Part shown: positions 1 through 64,000 of the stretch, in pieces
Position numbering within the stretch: position 1 is the stretch's first letter
Layout: the number at the start of each line of letters is the position of its first letter
Assembly: GCA_963676835.2 (NCBI GenBank)
Contig: CAXXFF010000001.1
Location: forward strand, 384,001 to 448,000
Source of the DNA: Marispirochaeta sp.
Lineage (GTDB): Bacteria > Spirochaetota > Spirochaetia > JC444 > Marispirochaetaceae
Reading direction: 5' to 3'
DNA length: 64,000 nt
Made by a program: the position numbers and the translations under genes
Notes under the pieces: model-generated
The model's database searches: none
Seen by the model: the letters and a program-made list of their open reading frames with translations, nothing else
What the model was told of the DNA's origin: nothing

Positions 1-246
1 ACGGAACCGGACAGGGATACCGTTGATGCGGATCTCTCCCCCGTCCGGCTGAAACATTCCGTATAACTGACGCATAAGGGTGCTTTTACCAGCACCGTTT
101 TCCCCCAGCAGGGCGTGAACTTCACCGGAACGCACATCAAGACTTACTCCGTCATTGGCACGGACGCCGGGAAATGTCTTTACAATATCAACCATTTCCA
201 TGGTCTGGATGTGCTGTGCTGTAGTTACGCCTGCGGGGTTCTGCAT
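1..246 (-). CDS. Sugar/nucleoside ABC transporter ATP-binding subunit (5' part; runs off the window edge)
   Basis: Not in the ORF track. Hand translation from ATG 246 gives MQNPAG...[37 protein letters not shown], with a Walker A motif. It is the last visible gene of the ABC operon. Confidence 0.9.
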
Positions 247-285
247 CAGTCTGTCCCTTTATCTATCTTCTTCTCGTTATTCTGG

Positions 286-1296
286 TCAGGGTGTAATTTT
301 AGTAGCACCGGAGGCGATGTCGGCAATTACCTTTTCTGCTGCCTTTTTAACATCCCCGGGGATACTGTAACCGGAATTGAAGCCGATTTTCAGGCCGCCG
401 TTTTCCAGGGTAAGTACGTAAGTCTTGCCGCCGTATACACCTTTTTCCGTAGCCGCAATCATATCCTTGATCATGGCACTCCAGTCATATACCTGACTGG
501 CAACAACCAGTGAAGTGGAGAGGGATGACTGATCAGCCTGAGTACCAAACCAGAGTACATCCCCTGCTTTTTCAGCTGCGCCGATGGAACCGACAACCGC
601 CTGGGATGATCCGGTGAGAATGTCTGCGCCTGCTGCGATCTGGGTCTGTGCCGCTGCTGCCATAAGGGCTACGTCGGAGAAAGAGCCGGTCCAGGTTTCT
701 GAAACATTGGCATCGGGCTTAACCGATTTTACACCCTGCACAAAACCGCTGATATAGGTATGGGCATCACCGACATTTACCGGGCCGGTAACTCCGATTA
801 CTCCGCTTTTTGTAAGCATACCAGCCATGACGCCGTTGACATATCCGCCCTGCTCAGCAGCCGCAGTATATGCATAGACATTGGGAAGACCGAAGGTATT
901 TACATCTGTACCCCAGGCAAAGGCTGTATCGGGAAAGTCCGGTGCAATTTCTTCAACAAGAGCGCCGTACTGGGAACCGTGGGCAATAACCATATGGTAG
1001 CCCTGTCCCGCATAATCACGGATGGCCGCTGCCGCATCGGGCACTTTAAACATATTCTCGGAATAAACCAGTTCTACTGCGCTTTCGCCGCCGAGCTCTG
1101 CCTGAACAGACTTCAACGCGGTCCACATGGACTGACTGAAAGCTGTATCCGTAGTTGCACTGGGCATAATAACCGCAATGCGGAAAGGTTCACCGGCAGC
1201 AGAACTTGTCTCTTCTGACTGACCGCCGGCAAAAAGAGAACCTGTAACCAATACAAGCCCAGCTACGATTAACATCACCATTAGATTCTTTTTCAT
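286..1296 (-). CDS. BMP-family (nucleoside-type) ABC substrate-binding protein
   Basis: BMP-like sequence (D.AFSQS, EQGGYVNG, WTGSFSD). Signal peptide MKKNLMV...LFAGGQSE. Start moved to ATG 1296, which has AGGAGG upstream. Confidence 0.88.
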   Translation of the reverse strand: MKKNLMVMLIVAGLVLVTGSLFAGGQSEETSSAAGEPFRIAVIMPSATTDTAFSQSMWTALKSVQAELGGESAVELVYSENMFKVPDAAAAIRDYAGQGYHMVIAHGSQYGALVEEIAPDFPDTAFAWGTDVNTFGLPNVYAYTAAAEQGGYVNGVMAGMLTKSGVIGVTGPVNVGDAHTYISGFVQGVKSVKPDANVSETWTGSFSDVALMAAAAQTQIAAGADILTGSSQAVVGSIGAAEKAGDVLWFGTQADQSSLSTSLVVASQVYDWSAMIKDMIAATEKGVYGGKTYVLTLENGGLKIGFNSGYSIPGDVKKAAEKVIADIASGATKITP

Positions 1297-1342
1297 CTCA
1301 ATCCTCCTGATCGATAAATGAATAAACATATTTTTACCACCC

Positions 1343-2275
1343 TTAAGATTCCCCGCGAATGAAGGGTCTGTTGAGGGCGGCAGGTTTACGACCTTTTCTG
1401 CCGGAAAATGTAAGTACCACTACGGTAAGGATATAGGGCAGCATATTTGCCAGGTTTGGCGGCACAGGCACACCAAGAACCTGCATCCAGAGCTGAAAGG
1501 AGTTTGCCACACTGAAAAGCAATGCGCCGAACATAACACCCACAGGTGTCCAGCCACCGAAATAGACAAGTGCGACAGCTATAAAACCCTGCCCGGCAGT
1601 CAGATTGTCCTGAAACAGGTTCAGGGACGATATTGAAAGGGACGCGCCAGCCAGGCCGGCCAGAATGGCACCGATACAGACACAGATATACCGGACAAGA
1701 TCGATATTGATTCCCCTGGAGTCTGCAGCCGCCGGATTCTGCCCGACTGCCTTGATGGTAAGTCCCCAGGTGGTCTTCTCAAGAATCCACCAGGAAAGCG
1801 GAACTGCCGCAAAGGCAATATAAACAAGAATGCTGTGATTAAAGAATATAGGACCAAGTACGGGGATATCTCCCAGAAGAGGTACCTTCACCACAGGAAA
1901 ACCCTTCACGGTTTTTACTGTGCCCACAAGAACCTTAAACAGAAGGCTGGACATGCCCAGACCGAACATCTGAAGTCCTATACCGCTTACACCCTGTTCA
2001 GCTTTCATTGTAACACTGATAAAGGACATTAAAAGCCCCATACAAAGCCCTATCATGGCGGCAACGGCAATCCCGAGGAACAGACTTCCAGTGGTAAGGA
2101 CTGCATAGAAAGCACCGAATGCACTGAGAAGCATTATGCCGTCCACACCGAGATTAACAACACCGGAGTTCTGGGAGAATGTCTCACCCAAAGCGGCAAG
2201 CAGAAACGGCGTAGCCAGCACCAGCATGGTATTGAAAATGCCCGTTACAACGGTAAGGGTAAAAAAAGTATTCAT
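1343..2275 (-). CDS. Nucleoside-type ABC transporter permease
   Basis: Polytopic membrane protein with GVVNLGVDG, AVGQNPAAA and GFIAVALV motifs; lies within the operon. Confidence 0.9.
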   Translation of the reverse strand: MNTFFTLTVVTGIFNTMLVLATPFLLAALGETFSQNSGVVNLGVDGIMLLSAFGAFYAVLTTGSLFLGIAVAAMIGLCMGLLMSFISVTMKAEQGVSGIGLQMFGLGMSSLLFKVLVGTVKTVKGFPVVKVPLLGDIPVLGPIFFNHSILVYIAFAAVPLSWWILEKTTWGLTIKAVGQNPAAADSRGINIDLVRYICVCIGAILAGLAGASLSISSLNLFQDNLTAGQGFIAVALVYFGGWTPVGVMFGALLFSVANSFQLWMQVLGVPVPPNLANMLPYILTVVVLTFSGRKGRKPAALNRPFIRGES

Positions 2276-3387
2276 GCGGCACCCTGCTTGTTGAATCGTG
2301 ATCTGACCCGTTGAATCCAGCGCTGAGTCCAGAAGGCTGAACCGGAAACAAAGAGCACCACCAGCCCGAGAATGGCATCAATGAGAGCAGCGGGAACCTG
2401 AACCGCCCGCTGCATGGTATCCGCTCCGACAAGAAGGCCTCCAAAGAAAATGGAAGCCGGAATCAGCCCCAGGGGATGCAGCCATCCCAGCAGGGCGGCC
2501 ACTATTCCGGAAAAACCGTAACCGCTGGTCATTCCCTCCATTAGACGGTGCTGGACACCGATAACCTCAATGGCACCGGCAAGACCAGCCAGACCTCCGG
2601 CGAGAGTCAGGGACAGCGCCTGATAAAAAGGCACATTAATGCCGGAATACCGGGAGGCATTGGGGTTGAGCCCGACCGCCCGTACACGGTAACCGATGGT
2701 TGTCCTCCAGAGGAAGAAATAGACAACCACCGCCATTGCAAGGGCTATAAACAGGCCTGTGTGAAGCATGGTCCTTGGAATGATCCGCTGAAGCCATACA
2801 GCCTGGGGAAGTCTTGCAGATTGAGCAAGATAGGTCCCGGCTTCAATGCCCTTGGGGTCCATCATTGGTCCCTGGAGGAGAAATCCCATTAAAAGCAGCG
2901 CCACGGAATTCATCATAATTGTTGTGAGGATTTCATTGACATCGTATCTGGCTTTTAATACTCCCGGAATAAAGCCCCAGAAGGACCCGGCGATAAATGC
3001 AACAAGCAGAACAGAAGGAATAAGTATAATTCCCGGCCATGTTGATGCGGAAAGAGCAAAAGCCGTTGCAGCAAGAGCCCCGGCGATCATCTGCCCCTGC
3101 CCGCCTATATTTATACAGCTTGCCCGGAATGCGATAGAGATACCCAGCCCCACCAGCAGCAGGGGCGTGGCCTTTACCAGAGTCTGGGTAATGCCAAACT
3201 TGTTTCCTGCTGCACCATTTAAAAGTGCCTTATAGGCATTTACGGGATTGGTCTTCAATGCAAGCAGAAAAAGGGCCCCGATAAAAAGTGCGGCTGTAAT
3301 ACTTACTACAGGCACTAGAATCCGGATTCCAATTTCCTTCCAGTTCCTTTTTGCACTGAGATAATCACCTTTTTCTCGGTCTGACAA
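2272..3387 (-). CDS. Nucleoside-type ABC transporter permease
   Basis: NIGGQGQ, NEILTTIMMN and GYGFSGIVAALLG motifs; 4-nt overlap with the next gene; TTG start. Confidence 0.9.
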   Translation of the reverse strand: MSDREKGDYLSAKRNWKEIGIRILVPVVSITAALFIGALFLLALKTNPVNAYKALLNGAAGNKFGITQTLVKATPLLLVGLGISIAFRASCINIGGQGQMIAGALAATAFALSASTWPGIILIPSVLLVAFIAGSFWGFIPGVLKARYDVNEILTTIMMNSVALLLMGFLLQGPMMDPKGIEAGTYLAQSARLPQAVWLQRIIPRTMLHTGLFIALAMAVVVYFFLWRTTIGYRVRAVGLNPNASRYSGINVPFYQALSLTLAGGLAGLAGAIEVIGVQHRLMEGMTSGYGFSGIVAALLGWLHPLGLIPASIFFGGLLVGADTMQRAVQVPAALIDAILGLVVLFVSGSAFWTQRWIQRVRSRFNKQGAA

Positions 3388-3704
3388 GAAGTTCCCCCAA
3401 CTATGGTATCAGTAATTTTAACCCGGCTTTACCTGACAAGTAAAACAAAAAGAGTGCCAAGATTACAGAGTTCTCTAAACAAAATGTAACTTCTTTTAAT
3501 AGCGTTAGTTAGTAATGGTTACTTTTTGTATGGATTTATTTCTTATTGATTTGATCGACATTAATGAATGAAAATAGCATTCAAAACTACCAGAATGTCG
3601 TTTCTGGATTATACCACACCTGAGGGATCCTGTAGCCTCTCTACATTTGCTGAGTCTTTAGAGAATTAGTATATTTTGCCCGTAACACACCTCTGGAGAT
3701 TTAT

Positions 3705-4511
3705 ATGGATCAGTTTATAGAAAAAGCCCTGGAGTGGATTGCTGTATATGGATTAAAAGTTATTGCCGCTCTTGCAATCCTGATTTTCGGCCGTATAACA
3801 GCAAAGATTATCCGCAAGGTCCTCACCAAGATTCTTACCCGGGGGAAGATAGATCCCACCCTTGTTTCTTTCACCTCGAGCGTTGCCTATGTCTTTCTGA
3901 TGGCTTTTGTCTTTATTGCCGCAGTAGGACAGCTGGGAGTGCAGACGGCCTCCTTCGTAGCAGTAATCGGTGCGGCGGGACTTGCTGTCGGCCTGGCACT
4001 TCAGGGTTCGCTGTCAAATTTTGCCGCCGGCGTACTGATGATCATCTTCAAGCCTTTTAAAATCGGAGACTATGTGGAAGCAGGGGGTACTGCGGGTACA
4101 GTATCTGAAATAGGGATTTTTACCACAGAACTGAATACGCCGGATAATAAAAAGGTGATTATCCCCAACTCAAAAGCCACAGGCGGGGTAATTACCAATT
4201 ATTCAGTAAATGATAAACGCCGAATCGATATTGTGGCCAGTGTCAGCTATAAGGATAATCTGGATACGGTAAGGAAGGTACTCGAGGAGATTGTTTCCAG
4301 AGAAGAACGCATTCTTGAGGAACCGGCACCGACCATTGGAGTGCTTGAACTGGCGGAGAGCAGTATCGATTTTGCTGTACGACCCTGGGTTGCCACGGCA
4401 GATTACTGGAAAGTCCGCTTTTCCCTGCTTGAAGAGATTAAACGCCGCTTTGATGAGAATGGTATTTCAATCCCCTTCCCTCAGTCGGATGTTCACCTTA
4501 TTAAGGAATAA
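3705..4511 (+). CDS. mscS: Small-conductance mechanosensitive channel
   Basis: GAAGLAVGLALQGSLSNFAAG TM3 signature, PFKIGD and IPFPQ. Confidence 0.93.
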   Translation: MDQFIEKALEWIAVYGLKVIAALAILIFGRITAKIIRKVLTKILTRGKIDPTLVSFTSSVAYVFLMAFVFIAAVGQLGVQTASFVAVIGAAGLAVGLALQGSLSNFAAGVLMIIFKPFKIGDYVEAGGTAGTVSEIGIFTTELNTPDNKKVIIPNSKATGGVITNYSVNDKRRIDIVASVSYKDNLDTVRKVLEEIVSREERILEEPAPTIGVLELAESSIDFAVRPWVATADYWKVRFSLLEEIKRRFDENGISIPFPQSDVHLIKE

Positions 4512-4548
4512 GCAGAAACATTCAATCAAATACTCTCAAGGAGCTATC

Positions 4549-4953
4549 ATGGAAATAACCCTGACCACACCGGCACTTTTGTTTTCAGCTATTTCACTGT
4601 TACTTCTGGCATATACAAACCGTTATCTTACTCTGGCAGGGCTGATTAGAGATTTATCTTCCGGAAAATCCGGTCAATCCCGTGAAAGCATCTCAGCCCA
4701 GATAGAAAACTTACGAAAGAGGATATACCTGATTCAGTCCATGCAGCTTTTCGGGGTAATGAGTTTTTTCCTCTGCGTGGCGACCATGCTGATCCTGTTT
4801 TTCGGACGCATTGCTTTTGGAGAAATAGTCTTTGCCGCAAGTCTGATCTGCCTGCTTGCATCCCTTGGAATATCAATAAGGGAAATTAGTATATCTATTA
4901 AAGCACTGGATATACAGTTAGGCAGCTGTGATCTTTGCGATGATAATGAGTAG
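4549..4953 (+). CDS. DUF2721-like small membrane protein
   Basis: MEITLTTPALLFSAISLLLLAYTNR N-terminus and about 3 TM segments. ATG 4549 has AAGGAG upstream; the longer track ORF overlaps mscS. Confidence 0.75.
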   Translation: MEITLTTPALLFSAISLLLLAYTNRYLTLAGLIRDLSSGKSGQSRESISAQIENLRKRIYLIQSMQLFGVMSFFLCVATMLILFFGRIAFGEIVFAASLICLLASLGISIREISISIKALDIQLGSCDLCDDNE

Positions 4954-4973
4954 AAACGAAAACTACTGATATA

Positions 4974-5657
4974 CTAAACAACCGGATCCGGTACCGGGGC
5001 GATCTCTTTAAGAATGTCTGCCACTCTCAGAGCTTCAGCACCGCCGTCTATCAATATAGCTGTTTGAGGATATTCAGCAACGCGATCCTGCAGAAATGAA
5101 CTTATCAGCACAACTGTTTTCATACCTGCATTGACTCCGGCTTGTGCTCCGCTTATTGAGTCTTCAATCACCAGACAGTTTTCCGGGGTTTTTCCCAGGA
5201 TTTCCGCGGCTTTAAGGAAAACATCCGGCGCAGGCTTGCCGTTTTCAACCTTTTCCGCGGATAAAATCAGGTCAAAATATTCGCCCAGTCCGATCTGTTC
5301 AATGAGCTCTTCCAGAACTGCCTGGGAAGTTCCCGAGGCTACAGCCATAGTTATATCCAGGCTTTTCAATGTCTCCAGCAGTTTCCGCATTACCGGAAAA
5401 ACCGGGGTTTTTTTTCTGGCAAGCTCAAGGTAAAGCTCGTCTTTTTTTGTCAGCATATCTTCGATTGATGCCGTTATGCCAAACCGCTGCTTCATGGCAT
5501 TCAGAAAGCGGTGTGCACCTATGCCGATATATTGATCATGTTCCCGGAGAGATAGATTTCCCCCAAAAAGGGCAATAGTCTGACAATCGCTGACAGCAAA
5601 ATTGGGTTCACTGTCTACCAGGGTTCCATCAAAGTCGAAGAGTACTGTATCGATCAT
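4974..5657 (-). CDS. HAD-family phosphatase (beta-PGM/CbbY-like)
   Basis: FDFDGTLVDS, KPAPD and IEDS motifs. Confidence 0.88.
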   Translation of the reverse strand: MIDTVLFDFDGTLVDSEPNFAVSDCQTIALFGGNLSLREHDQYIGIGAHRFLNAMKQRFGITASIEDMLTKKDELYLELARKKTPVFPVMRKLLETLKSLDITMAVASGTSQAVLEELIEQIGLGEYFDLILSAEKVENGKPAPDVFLKAAEILGKTPENCLVIEDSISGAQAGVNAGMKTVVLISSFLQDRVAEYPQTAILIDGGAEALRVADILKEIAPVPDPVV

Positions 5658-5723
5658 TGGCGCACGGTAGCATAAAGCGTGGGAGTGTTCAATGAAGTAG
5701 TGGATAGGTCTATCTTCTTGCTG

Positions 5724-5780
5724 AATACATAACGGGATCTATTAAATTCATTAACTTTGCCAGATCCCGTTTTATGTATT
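5724..5780. repeat. Imperfect inverted repeat downstream of the hipA-like gene
   Basis: AATACATAACGGGATCT-N21-AGATCCCGTTTTATGTATT (2-nt bulge). Confidence 0.6.
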
Positions 5781-5865
5781 TATCTTATTCCAATAGATAA
5801 AACTCTATGGCCGATTCAAAGATGGTTTCATTATAATTATCCACTTTTAGCGCTCTCCGTACTCT

Positions 5866-7170
5866 TTAAACAAGCAACCCCAGTCTCAAATTAGACTCTA
5901 CCGTTACTTTCAAGTTCTTTGATAATTCATGTTCCGCAGCCAGTTTAGGAAAACAGGAAAATGCTTCGCCTACCTGGGCAATGATATCCCTGCTTTTCTT
6001 TTCGGTAAGATTGCAATATCTGCCAAACTGCAGTAAATCATCGTACACAAAATCATTGTTTTTCCGGTTCAACCAGCACTGATGGTTCCTGGTAAACTTT
6101 CCTGCCGGATCGTAGGAATAGGTCAGATCAAAAGCCGGAGAAAGACTCCACTTACCTGCTCTATTCATTAGGAACCCGGTATTTTTGGTATGATCGTCCT
6201 GATTTCTTCCCAACACATTAAAAACAGCCCGCCGGAATAGTTCTGTTTCAGCATTTTGCCCCAACTTCAACTGCCTGGTAAGCAGTATAAGCTGCTCATA
6301 GGAATTAATGTCATCCCTATCGGCATGTGCAAGACCTGCCCATGAGGCATAGTGCAGTTTATTTATCTTTTCATTTCTGAGTATGCGATCGAATCGCTCA
6401 ATGAGAAAATGCCTGTCCTTGCCATCATCAATCAATTCAGTCCTGGGCATATTAATGCCCGCCTTTCGGGCGATAAGGCTGTAGATATATTCCAGTACCG
6501 GCATCCCCCTGGGGTCCCTGTTATCCTTATCTCTATTGCTACCTGAATCGAACTTTAAAAGCCAATATGTGTAATGGGGTCCATGATTAATAGTTCCGTC
6601 AAAGATTTTTCCGGTGCTGGATTTCGCAACCAGAGCCTTTGACCGTGCACCTCCGGCACTGGAGCCTATTCGAATCATGGTCAACGCCGCCGCATGGTCA
6701 TCGGTGGAAAGCAGGTTTTCATTCAACTCGGATTGACGTTGCTGAACCCGCTCTGCCAATTCAGATAACTGCTGCAAGTCAAGCGCTGAACGCTGCAAAG
6801 GAAGGGATTCTCCCGGCTTATATTCTAGTGCCCCCATGCCGCGATCCGCAACATAGTTCAGCCTGTCCAGTGCAGTAACCTCATGGGCGGGTATATTCTT
6901 CTCTGTCATATAGATGTCAATTAATTGGTTACCGTATTTGTCCGGCAGAGAATCTGCGATAAAACCGGGAACCCCCTGAAAGGACTTAAAGCCTATTCCA
7001 TCAAAGGAAAAACGACTCGGTGGGTACCGCAAATGGATAGGAGCTACCTGAATACCTGATTCCATAAAATCCGGTTCGTATTCAAATGTGGCAATACGTG
7101 TTTGACCCGGAGCGTACCCAAGTGAGCCTATTTTAGTGCCCCAGAGCCAAACATCAACAATTCCCCTCAC
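5866..7170 (-). CDS. hipA: HipA-family Ser/Thr kinase toxin
   Basis: DSLPDKYG, GSSAGGARSKA P-loop, NQDDHTKN catalytic loop and SPAFDL. Confidence 0.9.
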   Translation of the reverse strand: MRGIVDVWLWGTKIGSLGYAPGQTRIATFEYEPDFMESGIQVAPIHLRYPPSRFSFDGIGFKSFQGVPGFIADSLPDKYGNQLIDIYMTEKNIPAHEVTALDRLNYVADRGMGALEYKPGESLPLQRSALDLQQLSELAERVQQRQSELNENLLSTDDHAAALTMIRIGSSAGGARSKALVAKSSTGKIFDGTINHGPHYTYWLLKFDSGSNRDKDNRDPRGMPVLEYIYSLIARKAGINMPRTELIDDGKDRHFLIERFDRILRNEKINKLHYASWAGLAHADRDDINSYEQLILLTRQLKLGQNAETELFRRAVFNVLGRNQDDHTKNTGFLMNRAGKWSLSPAFDLTYSYDPAGKFTRNHQCWLNRKNNDFVYDDLLQFGRYCNLTEKKSRDIIAQVGEAFSCFPKLAAEHELSKNLKVTVESNLRLGLLV

Positions 7171-7505
7171 TCTTCATCCCCCCAGTGAAATTCTCCATCC
7201 CTTTTCTGTTTATCCCGCACACGTTTGGGCAAATCGTCCTCACTATTCCCCATGGGACTGTAGACTTCTGATTCCGGAAACATCAACTTAAGTCGCTCCG
7301 CCTCCCCCAGAGCCCGGAGCAGCCGAATAAAGCTCTTTAAACTGGTGCCGGTAGACCCCTGTTTGAAGTTATAAAAGGTTTTCCGGCTTATTCCGGAGGA
7401 CTCTTCGAGTTCTGTTTCCTTCAGCTGGTGCTCAATACGTATTTTTTCAACCCGGGCGGCCAGATCCCGTATAATGTCCTCATCGGCCATATTGTTGTAA
7501 TTCAT
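7167..7505 (-). CDS. XRE-family HTH protein, probable HipB-like antitoxin
   Basis: HTH segment LEESSGISRKTFYNFKQG, 4-nt overlap with hipA, and a C-terminal FHWGDEE tail. Confidence 0.8.
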   Translation of the reverse strand: MNYNNMADEDIIRDLAARVEKIRIEHQLKETELEESSGISRKTFYNFKQGSTGTSLKSFIRLLRALGEAERLKLMFPESEVYSPMGNSEDDLPKRVRDKQKRDGEFHWGDEE

Positions 7506-7516
7506 TATTACCTCAT

Positions 7517-7630
7517 ATGAGCAATATATTTCCCATTATACTTCATTTTTCGCCTTTATGGGTAATTAATTTCCCTTTATAAGGTATTTTGTAGCATGAT
7601 AAAATATTTGAGGGGAAATATATACAATCT
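7517..7630. promoter_or_regulatory. Repeated palindromic operators upstream of the antitoxin gene
   Basis: ATGAGCAATATATTTCCCAT (7517-7536), ATGGGTAATTAATTTCCCTT (7558-7577) and half-site AGGGGAAATATAT (from 7611). Confidence 0.6.
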
Positions 7631-7710
7631 TTTCAGAAACAGCATATTTATATATTAAAAGAAAGATAAAGCACATAAATACCATAATAATGTGAACTTT
7701 TTTTCATTAC

Positions 7711-9204
7711 CTAAACCTTTAATCCATACTTCTCCAGCCAGTTTCCCAGGGTCTGATAGCTGGAAAGCCCCAGCAATTCCGCCGCCCGGGTCTTGTTCCC
7801 GTTGGCCTGCTTCATCGCCCTATCAAGATAGTGCACCGCCGCATCGGCAATAACACTTTCTATTGAAAAACCGTTCCCCAGGGGCTTATCCAGCACCCCG
7901 TCTGCCTGACTGCCCGCATCAAGAAGCGCATCCTTAACAGCAGTTTCATCAAGCTCCTTACCTCCGGAAAAGACAAAAGCCCGGGTGAGGGTGTTTATGA
8001 GCTCCCGGATATTCCCGGGCCAGGAGTGCCCGGTAACAGCCTTCATGGCGCTGACTGAAAGCAACTTCTCCTCCCATCCATGGGTGGATGAAAACTCCCG
8101 GTTAAGGTTTCGGCAGATATGCTCGACAAGCAGCGGCAGATCCCCGCCCCGCTCCCGCAAAGGTGGCAGTTTTATTATTCCGACTGCTATACGGTGAAAC
8201 AGATCCGCACGAAAGGTATTTTCTTCCGTCTCTTTTGCAAGAGTACGGTTGGTTGCACTTACCAGACGGAAGTTGACCTCCCGCTCTCTGGTTTCTCCCA
8301 GGCGGGTAATCTTTCTGTCATTCAGCACCCGCAGCAGCTTTACCTGCAGATCTTTCGAAAGCTCCCCTATTTCATCCAGGAACAGGGTACCCCCGTCTGC
8401 CTGTTCAATAAACCCCGGCCGTGCTTCAACTGCTCCGGTAAAGGCTCCCCGGGCATGGCCGAAGAGCGCCGACTCTGCCAGTGTTTCCGGTATCGCACCG
8501 CAGTTTACCGGAACAAAAGGGCCGTCCTTTCTGCTGGAGGCATTATGAATAGCCTTGGCAAAAAGTTCCTTACCTGTTCCGGACTCACCTAAAAGCAGCA
8601 CCGGCACTTCAAATACGGCAGCACGCTTGGCCTTGGCCACTGCCCGCTGCATTTCACCTGAAGTATGGATGATCGCATCGAATGCAGGGCTTTGAGGCAG
8701 AAGAGAATCATCAATAGCTGAGATATGGTGTTCCAGCCCCCTGGCCGGACGGTAGGCGGCAAGAATATCAAATGGAAGATGTACATCTTTCAGGCCCGTA
8801 TGCAGATGCGCCTCTACCAGGGCAGCTTCATATTTACCGCTGGCCAAAAGAATCCATACGGCAGCCATAGCGGGAGTCCCGGGGCTCAGATGAAAGGTAA
8901 GCTTACTGCCGCTCTTCTGCAGTTCTTCCAGAACAGTGTCAGCGGCATTATAGATTTCTTCGTAGTTTGTGGGACTGGTAAGGCTAACCTGGCGAAGATC
9001 GCATACGACCTTCGGAAACATGATTTCAAGCCAGGAGCAGTAATGACTGCTGCGGTCTTCAGGATAATTGCTCAAAAGAACCACCCGGGCAAACCGGCCT
9101 GATTCAAGGGCGGACCCTATGGGCCCCTTTTCCGTGTTACCCCCGTCTCCGGCGGCATTAAGATCGTGCTGTCCAAGCCATGTGCAGAGAACATTTACCG
9201 ACAT
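7711..9204 (-). CDS. Sigma54-dependent activator with an N-terminal RtcR/CARF-like domain
   Basis: AAA+ domain with [14 protein letters not shown] and LFLDEIG; C-terminal Fis-type HTH; N-terminal [13 protein letters not shown] and [10 protein letters not shown]. The start could also be 9237. Confidence 0.85.
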
Positions 9205-9420
9205 GAAGAGAGTATAAAATATTGGAAACTTGTCCACAAGATATTTTATGTGCGGTTAAAATGATTTACCTGATTCTCGTATCTATTGAGGCCTGAAGGA
9301 TTTTAACAGGGTCATAGGTCAATAGGTCAATAGGTATACTATCTTCATTATTGTTTATGAAATTGAGTTGAAGTACCCGGTATCCATGAGTATCTGAAAC
9401 AAATAGAGCCATTGCGCCGT

Positions 9421-9735
9421 CTACGCCAGAAACTGATAGACCGACATCATGGTGGCGAGGATAACAAAACCAAGGGACATAAAGCGGAACATCATATCGA
9501 AACGTTTATCTACGGAGGCAAAGCGCTCATCCATTCGTTTAAAGCCCTCTTCCATGCGGGTGTCAATACACAGAATTGCTTCCCGGAATTCAGAATGCTC
9601 TTTTTCGTTCCGGTCCTGCCTCGCAAGGTTCTCTGTAAGAATGGTAATATAACGGTGCAGAGATCGCTTGTTTTTAACCTCTACAGCTTCCTCGAGTTCC
9701 TGCTCCAGAATGTCTGCCAGTGATTCCATGGTCAT
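9421..9735 (-). CDS. Coiled-coil protein with C-terminal membrane anchor, paralog 1 (104 aa)
   Basis: MTMESLADILEQELE start with AAGGAG, shared by all three paralogs; DxRF repeats; terminal TM helix. Confidence 0.8.
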   Translation of the reverse strand: MTMESLADILEQELEEAVEVKNKRSLHRYITILTENLARQDRNEKEHSEFREAILCIDTRMEEGFKRMDERFASVDKRFDMMFRFMSLGFVILATMMSVYQFLA

Positions 9736-9840
9736 CTCCTTAAATATACTGTATTTATACCCATTAATACAGCTGGAACCTCTCTTATGCTTCACGAGGC
9801 TTAATAGCACCTGTAAAAATGTAACAAAGAAATGAATATT

Positions 9841-10275
9841 CTACGCCAGAAACTGGTAGACCGACATCATGGTAGCGAGGATAACAAAGCCAAGAGTCAT
9901 AAAGCGGAACATCATATCGAATCGTTTATCCACTGCGGCAAAACGCTCATCCATGGATTTTTGGTTCGATTCAAATCGGTCGTCCATGGACTTATGCATT
10001 AATTCAAATCGGTCGTCCATAGTTTTCTGCATAGATTCAAAACGTCTGTCCATTGAAGTAAACCGTTCATCCATACGCTTGAAGCCCGCTTCCATGCGGG
10101 TGTCAATACGCAGAATTGCTTCCCGGAATTCAGAATGCTCTTTTTCGTTCCGGTCCTGCTTCGCGAGATTCTCTGTAAGAATGGTGATATACCGGTGTAG
10201 AAAACCTTTGTCCTTTACTTCAAAGGCTCCTTCGAGTTCCTGCTCCAGAATGTCTGCCAGTGATTCCATGGTCAT
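9841..10275 (-). CDS. Coiled-coil protein with C-terminal membrane anchor, paralog 2 (144 aa)
   Basis: Near-identical to paralog 1, with 40 extra repeat residues. Confidence 0.82.
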   Translation of the reverse strand: MTMESLADILEQELEGAFEVKDKGFLHRYITILTENLAKQDRNEKEHSEFREAILRIDTRMEAGFKRMDERFTSMDRRFESMQKTMDDRFELMHKSMDDRFESNQKSMDERFAAVDKRFDMMFRFMTLGFVILATMMSVYQFLA

Positions 10276-10336
10276 CTCCTAAAATATACTGTATTTATAC
10301 CCATTAATACAGCGGGAACCTGTCCCATGCTTCACC

Positions 10337-10398
10337 GAAAGGAGAAAGGAGAAAGGAGAAAGGAGAAAGGAAAGGAAAGGAAAGGAAAGGAAAGGAGA
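10337..10398. repeat. Homopurine simple tandem repeat
   Basis: (GAAAGGA)x4 GAAAGG (AAAGG)x5 AGA: 62 nt with no pyrimidine. Confidence 0.95.
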
Positions 10399-11379
10399 TC
10401 AGATAAAATCTTTAACCAGGTTTTTCAGATCTTCAGCAACCTTCGCATCAGAAAAAAGATCATCAATAACATTCGCTATTTCGGCAGCCTTCAGTTTTAA
10501 CCCCTTCATGCCTTCGGCTAACTCCTCAAAAGGCTGATCAAGCAGACTGTCGGAACTGACTATACATGATTCAATTACACCACTGACAACTGACAGGTCC
10601 ATGACAATTACGCCCCATTCGAATTTACGGCTGTGACTTATTGCCGCCCGGGGACTCTTTGCAACCGTCCATTGCCAGTCGGCATAGAATGAACTGTAAT
10701 CGGCAATCACACTGCTGTCCGGTGTTTCTTTCGCCGTCAAACTCCCCGCATATTCCCGATCGAAGGAGTCAACCAGGGCTGATTTTAATCCTTCAATGGT
10801 AAGGCTGCTGTTCAGCTCCTTCAGGTTGACTACCCGTGAACGGACGGATTCAATACCTTTATCCTGAAGTTTAATCTTCGGCGGTGTCAGGTAACTGCCA
10901 AGCTCCTGCATATTAACATCCACCAGCAGTGTTCCGTGATGACACTGTACGGACTTGCCATTAATAAATGCGTTACCGGAAAACTTCATATTATCCACGG
11001 CAATATCGTTTCTTCCGGTTTGTACCGCTTCAATGCCCCAGGGTTTTAAAGCTTCAAGAATAACCTTGAAGTGCCGGTTCTGATCGTAGTTTTCACGGTG
11101 GGCAATAAAGGTAAAATTCAGATTCCCCAGATCGTGAAAAACAGCACCGCCGCCGGATCGTCTGCGCACAAGATGAATCCCGTTTTTTTCCAGATTAATC
11201 AGGTTGCATTCCTTGTAGGGATTCTGGTGCTTTCCGATGACTATGGTTTTTCTGTTCTGCCACAGATAGAGAATAACTTCATCCTGCTTACATATGGAAA
11301 TCAGATAGTCCTCCAGCCCCAGGTTCTCTGCAGGGTTAAACCCGGAGGAGATATATACAGATTTTTTCAGTTCCAACAT
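10399..11379 (-). CDS. lplA: Lipoate-protein ligase A
   Basis: RRRSGGGAVFHDLGNLN, KFSGNA, HHGTLL and SVRSRV motifs. Confidence 0.92.
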   Translation of the reverse strand: MLELKKSVYISSGFNPAENLGLEDYLISICKQDEVILYLWQNRKTIVIGKHQNPYKECNLINLEKNGIHLVRRRSGGGAVFHDLGNLNFTFIAHRENYDQNRHFKVILEALKPWGIEAVQTGRNDIAVDNMKFSGNAFINGKSVQCHHGTLLVDVNMQELGSYLTPPKIKLQDKGIESVRSRVVNLKELNSSLTIEGLKSALVDSFDREYAGSLTAKETPDSSVIADYSSFYADWQWTVAKSPRAAISHSRKFEWGVIVMDLSVVSGVIESCIVSSDSLLDQPFEELAEGMKGLKLKAAEIANVIDDLFSDAKVAEDLKNLVKDFI

Positions 11380-11425
11380 ATAATTCCTTTTAAACTAACA
11401 TACTGACATTCTGATTTTTTAGAAC

Positions 11426-12229
11426 TTATGCTTTTCCACCCTGATGCTCACCGTCATCATTTTTCTCTTTAGTGTGCTCCCCTTTATTATCCTCTTCACT
11501 ATTATTTTCTTCACTGTTCTCAAAGGTAAACTCAAAGGATGCATTGGGGTATTCGGGGTAAAGATAGGCCCGGGTAAAGGCTTCTATCCCTGCAACTGCT
11601 TCCTTCAGACTCTCCGTGGGTTTTTTGCCATAGCGGGCTATCTGAACTATGAATTCAAACTTCAGCTTCTCGTGATGGGATATATTGTTAAGGGTGTCAA
11701 AAATCAGGCGTTCTACGTCGTAGGCCAGCCGTTTTTCGTCCATATGCCCGATAAAAAAGACAATACTTTTACCGTCTTCGATAACCTTGTCAGTCTCCAT
11801 GGCATTACAGCTGCTCTCTTCAATTTCCGGATACCCGACGGTATAGAAGATATTGTTTTCCACATTGCTGAACTGCAGGCTGCCAATAGGTTCCAGGGTT
11901 TCAAGATTTATCATCTGATAATACACGAGCCCTTTCTCAACCTTAGAATGGTATGCCTTGTAGAGAAAATAGTGAACCTGCTTTCCTTTTACATCCATGG
12001 AAGCAAGATCGCTGACAACAAAGGCTGTTGATTCTCCCAGACTATCCAGAGTGGCAGTGACAAAATCATTACTGAAAGATTCCATCTCTATTTTCCGTAT
12101 ACTTTCGCTTTTCTGCTGTATCCACATACGGTTGGGACGGGAAACGGCCTGGTCTTTTCTGGCGAGAAAAGTTTCATTTATTTCTTTTATGAGGGACTGT
12201 AACGACACTGCTGCTTGTAGATATTCCAT
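11426..12229 (-). CDS. Hypothetical protein with an acidic C-terminal tail
   Basis: 267-aa ORF collinear with its neighbours; no recognised motif. Confidence 0.65.
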   Translation of the reverse strand: MEYLQAAVSLQSLIKEINETFLARKDQAVSRPNRMWIQQKSESIRKIEMESFSNDFVTATLDSLGESTAFVVSDLASMDVKGKQVHYFLYKAYHSKVEKGLVYYQMINLETLEPIGSLQFSNVENNIFYTVGYPEIEESSCNAMETDKVIEDGKSIVFFIGHMDEKRLAYDVERLIFDTLNNISHHEKLKFEFIVQIARYGKKPTESLKEAVAGIEAFTRAYLYPEYPNASFEFTFENSEENNSEEDNKGEHTKEKNDDGEHQGGKA

Positions 12230-12364
12230 GACTCAACCCTGCTGCCTTTTTCGATCTCTCTATCTATATCAGTTCAATAATCCGACGGGAAAGTTACTGA
12301 TTTTGTAATAAATAGTTTAGCAGGAATTCCAGTTCGTTTACAGCAGAAACAACCGGTAAGACAC

Positions 12365-12883
12365 TTAATCCAAATAGACAGACTGGGAAAAAGAGGCGGA
12401 AAAGTGAAACTCAACCCGGTCCCGAAGGTTTTTTCCGTTTTTAGCGAAATAAACCAGATCATCGCTGGAACTGAACTCCTTTAAATGGAGCCGCCAGGTG
12501 TTATTCGGCAGAGTTTCCGGATACAGAAAGTAAATCATCCCGGGTTGTGCATTAATATCAATTTCCACTGCATCACCTACAGTCTTCCCACTGTTGTAAA
12601 ATACTGTTCTCAGGGTATATCCGCCGGGTTGTATATCGAAGGTGTACGGCATGGACATGGGAGACGGTTGATCCTTGGTAAAAGGCCAGAGGTTCTCACC
12701 GGTTTTCAGAATACTAAGACCAACCGGATAAAGATAGCGACCCATTACAATAACAGAAACATTTTCGCGTTCACCGGGATTTCCATGATAAAAGTAATAC
12801 CGGGAATCACTGCTTGTCTGGCAGCCGGCAATAATAAAAATGGCGGCAAAAAGAAAAAAAAGAATTATGTATTTTTTTGACAT
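12365..12883 (-). CDS. Hypothetical lipoprotein
   Basis: Lipobox signal MSKKYIILFFLFAAIFIIAGC. Confidence 0.7.
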   Translation of the reverse strand: MSKKYIILFFLFAAIFIIAGCQTSSDSRYYFYHGNPGERENVSVIVMGRYLYPVGLSILKTGENLWPFTKDQPSPMSMPYTFDIQPGGYTLRTVFYNSGKTVGDAVEIDINAQPGMIYFLYPETLPNNTWRLHLKEFSSSDDLVYFAKNGKNLRDRVEFHFSASFSQSVYLD

Positions 12884-12965
12884 AGCTATATTCCTGTGAA
12901 TAATCTCATTTCAATATAGCATATTTCATTGCGGAAAACATAAAATTTCTATACCGTATAGAACT

Positions 12966-14102
12966 ATGAGTACAATTTGGACCAAGACAAACACAGACAG
13001 AAAAAGACTGAGTGAAGATATTGCAGTACTGCTGAATGCTGCCGGTGCGGACGACTGGCTGGGAATGCCCGAAGCTCCTGTGCTGTTGAAACCCAATCTG
13101 GTTGTCGGCAAACCTGCGTCATCGGGGGCTACAACTACCCCTGAAATTGTTGCGGGTCTCATAGAGTGGCTCCTTGAAAAGGGTTTTAAAAATCTTGCCA
13201 TTTCCGAGGGTTCCTGGGTGGGAGATTCCACCGCCAGAGCCTTTAAAACCTGCGGATATACCGCCCTGAGCAAACACTACAATATACCGCTGATTGATCT
13301 GCAGAAAGACGATTCCGTCGAGGTTGAAACCCCTGCGGGGACCTTTGAAATCTGCAGAACCATCGCAGACCTTGAGTTCAACGGTGGTAGCCTGATCAAT
13401 ATGCCCCTGGTAAAAGGCCACGGCCAGACCCATATGACCTGTGCCCTCAAGAATATGAAAGGCTGTATCCCCGACTCCGAAAAACGGCGCTATCACCGTT
13501 TGGGAGTACATAAACCGGTGGCAGTAGTCAACACCATTATTAAACCTGCCTTTGCCCTGGTGGACGGACTGAATCCTGATCCTTACTGGGAAGAGGGAGG
13601 AAGCCCTGAGAAGCGGGACCTTCTTCTGGTTGGAAGAGATCCTGTAGCCATGGACAGCTACGCATGCAAACTGCTGGGCATGACCGATGAGGATGTGCAG
13701 TATGTTGGACTCGCAGAGCAGCTCGGTATAGGTACAGGCCATATTTCCGATGAAGATATTATCAACCTTGACGGCGCTGCGGTTGAAGCAAGCGCTGCCA
13801 GACAGGAAAAATCAGAAGTAAAGGAATGGATCGACAATCTGGTCGATCAGCAGTCCGCCTGCTCCTCGTGTTTCGGGAACCTGGCATCCGCACTGCGGGC
13901 CCTCCAGGAAGAGTATCCTGATTTTATCAAGACAAGCTCTCCCGGCCTCTGTATCGGCCAGGACTTTCAGGGCGTGAAACTTCCCGGAGACAAACGGGGG
14001 ATCGGAATCTGTACCGTTACCGGCAGCAATCAATCCCTGAAAGGCTGCCCACCATCCCGGGACAGAATGATTGAGTACCTGAAAAAAGAGTATTCACTGT
14101 AA
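12966..14102 (+). CDS. DUF362-domain protein with a Cys-rich (possible Fe-S) C-terminus
   Basis: LKPNLV, TTTPE, KGH...TCALKNMKG and DPVAMD; C-terminal CSSC...C...C...GCPP. Confidence 0.8.
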   Translation: MSTIWTKTNTDRKRLSEDIAVLLNAAGADDWLGMPEAPVLLKPNLVVGKPASSGATTTPEIVAGLIEWLLEKGFKNLAISEGSWVGDSTARAFKTCGYTALSKHYNIPLIDLQKDDSVEVETPAGTFEICRTIADLEFNGGSLINMPLVKGHGQTHMTCALKNMKGCIPDSEKRRYHRLGVHKPVAVVNTIIKPAFALVDGLNPDPYWEEGGSPEKRDLLLVGRDPVAMDSYACKLLGMTDEDVQYVGLAEQLGIGTGHISDEDIINLDGAAVEASAARQEKSEVKEWIDNLVDQQSACSSCFGNLASALRALQEEYPDFIKTSSPGLCIGQDFQGVKLPGDKRGIGICTVTGSNQSLKGCPPSRDRMIEYLKKEYSL

Positions 14103-14106
14103 TTTA

Positions 14107-14183
14107 AAGGCACTTCTAAAAACATAGTATTTTTGCCATAGCCCAGGGGGATATGGAGAAAAGAGTAGTTTTTGAGGCGGCCT
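14107..14183. mobile_element. MITE-like element, internally deleted copy (77 bp)
   Basis: Ends AAGGCACTTCTAAAAAC and GTTTTTGAGGCGGCCT, flanked by TA on both sides; matches both ends of the copy at 17362-17519. Confidence 0.7.
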
Positions 14184-14267
14184 TATTCCATAACATCCCC
14201 GGCATGTTCCTCTGCCGGGGATATTTCCATTTACCCACAATTTTCTACAGCATCAGGGAAATCCGCA

Positions 14268-15005
14268 ATGAAAAACAAAACTATCGTTACACTGATTATT
14301 TCACTGGCAGTCTCATCGGTACTGCTTTTCGCGCTTCACTTTTTTCTGTTTCATGACCTCCATCATATTGCCATCTACACAGTTCACGATCTGGCTTTTC
14401 TGCCGGTAGAAGTACTGATTGTATCACTCTTTCTTCATGGGATTATTGAGTCGGATCAAAAAAAGCAGATGATGGAGAAGATGAACATAGCAATTGGTAT
14501 GTTCTTCAGTGACGGCGGTACAGAGCTCCTGAAAATGATAACCGGCCTGGACAAGGGTTCTGAAGGAATAAGCCGTCATCTGCAGATTAATCCAAACTGG
14601 AAGAGAGATAATTTTAGAGATGCTGCACAAGCCATTGAACAGTACGAAGGAAATCTGCAGGCATCCATGCCCAGCCTGAAAGAGCTTGAAACTTTTCTCA
14701 GTGCAAAGCGGGACACTGTTATGCGGCTGCTGGAGAACCCCAACCTGATGGAGCATGAATACTTTACCGATCTTCTCTGGGCGGTATTTCACCTGGCAGA
14801 AGAACTGATAGCCCGTCATGGACTTTCAGAACTGCCGGAGAACGATTTGAAACACGTAGCCATTGATATAATGAGGGTATACCGGCTGCTGCTGCGGGAA
14901 TGGCTTAAATACATGAAGCATCTGCAGAAACAATATCCCTACCTGTTCTCCATGGCAGTCAGAACAAATCCTCTCAATAAAAACGCTGAGGTGATCTTTA
15001 AATAA
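14268..15005 (+). CDS. Conserved-looking hypothetical membrane protein
   Basis: Two N-terminal TM segments, then a soluble domain (LLENPNLMEHEYFTDLLWAVFHLAEEL). Start set at ATG 14268 because the longer ORF begins inside the MITE. Confidence 0.75.
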   Translation: MKNKTIVTLIISLAVSSVLLFALHFFLFHDLHHIAIYTVHDLAFLPVEVLIVSLFLHGIIESDQKKQMMEKMNIAIGMFFSDGGTELLKMITGLDKGSEGISRHLQINPNWKRDNFRDAAQAIEQYEGNLQASMPSLKELETFLSAKRDTVMRLLENPNLMEHEYFTDLLWAVFHLAEELIARHGLSELPENDLKHVAIDIMRVYRLLLREWLKYMKHLQKQYPYLFSMAVRTNPLNKNAEVIFK

Positions 15006-15007
15006 GC

Positions 15008-15031
15008 GCACCCTTCGAAGACTCAGGGTGC
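15008..15031. terminator. Hairpin between convergent genes (terminator or REP-like)
   Basis: GCACCCT-TCGAAGACTC-AGGGTGC. Confidence 0.5.
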
Positions 15032-15059
15032 CCTATTAAGAATCCATACACAGCCGGTA

Positions 15060-16541
15060 TCAACCAAGCGGGGAGTACATGGTGTTCAGGCTGGCGGCAT
15101 ATTGCCGGTAACGGTTAAAACAGCTCTTATAGAGTTCATGCTCTTTTGTATCGGGTGAATAACTGGTCATACCGGCAGATTGGGACATTCCGCTTTGCAG
15201 TTTGCCCAGTCTTTCAAGTCCATATACAGCAGCACCATAGCAGGAGTCTATTCCCTTGACCGCGGTTAGTTTCCTGTTTAGCAGTGTGCTCAGTGTCTGC
15301 ATCAGAACCCGGTTGGATCCGCCGCCGCCGACCACAAGTACTGTTTCCGGTAAATTTTCTGCACCACCCAGTGCAAGTAGAGCATCACACAGAGAGTAGG
15401 CAACTCCCTCCAGGACTGAGCGGGCAAAATGAGGTGACCCATGGCGGAAAGATATTCCGGTAAAGCTTCCACGGAGATCGGCATTCCAGTACGGGGTCCT
15501 TTCACCGGAAAGATAGGGATGAAACAACAGTCCTTCACAACCGGAAGGTGCCTCTGACGCAAGAGCTTCCAGCGCGGCAAACCCTTCCCGGTTCCGTTCA
15601 AGCCCGGCAGATTCCATTGCCCAGTTGATGGCGGAACCGGCGGAGTTGGTTCCCGCCTGGGAGTACCATAGATTATCCGCCAGGTATGGATAGGTAAGCA
15701 GCCCCCGCACAGGAGAAGGATTCTCCTTAATAATGTGAATCCCGCCGGCTGTCCCTATGCGGATAACATAGTCTCCGGACTGACGTGCCCCGGCCCCCCA
15801 TGTTTCCATGGCACTGTCGAGGGCACCGCTGAGTACCGGAATTCCCTCCCTGAGGCCGAGCAATGCGGCTCCATCTGCATGCAGAACACCAACGATCTCG
15901 TCCGCCGGAGTAATCCGGGGCAGCTGTTCCGTTTTTATCCCTGCCATGGCTGCAAGTTCTTCAGACCAGCTCTCCGTGGCCGTATTGCAGAGCATGGAAG
16001 AGACAGCAGTTGCAAAATCCGTAGTCCAGGCGCCGGTAAGGTGATGGATGAGGTAATCCTTGCTGAAACTTACCCGCTCCACACGGGAAAGTATTTCCGG
16101 TTCATTCCTCTGTATCCAGAGGAAATGAGGCAGTGTCCAGGTGGGTGCTACCTGGTTGCAGGTTTGTTTAAAAATAAAATCATCCGCGCTGTTCTTCAGC
16201 TCTTCCACTTCTGAGGAAGACCGCTGATCGCTCCACAGCAGGGCACGGCGAAGACTGCCTCCTTCGTTATCAGACAGAACACCGATATGGGCTGCGCAGG
16301 TAGGGATTACTGCAGCAATCCGCCGGGGATCAATTCCTGTATCAGCAAGCAGACGGCGGGATGCTGCAGCGACAGCATTAAGCCAGTCCGCCGGTTCCTG
16401 CTCGGCCCAACCGGCTTTTTCTGACCAGGTTGGATATCCTTCCACTGCACTGCCTATGGTCTGTCCGGTTACATCGACAATGGCAAGCTTGCACGAACTC
16501 GTACCGAGATCTATGCCCAGTATGCAGTCAGATTCTTTCAC
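15060..16541 (-). CDS. FGGY-family carbohydrate kinase (xylulokinase-like)
   Basis: GIDLGTSSCK, LWSDQRS, PYLSGERTP and VLEGVA. Confidence 0.88.
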   Translation of the reverse strand: MKESDCILGIDLGTSSCKLAIVDVTGQTIGSAVEGYPTWSEKAGWAEQEPADWLNAVAAASRRLLADTGIDPRRIAAVIPTCAAHIGVLSDNEGGSLRRALLWSDQRSSSEVEELKNSADDFIFKQTCNQVAPTWTLPHFLWIQRNEPEILSRVERVSFSKDYLIHHLTGAWTTDFATAVSSMLCNTATESWSEELAAMAGIKTEQLPRITPADEIVGVLHADGAALLGLREGIPVLSGALDSAMETWGAGARQSGDYVIRIGTAGGIHIIKENPSPVRGLLTYPYLADNLWYSQAGTNSAGSAINWAMESAGLERNREGFAALEALASEAPSGCEGLLFHPYLSGERTPYWNADLRGSFTGISFRHGSPHFARSVLEGVAYSLCDALLALGGAENLPETVLVVGGGGSNRVLMQTLSTLLNRKLTAVKGIDSCYGAAVYGLERLGKLQSGMSQSAGMTSYSPDTKEHELYKSCFNRYRQYAASLNTMYSPLG

Positions 16542-16547
16542 GAAGAG

Positions 16548-17303
16548 TTACCCTTCCCCGCCGAGAAACAGGGTCTGATATTCTTTGAGAGCTTTGTTCA
16601 TCAGTCCCATATCATGGGACAAGAGAAAAAAGTCAGCTCCGGCACTGTACCATTTATCCAGATCCGAAGGATTTCCAACACTTATCCCTACAGCAACACC
16701 GTGCTGTTTGGCGGAACTGAAAACCTTTTTCACCGCGTCTTCAAAACCCTCTTCGCGGCCGGTTCTTTTCATGGAAAACCTGAGATCGCTTGCACCGATA
16801 AGACAGGCAGTTACACCGGGAACGGAAAGAATATCCGCCGATTTTTCCGCAGCCTCCGCTGTTTCGATCATAACAATAACCTGGACCTTTTCATTGATAT
16901 AATCAAAATAGTCATCACCGTAAAAGACACCGGCAGGACTGCTCTTTGAACGCATTCCAAGGGGCGGATAATAGGCTCCTTTAACCGCTTTTTCCGCTTC
17001 TTCCCTGCTTTCCACCATGGGAACGATTATCCCTGCAGCACCGGCATCAAGCAGATTATTAATGGAACCGGAGTCGTTGTTAGCCACCCGGCCAATGGGA
17101 ACGGGTCCTCCGGAACGGGCAAGACAGCGAATCGCGCTGGTGGCATCTGCCTTGTCAAAGTGTCCGTGCTGCATATCTACCATGGCATAATCAAAACGTG
17201 TCCGCCCTACCATTTCAGCTATACGTACACTTCCCAGGCAGACACCGAAACCGATAACCGGTTTATTACCGGAAAGTTTAATTTCCCTGAATCCATCTTT
17301 CAT
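16548..17303 (-). CDS. HpcH/HpaI-family aldolase
   Basis: DMQHG, LDAGAAGIIVPMV, YPPLGMRS and MIET. Confidence 0.88.
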   Translation of the reverse strand: MKDGFREIKLSGNKPVIGFGVCLGSVRIAEMVGRTRFDYAMVDMQHGHFDKADATSAIRCLARSGGPVPIGRVANNDSGSINNLLDAGAAGIIVPMVESREEAEKAVKGAYYPPLGMRSKSSPAGVFYGDDYFDYINEKVQVIVMIETAEAAEKSADILSVPGVTACLIGASDLRFSMKRTGREEGFEDAVKKVFSSAKQHGVAVGISVGNPSDLDKWYSAGADFFLLSHDMGLMNKALKEYQTLFLGGEG

Positions 17304-17361
17304 AACAAGTTCAAATCTCCTTTTTCATTTTAAGCATCGGCTTTAGAGGAGTTTTAACTTA

Positions 17362-17519
17362 CGGGCACTTCTAAAAACGTAGTATTTTTGCCATAGCCCA
17401 GGAGGATAGATTTTATAGCGCCCGCACCCTGCACCAAAATTGTTTTGGTGCAGGGGAGGACCGCGGGAAATCTTGACGACGCAGGATATGGAGAAAAGAG
17501 TAGTTTTTAGAGGTGGCCT
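17362..17519. mobile_element. MITE-like element, long copy (158 bp)
   Basis: Imperfect 17-bp TIRs CGGGCACTTCTAAAAAC / GTTTTTAGAGGTGGCCT, TA on both flanks, and an internal perfect 13-bp stem at 17427-17455. Confidence 0.75.
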
Positions 17520-17551
17520 TACGGGCAGGTCAGAGAAAGAAGAAATATTAT

Positions 17552-18718
17552 TCAGCGGAATTCCCGGACCATCTGATCAACAGCAAGCTTATCCATCCCA
17601 ATCTCTGCAAGCACATTATCGTCCAGTGCATGAATAAAGAGATCTATACCCAGAGCTTTCCAGGCGATATGTGAAGCTGCATATACAATGTAAACAAACT
17701 TCGGCTTCATACATGAACAGCCGGACAAAAGCCGGTAATTGAGGGCACTTTCTATATAGGGAATCGGCATCCCCCACCAGTTGAGCAGAAAACCGCCGGC
17801 TTCCATGTGATCATACCCAAGAATTTCCTGTTCAATTTCAGCAATATCCCTGGCAGGATTTTTTTTCTTTTCAGTTAACACGGCATCATATTGATTCCCG
17901 AGTTTGCTCATAAGCAGTATGAGACCTATTGTATGCAGAAGCCCTGCTGAACCCAGTTCGGCACTCATTTTCAGGGAATCCTTCAGGGAGAAGAGATATT
18001 TTACAATCCTGTTGGTAAGAAAAGCATGTTCCCAGAGCTTAAGCTTCTCAAGCTTGTCTGCATTAGCTTTAAATACATCGGTGGCAATAATAATCTGTTG
18101 TACATTTAAAAGACCGATCATCATAATGGCCTGCTTTATAGAGCTTGCATTGCATCCATAATGAGCCCGGTTGGCAATACGCAGGATATTTGCAGAAATT
18201 ACAAAATCACGATTAATCTGTTCGGTAATCTCGTCTACCGACGCATCATCCCGGATCATTGCAGATATTTCCTGATGAAGCTTCGGCAGCGTCGGAAGAC
18301 CGCCCAGCTCATCCATCCTGTCATTTAAATGCTGATCGGTCATACGCTCTTTAATAGAAAGCAGCCTCTCAATATCCTGAAGAAGCTCGTCATTCTGCCA
18401 GGGTTTGTGAATATAAAACTGCAGCAGGTTTTCTATAATTGCATTGGTTACCCGTTTGTTATCTGAATATCCGCTTAACATACCCCGAAAAGCGGAGGGA
18501 TACAGTTCCCGAACCTTATTCAGAAAAGTAAGACCATCCATTTCAGGCATCATCATATCGGTAATCACCATATCCGGCATGCCATTTTCTGCCATATGGT
18601 CCAGAGCTTCCTGTCCGCTTTCAAAATAGCTGCATTCATAACTGCTGCGGAACAATACCCTGCGGATAGCCCGCAAAATCATCTGCTCATCGTCGACAAA
18701 AACAATCTTCCAGCTCAT
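17552..18718 (-). CDS. Response regulator with an HDOD output domain
   Basis: REC domain (FVDDE, TDMMMP, KPW) plus HDOD (LPTLP, ILRIAN, GLLHTIG, DHMEAG). Confidence 0.88.
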   Translation of the reverse strand: MSWKIVFVDDEQMILRAIRRVLFRSSYECSYFESGQEALDHMAENGMPDMVITDMMMPEMDGLTFLNKVRELYPSAFRGMLSGYSDNKRVTNAIIENLLQFYIHKPWQNDELLQDIERLLSIKERMTDQHLNDRMDELGGLPTLPKLHQEISAMIRDDASVDEITEQINRDFVISANILRIANRAHYGCNASSIKQAIMMIGLLNVQQIIIATDVFKANADKLEKLKLWEHAFLTNRIVKYLFSLKDSLKMSAELGSAGLLHTIGLILLMSKLGNQYDAVLTEKKKNPARDIAEIEQEILGYDHMEAGGFLLNWWGMPIPYIESALNYRLLSGCSCMKPKFVYIVYAASHIAWKALGIDLFIHALDDNVLAEIGMDKLAVDQMVREFR

Positions 18719-18744
18719 TTGATTCTCCAGAGTACTTCAGGCTC

Positions 18745-20187
18745 TCATTCAACAGGAAAGACCAGGGTAAACCTTGTTCCTTCACCCGGTTTTGTTTCAA
18801 CAGATATTTCCCCTTTGTTCTGCCGCACAAGATCGAAGGCAATACTCATTCCCAGTCCGGTCCCTTTTCCGATGGGTTTTGTGGTGAAAAACGGACTGAA
18901 GATTTTGTCGGCAGTAGCCTGATCCATACCGATACCGTTATCTCCGATAACGCAGGTAACGGTACTGCCATCGGAATCCACCTCAATGTCAATAACAGGC
19001 TTACGATCTGTCAGGCCATCAAAAGCATCCACGGCATTCATGATTATGTTCAGCAGAACCTGATTTATCTGGCTTCCGTGGCAGTTGATCCGGGGTATAT
19101 CAGGACCGGAATTTCTGATCACTTCCACCCGCCCCTTAAGTCGGCTTCCGGCAACAATAAGAGTATTGTCAATTCCTTCCATGATGTCATATGAGAATGT
19201 CCCACCCTCGTCTCCGGCATGAGAAAAATAGCGCAGGCCGTCGACAATCTTCCGTACCCGGTTAATACCTATCTCTACAGATTCCATAAGTTCATAGATA
19301 TCTTCTCGGATAAACTCAAGCTTCTTAGAATGAAGGGTTTCCTGTATTTTGCCTATTCTGCTTTTAATCTCTTTTATCGAATTTTCTGCCAGAGCCTCGG
19401 TACTAAATCTGCTGCAGAGATCCAGAGTTTCCATAAAAACAGCGGTATAATCGTTGAGAACTGTATGGTTACTGAGAATGAAAGCCAGGGGATTATTGAT
19501 TTCATGAGCAACTCCTGCTGCAATCTGACCTATTGCCACCATCTGTTCCTGGCGGACCATCTGGCTTTGAGCCCGCTTCAATTCCTCGATGGTAGCGGCA
19601 AGATTGCTATTGCTCTCTTTTAATCTCTGCTCGGACCTCAATCTGGCAAAGGCATTACTGAACAACTCGCTGGCTACTTTAAGAATTGTGGTATCTGCCT
19701 TTGTCCATTTACCCAGGCTGCGGGTGTTGTCAAAACCGACAAAACCAACTAACTCTCCGGAAATATTAAGAGGAAGAACGAGTACAGAAAGGATATCCTG
19801 TGATTCAAGAGCCTCCTTTTCTGCAGCAGCTTCCGGGCCGAGGAGAGAAACATCATGAATGTCGAGAATCTCTCCCTTGCCCAGCTGCTGTATCCACCAG
19901 GGAAACATTGAGAGCGGGAGGTTCTGGAGTTTATGCTGTTCCGGCTCAACACCCCGGTCACACCATTCAAAGGTGTTATGCATAAACTTCCGGCTGGAAT
20001 CAAACTCGAAAAGGTAGGCTCTGCCTGCATCACAGAAAGTCCCTATACGTTCAAGTGCTTCATTAACGGCATCGGTTACTTCGTTGACCATTACAAACTT
20101 GCGGGCTACTTCCGCTATCAGCTTTTCGAGCTCAAGTTGTCTTTCAAGATCATGGGTGTTCATCTGACTGCGATCTGATCTCCTCAC
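18745..20187 (-). CDS. GAF-domain sensor histidine kinase
   Basis: N-terminal GAF domain, AHEINNPL H-box, NQVLLNIIMNA, and PFFTTK..GKGTGLG. Confidence 0.9.
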   Translation of the reverse strand: MRRSDRSQMNTHDLERQLELEKLIAEVARKFVMVNEVTDAVNEALERIGTFCDAGRAYLFEFDSSRKFMHNTFEWCDRGVEPEQHKLQNLPLSMFPWWIQQLGKGEILDIHDVSLLGPEAAAEKEALESQDILSVLVLPLNISGELVGFVGFDNTRSLGKWTKADTTILKVASELFSNAFARLRSEQRLKESNSNLAATIEELKRAQSQMVRQEQMVAIGQIAAGVAHEINNPLAFILSNHTVLNDYTAVFMETLDLCSRFSTEALAENSIKEIKSRIGKIQETLHSKKLEFIREDIYELMESVEIGINRVRKIVDGLRYFSHAGDEGGTFSYDIMEGIDNTLIVAGSRLKGRVEVIRNSGPDIPRINCHGSQINQVLLNIIMNAVDAFDGLTDRKPVIDIEVDSDGSTVTCVIGDNGIGMDQATADKIFSPFFTTKPIGKGTGLGMSIAFDLVRQNKGEISVETKPGEGTRFTLVFPVE

Positions 20188-20308
20188 AAAAAGCGTAGGC
20201 TATCTGCAGGTTCAAGTCAAATTGGCCGTAACTATAATACCCATTGGTTATAAGATTAAGGTTTATGCTAAGATCAGCGTATTCACACTGCACCGGAAGG
20301 TTTTTGAC

Positions 20309-20662
20309 ATGAAGACAACAGAGAGCTGGATCAGTAAAGACGGGTATGACACGTCACTGCTTGCAGATGCGGAGAGTCTCAACTCCCCGGGAACAGAAAT
20401 ACAGAAAGTCCGCTTTAACAGCGGTAAGTATGCCCATTTTCACAAGGAAAAAACCGAGTTTTTCTTCGTGATCAGCGGGTACGGTGAAATAACTGCGGGA
20501 ACGTCCACAACCGAACTCAAACCGGGAGTCAGCATAGTGGTACAACCGGGTCAGCACCATACCTTTATTGTCCCGGAGGGTTCACCGCCGGTGGAAGCAC
20601 TGATGGTGAAAACCAACAGCTCACCGGAAGATACCTACCCCGTGGTAAACCAGGTACAATAA
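20309..20662 (+). CDS. Cupin-domain protein
   Basis: HFH...EFFFVISG and PGQHH cupin motifs; likely start ATG 20309. Confidence 0.75.
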   Translation: MKTTESWISKDGYDTSLLADAESLNSPGTEIQKVRFNSGKYAHFHKEKTEFFFVISGYGEITAGTSTTELKPGVSIVVQPGQHHTFIVPEGSPPVEALMVKTNSSPEDTYPVVNQVQ

Positions 20663-20669
20663 ATAAAAT

Positions 20670-20690
20670 GCCGCCCGTAACACGGGCGGC
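20670..20690. terminator. GC-rich hairpin between convergent genes
   Basis: GCCGCCCGT-AAC-ACGGGCGGC, preceded by an A-rich run. Confidence 0.65.
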
Positions 20691-20724
20691 GGGCATGAGA
20701 AATCCTACACAGAAAGGATTGAGC

Positions 20725-22797
20725 TTATTTTTTAATCAGGTCCGCAAGCTGCGCCGGAGAAAGACCATACTTCTCAAGGAGCTGCTCATAAGTTGCTGAG
20801 TGTACAAATCGTACCTCTCCGGTCTCTCTGAGGGTATTAACAGCGGTAAAGTTCTCTGTTGAGATACTCTTCTTACTGAAGAGTGACTTCTGCATATTCC
20901 GCCAGATATACCCGTTATTCTGCTCGGCGACAATAACTTTCTTGCCGCTGTCATGGAGCATACTGATCATCTCATCATCGATGGTAGACATATCCACAAT
21001 GGCAGTCTTAACACCGCTGGCTATTTCAGCTGCCTTCATGGCCTCATATACTCCACGGCCTGAGCTTACGACATATACATCCGGATCCTTTGTTTCTCCG
21101 AAGATTGCCGCTTTTCCAAACTCGAATTTGTAATCCTTGTCATAAATTGCGGGAGTACCGGAACGGAGTATACGCAGATAGATAAGCCCCTTATTACCTT
21201 CCATAATCCATTTCATAATGGAAAGCAGCTGGTTGGGACAGCATGCATCAATAATCTGCAGGTGAGCAATTCCCTCGTAAACAATGGAATCATCGTTACC
21301 CATGTGGGTTGCACCGTTGGTTTTTGTCTCAAGGTTGGGAGCTGTGGCAAGGAAGGTAAGGTCAAGACCATGTCCTTCTGCAAGCCATCCGTCGGCTTTT
21401 CCGGCTTCAAGACGCTCTTCGTGGCTTACGGCAATTCTGCGCAGAACCTTCCAGTCAAAGAAGGGACAGAAGGTACTTACCCAGGCGTTATATCCCATGG
21501 CGGCGAAGGATTCACCGACACACATCATGTTTGCTTCCGCAATCCCCACGTTGATAGCGCGCTGGGAATCGACATAACCAACTCCCGCTTCAAGACTGCT
21601 GATAACAGCAAGGTCGGAGTCAACCGACATTACCCGGGGGTCCAGGGCAAAAACCTTCATGGACTCCTTTACAACATCCTGAGCGGATACACTTGCTCCG
21701 AGCTCGTATCCGGGAAGACTTGAGGGATTCCAGCTGATTGTCTTATCGCGCTTTGCAGCTTTTTTGATTTTTACTGTTTTTTTGCCCGGAGCGACCTTAA
21801 GGTCACCGGACTTGGAAAAGGAGACATCCAGATTCATTCCGGCACCAAGGGCACCGACATAAGCCCGGAACTCTTCCTGTTCCTCTTTGCTGGCAACAGA
21901 GTTGGCAAGGTTTTCGAGGTCTTTAACCCTTCTCGCCCGCCGGGCTTCCTGCATGGCAATTTCCTGGTCGGCAATAGCATCGGGAAAGTCAACCTTGTGA
22001 CCGCCCATAAAACTCGAAATACCGCCGAAACCTTTTTTACCGTTACATACAATAAGGGTTGGACGGCCGTCACGGTCACCGTACTTGAACTCTTTCAGTC
22101 CTTCAACCACAGTTTCGTAGCGGGTAGCATCCACATTGATAACCTTCCAGCCGAAACTTGCAAAAGCGTCATCAACATTGTGCATGGGATAGGAAAGCCC
22201 CTTGGTGCTGTCCAGCTGACCTTCGTTCTTGTCGATCATCACACAAAGATTTTCAAGTCTTTTTGCTCCGGCATACATTACCGCTTCCCAGACAACGCCT
22301 TCCTGAAGCTCACCGTCACCGGTAAGACAGTAGACATCTGCAGCTTCACCGCATTCAGCGGCAAGGGCAAAACCTTCAGCGACACAGATTCCCTGCCCCA
22401 GAGGGCCTGTTGCTGTATGGATACCAGGCAGGATTGAACCGGGATGTCCATTGAGAATGCTGTCTCCGGAACGGCTGTTCTTCAGCACATCCTCCGGGAA
22501 GTAGCCCAGATCGGCATAGATGGAAGCGAGGGCAGCAATGGCATGACCTTTACTGAGAACAAAAAGGTCCTGCCCCTCTGCCGTGGGGTTTTCCACATCA
22601 TAGTTCATTGCTCCGCTGTAGTAGAGTGAAACCAGCGGAATGGTTGCCGAAAAGGCTCCACCGATGTGAATTCCCCGGTCTACAGCAGTTTTACCCTGCA
22701 GCAGGGTAAGAAGCCGGATGTCGCTGTCTTTTATTTCAAGAAGTTTATAAACAGCTGCTTTAAACATCCTGTCAATTGCATTATCGTCTTGTATCAT
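20725..22797 (-). CDS. Transketolase-family TPP enzyme (single chain)
   Basis: HIGG, LSKGHA, GHP, TGPLGQG, GDGELQEG TPP motif, GIAEANM and GATH. Confidence 0.87.
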   Translation of the reverse strand: MIQDDNAIDRMFKAAVYKLLEIKDSDIRLLTLLQGKTAVDRGIHIGGAFSATIPLVSLYYSGAMNYDVENPTAEGQDLFVLSKGHAIAALASIYADLGYFPEDVLKNSRSGDSILNGHPGSILPGIHTATGPLGQGICVAEGFALAAECGEAADVYCLTGDGELQEGVVWEAVMYAGAKRLENLCVMIDKNEGQLDSTKGLSYPMHNVDDAFASFGWKVINVDATRYETVVEGLKEFKYGDRDGRPTLIVCNGKKGFGGISSFMGGHKVDFPDAIADQEIAMQEARRARRVKDLENLANSVASKEEQEEFRAYVGALGAGMNLDVSFSKSGDLKVAPGKKTVKIKKAAKRDKTISWNPSSLPGYELGASVSAQDVVKESMKVFALDPRVMSVDSDLAVISSLEAGVGYVDSQRAINVGIAEANMMCVGESFAAMGYNAWVSTFCPFFDWKVLRRIAVSHEERLEAGKADGWLAEGHGLDLTFLATAPNLETKTNGATHMGNDDSIVYEGIAHLQIIDACCPNQLLSIMKWIMEGNKGLIYLRILRSGTPAIYDKDYKFEFGKAAIFGETKDPDVYVVSSGRGVYEAMKAAEIASGVKTAIVDMSTIDDEMISMLHDSGKKVIVAEQNNGYIWRNMQKSLFSKKSISTENFTAVNTLRETGEVRFVHSATYEQLLEKYGLSPAQLADLIKK

Positions 22798-22957
22798 TTG
22801 ATCCTCTCTTTAGTCCCATCATAGAGCATAAAAACACTCTTGTCACCCTTTTTATGATCAATTACAGGCTTTTTGTGCTCAATTGTGTACAATCTATTGT
22901 TTTTTATAAAACAATCGCTATATTGACACCCTCTGCAACATAGAGGATACTTTGCAA

Positions 22958-23311
22958 ATGGCAGAAAACAGCAACGATCTTTTTTCACTTTATGATCTGC
23001 AGGTTGAAACTGTCCGCGGCGAGAAAGACTTTGTCTGTGCCCATGACGAAGGAGTCAACTTTACGGTTATTGGCGAAAACATCGTATTCCCGAAAGAATC
23101 CAAATTTTCACTTTATGCCCTTTCCGCACTGTTGCCGCTCCTTCCAGCAAAGCAGAGAGAAACTGCAGATACTGACTGGATGACCACAGACACAGACATA
23201 GCCTGTCCGGATCCCAACTGCGGTGCCCGGTTTCGAATTACCCGCATAGCCAGACGTTCCTTCAGCCATGCAGACTGCACAGTTGTGCCCCTGAAAAAAA
23301 CAGATAAATAA
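22958..23311 (+). CDS. TIGR04076-like small Cys-containing protein
   Basis: C.H near the N-terminus, LPLLPAKQR and CPDPNC; stop overlaps the start of the aldo/keto reductase. Confidence 0.7.
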   Translation: MAENSNDLFSLYDLQVETVRGEKDFVCAHDEGVNFTVIGENIVFPKESKFSLYALSALLPLLPAKQRETADTDWMTTDTDIACPDPNCGARFRITRIARRSFSHADCTVVPLKKTDK

Positions 23312-24372
23312 TGGAGTTTCCCTTGAATACCCGATATACCCTGAAAAACAGTTATACCTTCAGCCGCATTATCAACGGAGGCTGGCAGCTGTCCGAAGGC
23401 CATGCCCTTCAAAGCGCCATAGAAAGAGAAGATGTGCTGAAAGCCTTTCACCGGCTGGTGGAACAGGGATTTACCACATTTGACTGCGCAGATATCTACA
23501 CCGGAGTGGAAGAGTTTTACGGACAGTTTCTTAAGGAACATATCATGGCAGGTGGAAAGCGTGAGGACATACAGATTCACTCAAAGTATGTTCCGGACAG
23601 AACCATACTTGCGGAGCTTACCTCCCGGGATGTAAGGGATTCAATCGACCGGACGCTGCATCGCCTTGGAGTGGAACAGGTAGACATGATTCAGTTCCAC
23701 TGGTGGGAATATGATATTCCGGGATACATAGAGGCCCTGGGAGTTCTTACGGATTTACAGAAAGAGGGTAAAATTTCACAGGTTTCTCTTACCAACTTCG
23801 ATACACCGAGAACAAAAGAGATTGTAGAAGCGGGCATACCTGTTTCCAGCATGCAGGCTCAGTACAGCCTTTTTGACCGCCGGGTTGAAAACGGTATGCA
23901 GTCATTCTGTAGAGACAACGATATCGCCCTTCTCTGTTACGGAACCCTTGCAGGGGGATTCCTGACCAACAAATGGCTGGGCGCACCGGAACCAGAAAAC
24001 TGGGATAACCGTTCACTGGTTAAATACAGAATAATTATCAATGATTTTGGCGGATGGGACACATATCAGGAACTGCTCAGGCTGCTTGAAAGTATCAGCT
24101 CAAGCTATAATTGCACAATTGCCAATATTGCCAGCGCATATATTCTTCAGAAAGAGGCCGTAGGCGGAGTAATAATCGGAACCCGCAGCAGCAGGCATGT
24201 GGAGAGTAATTCGACAACCCTTGCGCTTCAGATGAAGACTGAAGATATACAGAAGATAGACACATTTTTAGCAGCCCATCCCGGTCCGAAGGGAGAACCC
24301 TTCGAACTGGAACGGGCGGAAGATGGTCCCCACATAAAGGTTATGCTCAGGAACCTCAATAAAGAAGCCTGA
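23311..24372 (+). CDS. Aldo/keto reductase
   Basis: GGWQL, FDCADIY, QFHWW, YSLFDRR and YGTLAGG. Confidence 0.9.
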   Translation: MEFPLNTRYTLKNSYTFSRIINGGWQLSEGHALQSAIEREDVLKAFHRLVEQGFTTFDCADIYTGVEEFYGQFLKEHIMAGGKREDIQIHSKYVPDRTILAELTSRDVRDSIDRTLHRLGVEQVDMIQFHWWEYDIPGYIEALGVLTDLQKEGKISQVSLTNFDTPRTKEIVEAGIPVSSMQAQYSLFDRRVENGMQSFCRDNDIALLCYGTLAGGFLTNKWLGAPEPENWDNRSLVKYRIIINDFGGWDTYQELLRLLESISSSYNCTIANIASAYILQKEAVGGVIIGTRSSRHVESNSTTLALQMKTEDIQKIDTFLAAHPGPKGEPFELERAEDGPHIKVMLRNLNKEA

Positions 24373-24377
24373 ATATA

Positions 24378-25760
24378 TCAGGCTTCCTCGTGTTTACGGC
24401 CCCAGCCGGTAATAACCGAAGCGAGCAGTACAAAAAAGAGGATAACCGGATAGATCATTCCCTTGGCAACACTTACAGGATCAAGACCCGCAAGGGCTAC
24501 GGAGATAAATACAAATACACTCAGGAAAGGAATAACCACCGGCAGTGTATTTACAAAACCGTCCAGCAGGTTTGCCCGGCGATAGGGATGAAGGCCCTTC
24601 TTCATACCGATTTCGTTTACAACAGGACCGAAGGTAAGAATTGCCGCACTGGTAACTCCGCCGAAGATCATACAGGTTACACAGGAACCGACGGTAATAG
24701 CAATTTCCGTGCCCCTGTCGGTTTTCGCCAGGCTTGATTTAAGAATGGCTTCAACCATTTTATCGATAGCCCCTGCGGCATCCAGAACACCCATAATACC
24801 GAAAACCGAAATTACCAGGGTAACAGTAGACATCATGCTGTTTACACCGGCAGGCAGAAATCCGGACACATGGTTTCCAAGTTCTCCGCTTGAAGCAAAC
24901 AGACTATCCACGGTAAAGATACCGGATACAAGGCCGGTAACAGTGCCCAGGATAAGTCCGACAGTAATAGCTTTAAACAGATCCCGGGTCTTTACTGCGG
25001 TAAAAAGGAGAGCCACCACAGGAATCAGCATAACAAGTCTGCGGGCATCTCCCATGGTTTCAGTGGACGATCCCATCTCTCCGCCGCCGCCGAGAATTAC
25101 ATAGAGAACAATGGCAATTACACCTGCAACAGCGGAATACTTGAAACGGCTGCCTACAACACCTGCAATATCCGCGGTTTCGCCGTTTTTAAACTGCTGG
25201 GTGGATGCGGAAGCAATGGTGGTATCCGAAATAGGAGCCAGGTTGTCTCCGAAGATACATCCGGAAGTTATTGCACCTGCAAGAAAAGCAGGATTCGCTC
25301 CGAGAACAGTACCTGCACCGAAGAATATCGGAAAAGCAGCAAACATGGTTCCGATTGAAGATCCCGTAGCGGTGGAGATAATACAGCAGGAGATAAATAC
25401 AAAAGCGGTAAAAGCTCCCCCTGTAAGGTGCATGCGGCTTGCAAGCCATACAAAACCTTCAGATGCATTGCTGTCTTTCATCATCTGGGAGAACATACCG
25501 ATTACAAAAAGAATTACCACGATGGTAACCGAATTGGGCGAAGCGATACCCGCGATAACACTCTTCCAGTAGGTACTGTAGTTCTTCACAAATAGTCCGC
25601 CGATAATCAGCCCCAGAAATCCGCCCATTGCAAGTGCATGCATGTCATAGGACAGAAATACCAGAAACAACAGTACACAGAAGACAAAAAATACAGCCAG
25701 CGGAATAAATGCCATTCCCCAGCCCCCGCGAAAGACTAATTTTTCTTTCTCCATAAACAA
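24378..25760 (-). CDS. NhaC-family transporter (probably amino-acid uptake)
   Basis: STATGSSIGT and GCIFGDNLAPISDTTI motifs; more than 10 TM segments. Confidence 0.82.
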   Translation of the reverse strand: MFMEKEKLVFRGGWGMAFIPLAVFFVFCVLLFLVFLSYDMHALAMGGFLGLIIGGLFVKNYSTYWKSVIAGIASPNSVTIVVILFVIGMFSQMMKDSNASEGFVWLASRMHLTGGAFTAFVFISCCIISTATGSSIGTMFAAFPIFFGAGTVLGANPAFLAGAITSGCIFGDNLAPISDTTIASASTQQFKNGETADIAGVVGSRFKYSAVAGVIAIVLYVILGGGGEMGSSTETMGDARRLVMLIPVVALLFTAVKTRDLFKAITVGLILGTVTGLVSGIFTVDSLFASSGELGNHVSGFLPAGVNSMMSTVTLVISVFGIMGVLDAAGAIDKMVEAILKSSLAKTDRGTEIAITVGSCVTCMIFGGVTSAAILTFGPVVNEIGMKKGLHPYRRANLLDGFVNTLPVVIPFLSVFVFISVALAGLDPVSVAKGMIYPVILFFVLLASVITGWGRKHEEA

Positions 25761-25796
25761 CCCCTCTATAATTTTTATAATTACCGTTACGGGTAA

Positions 25797-27023
25797 TTAA
25801 CTTGCCATTCTTTTCTCTTCTCCCAGCTGGATCAGAGCATTTCTAATACGTTTAAAAGCCTCTTCCGCCCGCTTATCGTCTGCAAAAGCGCCGGTTACTA
25901 TTCGCAGATAACCTTCACCATGCTCTCCGTATGGTACACCTTCGTTTACCAGCACCCGGGCATGCTCCAGAAGATAGGCAGCAACCTCGGCAGACGTGCC
26001 AAGTGCTTCTATTTTAATCCAGGTCAGAATGCCGCTTTCGGGCATCCTCATTTCCACTCCAGGTACGGAACTGAAAATCTCATAGGCCATGCGCCGCCGC
26101 CTTTCCAGCCGGCCGAAGTTGGATTTAAGAACCTCATCATCTTCAACAGCAGTAATAGCCGCCAGAGAACTTATTGTGCTAGGCGCACCCAGAATATTCA
26201 CCGCCCCGCCGTAGAGCACATCCATAATAACATCACTTCCGTAGATATAGCCAATCCGAAATCCGCTTAAACCAATTCCCTTGGAAATGGAGCAGACCGT
26301 CAAAGTCCGTTCCCACATTCCCGGCAGGGTTGCGGGGTGTACAAACTCTATTCCATCATAGATGTGATCTTCAAAAGCCTGGTCGGAGACCAGAATAAGA
26401 TCGTTTTCGATAACAAAACGGCTCAGAGCTTCCACCGACTCCCGGCGGAATACTGTTGTGGTTGGATTATTTGGATGGGTGATAAGCACCATCTTGGTCT
26501 TATCTGTAAGCCGCTTCTCAAACTCTTTAATGCGGATCTGGTAGTTATCTTCATACAAGAGAGGAACTGTGACGCTCGTTCCTCCTAGAAGCTTCGGGTT
26601 AAGAATATTACTGGGATAACAGGGCTCGGGAATCAGAACCTCATCTCCCGGTTCGATAAAAGGCATCATGGCATATATCAGCCCTGAATCTGAACCGGGT
26701 GAAACAATGATGTTCCTGCTAGGGTCAAGCTCCAGTCCGGTTTGCCTGCTCACCTTGTCCGACAGCGTTTTCCGTAAATCATACAGACCGATAGGCATGG
26801 AGTAATGGGAGCAGGTTCCTTCCTCTATAACCTGCTGCATTGTCTCTTTTACTGAAGCAGGCAGTGACGGATCGGGAAAAAACGGATCTGCCCAGGCCAT
26901 GATATCCACCCCCTGCTCCATGAGTTTCATGGCGCCTTCCCCCACGTCGGCTTTGGTTACATCTGAAAACAGCCCGCCTTCCAGGCTGCGGAAGCGGCTG
27001 TTCATTTTGCTGCGGATATTCAT
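25797..27023 (-). CDS. PLP-dependent class I/II aminotransferase
   Basis: PNNPT and SISKGIGLSGFRIG (PLP lysine). Confidence 0.88.
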   Translation of the reverse strand: MNIRSKMNSRFRSLEGGLFSDVTKADVGEGAMKLMEQGVDIMAWADPFFPDPSLPASVKETMQQVIEEGTCSHYSMPIGLYDLRKTLSDKVSRQTGLELDPSRNIIVSPGSDSGLIYAMMPFIEPGDEVLIPEPCYPSNILNPKLLGGTSVTVPLLYEDNYQIRIKEFEKRLTDKTKMVLITHPNNPTTTVFRRESVEALSRFVIENDLILVSDQAFEDHIYDGIEFVHPATLPGMWERTLTVCSISKGIGLSGFRIGYIYGSDVIMDVLYGGAVNILGAPSTISSLAAITAVEDDEVLKSNFGRLERRRRMAYEIFSSVPGVEMRMPESGILTWIKIEALGTSAEVAAYLLEHARVLVNEGVPYGEHGEGYLRIVTGAFADDKRAEEAFKRIRNALIQLGEEKRMAS

Positions 27024-27688
27024 TCCTTCCCTTCTCCTTCGATTTCCTTGTAGTAGCGGTACACTGACTGACTGGAAATATTCAGCCGTTTTGCAAGGAC
27101 ATTTACCGCACCTTTGATCTTGAACACACCCCTGTCGAACAGGATTCTGGTGAGTTCTTTTTTCTGTTTTGTATTTGAATTCTCAGGACTTATTCCCGAC
27201 TCAAGAATTACATTATCTATTACACCGTTTACCAGCTCATCCACGGAAAGATTGAAATGCTCCCGGCTGGCGGCAGCAGCGGATTCATGCACAGGGGCAC
27301 TGTTCAGTGCGGCGGCCTTGCTGAGAATATCCCTGGCCGTAATAAGATCGGTAATATCAATATTTACACAGAGAAGACCTATGAGCTCTTCTTGATTGTC
27401 CCGGATAAAATAGGTGGATGAACGGAGAATCCGGCCATCCCTGGTGGACCCCATATAGTTGACAATACTGTCTTTCTGCTGGTCCTGCCTTTCCATAATA
27501 AGGTCCAGAGCATAATCAGTAATTGTACCGCCGACTTGTCTGTCGGTAACATGACCGTTGACAATATGCACAATGGAGCTCTGGAGATTGCTTATATCAT
27601 GCACGATAACTTCACAGGTAGGCCCGTTGATTGCGGCAATATAGTCGGCAATACCGTAAAATTTCTGAAGTATGCTCTGAGAATCCAT
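27020..27688 (-). CDS. YheO-like PAS-HTH transcriptional regulator
   Basis: CEVIVHD, NGHVTDR, LRSST, LCVNID, and C-terminal GVFKIKGAV..LA..L.IS..SVYRY. Confidence 0.85.
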   Translation of the reverse strand: MDSQSILQKFYGIADYIAAINGPTCEVIVHDISNLQSSIVHIVNGHVTDRQVGGTITDYALDLIMERQDQQKDSIVNYMGSTRDGRILRSSTYFIRDNQEELIGLLCVNIDITDLITARDILSKAAALNSAPVHESAAAASREHFNLSVDELVNGVIDNVILESGISPENSNTKQKKELTRILFDRGVFKIKGAVNVLAKRLNISSQSVYRYYKEIEGEGKE

Positions 27689-27694
27689 TAATGC

Positions 27695-28069
27695 CTACTT
27701 TACACAGATGGCATCAATTTCTATTTTTACATCCTTGGGCAGCCGGGAAACCTCTACTGCACAGCGGGCCGGCTTGTGGTCACCAAAGAAATCGGCGTAA
27801 ACTCCATTCACCGCTGCAAAATCATTCATGTCGGTCAGAAATACCGTACATTTAACCACCGATTCAACAGTGAACCCTGCCTCTTCGATAATGGCCTTGA
27901 TATTTGCCAGAGACTGCTGTGCCTGTTCCTCAACGTTTTCACTGACCAGTGTCATTGTCGCCGGAACAAAGGGTATCTGACCCGACACATACAGGGTATT
28001 ACCGGCAAGAACTGCCTGTGAATATGGTCCGACTGCTGCCGGGGCTTTTTCGGTATGGATATAGTTCAT
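27695..28069 (-). CDS. ridA: RidA-family reactive enamine/imine deaminase
   Basis: APAAVGPYSQA, SGQIP, PAR and LPKDVKIEID. Confidence 0.92.
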   Translation of the reverse strand: MNYIHTEKAPAAVGPYSQAVLAGNTLYVSGQIPFVPATMTLVSENVEEQAQQSLANIKAIIEEAGFTVESVVKCTVFLTDMNDFAAVNGVYADFFGDHKPARCAVEVSRLPKDVKIEIDAICVK

Positions 28070-28172
28070 TGTTTAACTCTCCCTCTGATTGCTGGAATAT
28101 ATAATCATACTACCCAGCTGATTGAGAATTAATCAACACTTTACATTATTATTTGAGAATATTTTCTTATTT

Positions 28173-28820
28173 TTATTGAATATTTTGTAATCTGACCGGA
28201 TAGAGCACCCGTATTCCATTCAGGTTACGCCCTGGTCCGGAGCCGTACTTGTCGCTGATATTGTAGACCTCATTAAAACGGTGCTCCCCGGGAAACTCCG
28301 GGTCCAGCATGAGAAAACCGTCATCGTCATAACCGGTAAGCACAACATAATGAGGAGCCCCGCGATACAGAACCTCACCGATAACAGGAATACTTCTGTC
28401 CAGATAATAACGGACAAGGATTAGATCCGCCGGTACTGCCCGCCAGTTAAAGCGGGTATACACATAGCCTTTACCGTATCGGGTTAGGGCCGGCCAGTTC
28501 ATAACAACTTTGCCGAGACTGGTATTCCTGTCCGGATCATCTTCAAAGCCGCTGTTGGCTTTCAGCCAGCGGTTCATTCGGGAAGGATTCAGAGTGTCAT
28601 TTTCAAAATGAGAATAGACCATTGAAACCGCAGTAAGGGCACACCCGTGGGTGCGGATTGTGGCGGAGGAACCGAACCCGAGTTTTTCTTCAGCCCAGGG
28701 GGCATCTTTTCCCTGGGTATAGTAGGGCACAGGAACAGGACCTGCGTCGGAAAAGAGGAAGATCGATACAGACAGTATAAAAAACAGTGAAAAAGAGACC
28801 TGTTTATGCATTGGAATCAA
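28173..28820 (-). CDS. Secreted C39-like cysteine peptidase
   Basis: Signal peptide, YYTQ, GCALTAVSMV (Cys), HYVVLTGY (His) and DP. Confidence 0.75.
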   Translation of the reverse strand: MIPMHKQVSFSLFFILSVSIFLFSDAGPVPVPYYTQGKDAPWAEEKLGFGSSATIRTHGCALTAVSMVYSHFENDTLNPSRMNRWLKANSGFEDDPDRNTSLGKVVMNWPALTRYGKGYVYTRFNWRAVPADLILVRYYLDRSIPVIGEVLYRGAPHYVVLTGYDDDGFLMLDPEFPGEHRFNEVYNISDKYGSGPGRNLNGIRVLYPVRLQNIQ

Positions 28821-28847
28821 GATAGCACTCCAGCCGGGATATCTCCA

Positions 28848-31265
28848 TCAGGCAAGTCTCTTCGGACGTGTTTGTTGAAGGGCGGGAAATTTCATCAGGA
28901 GAGAATCTACAGCCTTCTGCTGAAGAGAGCTACCTGTGGATGCCGTCATTTCCCGGGTAATATGTAACAAGTCTGTTAAACTGCTGTTGTTCAGTATATC
29001 TGCAGCGGGCGTTCTTAAATCGAGAAGATAAACATCCGTCCGGGAATCTGCAAGAACATGGTCATACAGCACGGGGTTTTTCAGATATAGACCATTGTAA
29101 TCCCCTGCCCGTTTAATCACCCGGATTGTATTTCCCTGATCATCCCTGATCTCCGCAGATTTATTACATCCGGGGAGACATGCAGCATCCATAACCACTT
29201 TGGCGCAGTCAGTACAGTTCCTTACAATACAGTGCCGTGTCTTCATCAGCAGGAGCGGCGAGATAAGGGCTGCCCAGAGTTCCATATCTCCCGGGATCGA
29301 TGTCTCATGTATCTGACTGCCGGACAACTCCTGTGACAGAAAAGCACCGTCGGCACCGTACTGCTGAAAGAACTCGAGACTGTATCCGTTGCTGCCGTTC
29401 AGCATGGGACCTGCAATCCAGGGAATACCTTTTTCGCCGGCATACCAGGCAATACCGGAGTTATCCGTTGCGATCCGCCTGAAGGAACGTCGATTCAGCA
29501 ATGCACAGGCGGCCTCAAACTGTTCTCCAATAAGGATAGAAGGAAACCAGGGAATGAGATCCGGAAATGAATCAAACACCTTATCAGCCTGGTGCATACC
29601 GTTGGCGTCTGCGGGCAGCTGAAAAAGAACGGTAATATCAGACCCGGCCGGAATACCATGTAAAATTTCAGAGTTGTCCACCAACAGCGCCAATCCGGGT
29701 TTAAGGGATTCACCCTCTGTCCGGACCGGAAGGACGGGTTTTATCCTGTATTCAGCATTTTGAACTGAAAGCTGCTCAACCGCGTCCCTGCGCAGCTGAT
29801 TGATCACTTTTACGGGGATAAACAGATCTCCATCCAGGTCATCGAGATCACAGGTTTCCAGATAAAACTCTGAGTTTCCCAGGCGGGACAGCTGTTTATA
29901 GACAGCCTCCTTCTCAGTGGGCCGCTTTTCGGCTTTTTCCAGCCTTGCCTCAGAAACAACAGATACCTGCTGTCCTTCTGCGTGTGCCAGCAACGTTAAA
30001 GGAGATCCGGCACTGCCGGAAAGTTTCATCCGCAGCGGTTTCTTCTTCTCCGTCCAGCTCAGTTCACGGACTGCTTTTTTAAGATTCTTTCCTGCCATGG
30101 ATTCCGGCTGACCCCAGACAATATGTCCGCGCTGGATTTTCCCTTTTAGAACATGTTCCATCCTGAATCGGAACACTCCCGGTGAAAGCTTTTCTCCAAG
30201 CAAACCGGTGCAGATAAAATTACCTTCCGTTGTTTTGATGGTAACAGTCCTGCCCTCCTCCAGGGAACTGCCGTCTGTGAAGGCAATTTCCTTCCTGTCT
30301 GCAGAGTACCCCTTGACCTTATCAAGTATGTTTAAGGATTGATCATCACTATCTGAGGTAAAAGCGTCAGATCCCAGCCTTCCTCTGATAAGATTATCAC
30401 TGAAAGAACGGTTAAAAACAGCGTCCAGTCTGGAATCTGAAACATGAGGAGCCTCTCCTTTACCAAGACGGTCAAGCTGCTCTCTCCAGGCGGAGGTGGT
30501 ATTATAAACGTATTCATAGCCTTTTATACGGCCTTCAATCTTCAGGGAATCCGCTCCTGCTCTTAACAGCTCTTCAGCAGACGAAAAGACTGAATTATCC
30601 TTCAGATTGAGGGGCCTTAGTCTATCATTTCTGCCGGAGTATTCCCTGCGGCAGGGCTGCACACAGGCACCACGGTTGGCACTGTTACCGTACAGACAGC
30701 CGGACATATAGCATTGGCCTGAAAATGAGACACAGTAGGCCCCATGCACAAACACCTCTACCTTCATCCCGAGTTCATGGGCAGCATCAGCAAGATCAGA
30801 AATCTCATCCAGTGAAAGTTCTCTGCTGAAGTTGACCTGGGAAACTACGGCCCGGGAAAGAAGTTCAAGCTGGCCCCGGTTGTGGGTGGTCATCTGAGTT
30901 GATGCATGTATTTCCAGATCCGGAAAAACACGCCGTACCACAGAAAGCAGCCCGTAATCCTGAAGAATTACAGCATTGATGCCTGCATTTACGGCATCCT
31001 GCAGCAGCTGCACTAGAGAATTGAACTCATTTTCCAGAGCCAGAACATTGAGGGTAAGGTAGATTTTGACACACCGCTCCCCTGCAATACCGCAAAGTTC
31101 TTTCAGCTCTTCATATGTTATATTTACGGCCCGTTTGCGGGCATTGAAATCTCCTACTCCCAGAAAAACCGCATCGGCGCCGGCCAGAATAGCAGCCTTT
31201 ACCGAGTCGGAATCTCCCCCGGGAGAAAGTAGTTCAACCGTCCTGTTTATAAAACCAGTCATCAA
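28848..31265 (-). CDS. U32-family protein (long RlhA-like RNA hydroxylation type)
   Basis: ELLSPGG, GADAV, HASTQ, VHGAYC..SGQC, NRGACVQPCR and KIEGR. Confidence 0.85.
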   Translation of the reverse strand: MMTGFINRTVELLSPGGDSDSVKAAILAGADAVFLGVGDFNARKRAVNITYEELKELCGIAGERCVKIYLTLNVLALENEFNSLVQLLQDAVNAGINAVILQDYGLLSVVRRVFPDLEIHASTQMTTHNRGQLELLSRAVVSQVNFSRELSLDEISDLADAAHELGMKVEVFVHGAYCVSFSGQCYMSGCLYGNSANRGACVQPCRREYSGRNDRLRPLNLKDNSVFSSAEELLRAGADSLKIEGRIKGYEYVYNTTSAWREQLDRLGKGEAPHVSDSRLDAVFNRSFSDNLIRGRLGSDAFTSDSDDQSLNILDKVKGYSADRKEIAFTDGSSLEEGRTVTIKTTEGNFICTGLLGEKLSPGVFRFRMEHVLKGKIQRGHIVWGQPESMAGKNLKKAVRELSWTEKKKPLRMKLSGSAGSPLTLLAHAEGQQVSVVSEARLEKAEKRPTEKEAVYKQLSRLGNSEFYLETCDLDDLDGDLFIPVKVINQLRRDAVEQLSVQNAEYRIKPVLPVRTEGESLKPGLALLVDNSEILHGIPAGSDITVLFQLPADANGMHQADKVFDSFPDLIPWFPSILIGEQFEAACALLNRRSFRRIATDNSGIAWYAGEKGIPWIAGPMLNGSNGYSLEFFQQYGADGAFLSQELSGSQIHETSIPGDMELWAALISPLLLMKTRHCIVRNCTDCAKVVMDAACLPGCNKSAEIRDDQGNTIRVIKRAGDYNGLYLKNPVLYDHVLADSRTDVYLLDLRTPAADILNNSSLTDLLHITREMTASTGSSLQQKAVDSLLMKFPALQQTRPKRLA

Positions 31266-31370
31266 TAGGTATAGTATGGCAAATAAAACGTTTACCGTGA
31301 ATAGAAATATGGAAATATCGGAAGTTGAAAATCCACTTCCTCTATCGGAGAATCTGCTGAAAGGTTACCA

Positions 31371-33866
31371 CTAATACTCATCAACATCCTCATAGCCGAC
31401 AACCGTATTGGCATGATTGAGCGAGTCAGGATTGTATGAATCTGCATCCCATATATCGTTTCCGTCAAGTTTACTGTACTTGGTTGAATCGATGGTAATG
31501 GAAACAAGGACTCCTTCCGCGAGCAGACTGCGCAGCAGATTGATTTCATCATCGGAGGTTACGGTAAAATAGTAATCCGTACCGTAGGTGGCGTCATCCC
31601 GAAGAAAGCTGGACCTGGCAAGAGGTGCTTCCCTCCAGGCTGTTTCATCGGGCCAGCTGGTGTGGTCTGAGGCACTGTAGGGCATGGTGTCCCAGGAGGC
31701 ACAGCCGAACTTATCCAGAATCTGCTGATTTTGAAAATAGCTGGTTCCCACATTTTCCCCATTGTTTATCTGATGATAGATAAAGTCCGGGGAGTATATC
31801 CAGTCAAGCAGACTTGAAGGCTTGTAGCCGTTACTTTCGGCAGATGCAACATTTCTCTCATGTTCATAGGCTTCCTGAAAGGTTTTTATATAGTATCCAA
31901 CCGACCAGGATACACAGGAACCTTCAGAACCCTGGGACCCTATGGGAGGAAAGTATGGACCTTCAGACCAGTCAACTGCGGTCGGTATAGTCGGATCCAC
32001 TGCGGTTATTGATGCACCGACAGAGTGATATGGAGTCTTTGGGGTCAGCACTGCACCAGTTTCAGCAATATATTCCCACTCCTCTTCTGTCGGCGGCCGC
32101 CAGCCGGTTCCCATTCCATTTACTATTCTGTTGTAATCCTTGTCCGGATCTGCAGTTCCCATCTCATCTTTCATTTTCTGAAGATCATTTTGTGAAATGG
32201 GCTGGACCTCCGCATGCCGGGTAACAGCGGAACTGACCGAGAAGAGAGAAGAAGTGACCGGGACCGGCTCAAACTCTTCAGCGGGAATTACAATAGAGAC
32301 TATTTCTCCATCATCAAAACTCATGGGCAAACCCGCGGCAGAGGCCTGGTCAGAGGGTTCTGGAGATAGATAATTATAAGTGCTGTGCTCCTCAAGCGAA
32401 AAACTGATTATCGACCCGCTGAATTCCGTCCCATCCGCTGGATCCTCATCCTTGTCCCGTATCCGCAGGAAAAAATCCTCATTGCCCATGTACTGGGCAA
32501 ACTCGCTTACATCAATAACCAGCGGAGAGGCCGGAAAAGATTCTGAGCCGTTGGGGCTGCTGTAAAAATAAGTGGTATAGGTCTGATTGTAGTAATCTTC
32601 AGAACTGCTGACACTCTTCCAGGCAACAGGGTCTTCCGGATCACCCACACCAAGGTAAATATTACAGGCATTGCGCCGGTCATGATCTATCAGAACCTTT
32701 GCAACATACTGCGGGGTATAGCCCGCCCGGTCGGCATAAATATAGACCGGCACCCTGCGAAGCTTCATAGCCTCGTAGGTTATATAATAAAAACCGTCTC
32801 CCACTTTTTCACCGGAAAAAGGATTTCCCCAGGAGTTGGCTACCTTGAAATAGCCCATAGGCCCGGGGACAGCCGAGGTGCGTACCGGTTCGGACATATC
32901 AGATTCATTACCGTCGACAACAGCTGCTATTCTGTAGAAGTACTCCTGTCCCTGGCTTACACTGGTATCAGTGTAGCTGATGTCAGTGTAGCTGGCGGAT
33001 GTAATGGAACCCGATACCAGCAGGTATGGTCCGGCTTCAGATTCCGACCGGTAGAGCAGGTATTCGGCATCGGAAAAGCTGTAATAGTAGCTCCAGGTAA
33101 GGGTAATTGAATCATCTGAATGGTCAAATACAGTAAGATTATTGGGTACCGGCGGTTCTACAGTAAACGCCCTTACCTCGGACCATGCCCCGGTTTGGTT
33201 ACCGCAGAATGCCTGAACCCGCCAGTACTGGCTCTCCAGCATTGTAGTAGAGGTAAAAGAGCGACTGTATTCTGAGTCGTAGCAGACAGTTCCATTATAA
33301 TAGCTGTTGCCTCCGGTGCTGTCATCAACGCCGATACCGTCCTTGTCGTCATCATCCCGTACAGGGAGTGTGCCAAAATCAAAGTAATACCCTTCTGCAC
33401 CGGGAACATCCTCCCAGTCAAACTGCCAGAGCCCGGGATTTCCTCCGCCGCCGTTATCCAGATAGTCATCTGCTTCGGGAGTATTCAGAAGCGGTGTTTC
33501 CAGAGAAGAAATACTGATGGAAAAATCGCCCTCTACTGTAGGCGATTTCTCAAGACCCTCAGCAGAGGCATAAGCCATCACCGTCAGAGTTGAACCGTCA
33601 TCATTTACAGGAATTCCGCTGCTGTATACACTTGAATTAATATCAGGGATCGTGCCGTCGGTGGTGTAATAGATTACAGCTCCAGTAGTTGCGCAGCTGA
33701 TTTCAAGAACAAAATCATTTGCATAAACACCGGAATCGGGAAAAAACTCAGGAGCAGCAACAGTGGCAACTGAAGATGCGCTTCCACTACCGGCGGGAGT
33801 ACAGGAACAAAATAAACCGGAAAGAGAAATCATTAAAAATAAAACTTTCATATACAGGTTATTCAT
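31371..33866 (-). CDS. Lipoprotein with FN3-like domains and a circularly permuted papain-family (C1) peptidase
   Basis: Lipoprotein signal (LSGLFC); IYYTTDG.P domain; FN3 domain; FKVANSWG (N344); QGSEGSCVSW (C651); NHANTVVGY (H818). Confidence 0.82.
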   Translation of the reverse strand: MNNLYMKVLFLMISLSGLFCSCTPAGSGSASSVATVAAPEFFPDSGVYANDFVLEISCATTGAVIYYTTDGTIPDINSSVYSSGIPVNDDGSTLTVMAYASAEGLEKSPTVEGDFSISISSLETPLLNTPEADDYLDNGGGGNPGLWQFDWEDVPGAEGYYFDFGTLPVRDDDDKDGIGVDDSTGGNSYYNGTVCYDSEYSRSFTSTTMLESQYWRVQAFCGNQTGAWSEVRAFTVEPPVPNNLTVFDHSDDSITLTWSYYYSFSDAEYLLYRSESEAGPYLLVSGSITSASYTDISYTDTSVSQGQEYFYRIAAVVDGNESDMSEPVRTSAVPGPMGYFKVANSWGNPFSGEKVGDGFYYITYEAMKLRRVPVYIYADRAGYTPQYVAKVLIDHDRRNACNIYLGVGDPEDPVAWKSVSSSEDYYNQTYTTYFYSSPNGSESFPASPLVIDVSEFAQYMGNEDFFLRIRDKDEDPADGTEFSGSIISFSLEEHSTYNYLSPEPSDQASAAGLPMSFDDGEIVSIVIPAEEFEPVPVTSSLFSVSSAVTRHAEVQPISQNDLQKMKDEMGTADPDKDYNRIVNGMGTGWRPPTEEEWEYIAETGAVLTPKTPYHSVGASITAVDPTIPTAVDWSEGPYFPPIGSQGSEGSCVSWSVGYYIKTFQEAYEHERNVASAESNGYKPSSLLDWIYSPDFIYHQINNGENVGTSYFQNQQILDKFGCASWDTMPYSASDHTSWPDETAWREAPLARSSFLRDDATYGTDYYFTVTSDDEINLLRSLLAEGVLVSITIDSTKYSKLDGNDIWDADSYNPDSLNHANTVVGYEDVDEY

Positions 33867-33939
33867 AAATACTCCCGCTTTTATTAATGGAATTATATCA
33901 CAAATGTGCAGGATTTTCCCGGTGCTGACCTCTCCGGGA

Positions 33940-35736
33940 CTAGCCCAGATGCTCCCGTATTACCGCCAGGAAATCACTGCCGAAGGCGGTCAGCTTCTTT
34001 TCCCCCACACCGGGAACATTCAGCATGTCCGCACCTGTTTCCGGCAGCATCTCAGCCATATAGAGCAGGGTTTTATCGGAAAAAATTATATACGGCGGAA
34101 CATGTTTCTGCCGCGCAAGAGAAGTTCTAACGGCTTTGAGCTTATCCAGTAATGCTTCGTCTGCATCAACAACAGAGAGCTCACGTTCCGCTGCTGATGC
34201 TTTGCGGTTTTTCCGCTCCGGCTCTTTCCGCTCCAGAATAAAGAAGGACTCATCCCCAAAAAGGAGCCTGCTGCCCGCAGGGGTTATACGCAGGACATTG
34301 AAATGGCCGCTGTCCCTATGGATCATCTGCTGTCCTATCAGTTCAGAAACAATACCATTCCACCATGCCTTGCTTTTATCCCGGCCCACGCCGTAGGTTT
34401 TTAGGGCTGAATGATTATTCTTGCGGATCTTTTCCGTATCCGCTCCCCGGACAATATCGATAATATGCTGAATACCGAAACCTTCCCGGGTACGGTAAAT
34501 GGCAGATAGAATTTTTCTGGCATCAGTTCCGGCATCGGTTTTACCAGTGGAACCGGTACAGACATCGCAGGTTCCGCAGTCCTCTTCAACCTCTTCGTCA
34601 AAGTATTCCAGTATCTGTCGTCGCCTGCAGACATTAACCGAGGCGAAACGGGCAACGCGTTCAAGATTATCCCGGCTCCGCCGCTGCTCTGCCGGATCCT
34701 CAATCTGTTTTATAAAGTATTCAAGACGGGGGATATCCCCGTTACTGAAAAACATAATACACCGGGAATCTACGCCGTCCCGGCCTGCCCGGCCGGTCTC
34801 CTGGTAGTAGCCCTCCATGCTTTTGGGCAGGTCGCCATGGATTATAAAGCGGATGTTATTTTTATCGATGCCCATCCCGAATGCCGTAGTCGCCGTTATT
34901 ACCCGGACTTCATCGTTATTGAACAGTTCCTGATTACGGCTTCTCTCTTCCTTCCTCAATCCCGCATGATACGGAACAGCCTCGATACCCTGTTTTCTCA
35001 GGTACTCAGCAGTCTTTTCCGTATCCTTCCGGCTTAAACGGTAAACAATACCGGCCTGACCGGAAAAATTCCGTACCGCCTGGCTTATCTGGCTTAATAC
35101 CTCTGTTTTCGGCAGCACCTGATAGTGAAGTTCCTTCCGGTTAAAGGATGCCCGTATGAGAAAAGGCCTTGTCAGCTGCAGAAGCCGGATAATATCTTTT
35201 TGAACCTGCAGAGTTGCGGTAGCGGTAAATGCCGCTATAGGCACCGAAGGAAAGGCATGTTTTAACGCAGATAGAACAAGATAATCCGGACGGAAATCAT
35301 GCCCCCATTCGGAAAGACAGTGAGCCTCATCCACAGCAAAAAAGCATACCTTAAACTGGTTGAGTTTCTCCCCGAAGCCGTCAAGTGCCAACCGTTCCGG
35401 AGAGACATACAAGAGTTTGACTTCGTTCCGGTAGAGTCTTGAATATACATCTGAGGCCTCTTCTGCGGTCTGGCTGCTGTTCAGATATGCAGCGGGAATA
35501 CCAAGGGCAGAAGCAGAGTCAACCTGATCCTTCATAAGGGCAATAAGAGGGCTGACAACTACAGTCAAGCCTTCCAACATTAATGCCGGCAGCTGATAAC
35601 AGAGGCTTTTACCTCCCCCTGTAGGCATAGCAGCAAAAACATCCCGGCCGTCAAGGACAGCCTGGATAATCTCTTCCTGATTCCGACGGAATGATGAGTA
35701 GCCGAATACCTTTTTAAGAATCTTTTTTGCAGTCAT
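33940..35736 (-). CDS. recQ: ATP-dependent DNA helicase RecQ
   Basis: PTGGGKSLCYQLP, DEAHC, QETGRAGRDG, zinc-binding Cys residues, RQC and HRDC domains. Confidence 0.95.
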   Translation of the reverse strand: MTAKKILKKVFGYSSFRRNQEEIIQAVLDGRDVFAAMPTGGGKSLCYQLPALMLEGLTVVVSPLIALMKDQVDSASALGIPAAYLNSSQTAEEASDVYSRLYRNEVKLLYVSPERLALDGFGEKLNQFKVCFFAVDEAHCLSEWGHDFRPDYLVLSALKHAFPSVPIAAFTATATLQVQKDIIRLLQLTRPFLIRASFNRKELHYQVLPKTEVLSQISQAVRNFSGQAGIVYRLSRKDTEKTAEYLRKQGIEAVPYHAGLRKEERSRNQELFNNDEVRVITATTAFGMGIDKNNIRFIIHGDLPKSMEGYYQETGRAGRDGVDSRCIMFFSNGDIPRLEYFIKQIEDPAEQRRSRDNLERVARFASVNVCRRRQILEYFDEEVEEDCGTCDVCTGSTGKTDAGTDARKILSAIYRTREGFGIQHIIDIVRGADTEKIRKNNHSALKTYGVGRDKSKAWWNGIVSELIGQQMIHRDSGHFNVLRITPAGSRLLFGDESFFILERKEPERKNRKASAAERELSVVDADEALLDKLKAVRTSLARQKHVPPYIIFSDKTLLYMAEMLPETGADMLNVPGVGEKKLTAFGSDFLAVIREHLG

Positions 35737-35761
35737 AAACAGATAATAACTTTACAGGGGC

Positions 35762-36424
35762 TCAGACCAGAAACTGATAGACCGACATCATGGTGCCCAT
35801 AATAATAAACCCCAGGCTCATAAAGCGGAACATCATATCAAAACGTCTGTCCATATTGTGCTGCGTTGATGTAAAACGCTGATCAAGGCTGTGCTGGGTC
35901 TCCTCAAAACGTTTGTCCATCTGTTCAAACCGCTTGTCCATATTCTGCTGCATAGACTCAAAGCGCTTGTCCATATTCTGCTGCATAGACTCAAAGCGCT
36001 TATCCATGTTCAGATGCATAGACTCAAAACGTTTATCCATGTTCAGCTGCATCGCTTCAAAACGATTATCCACCTGTTCAAAGCGCCGTTCCATATTCTG
36101 CTGCATGACTTCGAATCGTTTATCCATACTCTGCTGTATTACTTCGAAACGTTTGTCGACCTGCTCGAAGCGCTTATCTACCTGTTCAAGGCGCTTGTCG
36201 ACCTGTTCAAAGCGATCATCCATCCGCTTGAATCCCTCTTCAATGCGGCCATCGATACGAATAATGGTTTCCCTGAATGCAGCGTGTTCTAAATTGTTCT
36301 GATCTTTCAAAATCATATTCTGTGTGAGCAGGGTAATATAGCGGTGAAGAGAACCTCTATTTTTCACCTCAAAGGCATCTTCCAGTTCGTGTTCCAGCAT
36401 ATCGGCCAGACTATCCATGGTCAT
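35762..36424 (-). CDS. Coiled-coil protein with C-terminal membrane anchor, paralog 3 (220 aa)
   Basis: Same head and TM tail as the genes at 9421-10275, with 13 DxRF-type repeats in the stalk. Confidence 0.82.
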   Translation of the reverse strand: MTMDSLADMLEHELEDAFEVKNRGSLHRYITLLTQNMILKDQNNLEHAAFRETIIRIDGRIEEGFKRMDDRFEQVDKRLEQVDKRFEQVDKRFEVIQQSMDKRFEVMQQNMERRFEQVDNRFEAMQLNMDKRFESMHLNMDKRFESMQQNMDKRFESMQQNMDKRFEQMDKRFEETQHSLDQRFTSTQHNMDRRFDMMFRFMSLGFIIMGTMMSVYQFLV

Positions 36425-36497
36425 CTCCTTAACAATATAACAGTTCTACCTATTAATACAAAGAGATGACCCGGTTTGCTTCAGCTGTAAGCAGTTT

Positions 36498-37226
36498 TTA
36501 CCAGCGGTTGTATCCGCGCAGGGTTAATACCTGACTGTTCATCTTGCTGGACTGTTCAGATGCGAGAAAAAGAATGGCAGAGGCAGCTTCTTCAACCTCA
36601 AACAGATCCCCTCCGCTGGCAAGAATAAAATCCCTTACCGCCGACTCTTCGAACATTTCCGTCCGCACAGGGCCGGTACAGATGGCATTGATCCGCACAC
36701 CGGATTTTTTATATTCATCCGCCAGAGCATGGGTAAATCCGAGAACCGCAGCTTTTGATGAGCTGTAAGCGGTACTTCCCGGAAGTCCCCGTAAACCTGC
36801 AGCAGAGGCGACATTCACAATATTTCCAGAACCGGCCTCAAGCATAGCAGGGAGAAAGGTCCGGGTAACCAGCATGGTGCCCGTAAGATTTACATTATGA
36901 ATAAACTCCCACTCTTCAATGCTTATTTCAAGAAAAGGCTTCTCGATGGAGACACCGGCGTTATTAATCAATATATCAACCTTGCCGAAGGCAGATTCAG
37001 CAGCTCTTTTTAACCTTTCAAGATCTTCCTGCTTGGTAATATCTCCAGCAAAGGTAATAATCTCTGCCCCGTCCCCTGTGAGTTCATCTTTAAGAGCTGT
37101 TAGAGCATCCTCAGAACGTGCGGTTAATACGAGTTTTGCACCTTCGGATGCAAAACATTTTGCAACACCTTTGCCGATTCCCCGGCTGGCACCGGTAATC
37201 AGCGCTGTTTTTCCTGTTAAAATCAT
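36498..37226 (-). CDS. SDR-family oxidoreductase
   Basis: TGASRGIG, NNAG and YSSSK. Confidence 0.92.
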   Translation of the reverse strand: MILTGKTALITGASRGIGKGVAKCFASEGAKLVLTARSEDALTALKDELTGDGAEIITFAGDITKQEDLERLKRAAESAFGKVDILINNAGVSIEKPFLEISIEEWEFIHNVNLTGTMLVTRTFLPAMLEAGSGNIVNVASAAGLRGLPGSTAYSSSKAAVLGFTHALADEYKKSGVRINAICTGPVRTEMFEESAVRDFILASGGDLFEVEEAASAILFLASEQSSKMNSQVLTLRGYNRW

Positions 37227-37278
37227 CTACATTCTCCTGGTTGTCTCTTTAGAGCACCTTTACTCTAAGGCCATACCT

Positions 37279-39411
37279 TCAGCTTGTAAATGTTTTTTTG
37301 TAAACGATTACAATATCTTCCAGAGCCTTCTCTTTCGGCTCCTCTTTACAGAAGATATTAAGGTTTTCCATCGCCCTGGTCAGGGCAACATAGACACGGT
37401 TTTTCTGCAGGTCCTGCAGCGTTTCTGCATCTATTCCTTTTTCTCCCGGAAGAAAAGGCAGAAAACACATTACAACCGGAAAATCAAGCCCTTTGCTTGA
37501 GTGAAGCGGCGATAAACGCACACCGTGAACAGAACCGAAATCAAAGCTGTTCTCCCGAATCTGGGCAGCAGGAATTGAATCCTCTTCCAGCAGTTTTTCA
37601 ATTTTATCCAGCATAGACCTGGTAGGAGCAATAACCGCAATATTATCCGGTGAATACTCCAGGGTATTCAGAAAAAGCCGGATTTTATCAAGAAGCCGCG
37701 CATAGAGCTCCTCTGTTTTCTCTGCTGTTATAAGCTCCGGTACCGGCCCTGCCCGGAAAGCTTCGGGCTCACTGTCGCTGTTGCAGCTGCCTGCGGCCTG
37801 CAGACGGTATGCTTCAGCAAGTTCATGGATGGCCGTACTGTTGCGGAAGTTTGTTTTCAGAATGACTGATTTACCGCTGATATCGATACTGGCACGCTTA
37901 TATGGAGAGCCAAGGCCGTAGATTGACTGATCCGTATCTCCCGCAAGGATAAGAGACCGGGAGGCAAGTTTTTTCAGTATAAGCAGTTGAACCGGTTTCA
38001 AGTCCTGTGATTCATCAATAAATATATGGTCCGCAACGGCCTCGGTCTTGCCAGTGTTGACTGCATCGAGGATGCACTTGCAGGCAAAGCCCTGGCTCAA
38101 GCTGCCGCTTTCGAGCATCTGCTTCTCGGCCTGTTCCATGATATCCCAGACCAGTTTCCGCTGTTCCTGACGAAGCGGCTTCTGCATGCCGATACGGGGT
38201 ATCATCTCTTCATAGTATTCCTTGAAGCTGAGATTATTGCCGTAGATAAACTCCTCAATTTCAAGGCAGAGCTCGTCAACGGAAAAAGTCTCATCCCTTT
38301 CAAGACTGCGTATACTGTTCTTCAACACCTGGTAATCTATTTGCCATGCAGCATTTATTTCGGTGAGGATATCCCGCAGAATACTGTCTGCGGTACAGAT
38401 AGACGTATCACTTCCCTCTATTCCCATTAATCCGGAAATGTACTGGTTATATTTAACCAGGGTAGTGGTATAGGTAAGGAGCAGGAACTTTTTTTTGCCT
38501 TCCATGCCAAGGGTTTCACCTTCTTCCCGGCGGGCCCGTTTAAGGGCCTCCAGAAGAATCAGGGTTTTACCCGTACCTGCCCCGCCCCGGATAATAAAAT
38601 CCTTTTCAATGTTGATTCTCTCAAGCACACCTTTCTGCTCCGGGGTCAGACGGATAAGGGACTGCTCATAATCCATTCTTGTTCTGGTGTAGTAGGTGGC
38701 GTTACGCAGGTAATCTATATAGGACTGAATATCTTTTTTACTTCCCAGACTCTGCCGTATCTTTTCAAGTTCTGCCGAGAATTTTTCCCTTTCCGAAAGG
38801 ATCTCGTCCATTCTAATTTTCTGGCTGTCCACCTGACTGTTTAACCGCTTAAGTTCATATTCCTGCTCTCTTAAAACCCGGGAGAGATGGGCCGACTCAG
38901 CCTTCTCCTCTTCATATTCCCTAAGGGAGGAGAGAATCTCCTTCAGTTTCCGCTGGTCCTGAAAATGTGCCCACTTCTCGTCCATCAAGGCACGGTAATC
39001 TTCTATATGGCTTGTACGGTTATCCCATATTGAAAGATTGTCCTGTATTACCCGAATCTTTTCCGACTCAATACCGCAGTTTTCACAAAACCTGAAAAAA
39101 TTATAGCTGCCGCTCTCTGCAAACTTGGGGGAAATATCCCGAAACTCATGGCGTACCTGATTGGTAATTCCGTGTTCCGCCTTCAGGGCATTGAAGAGAT
39201 TCCATTGCAGATCATCCAGAAACCCTCCGGCTTCGGCCTTCTTCATATCCCGGTAGTGGTTGATATTGCGGGCGAAGCTCTCTTCCTGCCGGTAACCAGT
39301 AAAATTCTCCTTCAGGTAGCCTTCTATAAATGAGTGGAGGGACAGGAGAAAGAGTCCCGGGTCGGAGCCGAGCATGCGGATTATACGTTCAAGCTGATCT
39401 TCGGTTTTCAT
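37279..39411 (-). CDS. SF1 (UvrD-like) helicase with an N-terminal helical domain and coiled coil
   Basis: GGAGTGKT, IDESQD, GDTDQSIY, NFRN, SSKGLDF and YVALTRA. Confidence 0.85.
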   Translation of the reverse strand: MKTEDQLERIIRMLGSDPGLFLLSLHSFIEGYLKENFTGYRQEESFARNINHYRDMKKAEAGGFLDDLQWNLFNALKAEHGITNQVRHEFRDISPKFAESGSYNFFRFCENCGIESEKIRVIQDNLSIWDNRTSHIEDYRALMDEKWAHFQDQRKLKEILSSLREYEEEKAESAHLSRVLREQEYELKRLNSQVDSQKIRMDEILSEREKFSAELEKIRQSLGSKKDIQSYIDYLRNATYYTRTRMDYEQSLIRLTPEQKGVLERINIEKDFIIRGGAGTGKTLILLEALKRARREEGETLGMEGKKKFLLLTYTTTLVKYNQYISGLMGIEGSDTSICTADSILRDILTEINAAWQIDYQVLKNSIRSLERDETFSVDELCLEIEEFIYGNNLSFKEYYEEMIPRIGMQKPLRQEQRKLVWDIMEQAEKQMLESGSLSQGFACKCILDAVNTGKTEAVADHIFIDESQDLKPVQLLILKKLASRSLILAGDTDQSIYGLGSPYKRASIDISGKSVILKTNFRNSTAIHELAEAYRLQAAGSCNSDSEPEAFRAGPVPELITAEKTEELYARLLDKIRLFLNTLEYSPDNIAVIAPTRSMLDKIEKLLEEDSIPAAQIRENSFDFGSVHGVRLSPLHSSKGLDFPVVMCFLPFLPGEKGIDAETLQDLQKNRVYVALTRAMENLNIFCKEEPKEKALEDIVIVYKKTFTS

Positions 39412-39557
39412 GTGGTTTTGATTGTACAGGGAAATTGCTGATAAAGGGAAATTCTATGGATCTTTTTTCCAATCTATCGCCTGAATCCTGAAGATTTCTG
39501 CGCCGAGAAACAACGTCCTTATCTAAATATCCAAAAAAGTATTTTTTGTATGCCTCA

Positions 39558-39602
39558 CTCATTTTGACAGAAAACCTTTAAGCCGCCTCTCATTTTGATA
39601 GA
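39558..39602 (+). promoter_or_regulatory. Candidate enhancer (UAS) direct repeats
   Basis: CTCATTTTGACAGA at 39558 and CTCATTTTGATAGA at 39589, 31 bp apart, upstream of a sigma54 motif. Confidence 0.55.
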
Positions 39603-39697
39603 TCTACTGTTTTAGTAGGTACTTTCAATGAGAGATCTCCTAACTTAAAATACTGCCTTAAAAAAAGTTATAAAATTATTTAACGATTTTTCATACC

Positions 39698-39713
39698 TGG
39701 CACCATTCCTGCT
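39698..39713 (+). promoter_or_regulatory. Sigma54 (-24/-12) promoter
   Basis: TGGCACCATTCCTGCT with exact GG-N10-GC spacing, about 90 nt before the FN3 lipoprotein start. Confidence 0.72.
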
Positions 39714-39802
39714 TTGTATTGGGAGAACGTCAATAGGCAGACATGGTTGATAAAACCAACAGGCCTTTTTAAATCTGAACAATAAACCACAGGAGGATTT
39801 CA

Positions 39803-41245
39803 TTGAAATCTGTACAAAGAATCGGGATAACAGCGCTTATTCTGATAACAGCATTATTCTCTTTTATCTCATGTGATAACGGTTCTGCATCCGGTTCCGG
39901 ATCAACGGGAAGCAGCAGTGACATAACTGCACCTACAGCAGGAAACAGTGGAACTATTTCATTCAGCACTGTTTCTTCAAGTGGCGTGACGGTAAACTGG
40001 ACCGCCGGAAGTGACGATACCAGCGCACAGGCAGACCTCGAATACCTGGTGTACTATTCTACATCCGACAATATTGATACAGCCGCCAACGCAGTATCAA
40101 ACGGTACGGCCGCTGGCAGTTTTTCTGCAAATATCTCCTCAAAAGCGGTCTCCGGCCTTACAGGATCAACCACCTACTACTTTAATGTGCTGGTAAAAGA
40201 TGAGGCTGGAAATACCACTGCGTACACATCCAGTTCTGAGACGACCTCTGCCGCCGGCGACTCTACCGCACCCACTGCTGGAGGTTCAGGTGTATTAAGC
40301 TTTTCTTCAGTGAACAGCAGCAGTTTGACCGTAAACTGGACAGCCGGTACCGACAATGTTACAGCCCAGGCAAATCTGCAGTATCTGGTCTACTATTCTG
40401 CAAGCAACAACATTGCATCTGTGTCAAATGCCGAAACTAACGGTACAGCGGTGGGGAGTTATTCTTCGAACATAACAACAAAAGCGGTTACCGGTCTTTC
40501 TGCAAGTACCACTTATTACTTCAATGTAATTATTAAGGATGAAGCCGGAAATAAAACTGCCTATACAACAAACTCTCAGGCAACATCTGCCGCCGGCGAC
40601 TCTACCGCGCCAACTGCGGGAGGTTCCGGTGTATTAAGCTTTTCCTCAGTGAACAGCAGCGGCTTGACCGTAAACTGGACAGTCGGTACCGACAATGTTA
40701 CAGCCCAGGCAAATCTGCAATATCTGCTCTACTATTCCACAAGCAATAATATTGCCGCTGCATCCACTGCTGAGGCAAACGGCACCGCCGTTGGGGCCTA
40801 TGTCTCAAATATAGCAACGAAGAGTGTTACCGGTCTGTCTGCAAGCACCACCTATTACTTCAATGTAATTGTTAAGGATGAAGCCGGAAATAAAACTGCC
40901 TATAGCACCAACTCACAATCAACAGATTCGGCAGTCGTAACTGCTTATGAAGTTAGCGGCTACGATGAAGCAGGATTGAGCACCCATGGTAATGGAACCT
41001 ATTCCAAGATATCCGACTACAATGGTAAAGTGGCCTACCAGTTTGATAATTCAGCCCTCTATACCAATGAGATATTTACAATTCGGTGGGAAACGCTTAA
41101 TTCCCGATGGGAGATTTATAATTCCAGCTACGACGACTGGGACTACTATAACCTCGATACAGGCGATACACCCCCGACTTCGGGATGGTATAAATGGGGA
41201 GCAGAAAGCAGCCCCGACCTGAACCTAACCTTAACCGCTCAGTAA
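39803..41245 (+). CDS. Surface lipoprotein with three FN3 repeats and a distinct C-terminal domain
   Basis: TTG start with AGGAGG; SFISC lipobox; Ser/Gly tether; 3 repeats of about 113 aa (VNWT.G.D...L.Y..YYS...GL..STTYYFNV..KDEAGN). Confidence 0.87.
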   Translation: MKSVQRIGITALILITALFSFISCDNGSASGSGSTGSSSDITAPTAGNSGTISFSTVSSSGVTVNWTAGSDDTSAQADLEYLVYYSTSDNIDTAANAVSNGTAAGSFSANISSKAVSGLTGSTTYYFNVLVKDEAGNTTAYTSSSETTSAAGDSTAPTAGGSGVLSFSSVNSSSLTVNWTAGTDNVTAQANLQYLVYYSASNNIASVSNAETNGTAVGSYSSNITTKAVTGLSASTTYYFNVIIKDEAGNKTAYTTNSQATSAAGDSTAPTAGGSGVLSFSSVNSSGLTVNWTVGTDNVTAQANLQYLLYYSTSNNIAAASTAEANGTAVGAYVSNIATKSVTGLSASTTYYFNVIVKDEAGNKTAYSTNSQSTDSAVVTAYEVSGYDEAGLSTHGNGTYSKISDYNGKVAYQFDNSALYTNEIFTIRWETLNSRWEIYNSSYDDWDYYNLDTGDTPPTSGWYKWGAESSPDLNLTLTAQ

Positions 41246-41250
41246 AGACT

Positions 41251-41280
41251 AAAAGCTGCCCGGAACCGGGCAGCTTTTTT
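41251..41280. terminator. Intrinsic terminator, probably bidirectional
   Basis: AAAAGCTGCCCGG-AA-CCGGGCAGCTTTTTT directly after the stop codon. Confidence 0.85.
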
Positions 41281-41407
41281 GTTACTTGAAAGTCACCGTC
41301 ACATATTCTGTTAAACGCCTTTTTATAAAATTAAGCAAAACAGAATTGTTCCAGTTTCCTGATTAGAAATACATACAGCAGATAATCCGGCTACTGCCAA
41401 CCCTAGC

Positions 41408-42196
41408 CTACATTCTGAAGCCCGCATCAATGGCCCAGCGGATATTTCCATAGAGATCGAAAACATCGTTCTGAAATCCCTGCTGTGTTTCGGAGTAGAA
41501 GAAATGAGTTTCCGGAATACAGGAGACACCTGCCCGGAATCCGCCGGTATCGATCAGGTTGACTCCGGCACCGACACCAAGCATCATTCCTCCTACACTG
41601 TCGGAGGTTATAACATCCCCGCCGGCATCCAGGGGGTTCCTGAAAGACCAGTACATATAGATTCCCCCGGCCTGAGCCAGCAGATAGGGGGACATAAACT
41701 GAAAATCCGGCAGCGGATAGTAGCGGCCTTCTATCCCGGCCCGGAGAAACAGCACTCCTTCATCAACGGAATCGTAAATTTCGGAAGACTCCTTGGCGGT
41801 AACCGCTTTAACGCCGGCAAACAGAAGCACCTCGATGTTATCTTCCCTGCCGCCGACCAGTACTTCGCCGTCAAAGAGGGAATCAAAATAGGGAGCACTT
41901 CCCCAGGAGTTGCCTCCCCTGAAAAGAAGGTAGAAATCTCCGTTAAAAGGCTCGGAATAATAGACCGCTTCATCCTGGGGGCTGGTGTTGTCCGGAGTAT
42001 GCCGGTCATCATGGCTGTAACCCCTGTCCGGTTCATCCCGGTCATTGGGAACCCGGCGGCTGCCTTTGTGGTCGTCCTCGGCTTTGTCCATGGCGTCACT
42101 TAAGGAGCCTCGGTTATAGGGGGAGGAGGTTGTACAGGAGAAAAGAACCATCGCGACAATAATGGTGAACATAATAAACTTAGAAAGAATGCGCAT
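41408..42196 (-). CDS. Hypothetical lipoprotein with a probable C-terminal outer-membrane beta-barrel
   Basis: VLFSC lipobox, charged disordered linker, alternating beta-strands (GIEGRYYP, PYL..QAGG, GVGAGVN), ends ...DAGFRM. Start is uncertain. Confidence 0.62.
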   Translation of the reverse strand: MRILSKFIMFTIIVAMVLFSCTTSSPYNRGSLSDAMDKAEDDHKGSRRVPNDRDEPDRGYSHDDRHTPDNTSPQDEAVYYSEPFNGDFYLLFRGGNSWGSAPYFDSLFDGEVLVGGREDNIEVLLFAGVKAVTAKESSEIYDSVDEGVLFLRAGIEGRYYPLPDFQFMSPYLLAQAGGIYMYWSFRNPLDAGGDVITSDSVGGMMLGVGAGVNLIDTGGFRAGVSCIPETHFFYSETQQGFQNDVFDLYGNIRWAIDAGFRM

Positions 42197-42264
42197 ACTT
42201 TCAAGTATAGTTTTTGTCAGCAGCTTTTGCATATGCTTTATCAATGTTTTTACACTATAATAAA

Positions 42265-42290
42265 ATGAGCCGTCTAGGTTGACGGCTCAT
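42265..42290 (-). terminator. Intrinsic terminator after module 2
   Basis: ATGAGCCGTC-TAGGTT-GACGGCTCAT, followed by TTT on the minus strand. Confidence 0.75.
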
Positions 42291-42307
42291 GATTTCATTT
42301 TAGTGTA

Positions 42308-44188
42308 TTACTTACCAAGTCCTGTCGTAAACGAACATGCAGGACTTGTGTATGTAAATAACAACCCTGTTGCGACATAGCGCCATGTATATTGGGTATC
42401 AGTCTGTAATGCCGGATCACTTGCTATAAAAGTATACCCTGAAGTGGTCAAACCTGTTTTAACATCTAACCATGTATGTCCGGATAATACCTGCAACGTG
42501 TATGTGGTTCCTTTTGGTGCACCGGTAGGAGTATTCCAGTCAAATGTTGGTCGTGTTGATACAAATTTAGCATTGGGGACCGGCATCACATCGAATTTAA
42601 TTATTTGAGTAGTATAGTCAGACCAATTATTCCGGGCATCGCGCTCACGTACCCTGAGAAAATTGTAACCGTTTGTGATAGTTAAGGCTGTATAACTCAG
42701 TGCAGTTGTTTCACTGCTCCAACCTGTATCATTATAGTTATACTGATAGTACCCAACTCCACCATTTCCACCAGAAGACCATGTCCAAGTAGGTGTAATA
42801 TCGGTTGTAGGTGTTGTCCCTGAAACCGAAGGTGCGGATGGTGGTGTATCGTCAATATACAAGTAATCAGTTTTATAAGCATAATTACCTGCCAGGTCAA
42901 ATACGTAAGCCCGCGCATACTCATATGAATAATTATGAGAGAAAAAATCCACGGTATGCGTAACAGGCGAGCCACTAACAGCAAGCCGATCTACTGATGA
43001 AGAACCGTAATACCAGCCGTTATCACTGTCGTATACATTATATGTAAGGCTTGTAACGGGGGTAAGATTATCAGTCACAGTGAAATTAAACGGTACCGAG
43101 GTATAGTTTATTGTAGAATATGCTTGTTGAAGTGTTACTGTTGGTGCTGTCGTATCCCAAACAAATGTGAATGAGTCACTTGTACTGTTACCCGCTCTAT
43201 CACGCAGTTCCACGTCCACAGTATACGTACCTTCAGTAGTTGATGAGATATAGCTGTAATAAGAATCAGAAGGGGAAAATGACAGTTCGGGGTCAGAAGA
43301 AGACCATTCGTAATATGCGGCACCGGAATAACTGGTTGGTACTATATACTGACTCGAGTTTTTGTATCTTGTCTCCCCTGCTTCCAATTCTGGCGAAACA
43401 GTATCCAAGGTGATTGTCTTTTCTTCTATCTTTGAGTACCCGGTTGAAAAATCAGGAAGCTCCCCTTTGAATACGGCATAAACTGTTTTTACGCCATCTA
43501 CACTTGTCGAGAAATTGAAGTCGCTGAACGGTGTACCTACAGTATGCCATACACCTGCACTTAATGCCTCTATTTCCCCATCATCATCAATAGAGGTGTA
43601 GTCATCGGTGATATAAAAATAATCTGCGTAGTCGTTATAGAAAGCAACCGAAACATCAACATATGATTCATTTGTATATCCGCTGTCAGCAGCTCCTCCG
43701 CTTGTACTACGATCTATAACTTGAATACTTCCAGCTGGTGCTGTACCAGTTTTAAAGTTCCAGATATAAGCTTCCTGCATTTCACTGCCGTCACTCCCCT
43801 GAATTCCAGAAATCTCAATTGAATAATCGTGACTGTTTTCAAAATATGTATCTGGTCCCGGTTCAATCTTTAGTCGTTTAATGGAGGAATTAAACTCTGG
43901 ATTAATGATAGAAACTGAACTTGAATTAGTCAGATCCGTAATTTCAATAGTCTCGGATGTAACAGAACCAAGACTGATATCCCGATCAAAGTTGATATAA
44001 ATTTCACTTCCAGGATTTATGCCTGTACTATTATCTGCTGGACTGACACTCTCAACCACAAGAAACAGATCATTCGCAACCTTAACCTCAGTCCCCACAG
44101 CCTCAACAAAATCAATGGGCTCTTCGCAGGTGGTAAACAGCAAAACAGCGGTAACAAGGGCTGCAAAAACCAGTACTTTCTTCATCAT
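42308..44188 (-). CDS. Ig-like repeat surface lipoprotein (module 2 partner)
   Basis: MMKKVLVF...LFTTC lipobox, SbsA/Big_5-type domain (SVSPAD...INFDRDI...WNFKTG), then Ig-like and PTWTWSSGG domains. The RBS lies in the last codons of the upstream gene. Confidence 0.83.
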   Translation of the reverse strand: MMKKVLVFAALVTAVLLFTTCEEPIDFVEAVGTEVKVANDLFLVVESVSPADNSTGINPGSEIYINFDRDISLGSVTSETIEITDLTNSSSVSIINPEFNSSIKRLKIEPGPDTYFENSHDYSIEISGIQGSDGSEMQEAYIWNFKTGTAPAGSIQVIDRSTSGGAADSGYTNESYVDVSVAFYNDYADYFYITDDYTSIDDDGEIEALSAGVWHTVGTPFSDFNFSTSVDGVKTVYAVFKGELPDFSTGYSKIEEKTITLDTVSPELEAGETRYKNSSQYIVPTSYSGAAYYEWSSSDPELSFSPSDSYYSYISSTTEGTYTVDVELRDRAGNSTSDSFTFVWDTTAPTVTLQQAYSTINYTSVPFNFTVTDNLTPVTSLTYNVYDSDNGWYYGSSSVDRLAVSGSPVTHTVDFFSHNYSYEYARAYVFDLAGNYAYKTDYLYIDDTPPSAPSVSGTTPTTDITPTWTWSSGGNGGVGYYQYNYNDTGWSSETTALSYTALTITNGYNFLRVRERDARNNWSDYTTQIIKFDVMPVPNAKFVSTRPTFDWNTPTGAPKGTTYTLQVLSGHTWLDVKTGLTTSGYTFIASDPALQTDTQYTWRYVATGLLFTYTSPACSFTTGLGK

Positions 44189-44189
44189 C

Positions 44190-46253
44190 CTACTCCTCCT
44201 CATCCCAGCTGGAGACTTCCCGCTTTACCGCGTTGGAAGCTCTTCCCACCGATGTATCGGCAGATCCGAGATAGGCAAACTCCGCGGCCAGCGCGGGATC
44301 AGCTGAATTCAGCTTGTTCATAGCTGAATCAGCCTCGTTATATTTTTCAAGTTCATAACTCGCCCGGGCGACACCTAAAAGAGCCTTGGTATTGTTCGGA
44401 CTTGTCCGGCTTGCCCGGCTGTAAGTTTCCAGCGCCTGTACCATGTTCCCCTGCAGATAGTAGATATTTCCAAGGTTAACCATGGCAGGTACATATTCGG
44501 TCTGATTCAGGATTGCCCGAAACTGCTCGGCAGCTTTATCAAGTACCCCAAACTGGGCGTAGAGAATACCCAGCTTGTTGCGGGCATAGACAGTTTTTCC
44601 CGCCATGGCCATCTGGCCCCGCAACTCGCTTACCCTCGGTTCAATCTGACGGTTTATAAAGGTTACCAGTGCCTTGCGGTAGCGTTCCATAAGGCGGTCT
44701 TCACTGGGAAGAACCACCCCGGCGGTGCCTTCTGCAAAGCCGATGGGTTCGTACAGCTCCCAGGCTTCCCGTACCGGATAAAAGCCGTTGGTTCCGGCCT
44801 CTACAGTCTCCCGCCACTCTTTTGCCCCGATCTGCCAGGATTTAAGGAAACCTTCCCGAACCAGGGTTATCTCAACAGGGAGCCAGGTATCATCTTCGGT
44901 GAGAATCAGGTCCCGCTCATCCAGGAAAAGCCTTTTTGCCTGGGCCGGAGCCATACCAAGGGAGAAAGCCATATAGATATGCCCGGGGGCTGTGATAAAG
45001 GCAGTTTTTATACCTACTGCTTCCAGCAGGGAGGCATAAAGTATGGAAAGATCGTCGCAGTCGCCTGCTTTATATGCCACGGTCTGGCTGGGAAACTGCA
45101 GATAATCCAGGGCTTCTTCGTTTTCGGACAAAGAAGCATAGGGGGTTGAGGGATCCTGCACATATCCCATGCCGTATACCGACAGGGCCTCAAATATGCC
45201 CATAGCAATACGGAACTTCTCATTAATGGCGCTGGAGTTGTCGGAACCGATAGTGGCTGCCACATTCTTGGCAAAGCTTAAAATAAGGGGATCCTTGGCG
45301 GTAACAAAGGCCGCTGCCTTACGGTCATCATCCCAGGTCATGGCATTTCGGTTATTTATGGTTACCGTAACCGGCACAGTCTCACTCATCTCCTTGCCGA
45401 TGTAGGAGTATTCGATGGTTATTTCTCCTGCAGCCTTTGTTCCCTCGGTTACACGGAAGATATTCTCTGCAAACAGGGCGTAGACCGGGACATCAATCGC
45501 TTCCCTGCCCCGGAGAACAGGATACTCTGCACAGACCTTGGGCTGATCCATAAACTGCTTTACAAAAAAACTGACCTTTACATCCTTAATGGGGCCGGAC
45601 TCAAGATTGGTCAGGCTAACCTGTCCTGCGGGATGTTTTTCGTAATAGCTGTAGAACAGGGGAAATATGGGCTGCAGTGTCGGCATATACTGAAGTTCCG
45701 CACCTTTGGAGGAGCCGCCGATCTGGTAACGCATTCCAAGGCCGATACTGATGCCCTGAAGAGCCGATTCCGTACTGGTAAGGTAGTCACGATAATCTGC
45801 TTCAAGGCTGAGGCTCAGGCCCGGATTCAGTTTGTAGGCTGCATAGGCTGCTCCGCCGTAGAAGGGATCCCGGATGGAACCTTCATCGATAATGCCCATA
45901 TAGAGCCCGCCGAAGCCTTTCAGGCCCAGATTCAGGCGGGAGAGAGGTGCATACTGAACTCCCAGGCTGGGACCAAGGGCGACAAAGGTTGCAGACCGGT
46001 CCGAGCCGTTGATGGGCATAATAGAAACATCCATCATGAGCCCTGAGGTAAGAAAATCGAGCTTGCCCGGAGTGTAGGAGCCTTCCAGGTTTATGCCCCC
46101 CCCGGTGGAATAGAAAACCGGTCCGCCGTCAACTTCCGGCCCCAGAGGAACCGTAACTGAAGGCCTGGCAGTCAGATGCATGGAGCCGGACTGGGCATAT
46201 ATAGTCAAAGTTAAACAGATTATAATTAGTGCAGAAAGGGCAGTTTTTTTCAT
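44190..46253 (-). CDS. Exported beta-barrel / Ig-like / transglutaminase-like / TPR protein (module 2)
   Basis: Signal peptide, about 150 aa of amphipathic strands, GDCDDLSILY (C399), PGHIY (H425), WLPVEIT (E461), and C-terminal TPRs (NLGNIYY). Confidence 0.8.
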   Translation of the reverse strand: MKKTALSALIIICLTLTIYAQSGSMHLTARPSVTVPLGPEVDGGPVFYSTGGGINLEGSYTPGKLDFLTSGLMMDVSIMPINGSDRSATFVALGPSLGVQYAPLSRLNLGLKGFGGLYMGIIDEGSIRDPFYGGAAYAAYKLNPGLSLSLEADYRDYLTSTESALQGISIGLGMRYQIGGSSKGAELQYMPTLQPIFPLFYSYYEKHPAGQVSLTNLESGPIKDVKVSFFVKQFMDQPKVCAEYPVLRGREAIDVPVYALFAENIFRVTEGTKAAGEITIEYSYIGKEMSETVPVTVTINNRNAMTWDDDRKAAAFVTAKDPLILSFAKNVAATIGSDNSSAINEKFRIAMGIFEALSVYGMGYVQDPSTPYASLSENEEALDYLQFPSQTVAYKAGDCDDLSILYASLLEAVGIKTAFITAPGHIYMAFSLGMAPAQAKRLFLDERDLILTEDDTWLPVEITLVREGFLKSWQIGAKEWRETVEAGTNGFYPVREAWELYEPIGFAEGTAGVVLPSEDRLMERYRKALVTFINRQIEPRVSELRGQMAMAGKTVYARNKLGILYAQFGVLDKAAEQFRAILNQTEYVPAMVNLGNIYYLQGNMVQALETYSRASRTSPNNTKALLGVARASYELEKYNEADSAMNKLNSADPALAAEFAYLGSADTSVGRASNAVKREVSSWDEEE

Positions 46254-46418
46254 GGCAAAAACCTCTTAAGAATACCTCTTAAATATATCACATGCTGAAC
46301 AAAAGCGCAGGTTCTTCGCACACTGCAGGTATTACACTGTTAATGTACCAAAAAACAGTACTCATTACTATGAGAAAGAGGGTCTGCAGGAAAGAAAAGG
46401 TACGGAAACATGTTAAAT

Positions 46419-46465
46419 TTCCGTCTGCCGCAGAAGAAGGCTATCCTTCTCTGCTGCAGACGGAA
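46419..46465. terminator. Long imperfect hairpin after module 1
   Basis: TTCCGTCTGCCGCAGAAGAAGG-CTAT-CCTTCTCTGCTGCAGACGGAA. Confidence 0.7.
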
Positions 46466-46473
46466 TATGAAAA

Positions 46474-49400
46474 TCAGAAATCATCCATACGGGCTACCAG
46501 GTTAATGAAAAACACCTGGCCGTACTGGTAGGTAGTAGCCGATGTGAATCCACGTCCGGGAACATCATAGTAGCCGAACTGGAGGAACCTTCCCTGACGG
46601 ACCGTCGGAAAGTAGGTTGAATAGTTGTTGTCCGCCGAGTAGACCACGCCGTCGGTTACAGATGTTGGATCAGAGAGGTATACACCATAACGATAAACAT
46701 CCCCGGTGGTAGTATTGAAGATATTACTCAGATTGACGTCACTGTTGTAGAAGTAGGTCTCAAGATAGGTATTCCGCATAGGAGAATACCAGATGCTTTC
46801 CGAGGTGGATGCAGCTCTTGTCTTGATGGATTTGTTGGAACCGATGCCGGCACTCTCTCCCCGTCCAATCTGGGTAGGTGCTGTGCCGGATAGTCCCCAG
46901 CTGCTCCAGTTGATCTCAATCCTGTCCAGGAGAGAGCCGCCGTTGTAGCCCATGGCGATAAGTCCGCGGCCGTTGGCTGCGATATGCCTGGATTTAATAT
47001 CGTAAGTGGTATCACCGTAGGTGAATGTTGAGCCCGGGGTTACGATTACAGGATCACCGTAGATGATATTATTGGTTGAATAGCTTGAGTTGTTGATCAG
47101 ATCCTCAGGCAGCATGGTTACGGTGTAGGTCGGCATGGTTCCCGCCATATTGGCCTGACTCAGGATTCCGCCGGACCAGTAGGTATCTTCCAGAAGTTCC
47201 TTGATGTACTGGGCAATAAGAATATCCTTGGACTCGTTATCGTCATATACAACCGTAACATTTGAGCTGAAGCCCATAACGTTTGTGGCACTGTAGGGTC
47301 CATAACCGCCGGTGTCTGCATTATAGGCCCGGACGAAGAAGTAGCGGATCTCACCTTTGGGAATGGAAACCAGATGATAGCTTGTTGAGGTAGTGTAACC
47401 TTCGTAGGTAACACTGTCGCCGTTATTGGGATCCGCATTCGGGTCTGTGGTGGAATAGGTATAATACCTGGTGGTATTGGCACCTGCATCTTCAGTAACA
47501 TCCGAAGAATAGACCCTGCTGTAACCGCTGGAGTAGTAGCTCTTGTCAGCATACTGGGGTACCGGAACCTGAAGATAGATTGAGTCTGACAGATAGGCGT
47601 AGTTTCCCGCTTCATCATATACCGTTGTATAGGTGTACTTGGTACCAGGGCTTATAGAGAACTGGAAATCAGAGTCCATAAGTGCAGCATAGGTGCGGTA
47701 ATCACTCCAGCCGCCTCCGCCGGTGCTGTAATAGTCGTAGGTACTTACCTGCAGATTTGTGACACTGGTCAGGTTATCACTTACGTTGAGGTTGAGCTTG
47801 TAGGAGAGTGACGGAGTATAGGTTGCGCCGTTATTGACTGAATAGGTTCCTGTTGGTGCAGTTGTATCAAGTATGATTGAATCATTCCGGTAGGACGATC
47901 CGTTCCCTGCTTCATCTACAAGCTGAGCATAGACATACTTGGTTCCGTCACCGTTGTCGTATTTCAGTTCCGTGGAAATAGTCATGGTACCGTCGGTTTC
48001 AAAGGGTGAGCCGTAGGTTTCGTAAGCGGAAGCCGGGTTGTAATCCAGATAGCGCAGGGTTACATCTTCATTCTCGGCACTGATATCTCCGGTAATATCA
48101 ACGTATACGCTTGTGTTATTGGTATGGGAGTTATCTGTATCCAGAGCAAAGTTTGACGGATCCCTTATCAGCACACTGGTAAGAACCGGAGCGATTGTAT
48201 CGACAGTTATACGGTGGCTGGCAGTTGCAGACCAGTTACCAGCCTCATCACGCTCCTGTACTTCAAGCAGATAAGTGCCGTCTGCTTTATATGGTGTATA
48301 ACTTGTTCCGGTGCCGCTGTTCCAGCCTCCTCCGTCGATTCTGTACTGGAAAACTCCGTTTCCGCCGCCGCCGGAAGTCCAGCTCCAGGTTGGATAGTGA
48401 TCGTTGGTTGCGGTTCGATCAGAATCACCCGTGGTATTTCCCTCTCCGGAGAGATCCGGTCTTCCGGGGTCTGTTGTATCGATGGTGATGGTATGAGTTG
48501 CCTGCTTTTCTGTCTGCCAACCAAGGTTGTAGTACTCTTCAATTGTCAGAGAATGTACACCGTCTGAAGTATCGGCAAGGGTGAATACCGTTGGATCTCC
48601 CGGATCATTACTCAGGGAACTGTAAACAGTATCATACCAGGAATCACCGCCATTCCAGGAATAACGATACCTTTCTGCTATTCCGCCGGAGCCGGTGAGC
48701 ACATGCCATGTCATGGTCGCTACTGTCCGCAAAGCGGGATATACATCCCCGATAGAAATTTCAGGCGGAGATGTCTGAGATAAATCGATCAAGGTCTCAG
48801 AAGTCCCTGCAACAGACCAGTTATCGGCGGAATCCAACTCCTGGACCTCAAGCCTGTATGTAATCAGGTTATCGAGAGGATCATCAACTGTGGGTGTAAA
48901 GCTTAAAGAGCTTGTTTCTGTCCAGTCATATGCCGCAACAACCTGATCATCTGTAACATTATAGAGTCTGTACCGGTAGGTTCCGATACCGCCGCCTCCG
49001 CTTGACCAGTACCAGGTTGGCCGTACGTTGGGAGTAACTTCAGGTCCGGATACAGTCGGAGTTCCCGGGAGAGTTACATCACGGTACAGTGTCAGGTTGG
49101 CTTCCGACTGGTTACCGGCAGAATCAGCAACGGTAAGTGTTATTCCGTAGGTACCATCTGTGGTGGCGCTAACACTGGTAACAGGAAGATCTTCATTTGA
49201 GAAGCTTACGTTAGCCGGAGCAGTCCAGGTATAGGTCGCAATTCCCGTACCCCCGGTATCGGTAACAGTGCCATCGGGGCCGGCATCAAAGTCAATAGTT
49301 ATGGAAGGGGCAGCATAGTTGGCTGTGTATCCATAGTTATTCACAGTAATTACCGGTGGAATGGTATCTATGGTAACCGCCACCGGTGTTGCTTCGCTGT

Positions 49401-51705
49401 AGTTATCTGCATAGTCATAGGCTCGCAGATAGAGTGAATGGCTGCCGTCTGCCAGTGCGGTATTGGGCGAGTATTCAGCTACTGTTATGTCCACATATGT
49501 GGAGAAGTTATCAAAACTGACCCGGTAAAAATCGGCCCCGCCGGTTTCATCCCAGCTCCACAAAGGCTGTGCGTCTGTAGAGTAGCCCGGCTGTGACTGT
49601 TCCACCGTAAATCCTGTTATGGCATCCGGCGGGTTCTGATCCAGGGTAACCGACACAAGATCAGTTGCGGAGTTACCCGCCGGATCTGTTGCGGTTACGG
49701 TCAGGTAATAAGTACCTTCCGCGGTCATATAAACCCAGGGCTCTTCTATGGCGGTTCCGTTGTTCTGGGTAGTAGAACCAGAACTGAGGTTGAAGTAAAG
49801 ATCTCCGGGGCCGCTGATAAACGCCCAGCTGTATTCGGCTATACCATTAATCTCGGTAATCTCATAATAGTCTGATCCTGTGCCTCCCTGAAGCATTTGA
49901 AATTCATCGTTTTCCAGAAAATCATCTTCAGCAAAGGCAACTGCAGGATCTATTCTGTCGAGGATAATGGAGTCAGTACCGGGCTGAGCCGCGGCGTTTT
50001 CGAGGTAATCCCGAACCCAGATAGAAATAGTGTATGAATCATCGATATCGGGCAGTTCCCATTCGTCTATAGAGGGAACCCAGTCGATCCAGCCGGTGTC
50101 AGTTGTTCCATCGCTTACCCGCATCTCTTTCAGGCCCGTATGGGTATCTGCAGAAGTAAACTGCAAATTGATTTTCCGGGCGGTATCATTCAGATAATCA
50201 CCTTCAAGTATAGTTACCGTTGGATTGGCCGGAGCTTCACCGTCAAGAAAAACCTTTATCTGGCCTGCAGAAGGAGATTCATTTCCCGCGCTGTCAACAA
50301 ACTTGTAAAGGATAAATTTGGACCCTGCACTGGTTGAAACATTCCAGTCCCGCACAGGATCAGCCCCGGTGGGAAAGGCTTCCCAGGCGGCGTTGGATTC
50401 AAAAGCTTCTTCTGTTCCGTCACTGTCGCCCCAGAATTTCATTCCCCAGACTGTATTGTAGTCATCGGTAATATCAGAAAGATCCAGGCGTATGCGGTAA
50501 TCGTTGGTGGCTACAGCACCGGTGGGCAATGTTGTAACGATAGAGTTGACCGGGTCCCCATCAAGGGTGGACAGGGGAGTCAGGGAAATGGTTCCGGAAG
50601 GAGCTGTTGTATCGGTGGAATCTCCGGTATAAAAGTACCATACAGATTCATCGCCGCCGATGGGATTCCCGGATATATCTTCAACGCTGTTTCCGAGAAC
50701 AACCTTGTACTGGGTATTTGGCTCCAGTTCAAGCCCCCAGAGGTTTGCAGCGGAACCGGGCTTGTCATTAGCTTCGATAAGACTGATTACCCCGGGAATT
50801 TTAGATGAGTCTGATATTCGCTCTGCATAATAGTTGGTGGAATCAAAACTGGTGGAAGCCATCTCATCATCAAAGGTGATGGTCAGGGTTGTGCCGTTAT
50901 AGGGATAGGTATCTGTGTCGTCCCAGTTAACATCAATAACTGCAGGGGGCGTCAAGTCATATATGATTTCCGCAGTTCCCGGATCAGAAATTACTCCGTC
51001 AGAGTCCCGCACTTCGACTACATAGGATGCAGATTCACCGTTGGCAATACCGCTTATATCGAGGTCCTCAACACTTGCAAGCCCGTCGGTAAGGGTAGTC
51101 CACTCCGACCAGTCCACAGCAGCTTCCGCTTTATAGCGGTAATTGAGTCCTGCAGTATAGCTGTCGCTGTCTGTAGCGGAAATATCAAGGTCAACCAGGG
51201 TTGTGTTCGTCGCACTTTGCCCGCCATTCAGGCGTATGTACTTTATTACCGGTTTAATACTCGCAGGAGCCTCTTCCGTGGAAAAAGTCCATGAGTACTG
51301 GTCCACCAGGCTGTTGCCGTCCTCATCATGGATACCGGAGGTTGCGGTTATGGTAAAACTGGTTCCGTAGGCAAGGGCGGAACTGGGGTTAAAGGCAATG
51401 GTATCGTTACTCACTGAGAAACTGCCGGAAACTGTCTCGTCATCGGCGTTTTTTACAATAAAGCTTGAGCCGTTTACACTGGAAGACTTTATCGCTTTGG
51501 TAAAGGAGAGGAGAATATTATCTATGTCCACGGGAATGCTTGTATCACCGTCTTCGGGATACATTGAAACAATCGAAGGCGGTGTTACAACAATTTCCAC
51601 CTCCTCTTCGATTTTATTCACCAGATCATTGGGACATCCCGCAAAGAAGGCAATTACAACAACAGCAGTTAACAGCAGCGGACGATGCAGCATATTCCTT
51701 ACCAT
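46474..51705 (-). CDS. Very large (about 1740 aa) Ig-like repeat surface lipoprotein, possible adhesin (module 1 partner)
   Basis: MVRNM...FFAGC lipobox (ATG 51705, GGAG upstream), two SbsA/Big_5-type domains, many D.AGN...D..(A/P)P Ig repeats, and a Tyr/Ser/Thr-rich distal region. Confidence 0.85.
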   Translation of the reverse strand: MVRNMLHRPLLLTAVVVIAFFAGCPNDLVNKIEEEVEIVVTPPSIVSMYPEDGDTSIPVDIDNILLSFTKAIKSSSVNGSSFIVKNADDETVSGSFSVSNDTIAFNPSSALAYGTSFTITATSGIHDEDGNSLVDQYSWTFSTEEAPASIKPVIKYIRLNGGQSATNTTLVDLDISATDSDSYTAGLNYRYKAEAAVDWSEWTTLTDGLASVEDLDISGIANGESASYVVEVRDSDGVISDPGTAEIIYDLTPPAVIDVNWDDTDTYPYNGTTLTITFDDEMASTSFDSTNYYAERISDSSKIPGVISLIEANDKPGSAANLWGLELEPNTQYKVVLGNSVEDISGNPIGGDESVWYFYTGDSTDTTAPSGTISLTPLSTLDGDPVNSIVTTLPTGAVATNDYRIRLDLSDITDDYNTVWGMKFWGDSDGTEEAFESNAAWEAFPTGADPVRDWNVSTSAGSKFILYKFVDSAGNESPSAGQIKVFLDGEAPANPTVTILEGDYLNDTARKINLQFTSADTHTGLKEMRVSDGTTDTGWIDWVPSIDEWELPDIDDSYTISIWVRDYLENAAAQPGTDSIILDRIDPAVAFAEDDFLENDEFQMLQGGTGSDYYEITEINGIAEYSWAFISGPGDLYFNLSSGSTTQNNGTAIEEPWVYMTAEGTYYLTVTATDPAGNSATDLVSVTLDQNPPDAITGFTVEQSQPGYSTDAQPLWSWDETGGADFYRVSFDNFSTYVDITVAEYSPNTALADGSHSLYLRAYDYADNYSEATPVAVTIDTIPPVITVNNYGYTANYAAPSITIDFDAGPDGTVTDTGGTGIATYTWTAPANVSFSNEDLPVTSVSATTDGTYGITLTVADSAGNQSEANLTLYRDVTLPGTPTVSGPEVTPNVRPTWYWSSGGGGIGTYRYRLYNVTDDQVVAAYDWTETSSLSFTPTVDDPLDNLITYRLEVQELDSADNWSVAGTSETLIDLSQTSPPEISIGDVYPALRTVATMTWHVLTGSGGIAERYRYSWNGGDSWYDTVYSSLSNDPGDPTVFTLADTSDGVHSLTIEEYYNLGWQTEKQATHTITIDTTDPGRPDLSGEGNTTGDSDRTATNDHYPTWSWTSGGGGNGVFQYRIDGGGWNSGTGTSYTPYKADGTYLLEVQERDEAGNWSATASHRITVDTIAPVLTSVLIRDPSNFALDTDNSHTNNTSVYVDITGDISAENEDVTLRYLDYNPASAYETYGSPFETDGTMTISTELKYDNGDGTKYVYAQLVDEAGNGSSYRNDSIILDTTAPTGTYSVNNGATYTPSLSYKLNLNVSDNLTSVTNLQVSTYDYYSTGGGGWSDYRTYAALMDSDFQFSISPGTKYTYTTVYDEAGNYAYLSDSIYLQVPVPQYADKSYYSSGYSRVYSSDVTEDAGANTTRYYTYSTTDPNADPNNGDSVTYEGYTTSTSYHLVSIPKGEIRYFFVRAYNADTGGYGPYSATNVMGFSSNVTVVYDDNESKDILIAQYIKELLEDTYWSGGILSQANMAGTMPTYTVTMLPEDLINNSSYSTNNIIYGDPVIVTPGSTFTYGDTTYDIKSRHIAANGRGLIAMGYNGGSLLDRIEINWSSWGLSGTAPTQIGRGESAGIGSNKSIKTRAASTSESIWYSPMRNTYLETYFYNSDVNLSNIFNTTTGDVYRYGVYLSDPTSVTDGVVYSADNNYSTYFPTVRQGRFLQFGYYDVPGRGFTSATTYQYGQVFFINLVARMDDF

Positions 51706-51715
51706 CTCTTTCTCC

Positions 51716-53803
51716 CTACTCTTCAGACCAGAAGGTTGCGCCCTTGGCATCCGCTGCAGCGGCCCGGCCGACATAACTTGATTCGGGACTCAGGTAGGCA
51801 TATTCCGCTGCAAGGGCAGGTTCTATCTCTTTCAACTTGAAATAACTCTCTTCTGCTTCCTGGAAGCTCTCCAGTTCATACTGCGTCCGTGCCACCGAGG
51901 CGACTACAGCAGAATTGTGAGGGTCAATCTGTTCGGCCTTTTTGTAATACCTGAGTGCCCCGGGATGATCCTCATTCAGATAATAGATATTCCCCAGATT
52001 GACCAGGGGAGAAAGGTATGATGCATCCATCTGAATTGCACGGTTAAACTGGGTCTTTGCCTGATCATACAAACCGTAGCGGGCATAGAGCACACCAAAC
52101 TGATTCCGGATACGGGAGCTGTCGCCGCCGGAAGATATACGGTCCTGAAAAAGCTGTACCTTGGGCTGAATCTCCCGCTGTATAAACAGTTCCAGATTTT
52201 CTTCGTAATTTGTAAGGATAGTCTCTTTGGAAGGAAACACCAGTGAAAGGGCGGATCCGGGAATGGCCACCGGCTCATAGGTCTGCCATGCTTCATGAAC
52301 GGGATATATGGCGGCACTGTTCCGGGTGGTATTATCTCTCCACTCTTTGGCGCCGATCTTCCATGCCTTGAGAAAACCATCGGGTATCATGGTTATTTCC
52401 ACGGGAACCCAGGTGTTGTCATCCAGAAAAAGAAAATCATCGACATTGGAAAACAGATTCCTGGCCTGGGCCTCATTCATATCCAGAGAAAAGGCCATGA
52501 AGATATGCCCGGGGACGGTGATAAATGCCGTCGGGATTCCCACAGATTCAAGCAGACTGGAATAGAGGATGGAAAGATCATCACAGTCCCCTGCCCGGTA
52601 GGTCAAAGACTGAGCGGGAAACTGCAGGTAGTCGATAAACTGATCGTTCTTTATGGCCTCTACATAACTTGACTGAGGATCGATTACATAGTTCATGCCG
52701 TAAAGCCTGAGGGTCTCAAAGAGGCCCATGGCGATGCGGAAGTTCAGGTTGATGGGGTTGGTTCCCTGTTCCCGGATAATACCTGCTGTATTTTTGGCAA
52801 ACAGCAGCACCGTTGAATCCTTTGCATTAACAAACGAGGCCGCCTTGCGGTCATCATCCCACATCATGGAGTTACGATCATATATTCTCAAGGTATAGGG
52901 CGTAGTGGAGGAAAACCTTTCTCCCAGATAGGTGTATTCCGTTATGATACTGGCAGAAACCTTGGTACTTTCGGTGAGCTGCATTACGCTGTTGGTAAAA
53001 AGAGCCTTCAGAGCAACTTCTGCAGACTCTCCCCTCTTGAGAAGAGGAATTTCACCGCTCAGCTTGGGCTCTTCCATGTACTGGTTTACATTGAGATAAA
53101 CCTTAACATCGCTGATTGAACTGTTTTCACCGTTTACAATGTTAATGGTGCCCACAGCGTTATTATCGTAATAGCCGTAAAAAACCGGAAAAATGGGGTC
53201 GAACTCTATGTCCTTTACTTTGATACGGCTGCGGTTATCCCGGGTGTTCAGATGAAAGACTGTCCCCAGGGTAAAACGAGCTCCCTGATAGAGATCGGTA
53301 TAGGATCCATTTGCAGAATCATACCCGAGGTAGTAGCGGTATCCGCCTCCTGCGGTCAGGGTAAAACCGGGGGTAAAATCCCAGGACAGATAGAGATTAC
53401 CTCCACCATAGGGGTTGGAACTGATATCCGAGTCGGGGTACATACCGATGTACCAACCGAGCTCTCCACCCAGAGACAGGCCAAGGGCGTCCCCCGCTCT
53501 CAGGGTAAGACCGCTTTCAAGTCCGGCGGAAACAATCGACAGGGTTTCAGCCTGGGTGGGCAGAAAGCTGTAGCCTGCATTTCCGCCATAGTAGAAACTG
53601 GTCAGATCGGGAGGGGTGTATTGAAGATTGAGGGTTGCAGAACCGCCGGCAGTATAAAGGGCATCCTCGTTGAAGACAGCACTTTTAGAGCCCATGGGGA
53701 GTTCAAACCCGGGACGAATTATAATACTGACATTGTCTGACTGGGAAAAAAGAAGACCGGAAAAACCGGCGACAAGCAACAGGATAATGATATTCTTTTT
53801 CAT
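51716..53803 (-). CDS. Exported beta-barrel / Ig-like / transglutaminase-like / TPR protein (module 1)
   Basis: Full-length paralog of 44190-46253: GDCDDLSILY (C407), PGHIF (H433), WVPVEIT (E469) and TPRs. Confidence 0.8.
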   Translation of the reverse strand: MKKNIIILLLVAGFSGLLFSQSDNVSIIIRPGFELPMGSKSAVFNEDALYTAGGSATLNLQYTPPDLTSFYYGGNAGYSFLPTQAETLSIVSAGLESGLTLRAGDALGLSLGGELGWYIGMYPDSDISSNPYGGGNLYLSWDFTPGFTLTAGGGYRYYLGYDSANGSYTDLYQGARFTLGTVFHLNTRDNRSRIKVKDIEFDPIFPVFYGYYDNNAVGTINIVNGENSSISDVKVYLNVNQYMEEPKLSGEIPLLKRGESAEVALKALFTNSVMQLTESTKVSASIITEYTYLGERFSSTTPYTLRIYDRNSMMWDDDRKAASFVNAKDSTVLLFAKNTAGIIREQGTNPINLNFRIAMGLFETLRLYGMNYVIDPQSSYVEAIKNDQFIDYLQFPAQSLTYRAGDCDDLSILYSSLLESVGIPTAFITVPGHIFMAFSLDMNEAQARNLFSNVDDFLFLDDNTWVPVEITMIPDGFLKAWKIGAKEWRDNTTRNSAAIYPVHEAWQTYEPVAIPGSALSLVFPSKETILTNYEENLELFIQREIQPKVQLFQDRISSGGDSSRIRNQFGVLYARYGLYDQAKTQFNRAIQMDASYLSPLVNLGNIYYLNEDHPGALRYYKKAEQIDPHNSAVVASVARTQYELESFQEAEESYFKLKEIEPALAAEYAYLSPESSYVGRAAAADAKGATFWSEE

Positions 53804-54038
53804 ATGACTGCCCTCCCTGATTAATCAAGCATCTTTTTTAATCAGGAATAAACAATCAACTTTTGTGCATATGCTGCACATTTAGTGGTTAATTATGTGC
53901 CGCCTATGTAATAATATATCCCATTAAGGGAAAGCAGCCAATACGATAATAGAAAATTTGGATTACGGGACCAGACTTTTTTATTTTTCTCAGCTATATT
54001 TATTCTGATGAATCACTCTTTATTCGCCCGTTAAGTGT

Positions 54039-55013
54039 ATGCAGCTGAAGAATCAAAACTATATAAAGGTTCGCACCTCGAACCTCAAATACTACGACAC
54101 CATCGAGCTCTACTTTAAAAACCCCTACGGTAAAATTGTACTCTACAAGCCTGAGGGCATGAAGTTTACCGATGAGAGTCTGAGGGAAAAACCCTATCTT
54201 GGCGATCTCTACGTAAAGCCCGAGGATAAGATAAAAGCTCTTCAGGCTGCCCAGCGGGGATTCAGCAGCAACCTGGTTCACAGCATAGTAAAGGATGGGA
54301 CCCGCAAGGTTAAGGAAGAGCTGATCAATATAATTGATGAAACCCTGAATGAACCGAGAGCCGGCAGTCTTACCATTCTGCCGGAAACCATGGATTCTAT
54401 AATTGAGGGATACTCCAATCAGCCCAGTGTTATAAAGAACCTTGCCCGCATATCCCACAGCGACTATACAACGGCGATCCACTCAATAAATGTTATGGCC
54501 CTTACCGTGGGATACTGTTTCTACACCGGCCGCAGCAGGCAGGAAACCATGGAATTCGGCCTCGCCGCCCTCCTTCACGATCTGGGCAAAACAGAGATTC
54601 CCCGGGAGATTCTTACCTCTCCCCACAGTCTCAGTGATGTCGAGTTTAAGATTATGAAAAAACACCCCGAAATGGGTGCTGATCTTATCGAAAACCACGC
54701 ATCGGACCTTTCTCTGGTAATACCCGGAGCACGGGATCATCATGAAAAGCTTGACGGCAGCGGATATCCCAACGGAACCAAACAGATCTCTGAGCTAGGT
54801 CAGGTGCTGGGTATTATCGACTGTTATGAGGCCATTACCAACGACGACCGTCCCTACCGCAGTGCCATGGTACCTATTAATGCTCTTAAACTGCTGAAGG
54901 ACGAAGTTGACGCAGGACGTTTCAGCAGGGAAATATTTGAAAACTTCGCCTACAGCCTGACTGATTTCAACGGGGATACCTATTTCCGCAAACATTCCAT
55001 CATTACCCCCTGA
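54039..55013 (+). CDS. HD-GYP cyclic-dinucleotide phosphodiesterase
   Basis: HS.NV, LHDLGK, HHEKLDGSGYP and RPYR. Confidence 0.88.
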   Translation: MQLKNQNYIKVRTSNLKYYDTIELYFKNPYGKIVLYKPEGMKFTDESLREKPYLGDLYVKPEDKIKALQAAQRGFSSNLVHSIVKDGTRKVKEELINIIDETLNEPRAGSLTILPETMDSIIEGYSNQPSVIKNLARISHSDYTTAIHSINVMALTVGYCFYTGRSRQETMEFGLAALLHDLGKTEIPREILTSPHSLSDVEFKIMKKHPEMGADLIENHASDLSLVIPGARDHHEKLDGSGYPNGTKQISELGQVLGIIDCYEAITNDDRPYRSAMVPINALKLLKDEVDAGRFSREIFENFAYSLTDFNGDTYFRKHSIITP

Positions 55014-55071
55014 ATCAATCCCCGCATTCAGCTTGTAAAAAGAGTCTGCCTTCGGCATACTCCATACTGTT

Positions 55072-55359
55072 ATGAGTCTTAAAATTGCAGATCTTCTTGA
55101 AGAATTTGATATAGAACTGACGGACCTCAGGTGGTTTTTAAGCATAGAGCTTGCTGACCGGCTGCTGACCTATCATCAGGAACCCCTCGAACTTGCTGAG
55201 CTCATATGGAAGGGGTCCCTTGAATCCGATATGTATGACATGGAAGAAAAGTTTATCCGCGACAGCCAGGACCTTATAGACCGCGGGCTTCTTGACGAAG
55301 CCCGGATCCGGGAACAGCTTTCACAGGTAATCCGTTCCCGTCGCCTGAAAAAGCGTTAG
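55072..55359 (+). CDS. Hypothetical acidic protein
   Basis: 95-aa ORF filling the gap between genes; stop overlaps the convergent phosphomutase stop. Confidence 0.6.
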   Translation: MSLKIADLLEEFDIELTDLRWFLSIELADRLLTYHQEPLELAELIWKGSLESDMYDMEEKFIRDSQDLIDRGLLDEARIREQLSQVIRSRRLKKR

Positions 55360-57107
55360 GCGGGAATCCAGCTTTCGATATCCGCCTTTATCGCGGCAAG
55401 CTGACTGTTTACAGACTCTTCTGCGGCCTTTTCCTCAGCTCCGCTCTCGGAGCAGCAGGAAGCGTAGAACTTTATCTTCGGTTCAGTACCGCTGGGCCGG
55501 GCAGTAACCACAGAGCCGTTTTCAAGGAAAAACTGCAGGACATTGGACGAAGGAAGTTCAATATCCTCTTTTGTCTCACCGGTAGAAGTATCCGTGGTTG
55601 TGCCTTCAAGATAATCCTTTACAAGTGAAACCTTAACCCCGCCGATGGATGCAGGGGGTTCATTTCTGAACTGCTCCATAAGGCTTTTCATAGTTTCAAG
55701 ACCACTCTGGCCTTTAAAATAGGCGGAGACCAGAATTTCCCGGTACAGACCGAAGCGACGGTAGATATCCTTCAGATGATCCAGAACAGACCGTCCAATG
55801 GAACGGTTATAGAGAGCCATTTCCGCTGTAAGAAAAGCCGCAGAAACCGCATCTTTATCCCGCACTTCAGTTTCTATCAGGTAGCCGTAGCTCTCCTCTC
55901 CTCCAAAGACATAGTCCTCTTCGGTAAACTCAAAACGCTTGATAATGTCCGCTATATACTTGAAACCCGTTAATACATCATAGATTTTTGCACCGTAGCT
56001 TTCCGCAATTTTACGCTGAAGTTCGGTGGTCACAATGGTTTTTACTATTCTCGGCTGCGGGGGCATGGTACCCAGCTCTTTTTTGGTCAGCAGAAGATAA
56101 TCTTCCAGCAGACATCCCAGCTGGTTGCCGGTAATAAGTACATACTTTCCTGTTTCATCAGGAACAGCGATACCCAGCCTGTCTGCATCCGGATCGGTAC
56201 CCATAACCAGGTCTGCCTTCTCTTTTGCTGCCAGATCAAGGGCCATCTTCATGGCGGAAGCCTCTTCCGGATTGGGGAACTCTACTGTGGGAAAGTTGCC
56301 GTCAGGATCACGCTGCTCGGGGACGGTAAGTACTTCGATGCCTGATTCGGACAGTATACGCTCCACCAGCATGGTTCCGGTGCCGTGTAGAGGAGTATAG
56401 ACCACCTTCAGGTCCTTCCCCTTCTCTTTCAACAGAGCAGGACGCTGACTGTAGCTTTTGATCAGCTCAACAAAATCATCATCTATATCTTTATCAATCT
56501 CTACGAGGAGGCCTTTCGCTACTGCATCTTCCCTGGAGATTTTGGGAATATCGCCGTCAACTGAACGAACCTCTTCGATAATTCCCTTGTCATGAGGGCT
56601 GATTATCTGCCCCCCGTCAGACCAGTAGACCTTGTATCCGTTATACTCACTGGGGTTGTGGGAAGCTGTTATAACCACACCGGAGGTACAACCCAGCTTT
56701 CTCATGGCAAAGGAGAGTTCCGGGGTCGGCCGCAGACTGCTGAACAGGTAGGTTTTTATGCCGTTGGCACAGAAAGTCAGTGCCGTAACCTCGGCAAAAT
56801 CCCGGCTGAAGTTGCGGGAATCATAGGCAATGGCCGCCGAAGGGTTCTCTACACCGGAGTTTTCCATTACATAATAGGCCAGCCCCTGGGTTGCCCGGCT
56901 TACCATAAGCGGGTTCATACGGTTGTAGCCGCCACCGATGACACCCCGCAGTCCGCCGGTGCCGAAATCAAGCTGGGTATAAAAACGGTCATTCAGTTCT
57001 TCATAATCTTCAGCTTTTATCAGGGCCAGCATTTCATCGCGAAAATAGGGATGGTTTTCCGCTTTAACATAATCATCTGCAAGTTTCAACAATTCAGAAT
57101 TATCCAT
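55356..57107 (-). CDS. pgm: Phosphoglucomutase/phosphomannomutase
   Basis: FGTGGLRG, TASHNP, DPDADR, GEES and RPSGTEPKIK. Confidence 0.92.
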   Translation of the reverse strand: MDNSELLKLADDYVKAENHPYFRDEMLALIKAEDYEELNDRFYTQLDFGTGGLRGVIGGGYNRMNPLMVSRATQGLAYYVMENSGVENPSAAIAYDSRNFSRDFAEVTALTFCANGIKTYLFSSLRPTPELSFAMRKLGCTSGVVITASHNPSEYNGYKVYWSDGGQIISPHDKGIIEEVRSVDGDIPKISREDAVAKGLLVEIDKDIDDDFVELIKSYSQRPALLKEKGKDLKVVYTPLHGTGTMLVERILSESGIEVLTVPEQRDPDGNFPTVEFPNPEEASAMKMALDLAAKEKADLVMGTDPDADRLGIAVPDETGKYVLITGNQLGCLLEDYLLLTKKELGTMPPQPRIVKTIVTTELQRKIAESYGAKIYDVLTGFKYIADIIKRFEFTEEDYVFGGEESYGYLIETEVRDKDAVSAAFLTAEMALYNRSIGRSVLDHLKDIYRRFGLYREILVSAYFKGQSGLETMKSLMEQFRNEPPASIGGVKVSLVKDYLEGTTTDTSTGETKEDIELPSSNVLQFFLENGSVVTARPSGTEPKIKFYASCCSESGAEEKAAEESVNSQLAAIKADIESWIPA

Positions 57108-57263
57108 ATAAAACTCTCCTTTGGAGCAATCATACCTTCGAGTATCTACAGTATATACTATAGCTGAATTCGTAGCATGAAAAAAACATTCGACGCAATA
57201 ACGGCTGTATTAGAAATAGAATGAAAAAGTTCCTTGCCAAATCATGGGAATCTCACATATGCT

Positions 57264-58226
57264 ATGAACGTGGTTTCAATTGTACCGGTAGCCAGCGGAA
57301 AAGGCGGAGTAGGTAAAAGTCTCATTACAGCCAACCTCGGCTTGAGCCTTGCGAAAAAGGGTAAAACAGTAATCCTTGTGGACCTCGATCTTGGGGGCTC
57401 CAATCTCCACTCCTTTCTGGGGGTAAAGAATAACCACACCGGAATCGGAGGATACATCTACAAGCAGGCAGAAAGCCTTGAAGAGTGCATCCAGCCCACA
57501 GAATGGGAACGGCTCTTTCTTATACCCGGAGATGCCCTGCTCCCGGGAACCGCCAACCTGCCCTTTTTTACCAAGCAGAAAATACTGAAAGAACTGAATC
57601 AGTCGGTGGCGGACATAGTTCTGCTCGATCTTGGAGCCGGCAGTTCATACAACACCATTGATTTCTTCCTTTCATCCTGGTCGGCCCTTATGGTAACCAC
57701 CGGCGAACCGACAGCGGTGCTGAATGCCTACTCTTTTCTCAAAACAGCCGCTTTCAGGCTTATGTACCGCAGCTTCCCGCCGAAATCACACGAACGGGCA
57801 ATGGTGCTGGATTTTGTCACCGCAAAAATTGAAGGCGGGGAAAGCTCCTATTTTGATCTTCTGGACGGACTGTATGCGGTAAACCCCGAGTCTGGAGCTC
57901 TTCTGAAAGAAAACCTCAACAGCCTCGTGCCCAGGGTTATCCTGAATATGGGCAGATCCGAGAATGATATTAAAATTGGCCGCAAACTGCGGGATATAAG
58001 CCGCAGGAATATCGGCATAGAGATGGAATACCTCTCATTTCTGCCGTTTACCGACGATGCCCGCAGTTCACTTTTAAAAAGGGTTCCCCTGGTTGAGCTT
58101 CTGCCGGAATCTGCCTTTGCCCGGAAGATAGATCAGCTCGCTGAAGATCTGCTTCTGCGCCTTAAAGGCAGCGGCCCCGATCTGCATGACGGCGACATTC
58201 ACAACCTTGAGTCGGGTCTGCAGTAA
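57264..58226 (+). CDS. MinD/FlhG-family P-loop ATPase
   Basis: Deviant Walker A SGKGGVGKS, DLDLGGSNL and DLGAG; likely start ATG 57264. Confidence 0.85.
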   Translation: MNVVSIVPVASGKGGVGKSLITANLGLSLAKKGKTVILVDLDLGGSNLHSFLGVKNNHTGIGGYIYKQAESLEECIQPTEWERLFLIPGDALLPGTANLPFFTKQKILKELNQSVADIVLLDLGAGSSYNTIDFFLSSWSALMVTTGEPTAVLNAYSFLKTAAFRLMYRSFPPKSHERAMVLDFVTAKIEGGESSYFDLLDGLYAVNPESGALLKENLNSLVPRVILNMGRSENDIKIGRKLRDISRRNIGIEMEYLSFLPFTDDARSSLLKRVPLVELLPESAFARKIDQLAEDLLLRLKGSGPDLHDGDIHNLESGLQ

Positions 58227-58302
58227 GATTAATTCTATCTTTCTCAGGGTTTAAGAGAACGCCTGAAGAATGCCTTAAAAAGAGAACATTAAAAATGATA
58301 GC

Positions 58303-59316
58303 TTAAGGATAAGTTACCCGGAATCCTTCCACCCGGGCACTTGCACCTTCATACAGCCCGCTGGTTTCCCCGGCTTTAAGACGATGATACCCGAGCCCCG
58401 CTATCATGGCACCGTTATCGGTACAGAGAGCCAGGGGTGGAAAAATTACCTCAAGATCTTTTTCTGCAGCAAAACGGCTGCGCAAATAGCTGTTTGCAGC
58501 AACTCCGCCGCCGGCGACAACTGTTTTCAATCCCGTATCCTCTACCGCTCGAAGCACCCGCTTGACCAGAATATCGATGGCCCGTCGTTGAAAGGAGGCA
58601 GCGATATTTTCCGGTGATTTTTCAGAAATCCCGTCCCAGAACTGATCACTCTGGTTGATTACCGCGTTTTTAAGGCCTGAGTAGGATACATCATAGCGAT
58701 GATCACCTTTATGCAGGTTAGGTCCGGGGAATTTAAAAGCTAAGGGGTTACCCTTCTGTGCCAATTGATCAATAACCACCCCGCCGGGAAATCCAAAATT
58801 GTAGAACTTTGCCACCTTGTCGAAGGCTTCCCCGCAGGCATCGTCTATGGTGGTGCCCATAACCCTGATTTCTTCCGGGCCGTCAACCACACAGATCATT
58901 GTGTGGCCGCCGGAAACAAGGAGTCCGAGAAAAGGATATTCAACTTCCCGCTCTAGCTGAGGAGCATAAAGATGAGCCATAACATGATTAACTGTTGTGT
59001 AGGGAACACCAAGAGAGAGGACAAGCCCCTTGGCAAAGGAAAGCCCAACCAGAAGGGAACCCACGAGTCCCGGTCTGCTGGTTACGGCAATTCCGTCCAG
59101 ATCGCTTCCTTTAAGACCTGCCTGGCGGAGTGCCTCAAAGTAGGTATCTTCAATCCATTCAGTATGAGTCCTGGAAGCAATCTCCGGAACTACTCCCATA
59201 AAGGGACGGTGTATTTCTATCTGGGTTGCTACAACGCTTGAGAGTATCTTTCGTCCGTCTTCTACAACTGCAATACTGCAGTCATCACAGGAACTCTCAA
59301 TTCCAAGAACCTTCAT
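58303..59316 (-). CDS. tsaD: tRNA N6-threonylcarbamoyltransferase TsaD
   Basis: LGIESSCDD, GVVPEIASR, H...H, VSGGHT, DDACGEAFDK and CTDNGAMIA. Confidence 0.95.
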   Translation of the reverse strand: MKVLGIESSCDDCSIAVVEDGRKILSSVVATQIEIHRPFMGVVPEIASRTHTEWIEDTYFEALRQAGLKGSDLDGIAVTSRPGLVGSLLVGLSFAKGLVLSLGVPYTTVNHVMAHLYAPQLEREVEYPFLGLLVSGGHTMICVVDGPEEIRVMGTTIDDACGEAFDKVAKFYNFGFPGGVVIDQLAQKGNPLAFKFPGPNLHKGDHRYDVSYSGLKNAVINQSDQFWDGISEKSPENIAASFQRRAIDILVKRVLRAVEDTGLKTVVAGGGVAANSYLRSRFAAEKDLEVIFPPLALCTDNGAMIAGLGYHRLKAGETSGLYEGASARVEGFRVTYP

Positions 59317-60266
59317 TCCTGGCCCTGCCGCCCCAGATAAATCATATTCCCCACATCATCGAAGCTAAACCCGGCATCGGAAAACTCGGGAAACAACTCC
59401 AGGAGAAGTTCCGCAAGGTGTTCATCCCATACATGGCCGATCATAACGGCCCTGCCGCTTTTTTCTGCAATACTGAACCCTGAACGCAGGGCCCTTTCGA
59501 TATAGTCACGCTCTCTTGTGTTGTCTAAAAACATGCTGTTCCTTTTAATAAACGGTACATCCATAAGGCCTGCGATTTCTCCTGCCACACTTTTACCGGT
59601 GGTGAGAGAATCCAGAAAAAACATATTTTTCTCCTTCAGATAGGAGAGAATATACGACATTATTTCCTCATCGGCAGTAACTTTGGAGCCCATATGATTG
59701 TTCATGCCCGCGGCGCCATCAAGTCCGGACAGATTAGTATCTAAAACAGTGAAAACTTCTTCCCTGGTCATGCCGCTGTAAATAGCACCTACACCTGGAT
59801 CAGCATCCCCTTCAGGCTCCATGGGCTGATGAATAATATACATCTGGCCCGCATCTTTAATTCTATTAACCGATTCTTCCGTAAATCGCCTGCCCGGCAT
59901 CACCGCAAAGGTAATTTTCATTGGCAGATGCAGAAAGGGTTCCAGCTCTTCAAGACTGTTTCCCACATCATCCAGAACCAGTGCAACCTGCCTGCCCTTC
60001 ATTGTTGCTGCAGTAGTTTTCTGAACCGACACGGTTTCCGGGTATTTTTCCACTTTGGGCAGTGCTGTCTCTTCTATCGCAGACTGAGGCTGGCGATTAT
60101 TGGAAGTATTTGGAATGTTGTTGCTTATGGTTTGTAATTCAGGATCCGGGGAATGCTGAAGTGCCGCAATGCCAATACCGATAACAACCGCGGCGGTAAT
60201 CAGCAACACATATGCAAGTCTCAATCGCTTTTTCTGCCGAACCGAGGCAGGCTGTTTTCGTGCCAT
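59313..60266 (-). CDS. Divergent polysaccharide deacetylase family protein
   Basis: N-terminal TM helix, LDDVG, HQPMEP, NNHMGS and FLDS. Confidence 0.88.
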   Translation of the reverse strand: MARKQPASVRQKKRLRLAYVLLITAAVVIGIGIAALQHSPDPELQTISNNIPNTSNNRQPQSAIEETALPKVEKYPETVSVQKTTAATMKGRQVALVLDDVGNSLEELEPFLHLPMKITFAVMPGRRFTEESVNRIKDAGQMYIIHQPMEPEGDADPGVGAIYSGMTREEVFTVLDTNLSGLDGAAGMNNHMGSKVTADEEIMSYILSYLKEKNMFFLDSLTTGKSVAGEIAGLMDVPFIKRNSMFLDNTRERDYIERALRSGFSIAEKSGRAVMIGHVWDEHLAELLLELFPEFSDAGFSFDDVGNMIYLGRQGQE

Positions 60267-60333
60267 TCATATTTATGGTACGAAAATCAGGCCTGCTGGT
60301 CAAGAATTGCTGCAGTACAATACTTTTTAGGAA

Positions 60334-61173
60334 TTACTGATAAACGTACTCCCGGACTTCATCTGCATGTTCCCGCAGTTTCCGGATTGCTCTCATTTCA
60401 ATCTGACGGACAGTTTCGGGAGATATTCCCATCCGTTCGCCGATTGTTTTAAGGGTATACTTTTTACCGCCGTAAAAACTGAAACGGTAAAGAAGAATCT
60501 GCCGTTCTTTATCCATCAGATGCTCAAGAAAGCGCATAGTATCCTCATGGAGACTCTTTTTTACCAGCTCAGAATCGGGGTCGTAGGTGTAATCTTCGCA
60601 CATATCCAGAAGTGAACCGGATTCAAAGTTTTCTTCAGAATCCAGGGATGCCACCGCTGATGATGCATTAAGCAGTGAGCTGACCTCTTCCGCCTTCATA
60701 CCTACTTCCACCGCTACTTCTTCTACTGTAGGTTTCTGCTGATTAAGCTGAGTAAGGGTATAATATGCCTTCTGAATCTTCTTCAGGGCTTCCTCTTTTC
60801 TGTGAGGAAGGCGAATCGGCCGGCGCTTGTTAGACAGGGCCCGTACAATGGACTGCTTGATCCACCATGCAGCATAGGTGCTGAAGCGGACATTTTTTCT
60901 GTAATCATATTTACTGGCGGCTTTTATCAGTCCCAGATTACCTTCCTGAACAATGTCAAGAAAACTAACATCTCCTGTGGTGTAGGCTTTGGCAATTTTT
61001 ACAACAAGTCTTAAATTCGCTTTAATAAGTTTTTCCCTGGCAAGCTCATCACCTTTCATGATGCGGCGGGAAAGTTCAAGTTCTTCTTCAAAACTTAAGA
61101 GCGGTGTCGATTTAATCTGCTGGAAATATGCCTTAAGTGAGTCTTCGCTCTGGCTTGTTTTCCTGATTTTCAT
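60334..61173 (-). CDS. rpoS: Sigma70-family factor without region 1.1 (RpoS-like)
   Basis: Regions 1.2 to 4 (NLRLVVKIAK, QEGNLGL, FSTYAAWWI, ETVRQIE). ATG 61173 follows AAGGAG. The symbol rests on Borrelia-like synteny and is provisional. Confidence 0.8.
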   Translation of the reverse strand: MKIRKTSQSEDSLKAYFQQIKSTPLLSFEEELELSRRIMKGDELAREKLIKANLRLVVKIAKAYTTGDVSFLDIVQEGNLGLIKAASKYDYRKNVRFSTYAAWWIKQSIVRALSNKRRPIRLPHRKEEALKKIQKAYYTLTQLNQQKPTVEEVAVEVGMKAEEVSSLLNASSAVASLDSEENFESGSLLDMCEDYTYDPDSELVKKSLHEDTMRFLEHLMDKERQILLYRFSFYGGKKYTLKTIGERMGISPETVRQIEMRAIRKLREHADEVREYVYQ

Positions 61174-61199
61174 GGCACTCTCCTTCATGTATTTATACA

Positions 61200-61215
61200 T
61201 GCAAGCATCGTGCCA
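61200..61215 (-). promoter_or_regulatory. Consensus sigma54 (-24/-12) promoter of the sigma factor gene
   Basis: Minus strand reads TGGCACGATGCTTGCA, a perfect TGGCAC-N5-TTGCA match just upstream of the RBS. Confidence 0.85.
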
Positions 61216-61333
61216 AAACAGTATTCTTTAGGCAGGTTTTTTTATTTCATTATAATACAACGATTTATTTACTTAACTTTTTTTAACCATTTTTATAAAC
61301 AATAAATGTTATACAAAAGTATACTTTCACTGC

Positions 61334-61639
61334 TTATAGTGTATATTTCTGTGAAAGCTGACGGTACAGCATATCGGAAAAACCGAGATTGGCTGTATTG
61401 GACATCTTCTCGGCATACTTTTCATACAGCATGTCTTCAAAGATATCTTCAGCCATACCACCCTTTATAAGACCGGTTTTATTTACTGTCTTGCGCATGC
61501 TTTTAAGCATCTGTTCAAGCAGCAGGGATTCAAACTCTTTACAGGCTTCTTTCAGCTGTGCGTCATTGGAAGATGGACTAACTTTAGGGGTTCTCACCGG
61601 ATTAAGGCTTCCCATCATTTGTATTGAGTTAAGTTCCAT
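61334..61639 (-). CDS. flgJ: Single-domain rod-binding FlgJ
   Basis: LKEACKEFESLLLEQMLKSMR...EDIFEDMLY; no muramidase domain. Confidence 0.87.
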   Translation of the reverse strand: MELNSIQMMGSLNPVRTPKVSPSSNDAQLKEACKEFESLLLEQMLKSMRKTVNKTGLIKGGMAEDIFEDMLYEKYAEKMSNTANLGFSDMLYRQLSQKYTL

Positions 61640-62704
61640 CTACATCACCTCCAGTTTCCCGAAAAGAGCCCCCGCATGATCAACCGCCTGCAGGATTTCT
61701 ATCAGCCCCTGAGTATCGACTCCAATTTCCCTTAGCAGATCCACAAACTGTTCTACACTGGGCCGGTCTTCGATAACAAAGCTTTCACTCTCTTTATCGG
61801 TAAAACCTCCGTTAATGCCGACACTTATTTTCAGCCCTTTATAGGAAACAGCTACCTTTCCTATCCGTACATCCTGCCCCATCACCACTACCCCGGTACG
61901 GGGATTGATTACAACCTTGTCTGCAAACAGGGCCGGGACATTCAGATTTTCAAGCTGCGCAATAAAGGCAACGCTTTTCTCTCTATATTCCTCGGGAACC
62001 ATTACCCCGATACGGCTTGCATCGGCAAAGCTTATTTCAAAGCCGGTTTCTTCGGTAATAATCTCACTGATTTTTGCTGCTGCAGTGTAATCCGGTTCCT
62101 TAAGTATTATGGTAACACGGTTGTCTTCCATAATCCTGCTGTTAACAGCCTTTTCTATTATTGCAGCCCCTGGAAGAAGAGCTACGGTATTGTTTGAACT
62201 TTCACCGGATGCCGGAATTACCCCCTGTGCAGCTGCGTAGACGATACCGTCTGCACCCTGCAGGGGTGACTGCAGGAGCACTCCTCCCGCAAGGGATTTG
62301 GCATCGCCCAGGCTTGAAACCTGTATACTCACCCGCTCCCCTGGCTGAACATAGGCGGGAATATCTGCGGTAAGCAGCACAACCGCACTGTTCTTGCTGC
62401 GTATATCCTGTTCGCTTACCTGTTCGGTATAGTTTGAAACTATGTTTGCCAGGAATTTCCGCATCAGCACGGAAGACTGTGAATCACCCTTGCCGGCAAG
62501 ACCGGTTACAAACCCGATGCCGCTGAGCTGATTTTCCCGGAACCCCTGTATAAAAGAGATCTCTTTAAGCTTTACCTCTGAAGTTTCTGAAACAGCGGAT
62601 ACAGCCTGCTCCTGGGAGAACAGAAGATTACAGGGAATGAACAAAAAGATTGCGAGAACAGGTATCCATAATAGTCTGGTCTTTTTCATACTGATTTCCT
62701 TCAT
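61640..62704 (-). CDS. flgI: Flagellar P-ring protein
   Basis: RENQLSGIGFVTGLAGKGD, SSLGDAKSLAGGVL and VVINPRTGVVV. The start may be 62689. Confidence 0.92.
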   Translation of the reverse strand: MKEISMKKTRLLWIPVLAIFLFIPCNLLFSQEQAVSAVSETSEVKLKEISFIQGFRENQLSGIGFVTGLAGKGDSQSSVLMRKFLANIVSNYTEQVSEQDIRSKNSAVVLLTADIPAYVQPGERVSIQVSSLGDAKSLAGGVLLQSPLQGADGIVYAAAQGVIPASGESSNNTVALLPGAAIIEKAVNSRIMEDNRVTIILKEPDYTAAAKISEIITEETGFEISFADASRIGVMVPEEYREKSVAFIAQLENLNVPALFADKVVINPRTGVVVMGQDVRIGKVAVSYKGLKISVGINGGFTDKESESFVIEDRPSVEQFVDLLREIGVDTQGLIEILQAVDHAGALFGKLEVM

Positions 62705-62717
62705 ATTTCAGTGCCGC

Positions 62718-63479
62718 TTAAAACAGGGCTTCTGCGGAGGATTGACTGGTAATTCTTGCATCAATTAAACGTCCGGTACCGTTCAGCCGCACCCGGGTTG
62801 TTTCCCCGACAACGGCGGTACTGTTAACCCGTCCAGGGGCGGTAATAAATATCCCCTGCCGGTAGATAAGTACATTAATCAGTGTTCCGGCCCGTACAGT
62901 TATCTTTTCCGGAGTGCTTTTAAGAGAGTTTGTGCTGATGTGAATATTCCTGAAGCTGCTTTTTTCCGTGCTGCCGTCAGTACCGGAATATACGGATAGA
63001 GCCGCCATGGTAAGCCGAAGCATCCTGTTGGAATGATATGTCGCCTGCCTGATAGTTTTTCCCTCACGGATATCCTGCAGCAGGCCTTTCCAGTCCTCAA
63101 GGGGAATACTGAATGATTCAGCCTTGTTTAAGAGCTCATCGGAGATTATCCGATACTGTTCGCAGCCAGTTTCATTATCGGATAGGTTTTCTTCATCAAC
63201 GGCCGGAAAAATCCAGATCCCCTCTCCTACAAGAGAACCTTTCAAATCGTCATCAAGCAGTGAGGCAATACTGTTTTGTGAAAGAAATGTGACTGCGTTT
63301 CGTGTATCAATACTTTGGGGAAGCATTTGGCCGGAAAGACGGGTAGATGGCTGTATGAACAGGTCGTTAAGAAGGGAATGATCTCCCGCGGTAATATCGC
63401 TTTTAAGATAAAGAGTCTCCGCCGCGGCTGCACTGGAAAGCAGCAGGAACACGGCGAAGACCATTGCCGGGAATTTCAT
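62718..63479 (-). CDS. flgA: Probable P-ring assembly chaperone FlgA (divergent)
   Basis: Signal peptide; C-terminal V.AG..I.V......I.I...G......VG....V....TG..I.A pattern; lies between flgG and flgI. Confidence 0.65.
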   Translation of the reverse strand: MKFPAMVFAVFLLLSSAAAAETLYLKSDITAGDHSLLNDLFIQPSTRLSGQMLPQSIDTRNAVTFLSQNSIASLLDDDLKGSLVGEGIWIFPAVDEENLSDNETGCEQYRIISDELLNKAESFSIPLEDWKGLLQDIREGKTIRQATYHSNRMLRLTMAALSVYSGTDGSTEKSSFRNIHISTNSLKSTPEKITVRAGTLINVLIYRQGIFITAPGRVNSTAVVGETTRVRLNGTGRLIDARITSQSSAEALF

Positions 63480-63504
63480 CCCTCACCTCAATTTATGAAA
63501 ACTG

Positions 63505-64000
63505 TTACCGTTTCAGTCCGTTGGCAATACCGAGCATGCTGTCGGAGGTCTGGATGGCTTTGGAGTTCAGTTCGTAAGCCCTCTGGGCTACGATCATATT
63601 CACCATCTCCTTTACCACTGAAACGTTGGACATTTCGAGAAATTTATGGATGGTTTTACCCATACCGTCAAAACCGGGGCGGCCGCCGATGGCCTCGCCT
63701 GAACCGTTGGTTACCTTGTAGAGGTTTTCGCCTATGGCCTGCAGACCCGCAGGGTTAACAAAGCGGTAGAGCTCAAGCTGGCCCACCTCGATGGGATCAT
63801 CAGAACCTGCAACCTTAACACTTACCCGCCCGTCCTGGGAGATAGTCAGGCTGTCCCGGACAAAACCTTCCGGCAATGTAATCTCCGGCATAAGGCGGTA
63901 GCCGTTGGAGCTGACAATCTGTCCCTCTGAATCTATTTTAAACGCGCCGTCACGGGTGTAGCCGTAGGTGCCGTCGATTAAGAGTTCCCGGAAAAAGCCC
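63505..64000 (-). CDS. flgG: Flagellar distal rod protein FlgG (3' part)
   Basis: YTRDGAF, FVNPAGL.AIGENLY and LEMSNVSVVKEMVNMIVAQRAYELNSK; the 5' end lies outside the window. Confidence 0.93.
   Translation of the reverse strand, partial: GFFRELLIDGTYGYTRDGAFKIDSEGQIVSSNGYRLMPEITLPEGFVRDSLTISQDGRVSVKVAGSDDPIEVGQLELYRFVNPAGLQAIGENLYKVTNGSGEAIGGRPGFDGMGKTIHKFLEMSNVSVVKEMVNMIVAQRAYELNSKAIQTSDSMLGIANGLKR

What the first reader, a model, noticed from the sequence alone, without database searches (positions are those of the whole stretch)
31371..33866. Circularly permuted papain-family (C1) protease: Asn motif precedes Cys and His
Seen: in one uninterrupted 831-aa ORF, GYFKVANSWG...GDGFYYITY (N344) comes first. 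A beta-rich domain and a propeptide-like stretch follow, then the mature-start motif PTAVDW, QGSEGSCVSW (Q645, C651), and NHANTVVGY (H818) only 13 residues from the stop. Known: papain-family order is Cys, then His, then Asn, with the His and Asn strands joined by a short loop. Inference: the chain is cut exactly in that loop and the C-terminal part has moved in front of the prodomain. All catalytic residues are kept, so this may be an active permuted enzyme. Removing the now-internal propeptide would give a two-chain protease tethered by its lipid and FN3 stalk.
Basis: partly seen in the sequence, partly recalled or inferred. Interest (0 to 1): 0.85.

Follow-up and report, generated by a model that had tools for sequence, protein, structure and literature searches.

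The report
Circularly permuted papain-type lipoprotein protease
This gene encodes a membrane-anchored papain-type protease whose chain is naturally cut and reordered inside its catalytic core, a layout shared by a group of uncharacterised bacterial proteins that may keep the enzyme attached to the cell after it is activated.

Summary
The 831-aa ORF carries N344, Q645, C651 and H818 as stated. It is a true circular permutation: against a usual-order relative the two halves align crosswise. Of the 237 best homologs, 73 share the order Asn strand, beta domain, pro-segment, Cys-His half; 164 have the usual order. Permuted forms occur in Spirochaetota, Thermotogota, Halanaerobiales and Riflebacteria. 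An AlphaFold model (pLDDT 88.8, pTM 0.91) has the papain fold, and the protein ends where the cathepsin L heavy chain ends. A two-chain model pairs the Asn strand with the His strand (0.95 against control 0.00). Permuted forms are N-terminal lipoproteins (54 of 73 against 8 of 164), and 15 of 38 permuted loci are followed by a cystatin-like or chagasin gene; this one is not. Best reading: a lipid-anchored zymogen that stays tethered as a two-chain enzyme once the internal propeptide is cut. Activity and processing are inferred, not shown. Ten literature searches found no description. This scan noted the same family before on other genomes.

The parts
31371..33866 (-). Whole gene, 831-aa permuted papain-type lipoprotein (P0001)
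33801..33866 (-). Lipoprotein-type signal peptide, residues 1-22 (LFCS-C22)
   Evidence: sequence; own lipobox rule, (not SignalP)
33534..33740 (-). CHB_HEX_C_1 / Fn3-associated Ig-like stalk domain, residues 43-111
   Evidence: Pfam PF13290 E 5e-14
33159..33497 (-). Probable first FN3-like stalk domain with acidic insert, about residues 124-236
   Evidence: inferred from the sequence pattern; no Pfam hit
32871..33155 (-). FN3 stalk domain, residues 238-332
   Evidence: PF00041 E 0.0014; PDB 3mpc E 1.5e-6
32751..32861 (-). Moved C-terminal part of the papain domain: Asn strand (N344 at 32835-32837, W346) and following strand and helix, residues 336-372
   Evidence: profile A2 hits xylellain 251-276, E 0.001; contacts
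32277..32750 (-). Beta-sandwich accessory domain, residues 373-530; follows the Asn strand in both orders; PLAT-like or P-domain-like, family not settled
   Evidence: (Z 5.5-7.1)
31986..32210 (-). Internal pro-segment, residues 553-627 (GxGTG..PP motif), flanked by poorly conserved low-confidence linkers 531-554 and 606-627
   Evidence: homologous to the N-terminal pro-region of usual-order relatives; overlies xylellain and Cwp84 pro-regions in the fold search; conservation
31374..31991 (-). Cys-His half of the papain domain, residues 626-831: Q645 (31932-31934), C651 (31914-31916), H818 (31413-31415)
   Evidence: PF00112 1-177/220; model 292-495 = cathepsin L heavy chain 1icf_A 1-175, Z 13.7

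Best explanation
A secreted lipoprotein zymogen of a papain-type (C1A-derived) cysteine peptidase, made by one ancient circular permutation of a pro-C1-beta-domain gene. Steps: (1) exported and lipidated at C22, held out on an Ig/FN3 stalk (inferred from motif and domains); (2) the Asn strand (336-372) folds back into the R-domain sheet beside the C-terminal His strand, giving the usual Gln/Cys/His/Asn site (modelled); (3) the internal pro-segment covers the cleft (inferred from homology and fold overlay); (4) cuts in its two loose linkers release it and leave a two-chain enzyme: the Cys-His chain held non-covalently by the Asn strand and beta domain, which stay joined to the lipid anchor (inferred); (5) it degrades outside or periplasmic proteins, most likely for nutrition (inferred; no substrate evidence). 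The permutation is what lets an N-terminally anchored protease lose its propeptide without losing its anchor. My odds by step: real permutation 0.98, intact active site 0.85, propeptide cut out 0.65, tethering as the reason it was kept 0.45.
For: Crossed alignment; 73 of 237 homologs permuted, none with two copies of the catalytic parts among 290; catalytic residues kept in 62-64 of 64; AlphaFold pLDDT 88.8, pTM 0.91, residues 336-345 at 96; top fold matches xylellain Z 15.9 (rmsd 3.4, 202 aligned), procathepsins Z 14-15; two-chain model score 0.95, best of 3 controls 0.00, runs agree in at least 93% of contacts, partner pLDDT at least 84, mark reached by 116 of 157 solved and 2 of 215 mismatched pairs (roughly, own alignment), best contacts 821-825 with 340-343; the C-terminus coincides with that of the cathepsin L heavy chain, whose two-chain form is the mature enzyme (passages of PMC3234946); lipobox in 54 of 73 permuted against 8 of 164 usual-order proteins, C-terminal membrane helix 0 of 73 against 39 of 164, pro-segment within the first 121 residues in 158 of 161 usual-order proteins; cystatin-like gene after 12 and chagasin gene after 3 of 38 permuted loci with room, 0 of 41 usual-order loci.
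Against: No activity, processing or expression data. The two-chain pass may come from likeness to solved papain folds, since these are halves of one domain, and H818 itself is not among the named interface residues. The anchor-order link rests on what is probably one origin, so it is one evolutionary event, not 73. Three usual-order proteins carry 370-700 residues before the pro-segment, so N-terminal additions do not force a permutation. This gene has no inhibitor neighbour and none was found in its genome, so that support is indirect. In Cwp84 the proposed Asn is not in the active site (passage of PMC4089489), so the Asn need not be catalytic. The lipobox rule is my own.
Confidence: 0.65

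Rival explanations
1. Active permuted peptidase, but the internal pro-segment is not removed: it stays uncut, or is nicked only at 606-627 and remains joined to the beta domain as a lid that can close again.
For: An internal pro-segment needs two cuts to leave (sequence logic). It is well conserved (mean top-residue share 0.54, like the mature part at 0.56-0.68) and confidently packed in the model. The nearest fold, xylellain, was solved with its pro-region in place (model 240-495 = chain 26-249).
Against: Both flanking linkers are variable in sequence and length (0.25 and 0.17; 12-32 and 21-33 residues) and of low confidence, as cleavage loops are. Cwp84 loses its propeptide (passages of PMC4089489 and PMC4356305).
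Confidence: 0.2
2. The fold is kept but it is not a general protease: an inactive binding module, or a dedicated processing enzyme or acyl-transferase for one envelope substrate.
For: Papain-like folds serve many chemistries (sections of PMC10318531); Cwp84 matures one S-layer protein. No substrate evidence here.
Against: All catalytic residues are conserved; two unrelated papain-inhibitor families sit directly behind permuted genes; no window neighbour recurs beside 50 permuted loci except one distant SDR match, so no fixed substrate gene is in view.
Confidence: 0.13
3. History differs (this rival concerns origin, not mechanism): the permutation arose more than once, or arose once and was reversed, the large usual-order group of Bathyarchaeia, Bacteroidota and others descending from permuted genes.
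For: With distant archaeal-type usual-order rows as outgroup, the best tree of 37 rows makes permuted proteins paraphyletic and joins the near usual-order clade to Thermotogota/Halanaerobiales permuted ones (96.5/96); the pro-plus-Cys-His trees need two changes.
Against: AU tests do not reject one permuted clade (p 0.33; 0.067 under LG+G4, 0.49 and 0.14 per half under C20). The Asn-strand plus beta-domain tree gives one permuted clade (90; 94 with outgroup). The outgroup branch is long (0.72).
Confidence: 0.25
4. Assembly artefact or a dead rearranged gene.
For: Only contigs, no raw reads, were available, and the spanning contig may be the source of this DNA.
Against: Same order in 73 proteins, 26 named-genome loci and 25 of 401 genomes of the class; open frame; conserved catalytic residues.
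Confidence: 0.01

Closest known systems
Usual-order sister proteins (e.g. P0067, P0024, named 'C1 family peptidase' by NCBI; Bathyarchaeia, Bacteroidota, Ignavibacteriota, Thermoplasmatota)
   Same: Same four blocks, 35-41% identity to P0067; same catalytic motifs and beta domain.
   Different: Order pro, Cys-His, Asn, beta domain, then C-terminal cargo or anchor (T9SS tail, PKD, dockerin, membrane helix); mostly no lipobox. Uncharacterised as far as my searches show.
Papain family C1A: papain, cathepsins K and L, xylellain (PDB 3OIS; Pfam PF00112)
   Same: Fold (Z 13-16), Gln-Cys-His-Asn set, pro-region over the cleft.
   Different: Chain opened between the His and Asn strands, Asn part about 300 residues upstream of Cys, propeptide internal, extra beta domain, lipid anchor.
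Two-chain cathepsin L (PDB 1ICF heavy chain, 175 residues)
   Same: Chain break in the same loop: model 292-495 aligns to heavy chain 1-175. That the light chain starts with the Asn strand is recalled, not shown by a call.
   Different: In cathepsin L the break is made by a protease after translation (PMC3234946 passages); here it is encoded in the gene and the pieces are joined the other way round.
Cwp84 of Clostridioides difficile (PDB 4CI7)
   Same: Surface-bound bacterial C1A zymogen with propeptide, catalytic domain and a beta-sandwich; model 224-496 aligns to 43-275, Z 11.8.
   Different: Usual order, anchor at the C-terminus, so one cut frees the propeptide; its lectin-like domain was not matched to the beta domain here.
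Known permuted papain-like families (PPPDE/C97, permuted NlpC/P60 and LRAT, LupA, OTUD5, SdeA)
   Same: Natural permutation of a papain-like core.
   Different: There the Cys helix, alone or with one strand, moves behind the His strand, or strands are reversed (PMC10318531 section 5). Here Cys still precedes His, the cut is between His and Asn, and the parent is C1A with a propeptide.

Membership tests
Peptidase C1A (papain family) | Catalytic Cys and His, oxyanion Gln, orienting Asn | tested here: met
   Q645, C651, H818, N344; kept in 64, 64, 63, 62 of 64 permuted proteins
Peptidase C1A (papain family) | Papain two-lobe fold | tested here: met
   Predicted model only: pLDDT 88.8; Z 15.9 to xylellain, 13-15 to cathepsins and papain
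Peptidase C1A (papain family) | PF00112 profile match | tested here: inconclusive
   No hit for the whole protein; residues 626-831 pass the cut-off narrowly over positions 1-177 of 220; the Asn piece has no hit
Peptidase C1A (papain family) | Order Gln-Cys-His-Asn in one contiguous domain | tested here: not met
   Order is Asn-Gln-Cys-His; filed therefore as a permuted variant, not a regular member
Peptidase C1A (papain family) | N-terminal inhibitory propeptide | tested here: not met
   The homologous segment is internal, 553-627; its inhibitory role is inferred
Peptidase C1A (papain family) | Thiol-dependent peptidase activity, E-64 sensitive | not testable with these tools
   Needs bench assay; linked cystatin-like and chagasin genes in relatives are indirect
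Permuted papain-like families (PPPDE/C97, LRAT-like NlpC/P60) | His strand precedes the Cys helix | tested here: not met
   C651 precedes H818; no such Pfam family hit
Bacterial lipoprotein | Signal peptide II with lipobox Cys | tested here: met
   LFCS-C22 by my own rule; 54 of 57 permuted proteins with a hydrophobic N-terminus; lipidation itself not testable
P-domain (PF01483) or PLAT domain, for residues 373-530 | Profile or clear fold match | tested here: inconclusive
   Z 7.1 to lipoxygenase PLAT, 5.5 to furin; 1 of 55 members hits PF01483 at E 0.024; no significant PDB profile hit; domain not folded alone

The most novel reading that the evidence does not exclude
The permutation is an anchoring device: by moving the Asn strand and beta domain in front of the propeptide, a papain-type zymogen can be hung from an N-terminal lipid and still be activated by proteolysis, as a genetically encoded two-chain enzyme, possibly with a propeptide that stays attached at one end and can close again. 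In the boldest form the rearrangement was later reversed, so the same fold switched order twice with its mode of anchoring.
Probability: 0.4. Interest if true: 0.82.

Novelty: new variant of a known kind. Interest (0 to 1): 0.7.

Why it matters
The papain family is described as keeping its core order, and the one recent family-wide survey I read left multidomain prokaryotic members aside (PMC10380794 section 2.3.2; no occurrence of 'permut'). A natural permutant with living usual-order sisters at about 40% identity gives a before-and-after pair for asking how a zymogen folds and is activated when its propeptide is internal, and whether anchor position drives permutation. It also shows a blind spot: Pfam misses the domain in this protein and in several relatives. 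The linked cystatin-like and chagasin genes offer ready cognate inhibitors for assay.

Tried and rejected
Single-sequence AlphaFold model: pLDDT 33, unusable. Single-sequence PDB search found only FN3 and a weak cathepsin K match, E 0.43; the 37-residue Asn piece alone gave nothing significant; the Asn-strand profile did not retrieve the cathepsin L light chain. NCBIfam: no family for the core in 10 proteins. ESM Atlas: best feature hits 0.79-0.82, C1-named clusters, leads only; no structure search. Intermediates: no protein with two Asn pieces or two Cys-His halves among 290; the short Cys-His-only hits lie mostly on short contigs and do not show split genes. Conserved neighbourhood: none with the window's U32, C39, RidA, RecQ or helicase genes. 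Own genome (97% complete): PF09394 not found; cystatin-like queries gave only weak matches (E 0.14, 0.006, 0.056), those of the profile outside its QxVxG core. Promoter and terminator scan: nothing usable at the gene ends. No RNA holder listed; runs X2-X4 cover only pieces. Look-up of earlier findings by sequence: nothing. Literature searches returned nothing; others returned no title on a permuted C1A enzyme (listings only, except the papers named in the report). Rows left out of trees: P0003 (truncated), L040 (frameshifted), L002 (distant paralog), near-copies above 65% identity (314 to 154 rows), 13 rows without a usable Asn piece in the second tree, P0290 (long branch) in the partitioned tree.

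Full report
Observation. Window 31371-33866 (-) is one open frame of 831 aa with N344, Q645, C651 and H818 in the motifs quoted. Pfam finds only the stalk domains in the whole protein. Residues 626-831 alone match Peptidase_C1 positions 1-177 of 220, just over the cut-off, and stop at the His strand; residues 336-530 alone match nothing.

It is a circular permutation. P0001 553-827 aligns to 30-290 of the usual-order protein P0067 and P0001 338-497 to its 304-445. I scored four blocks: A (Asn strand), B (beta domain), C (pro-segment), D (Cys-His half). Among the 237 proteins listed by two searches (best 120 of 226 and best 150 of 3062), 73 have A/B before D and 164 have them after D. With longer and shorter relatives added, the 290 proteins split into 76 permuted, 202 usual and 12 with C-D only; none has two copies of A or of C-D. 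Permuted proteins end 8-33 residues after His (70 of 73 where the motif was found); usual-order ones have a His-to-Asn span of 21-30 residues. Of 79 named-genome loci (best 80 of 474 matches), 26 are permuted: Spirochaetota 10, Thermotogota 8, Halanaerobiales 3, Riflebacteria 3, unassigned 2; the usual-order ones are mostly Bathyarchaeia, Bacteroidota, Ignavibacteriota and Thermoplasmatota. In the window's class, 25 of 401 genomes have a collinear match and 31 more match only the Cys-His part. The own genome has a distant usual-order paralog. One contig of run X1 spans the gene with no difference; it may be the source of this DNA.

Structure. With 64 permuted sequences AlphaFold gives pLDDT 88.8 and pTM 0.91 for residues 336-831, 96 for the Asn strand. 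The best matches are xylellain (Z 15.9, rmsd 3.4, 202 aligned) and procathepsins and propapain. Model residues 292-495 (P0001 627-830) align with residues 1-175 of the cathepsin L heavy chain, the whole chain: the gene ends where cathepsin L is cut into its two-chain mature form (heavy and light chain, passages of PMC3234946; that the light chain carries the Asn is recalled). I could not read the model's coordinates, so I folded 626-831 and 336-530 as two chains: score 0.95, best of 3 controls 0.00, runs agreeing in at least 93% of contacts, partner pLDDT at least 84; the mark was reached by 116 of 157 solved and 2 of 215 mismatched pairs, roughly applicable here. The surest contacts pair 821-825 with 340-343 in antiparallel register, and Q645, C651, N344 and W346 are in the interface. 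Against: H818 is not named, and halves of one known fold can pass by likeness. Q645 and C651 are kept in 64 of 64, H818 in 63, N344 and W346 in 62, the misses being gaps. Block B is a beta-sandwich of unsettled family. Block C overlies the pro-regions of xylellain and Cwp84 and is flanked by two variable linkers.

Anchor. By a simple rule of my own, 54 of 73 permuted proteins (54 of the 57 with a hydrophobic N-terminus) have a lipobox, against 8 of 164 usual-order ones (8 of 123); C-terminal membrane helices occur in 0 of 73 and 39 of 164; the pro-segment starts within 121 residues in 158 of 161 usual-order proteins. So the usual form carries cargo or anchor at the C-terminus, the permuted form at the N-terminus. 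If the propeptide is cut out of an N-anchored usual-order protein, the enzyme falls off; in the permuted order it stays, held through the Asn strand and block B. This is inference, and it rests on probably one evolutionary event. Three usual-order proteins have long N-terminal additions.

Inhibitor genes. A recurring small gene behind permuted genes showed up. In Halanaerobiales it is chagasin (PF09394, E 3e-32). After removing duplicates, 12 of 38 permuted loci with at least 500 bases downstream have the cystatin-like gene (7 of the 12 were seeds of the profile; L044, with 493 bases, has it too), 3 have chagasin, and 0 of 41 usual-order loci have either, chagasin being sought with one query only. 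Two unrelated papain-inhibitor families behind these genes suggest live enzymes. The window's gene has no such neighbour, and none was found in its genome; its other neighbours are not conserved.

Origin. The A-B tree gives one permuted clade (90; 94 and nested among usual-order rows when distant rows are added). The C-D trees need two changes, and a partitioned tree of 37 rows prefers permuted proteins paraphyletic, with the near usual-order clade beside Thermotogota and Halanaerobiales permuted ones (96.5/96). One clade is not rejected (AU p 0.33; 0.067, 0.49, 0.14). One origin is my best reading; repeated origin or reversal is open. That the usual order is ancestral follows from papain, cathepsins and the distant relatives all having it.

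How it most likely works. Lipidated export, folding of the Asn strand beside the His strand, an internal propeptide over the cleft, two cuts, a tethered two-chain peptidase acting outside the cytoplasm. Shown: order, homology, conservation, anchor pattern, gene neighbours in relatives. Modelled: fold and strand pairing. Inferred: lipidation, activity, processing, role in nutrition. Rivals are a propeptide that is not removed (0.2), a non-general or inactive enzyme (0.13), and artefact (0.01).

Comparison and novelty. It works like a C1A peptidase but fails two C1A layout features (order, N-terminal propeptide), so I file it as a permuted variant. Known papain-like permutations move the Cys helix or reverse strands (PMC10318531: abstract, sections 5 and 8, 12 of 16 'permut' passages read); none of what I read is a C1 cut between His and Asn. 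PMC10380794 (abstract, introduction, sections 2.3.2 and 2.6, term search, one small supplement) has no 'permut' and says multidomain prokaryotic C1A peptidases were not analysed in detail. PMC4089489 and PMC4356305 (Cwp84) and PMC4070553 were read as passages. Ten searches found no description; the library lacks most subscription journals and MEROPS, and I did not open the supplements of PMC10318531, whose alignments could hold such a case. Three earlier notes of this scan report the same family on other genomes; they are unchecked and not independent support.

Verdict. Real, family-wide, apparently undescribed permutation of a textbook enzyme, with a testable reason for its layout. New variant of a known kind; interest 0.7.

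Noticed in passing
L021:5479-6195, L034:6931-7626, L035:6676-7356: Two-domain chagasin (I42) gene directly behind the permuted protease gene in three Halanaerobiales loci.
   Followed up: partly
L044, L063, L070, L071, L085-L087, L089, L093-L097: Small secreted cystatin-like gene directly behind the permuted protease in one spirochaete branch; Pfam scores it only weakly.
   Followed up: yes
L097:3-1202 and 1282-2991: Two permuted protease genes in tandem, very acidic, with almost no stalk in the second, followed by the cystatin-like gene.
   Followed up: partly
L002:1237-3000: The own genome also has a usual-order C1 peptidase with C-terminal FN3-like domains, 31% identical over the Cys-His part, behind a vWA-type gene (names from the sequence pattern, not scanned).
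   Followed up: no
genomes G046, G072, G096 against G039, G066: Same-genus genomes carry the cystatin-linked branch (40-41% identity), while the closest relatives of this gene (51%) are in another family: patchy, possibly horizontal spread.
   Followed up: no
window 31764-31808 and 32825-32846 (X1 record 2): A second contig in run X1 matches two conserved motifs at nearly the same spacing (998 against 1016 bases): probably another permuted homolog in that sample.
   Followed up: no
P0038, P0081, P0086, P0090, P0115, P0118, P0144, P0161, P0177: In some usual-order relatives the beta domain is interrupted by an insert of roughly 150-170 residues (InhA-like MAM hit in several).
   Followed up: no
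L040:1895-3259: Usual-order homolog in a Bathyarchaeia bin broken by a frameshift inside the catalytic half.
   Followed up: no
window 28173-31265 (-): Directly downstream on the same strand: a U32-family gene with DUF3656 and a C39-like peptidase gene; not conserved beside relatives.
   Followed up: partly
window 42308-46253 and 46474-53803 (-): Two similar gene pairs: a TPR protein (one with a weak transglutaminase-like hit) followed by a Big_5 Ig-repeat protein.
   Followed up: no
window 35762-36424 (-): 220-aa protein made largely of xDKRFEx heptad-like repeats with a C-terminal hydrophobic helix, downstream part of the run that holds recQ.
   Followed up: no
window 39803-41245 (+): Lipoprotein-like gene with three near-identical FN3 repeats.
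   Followed up: no
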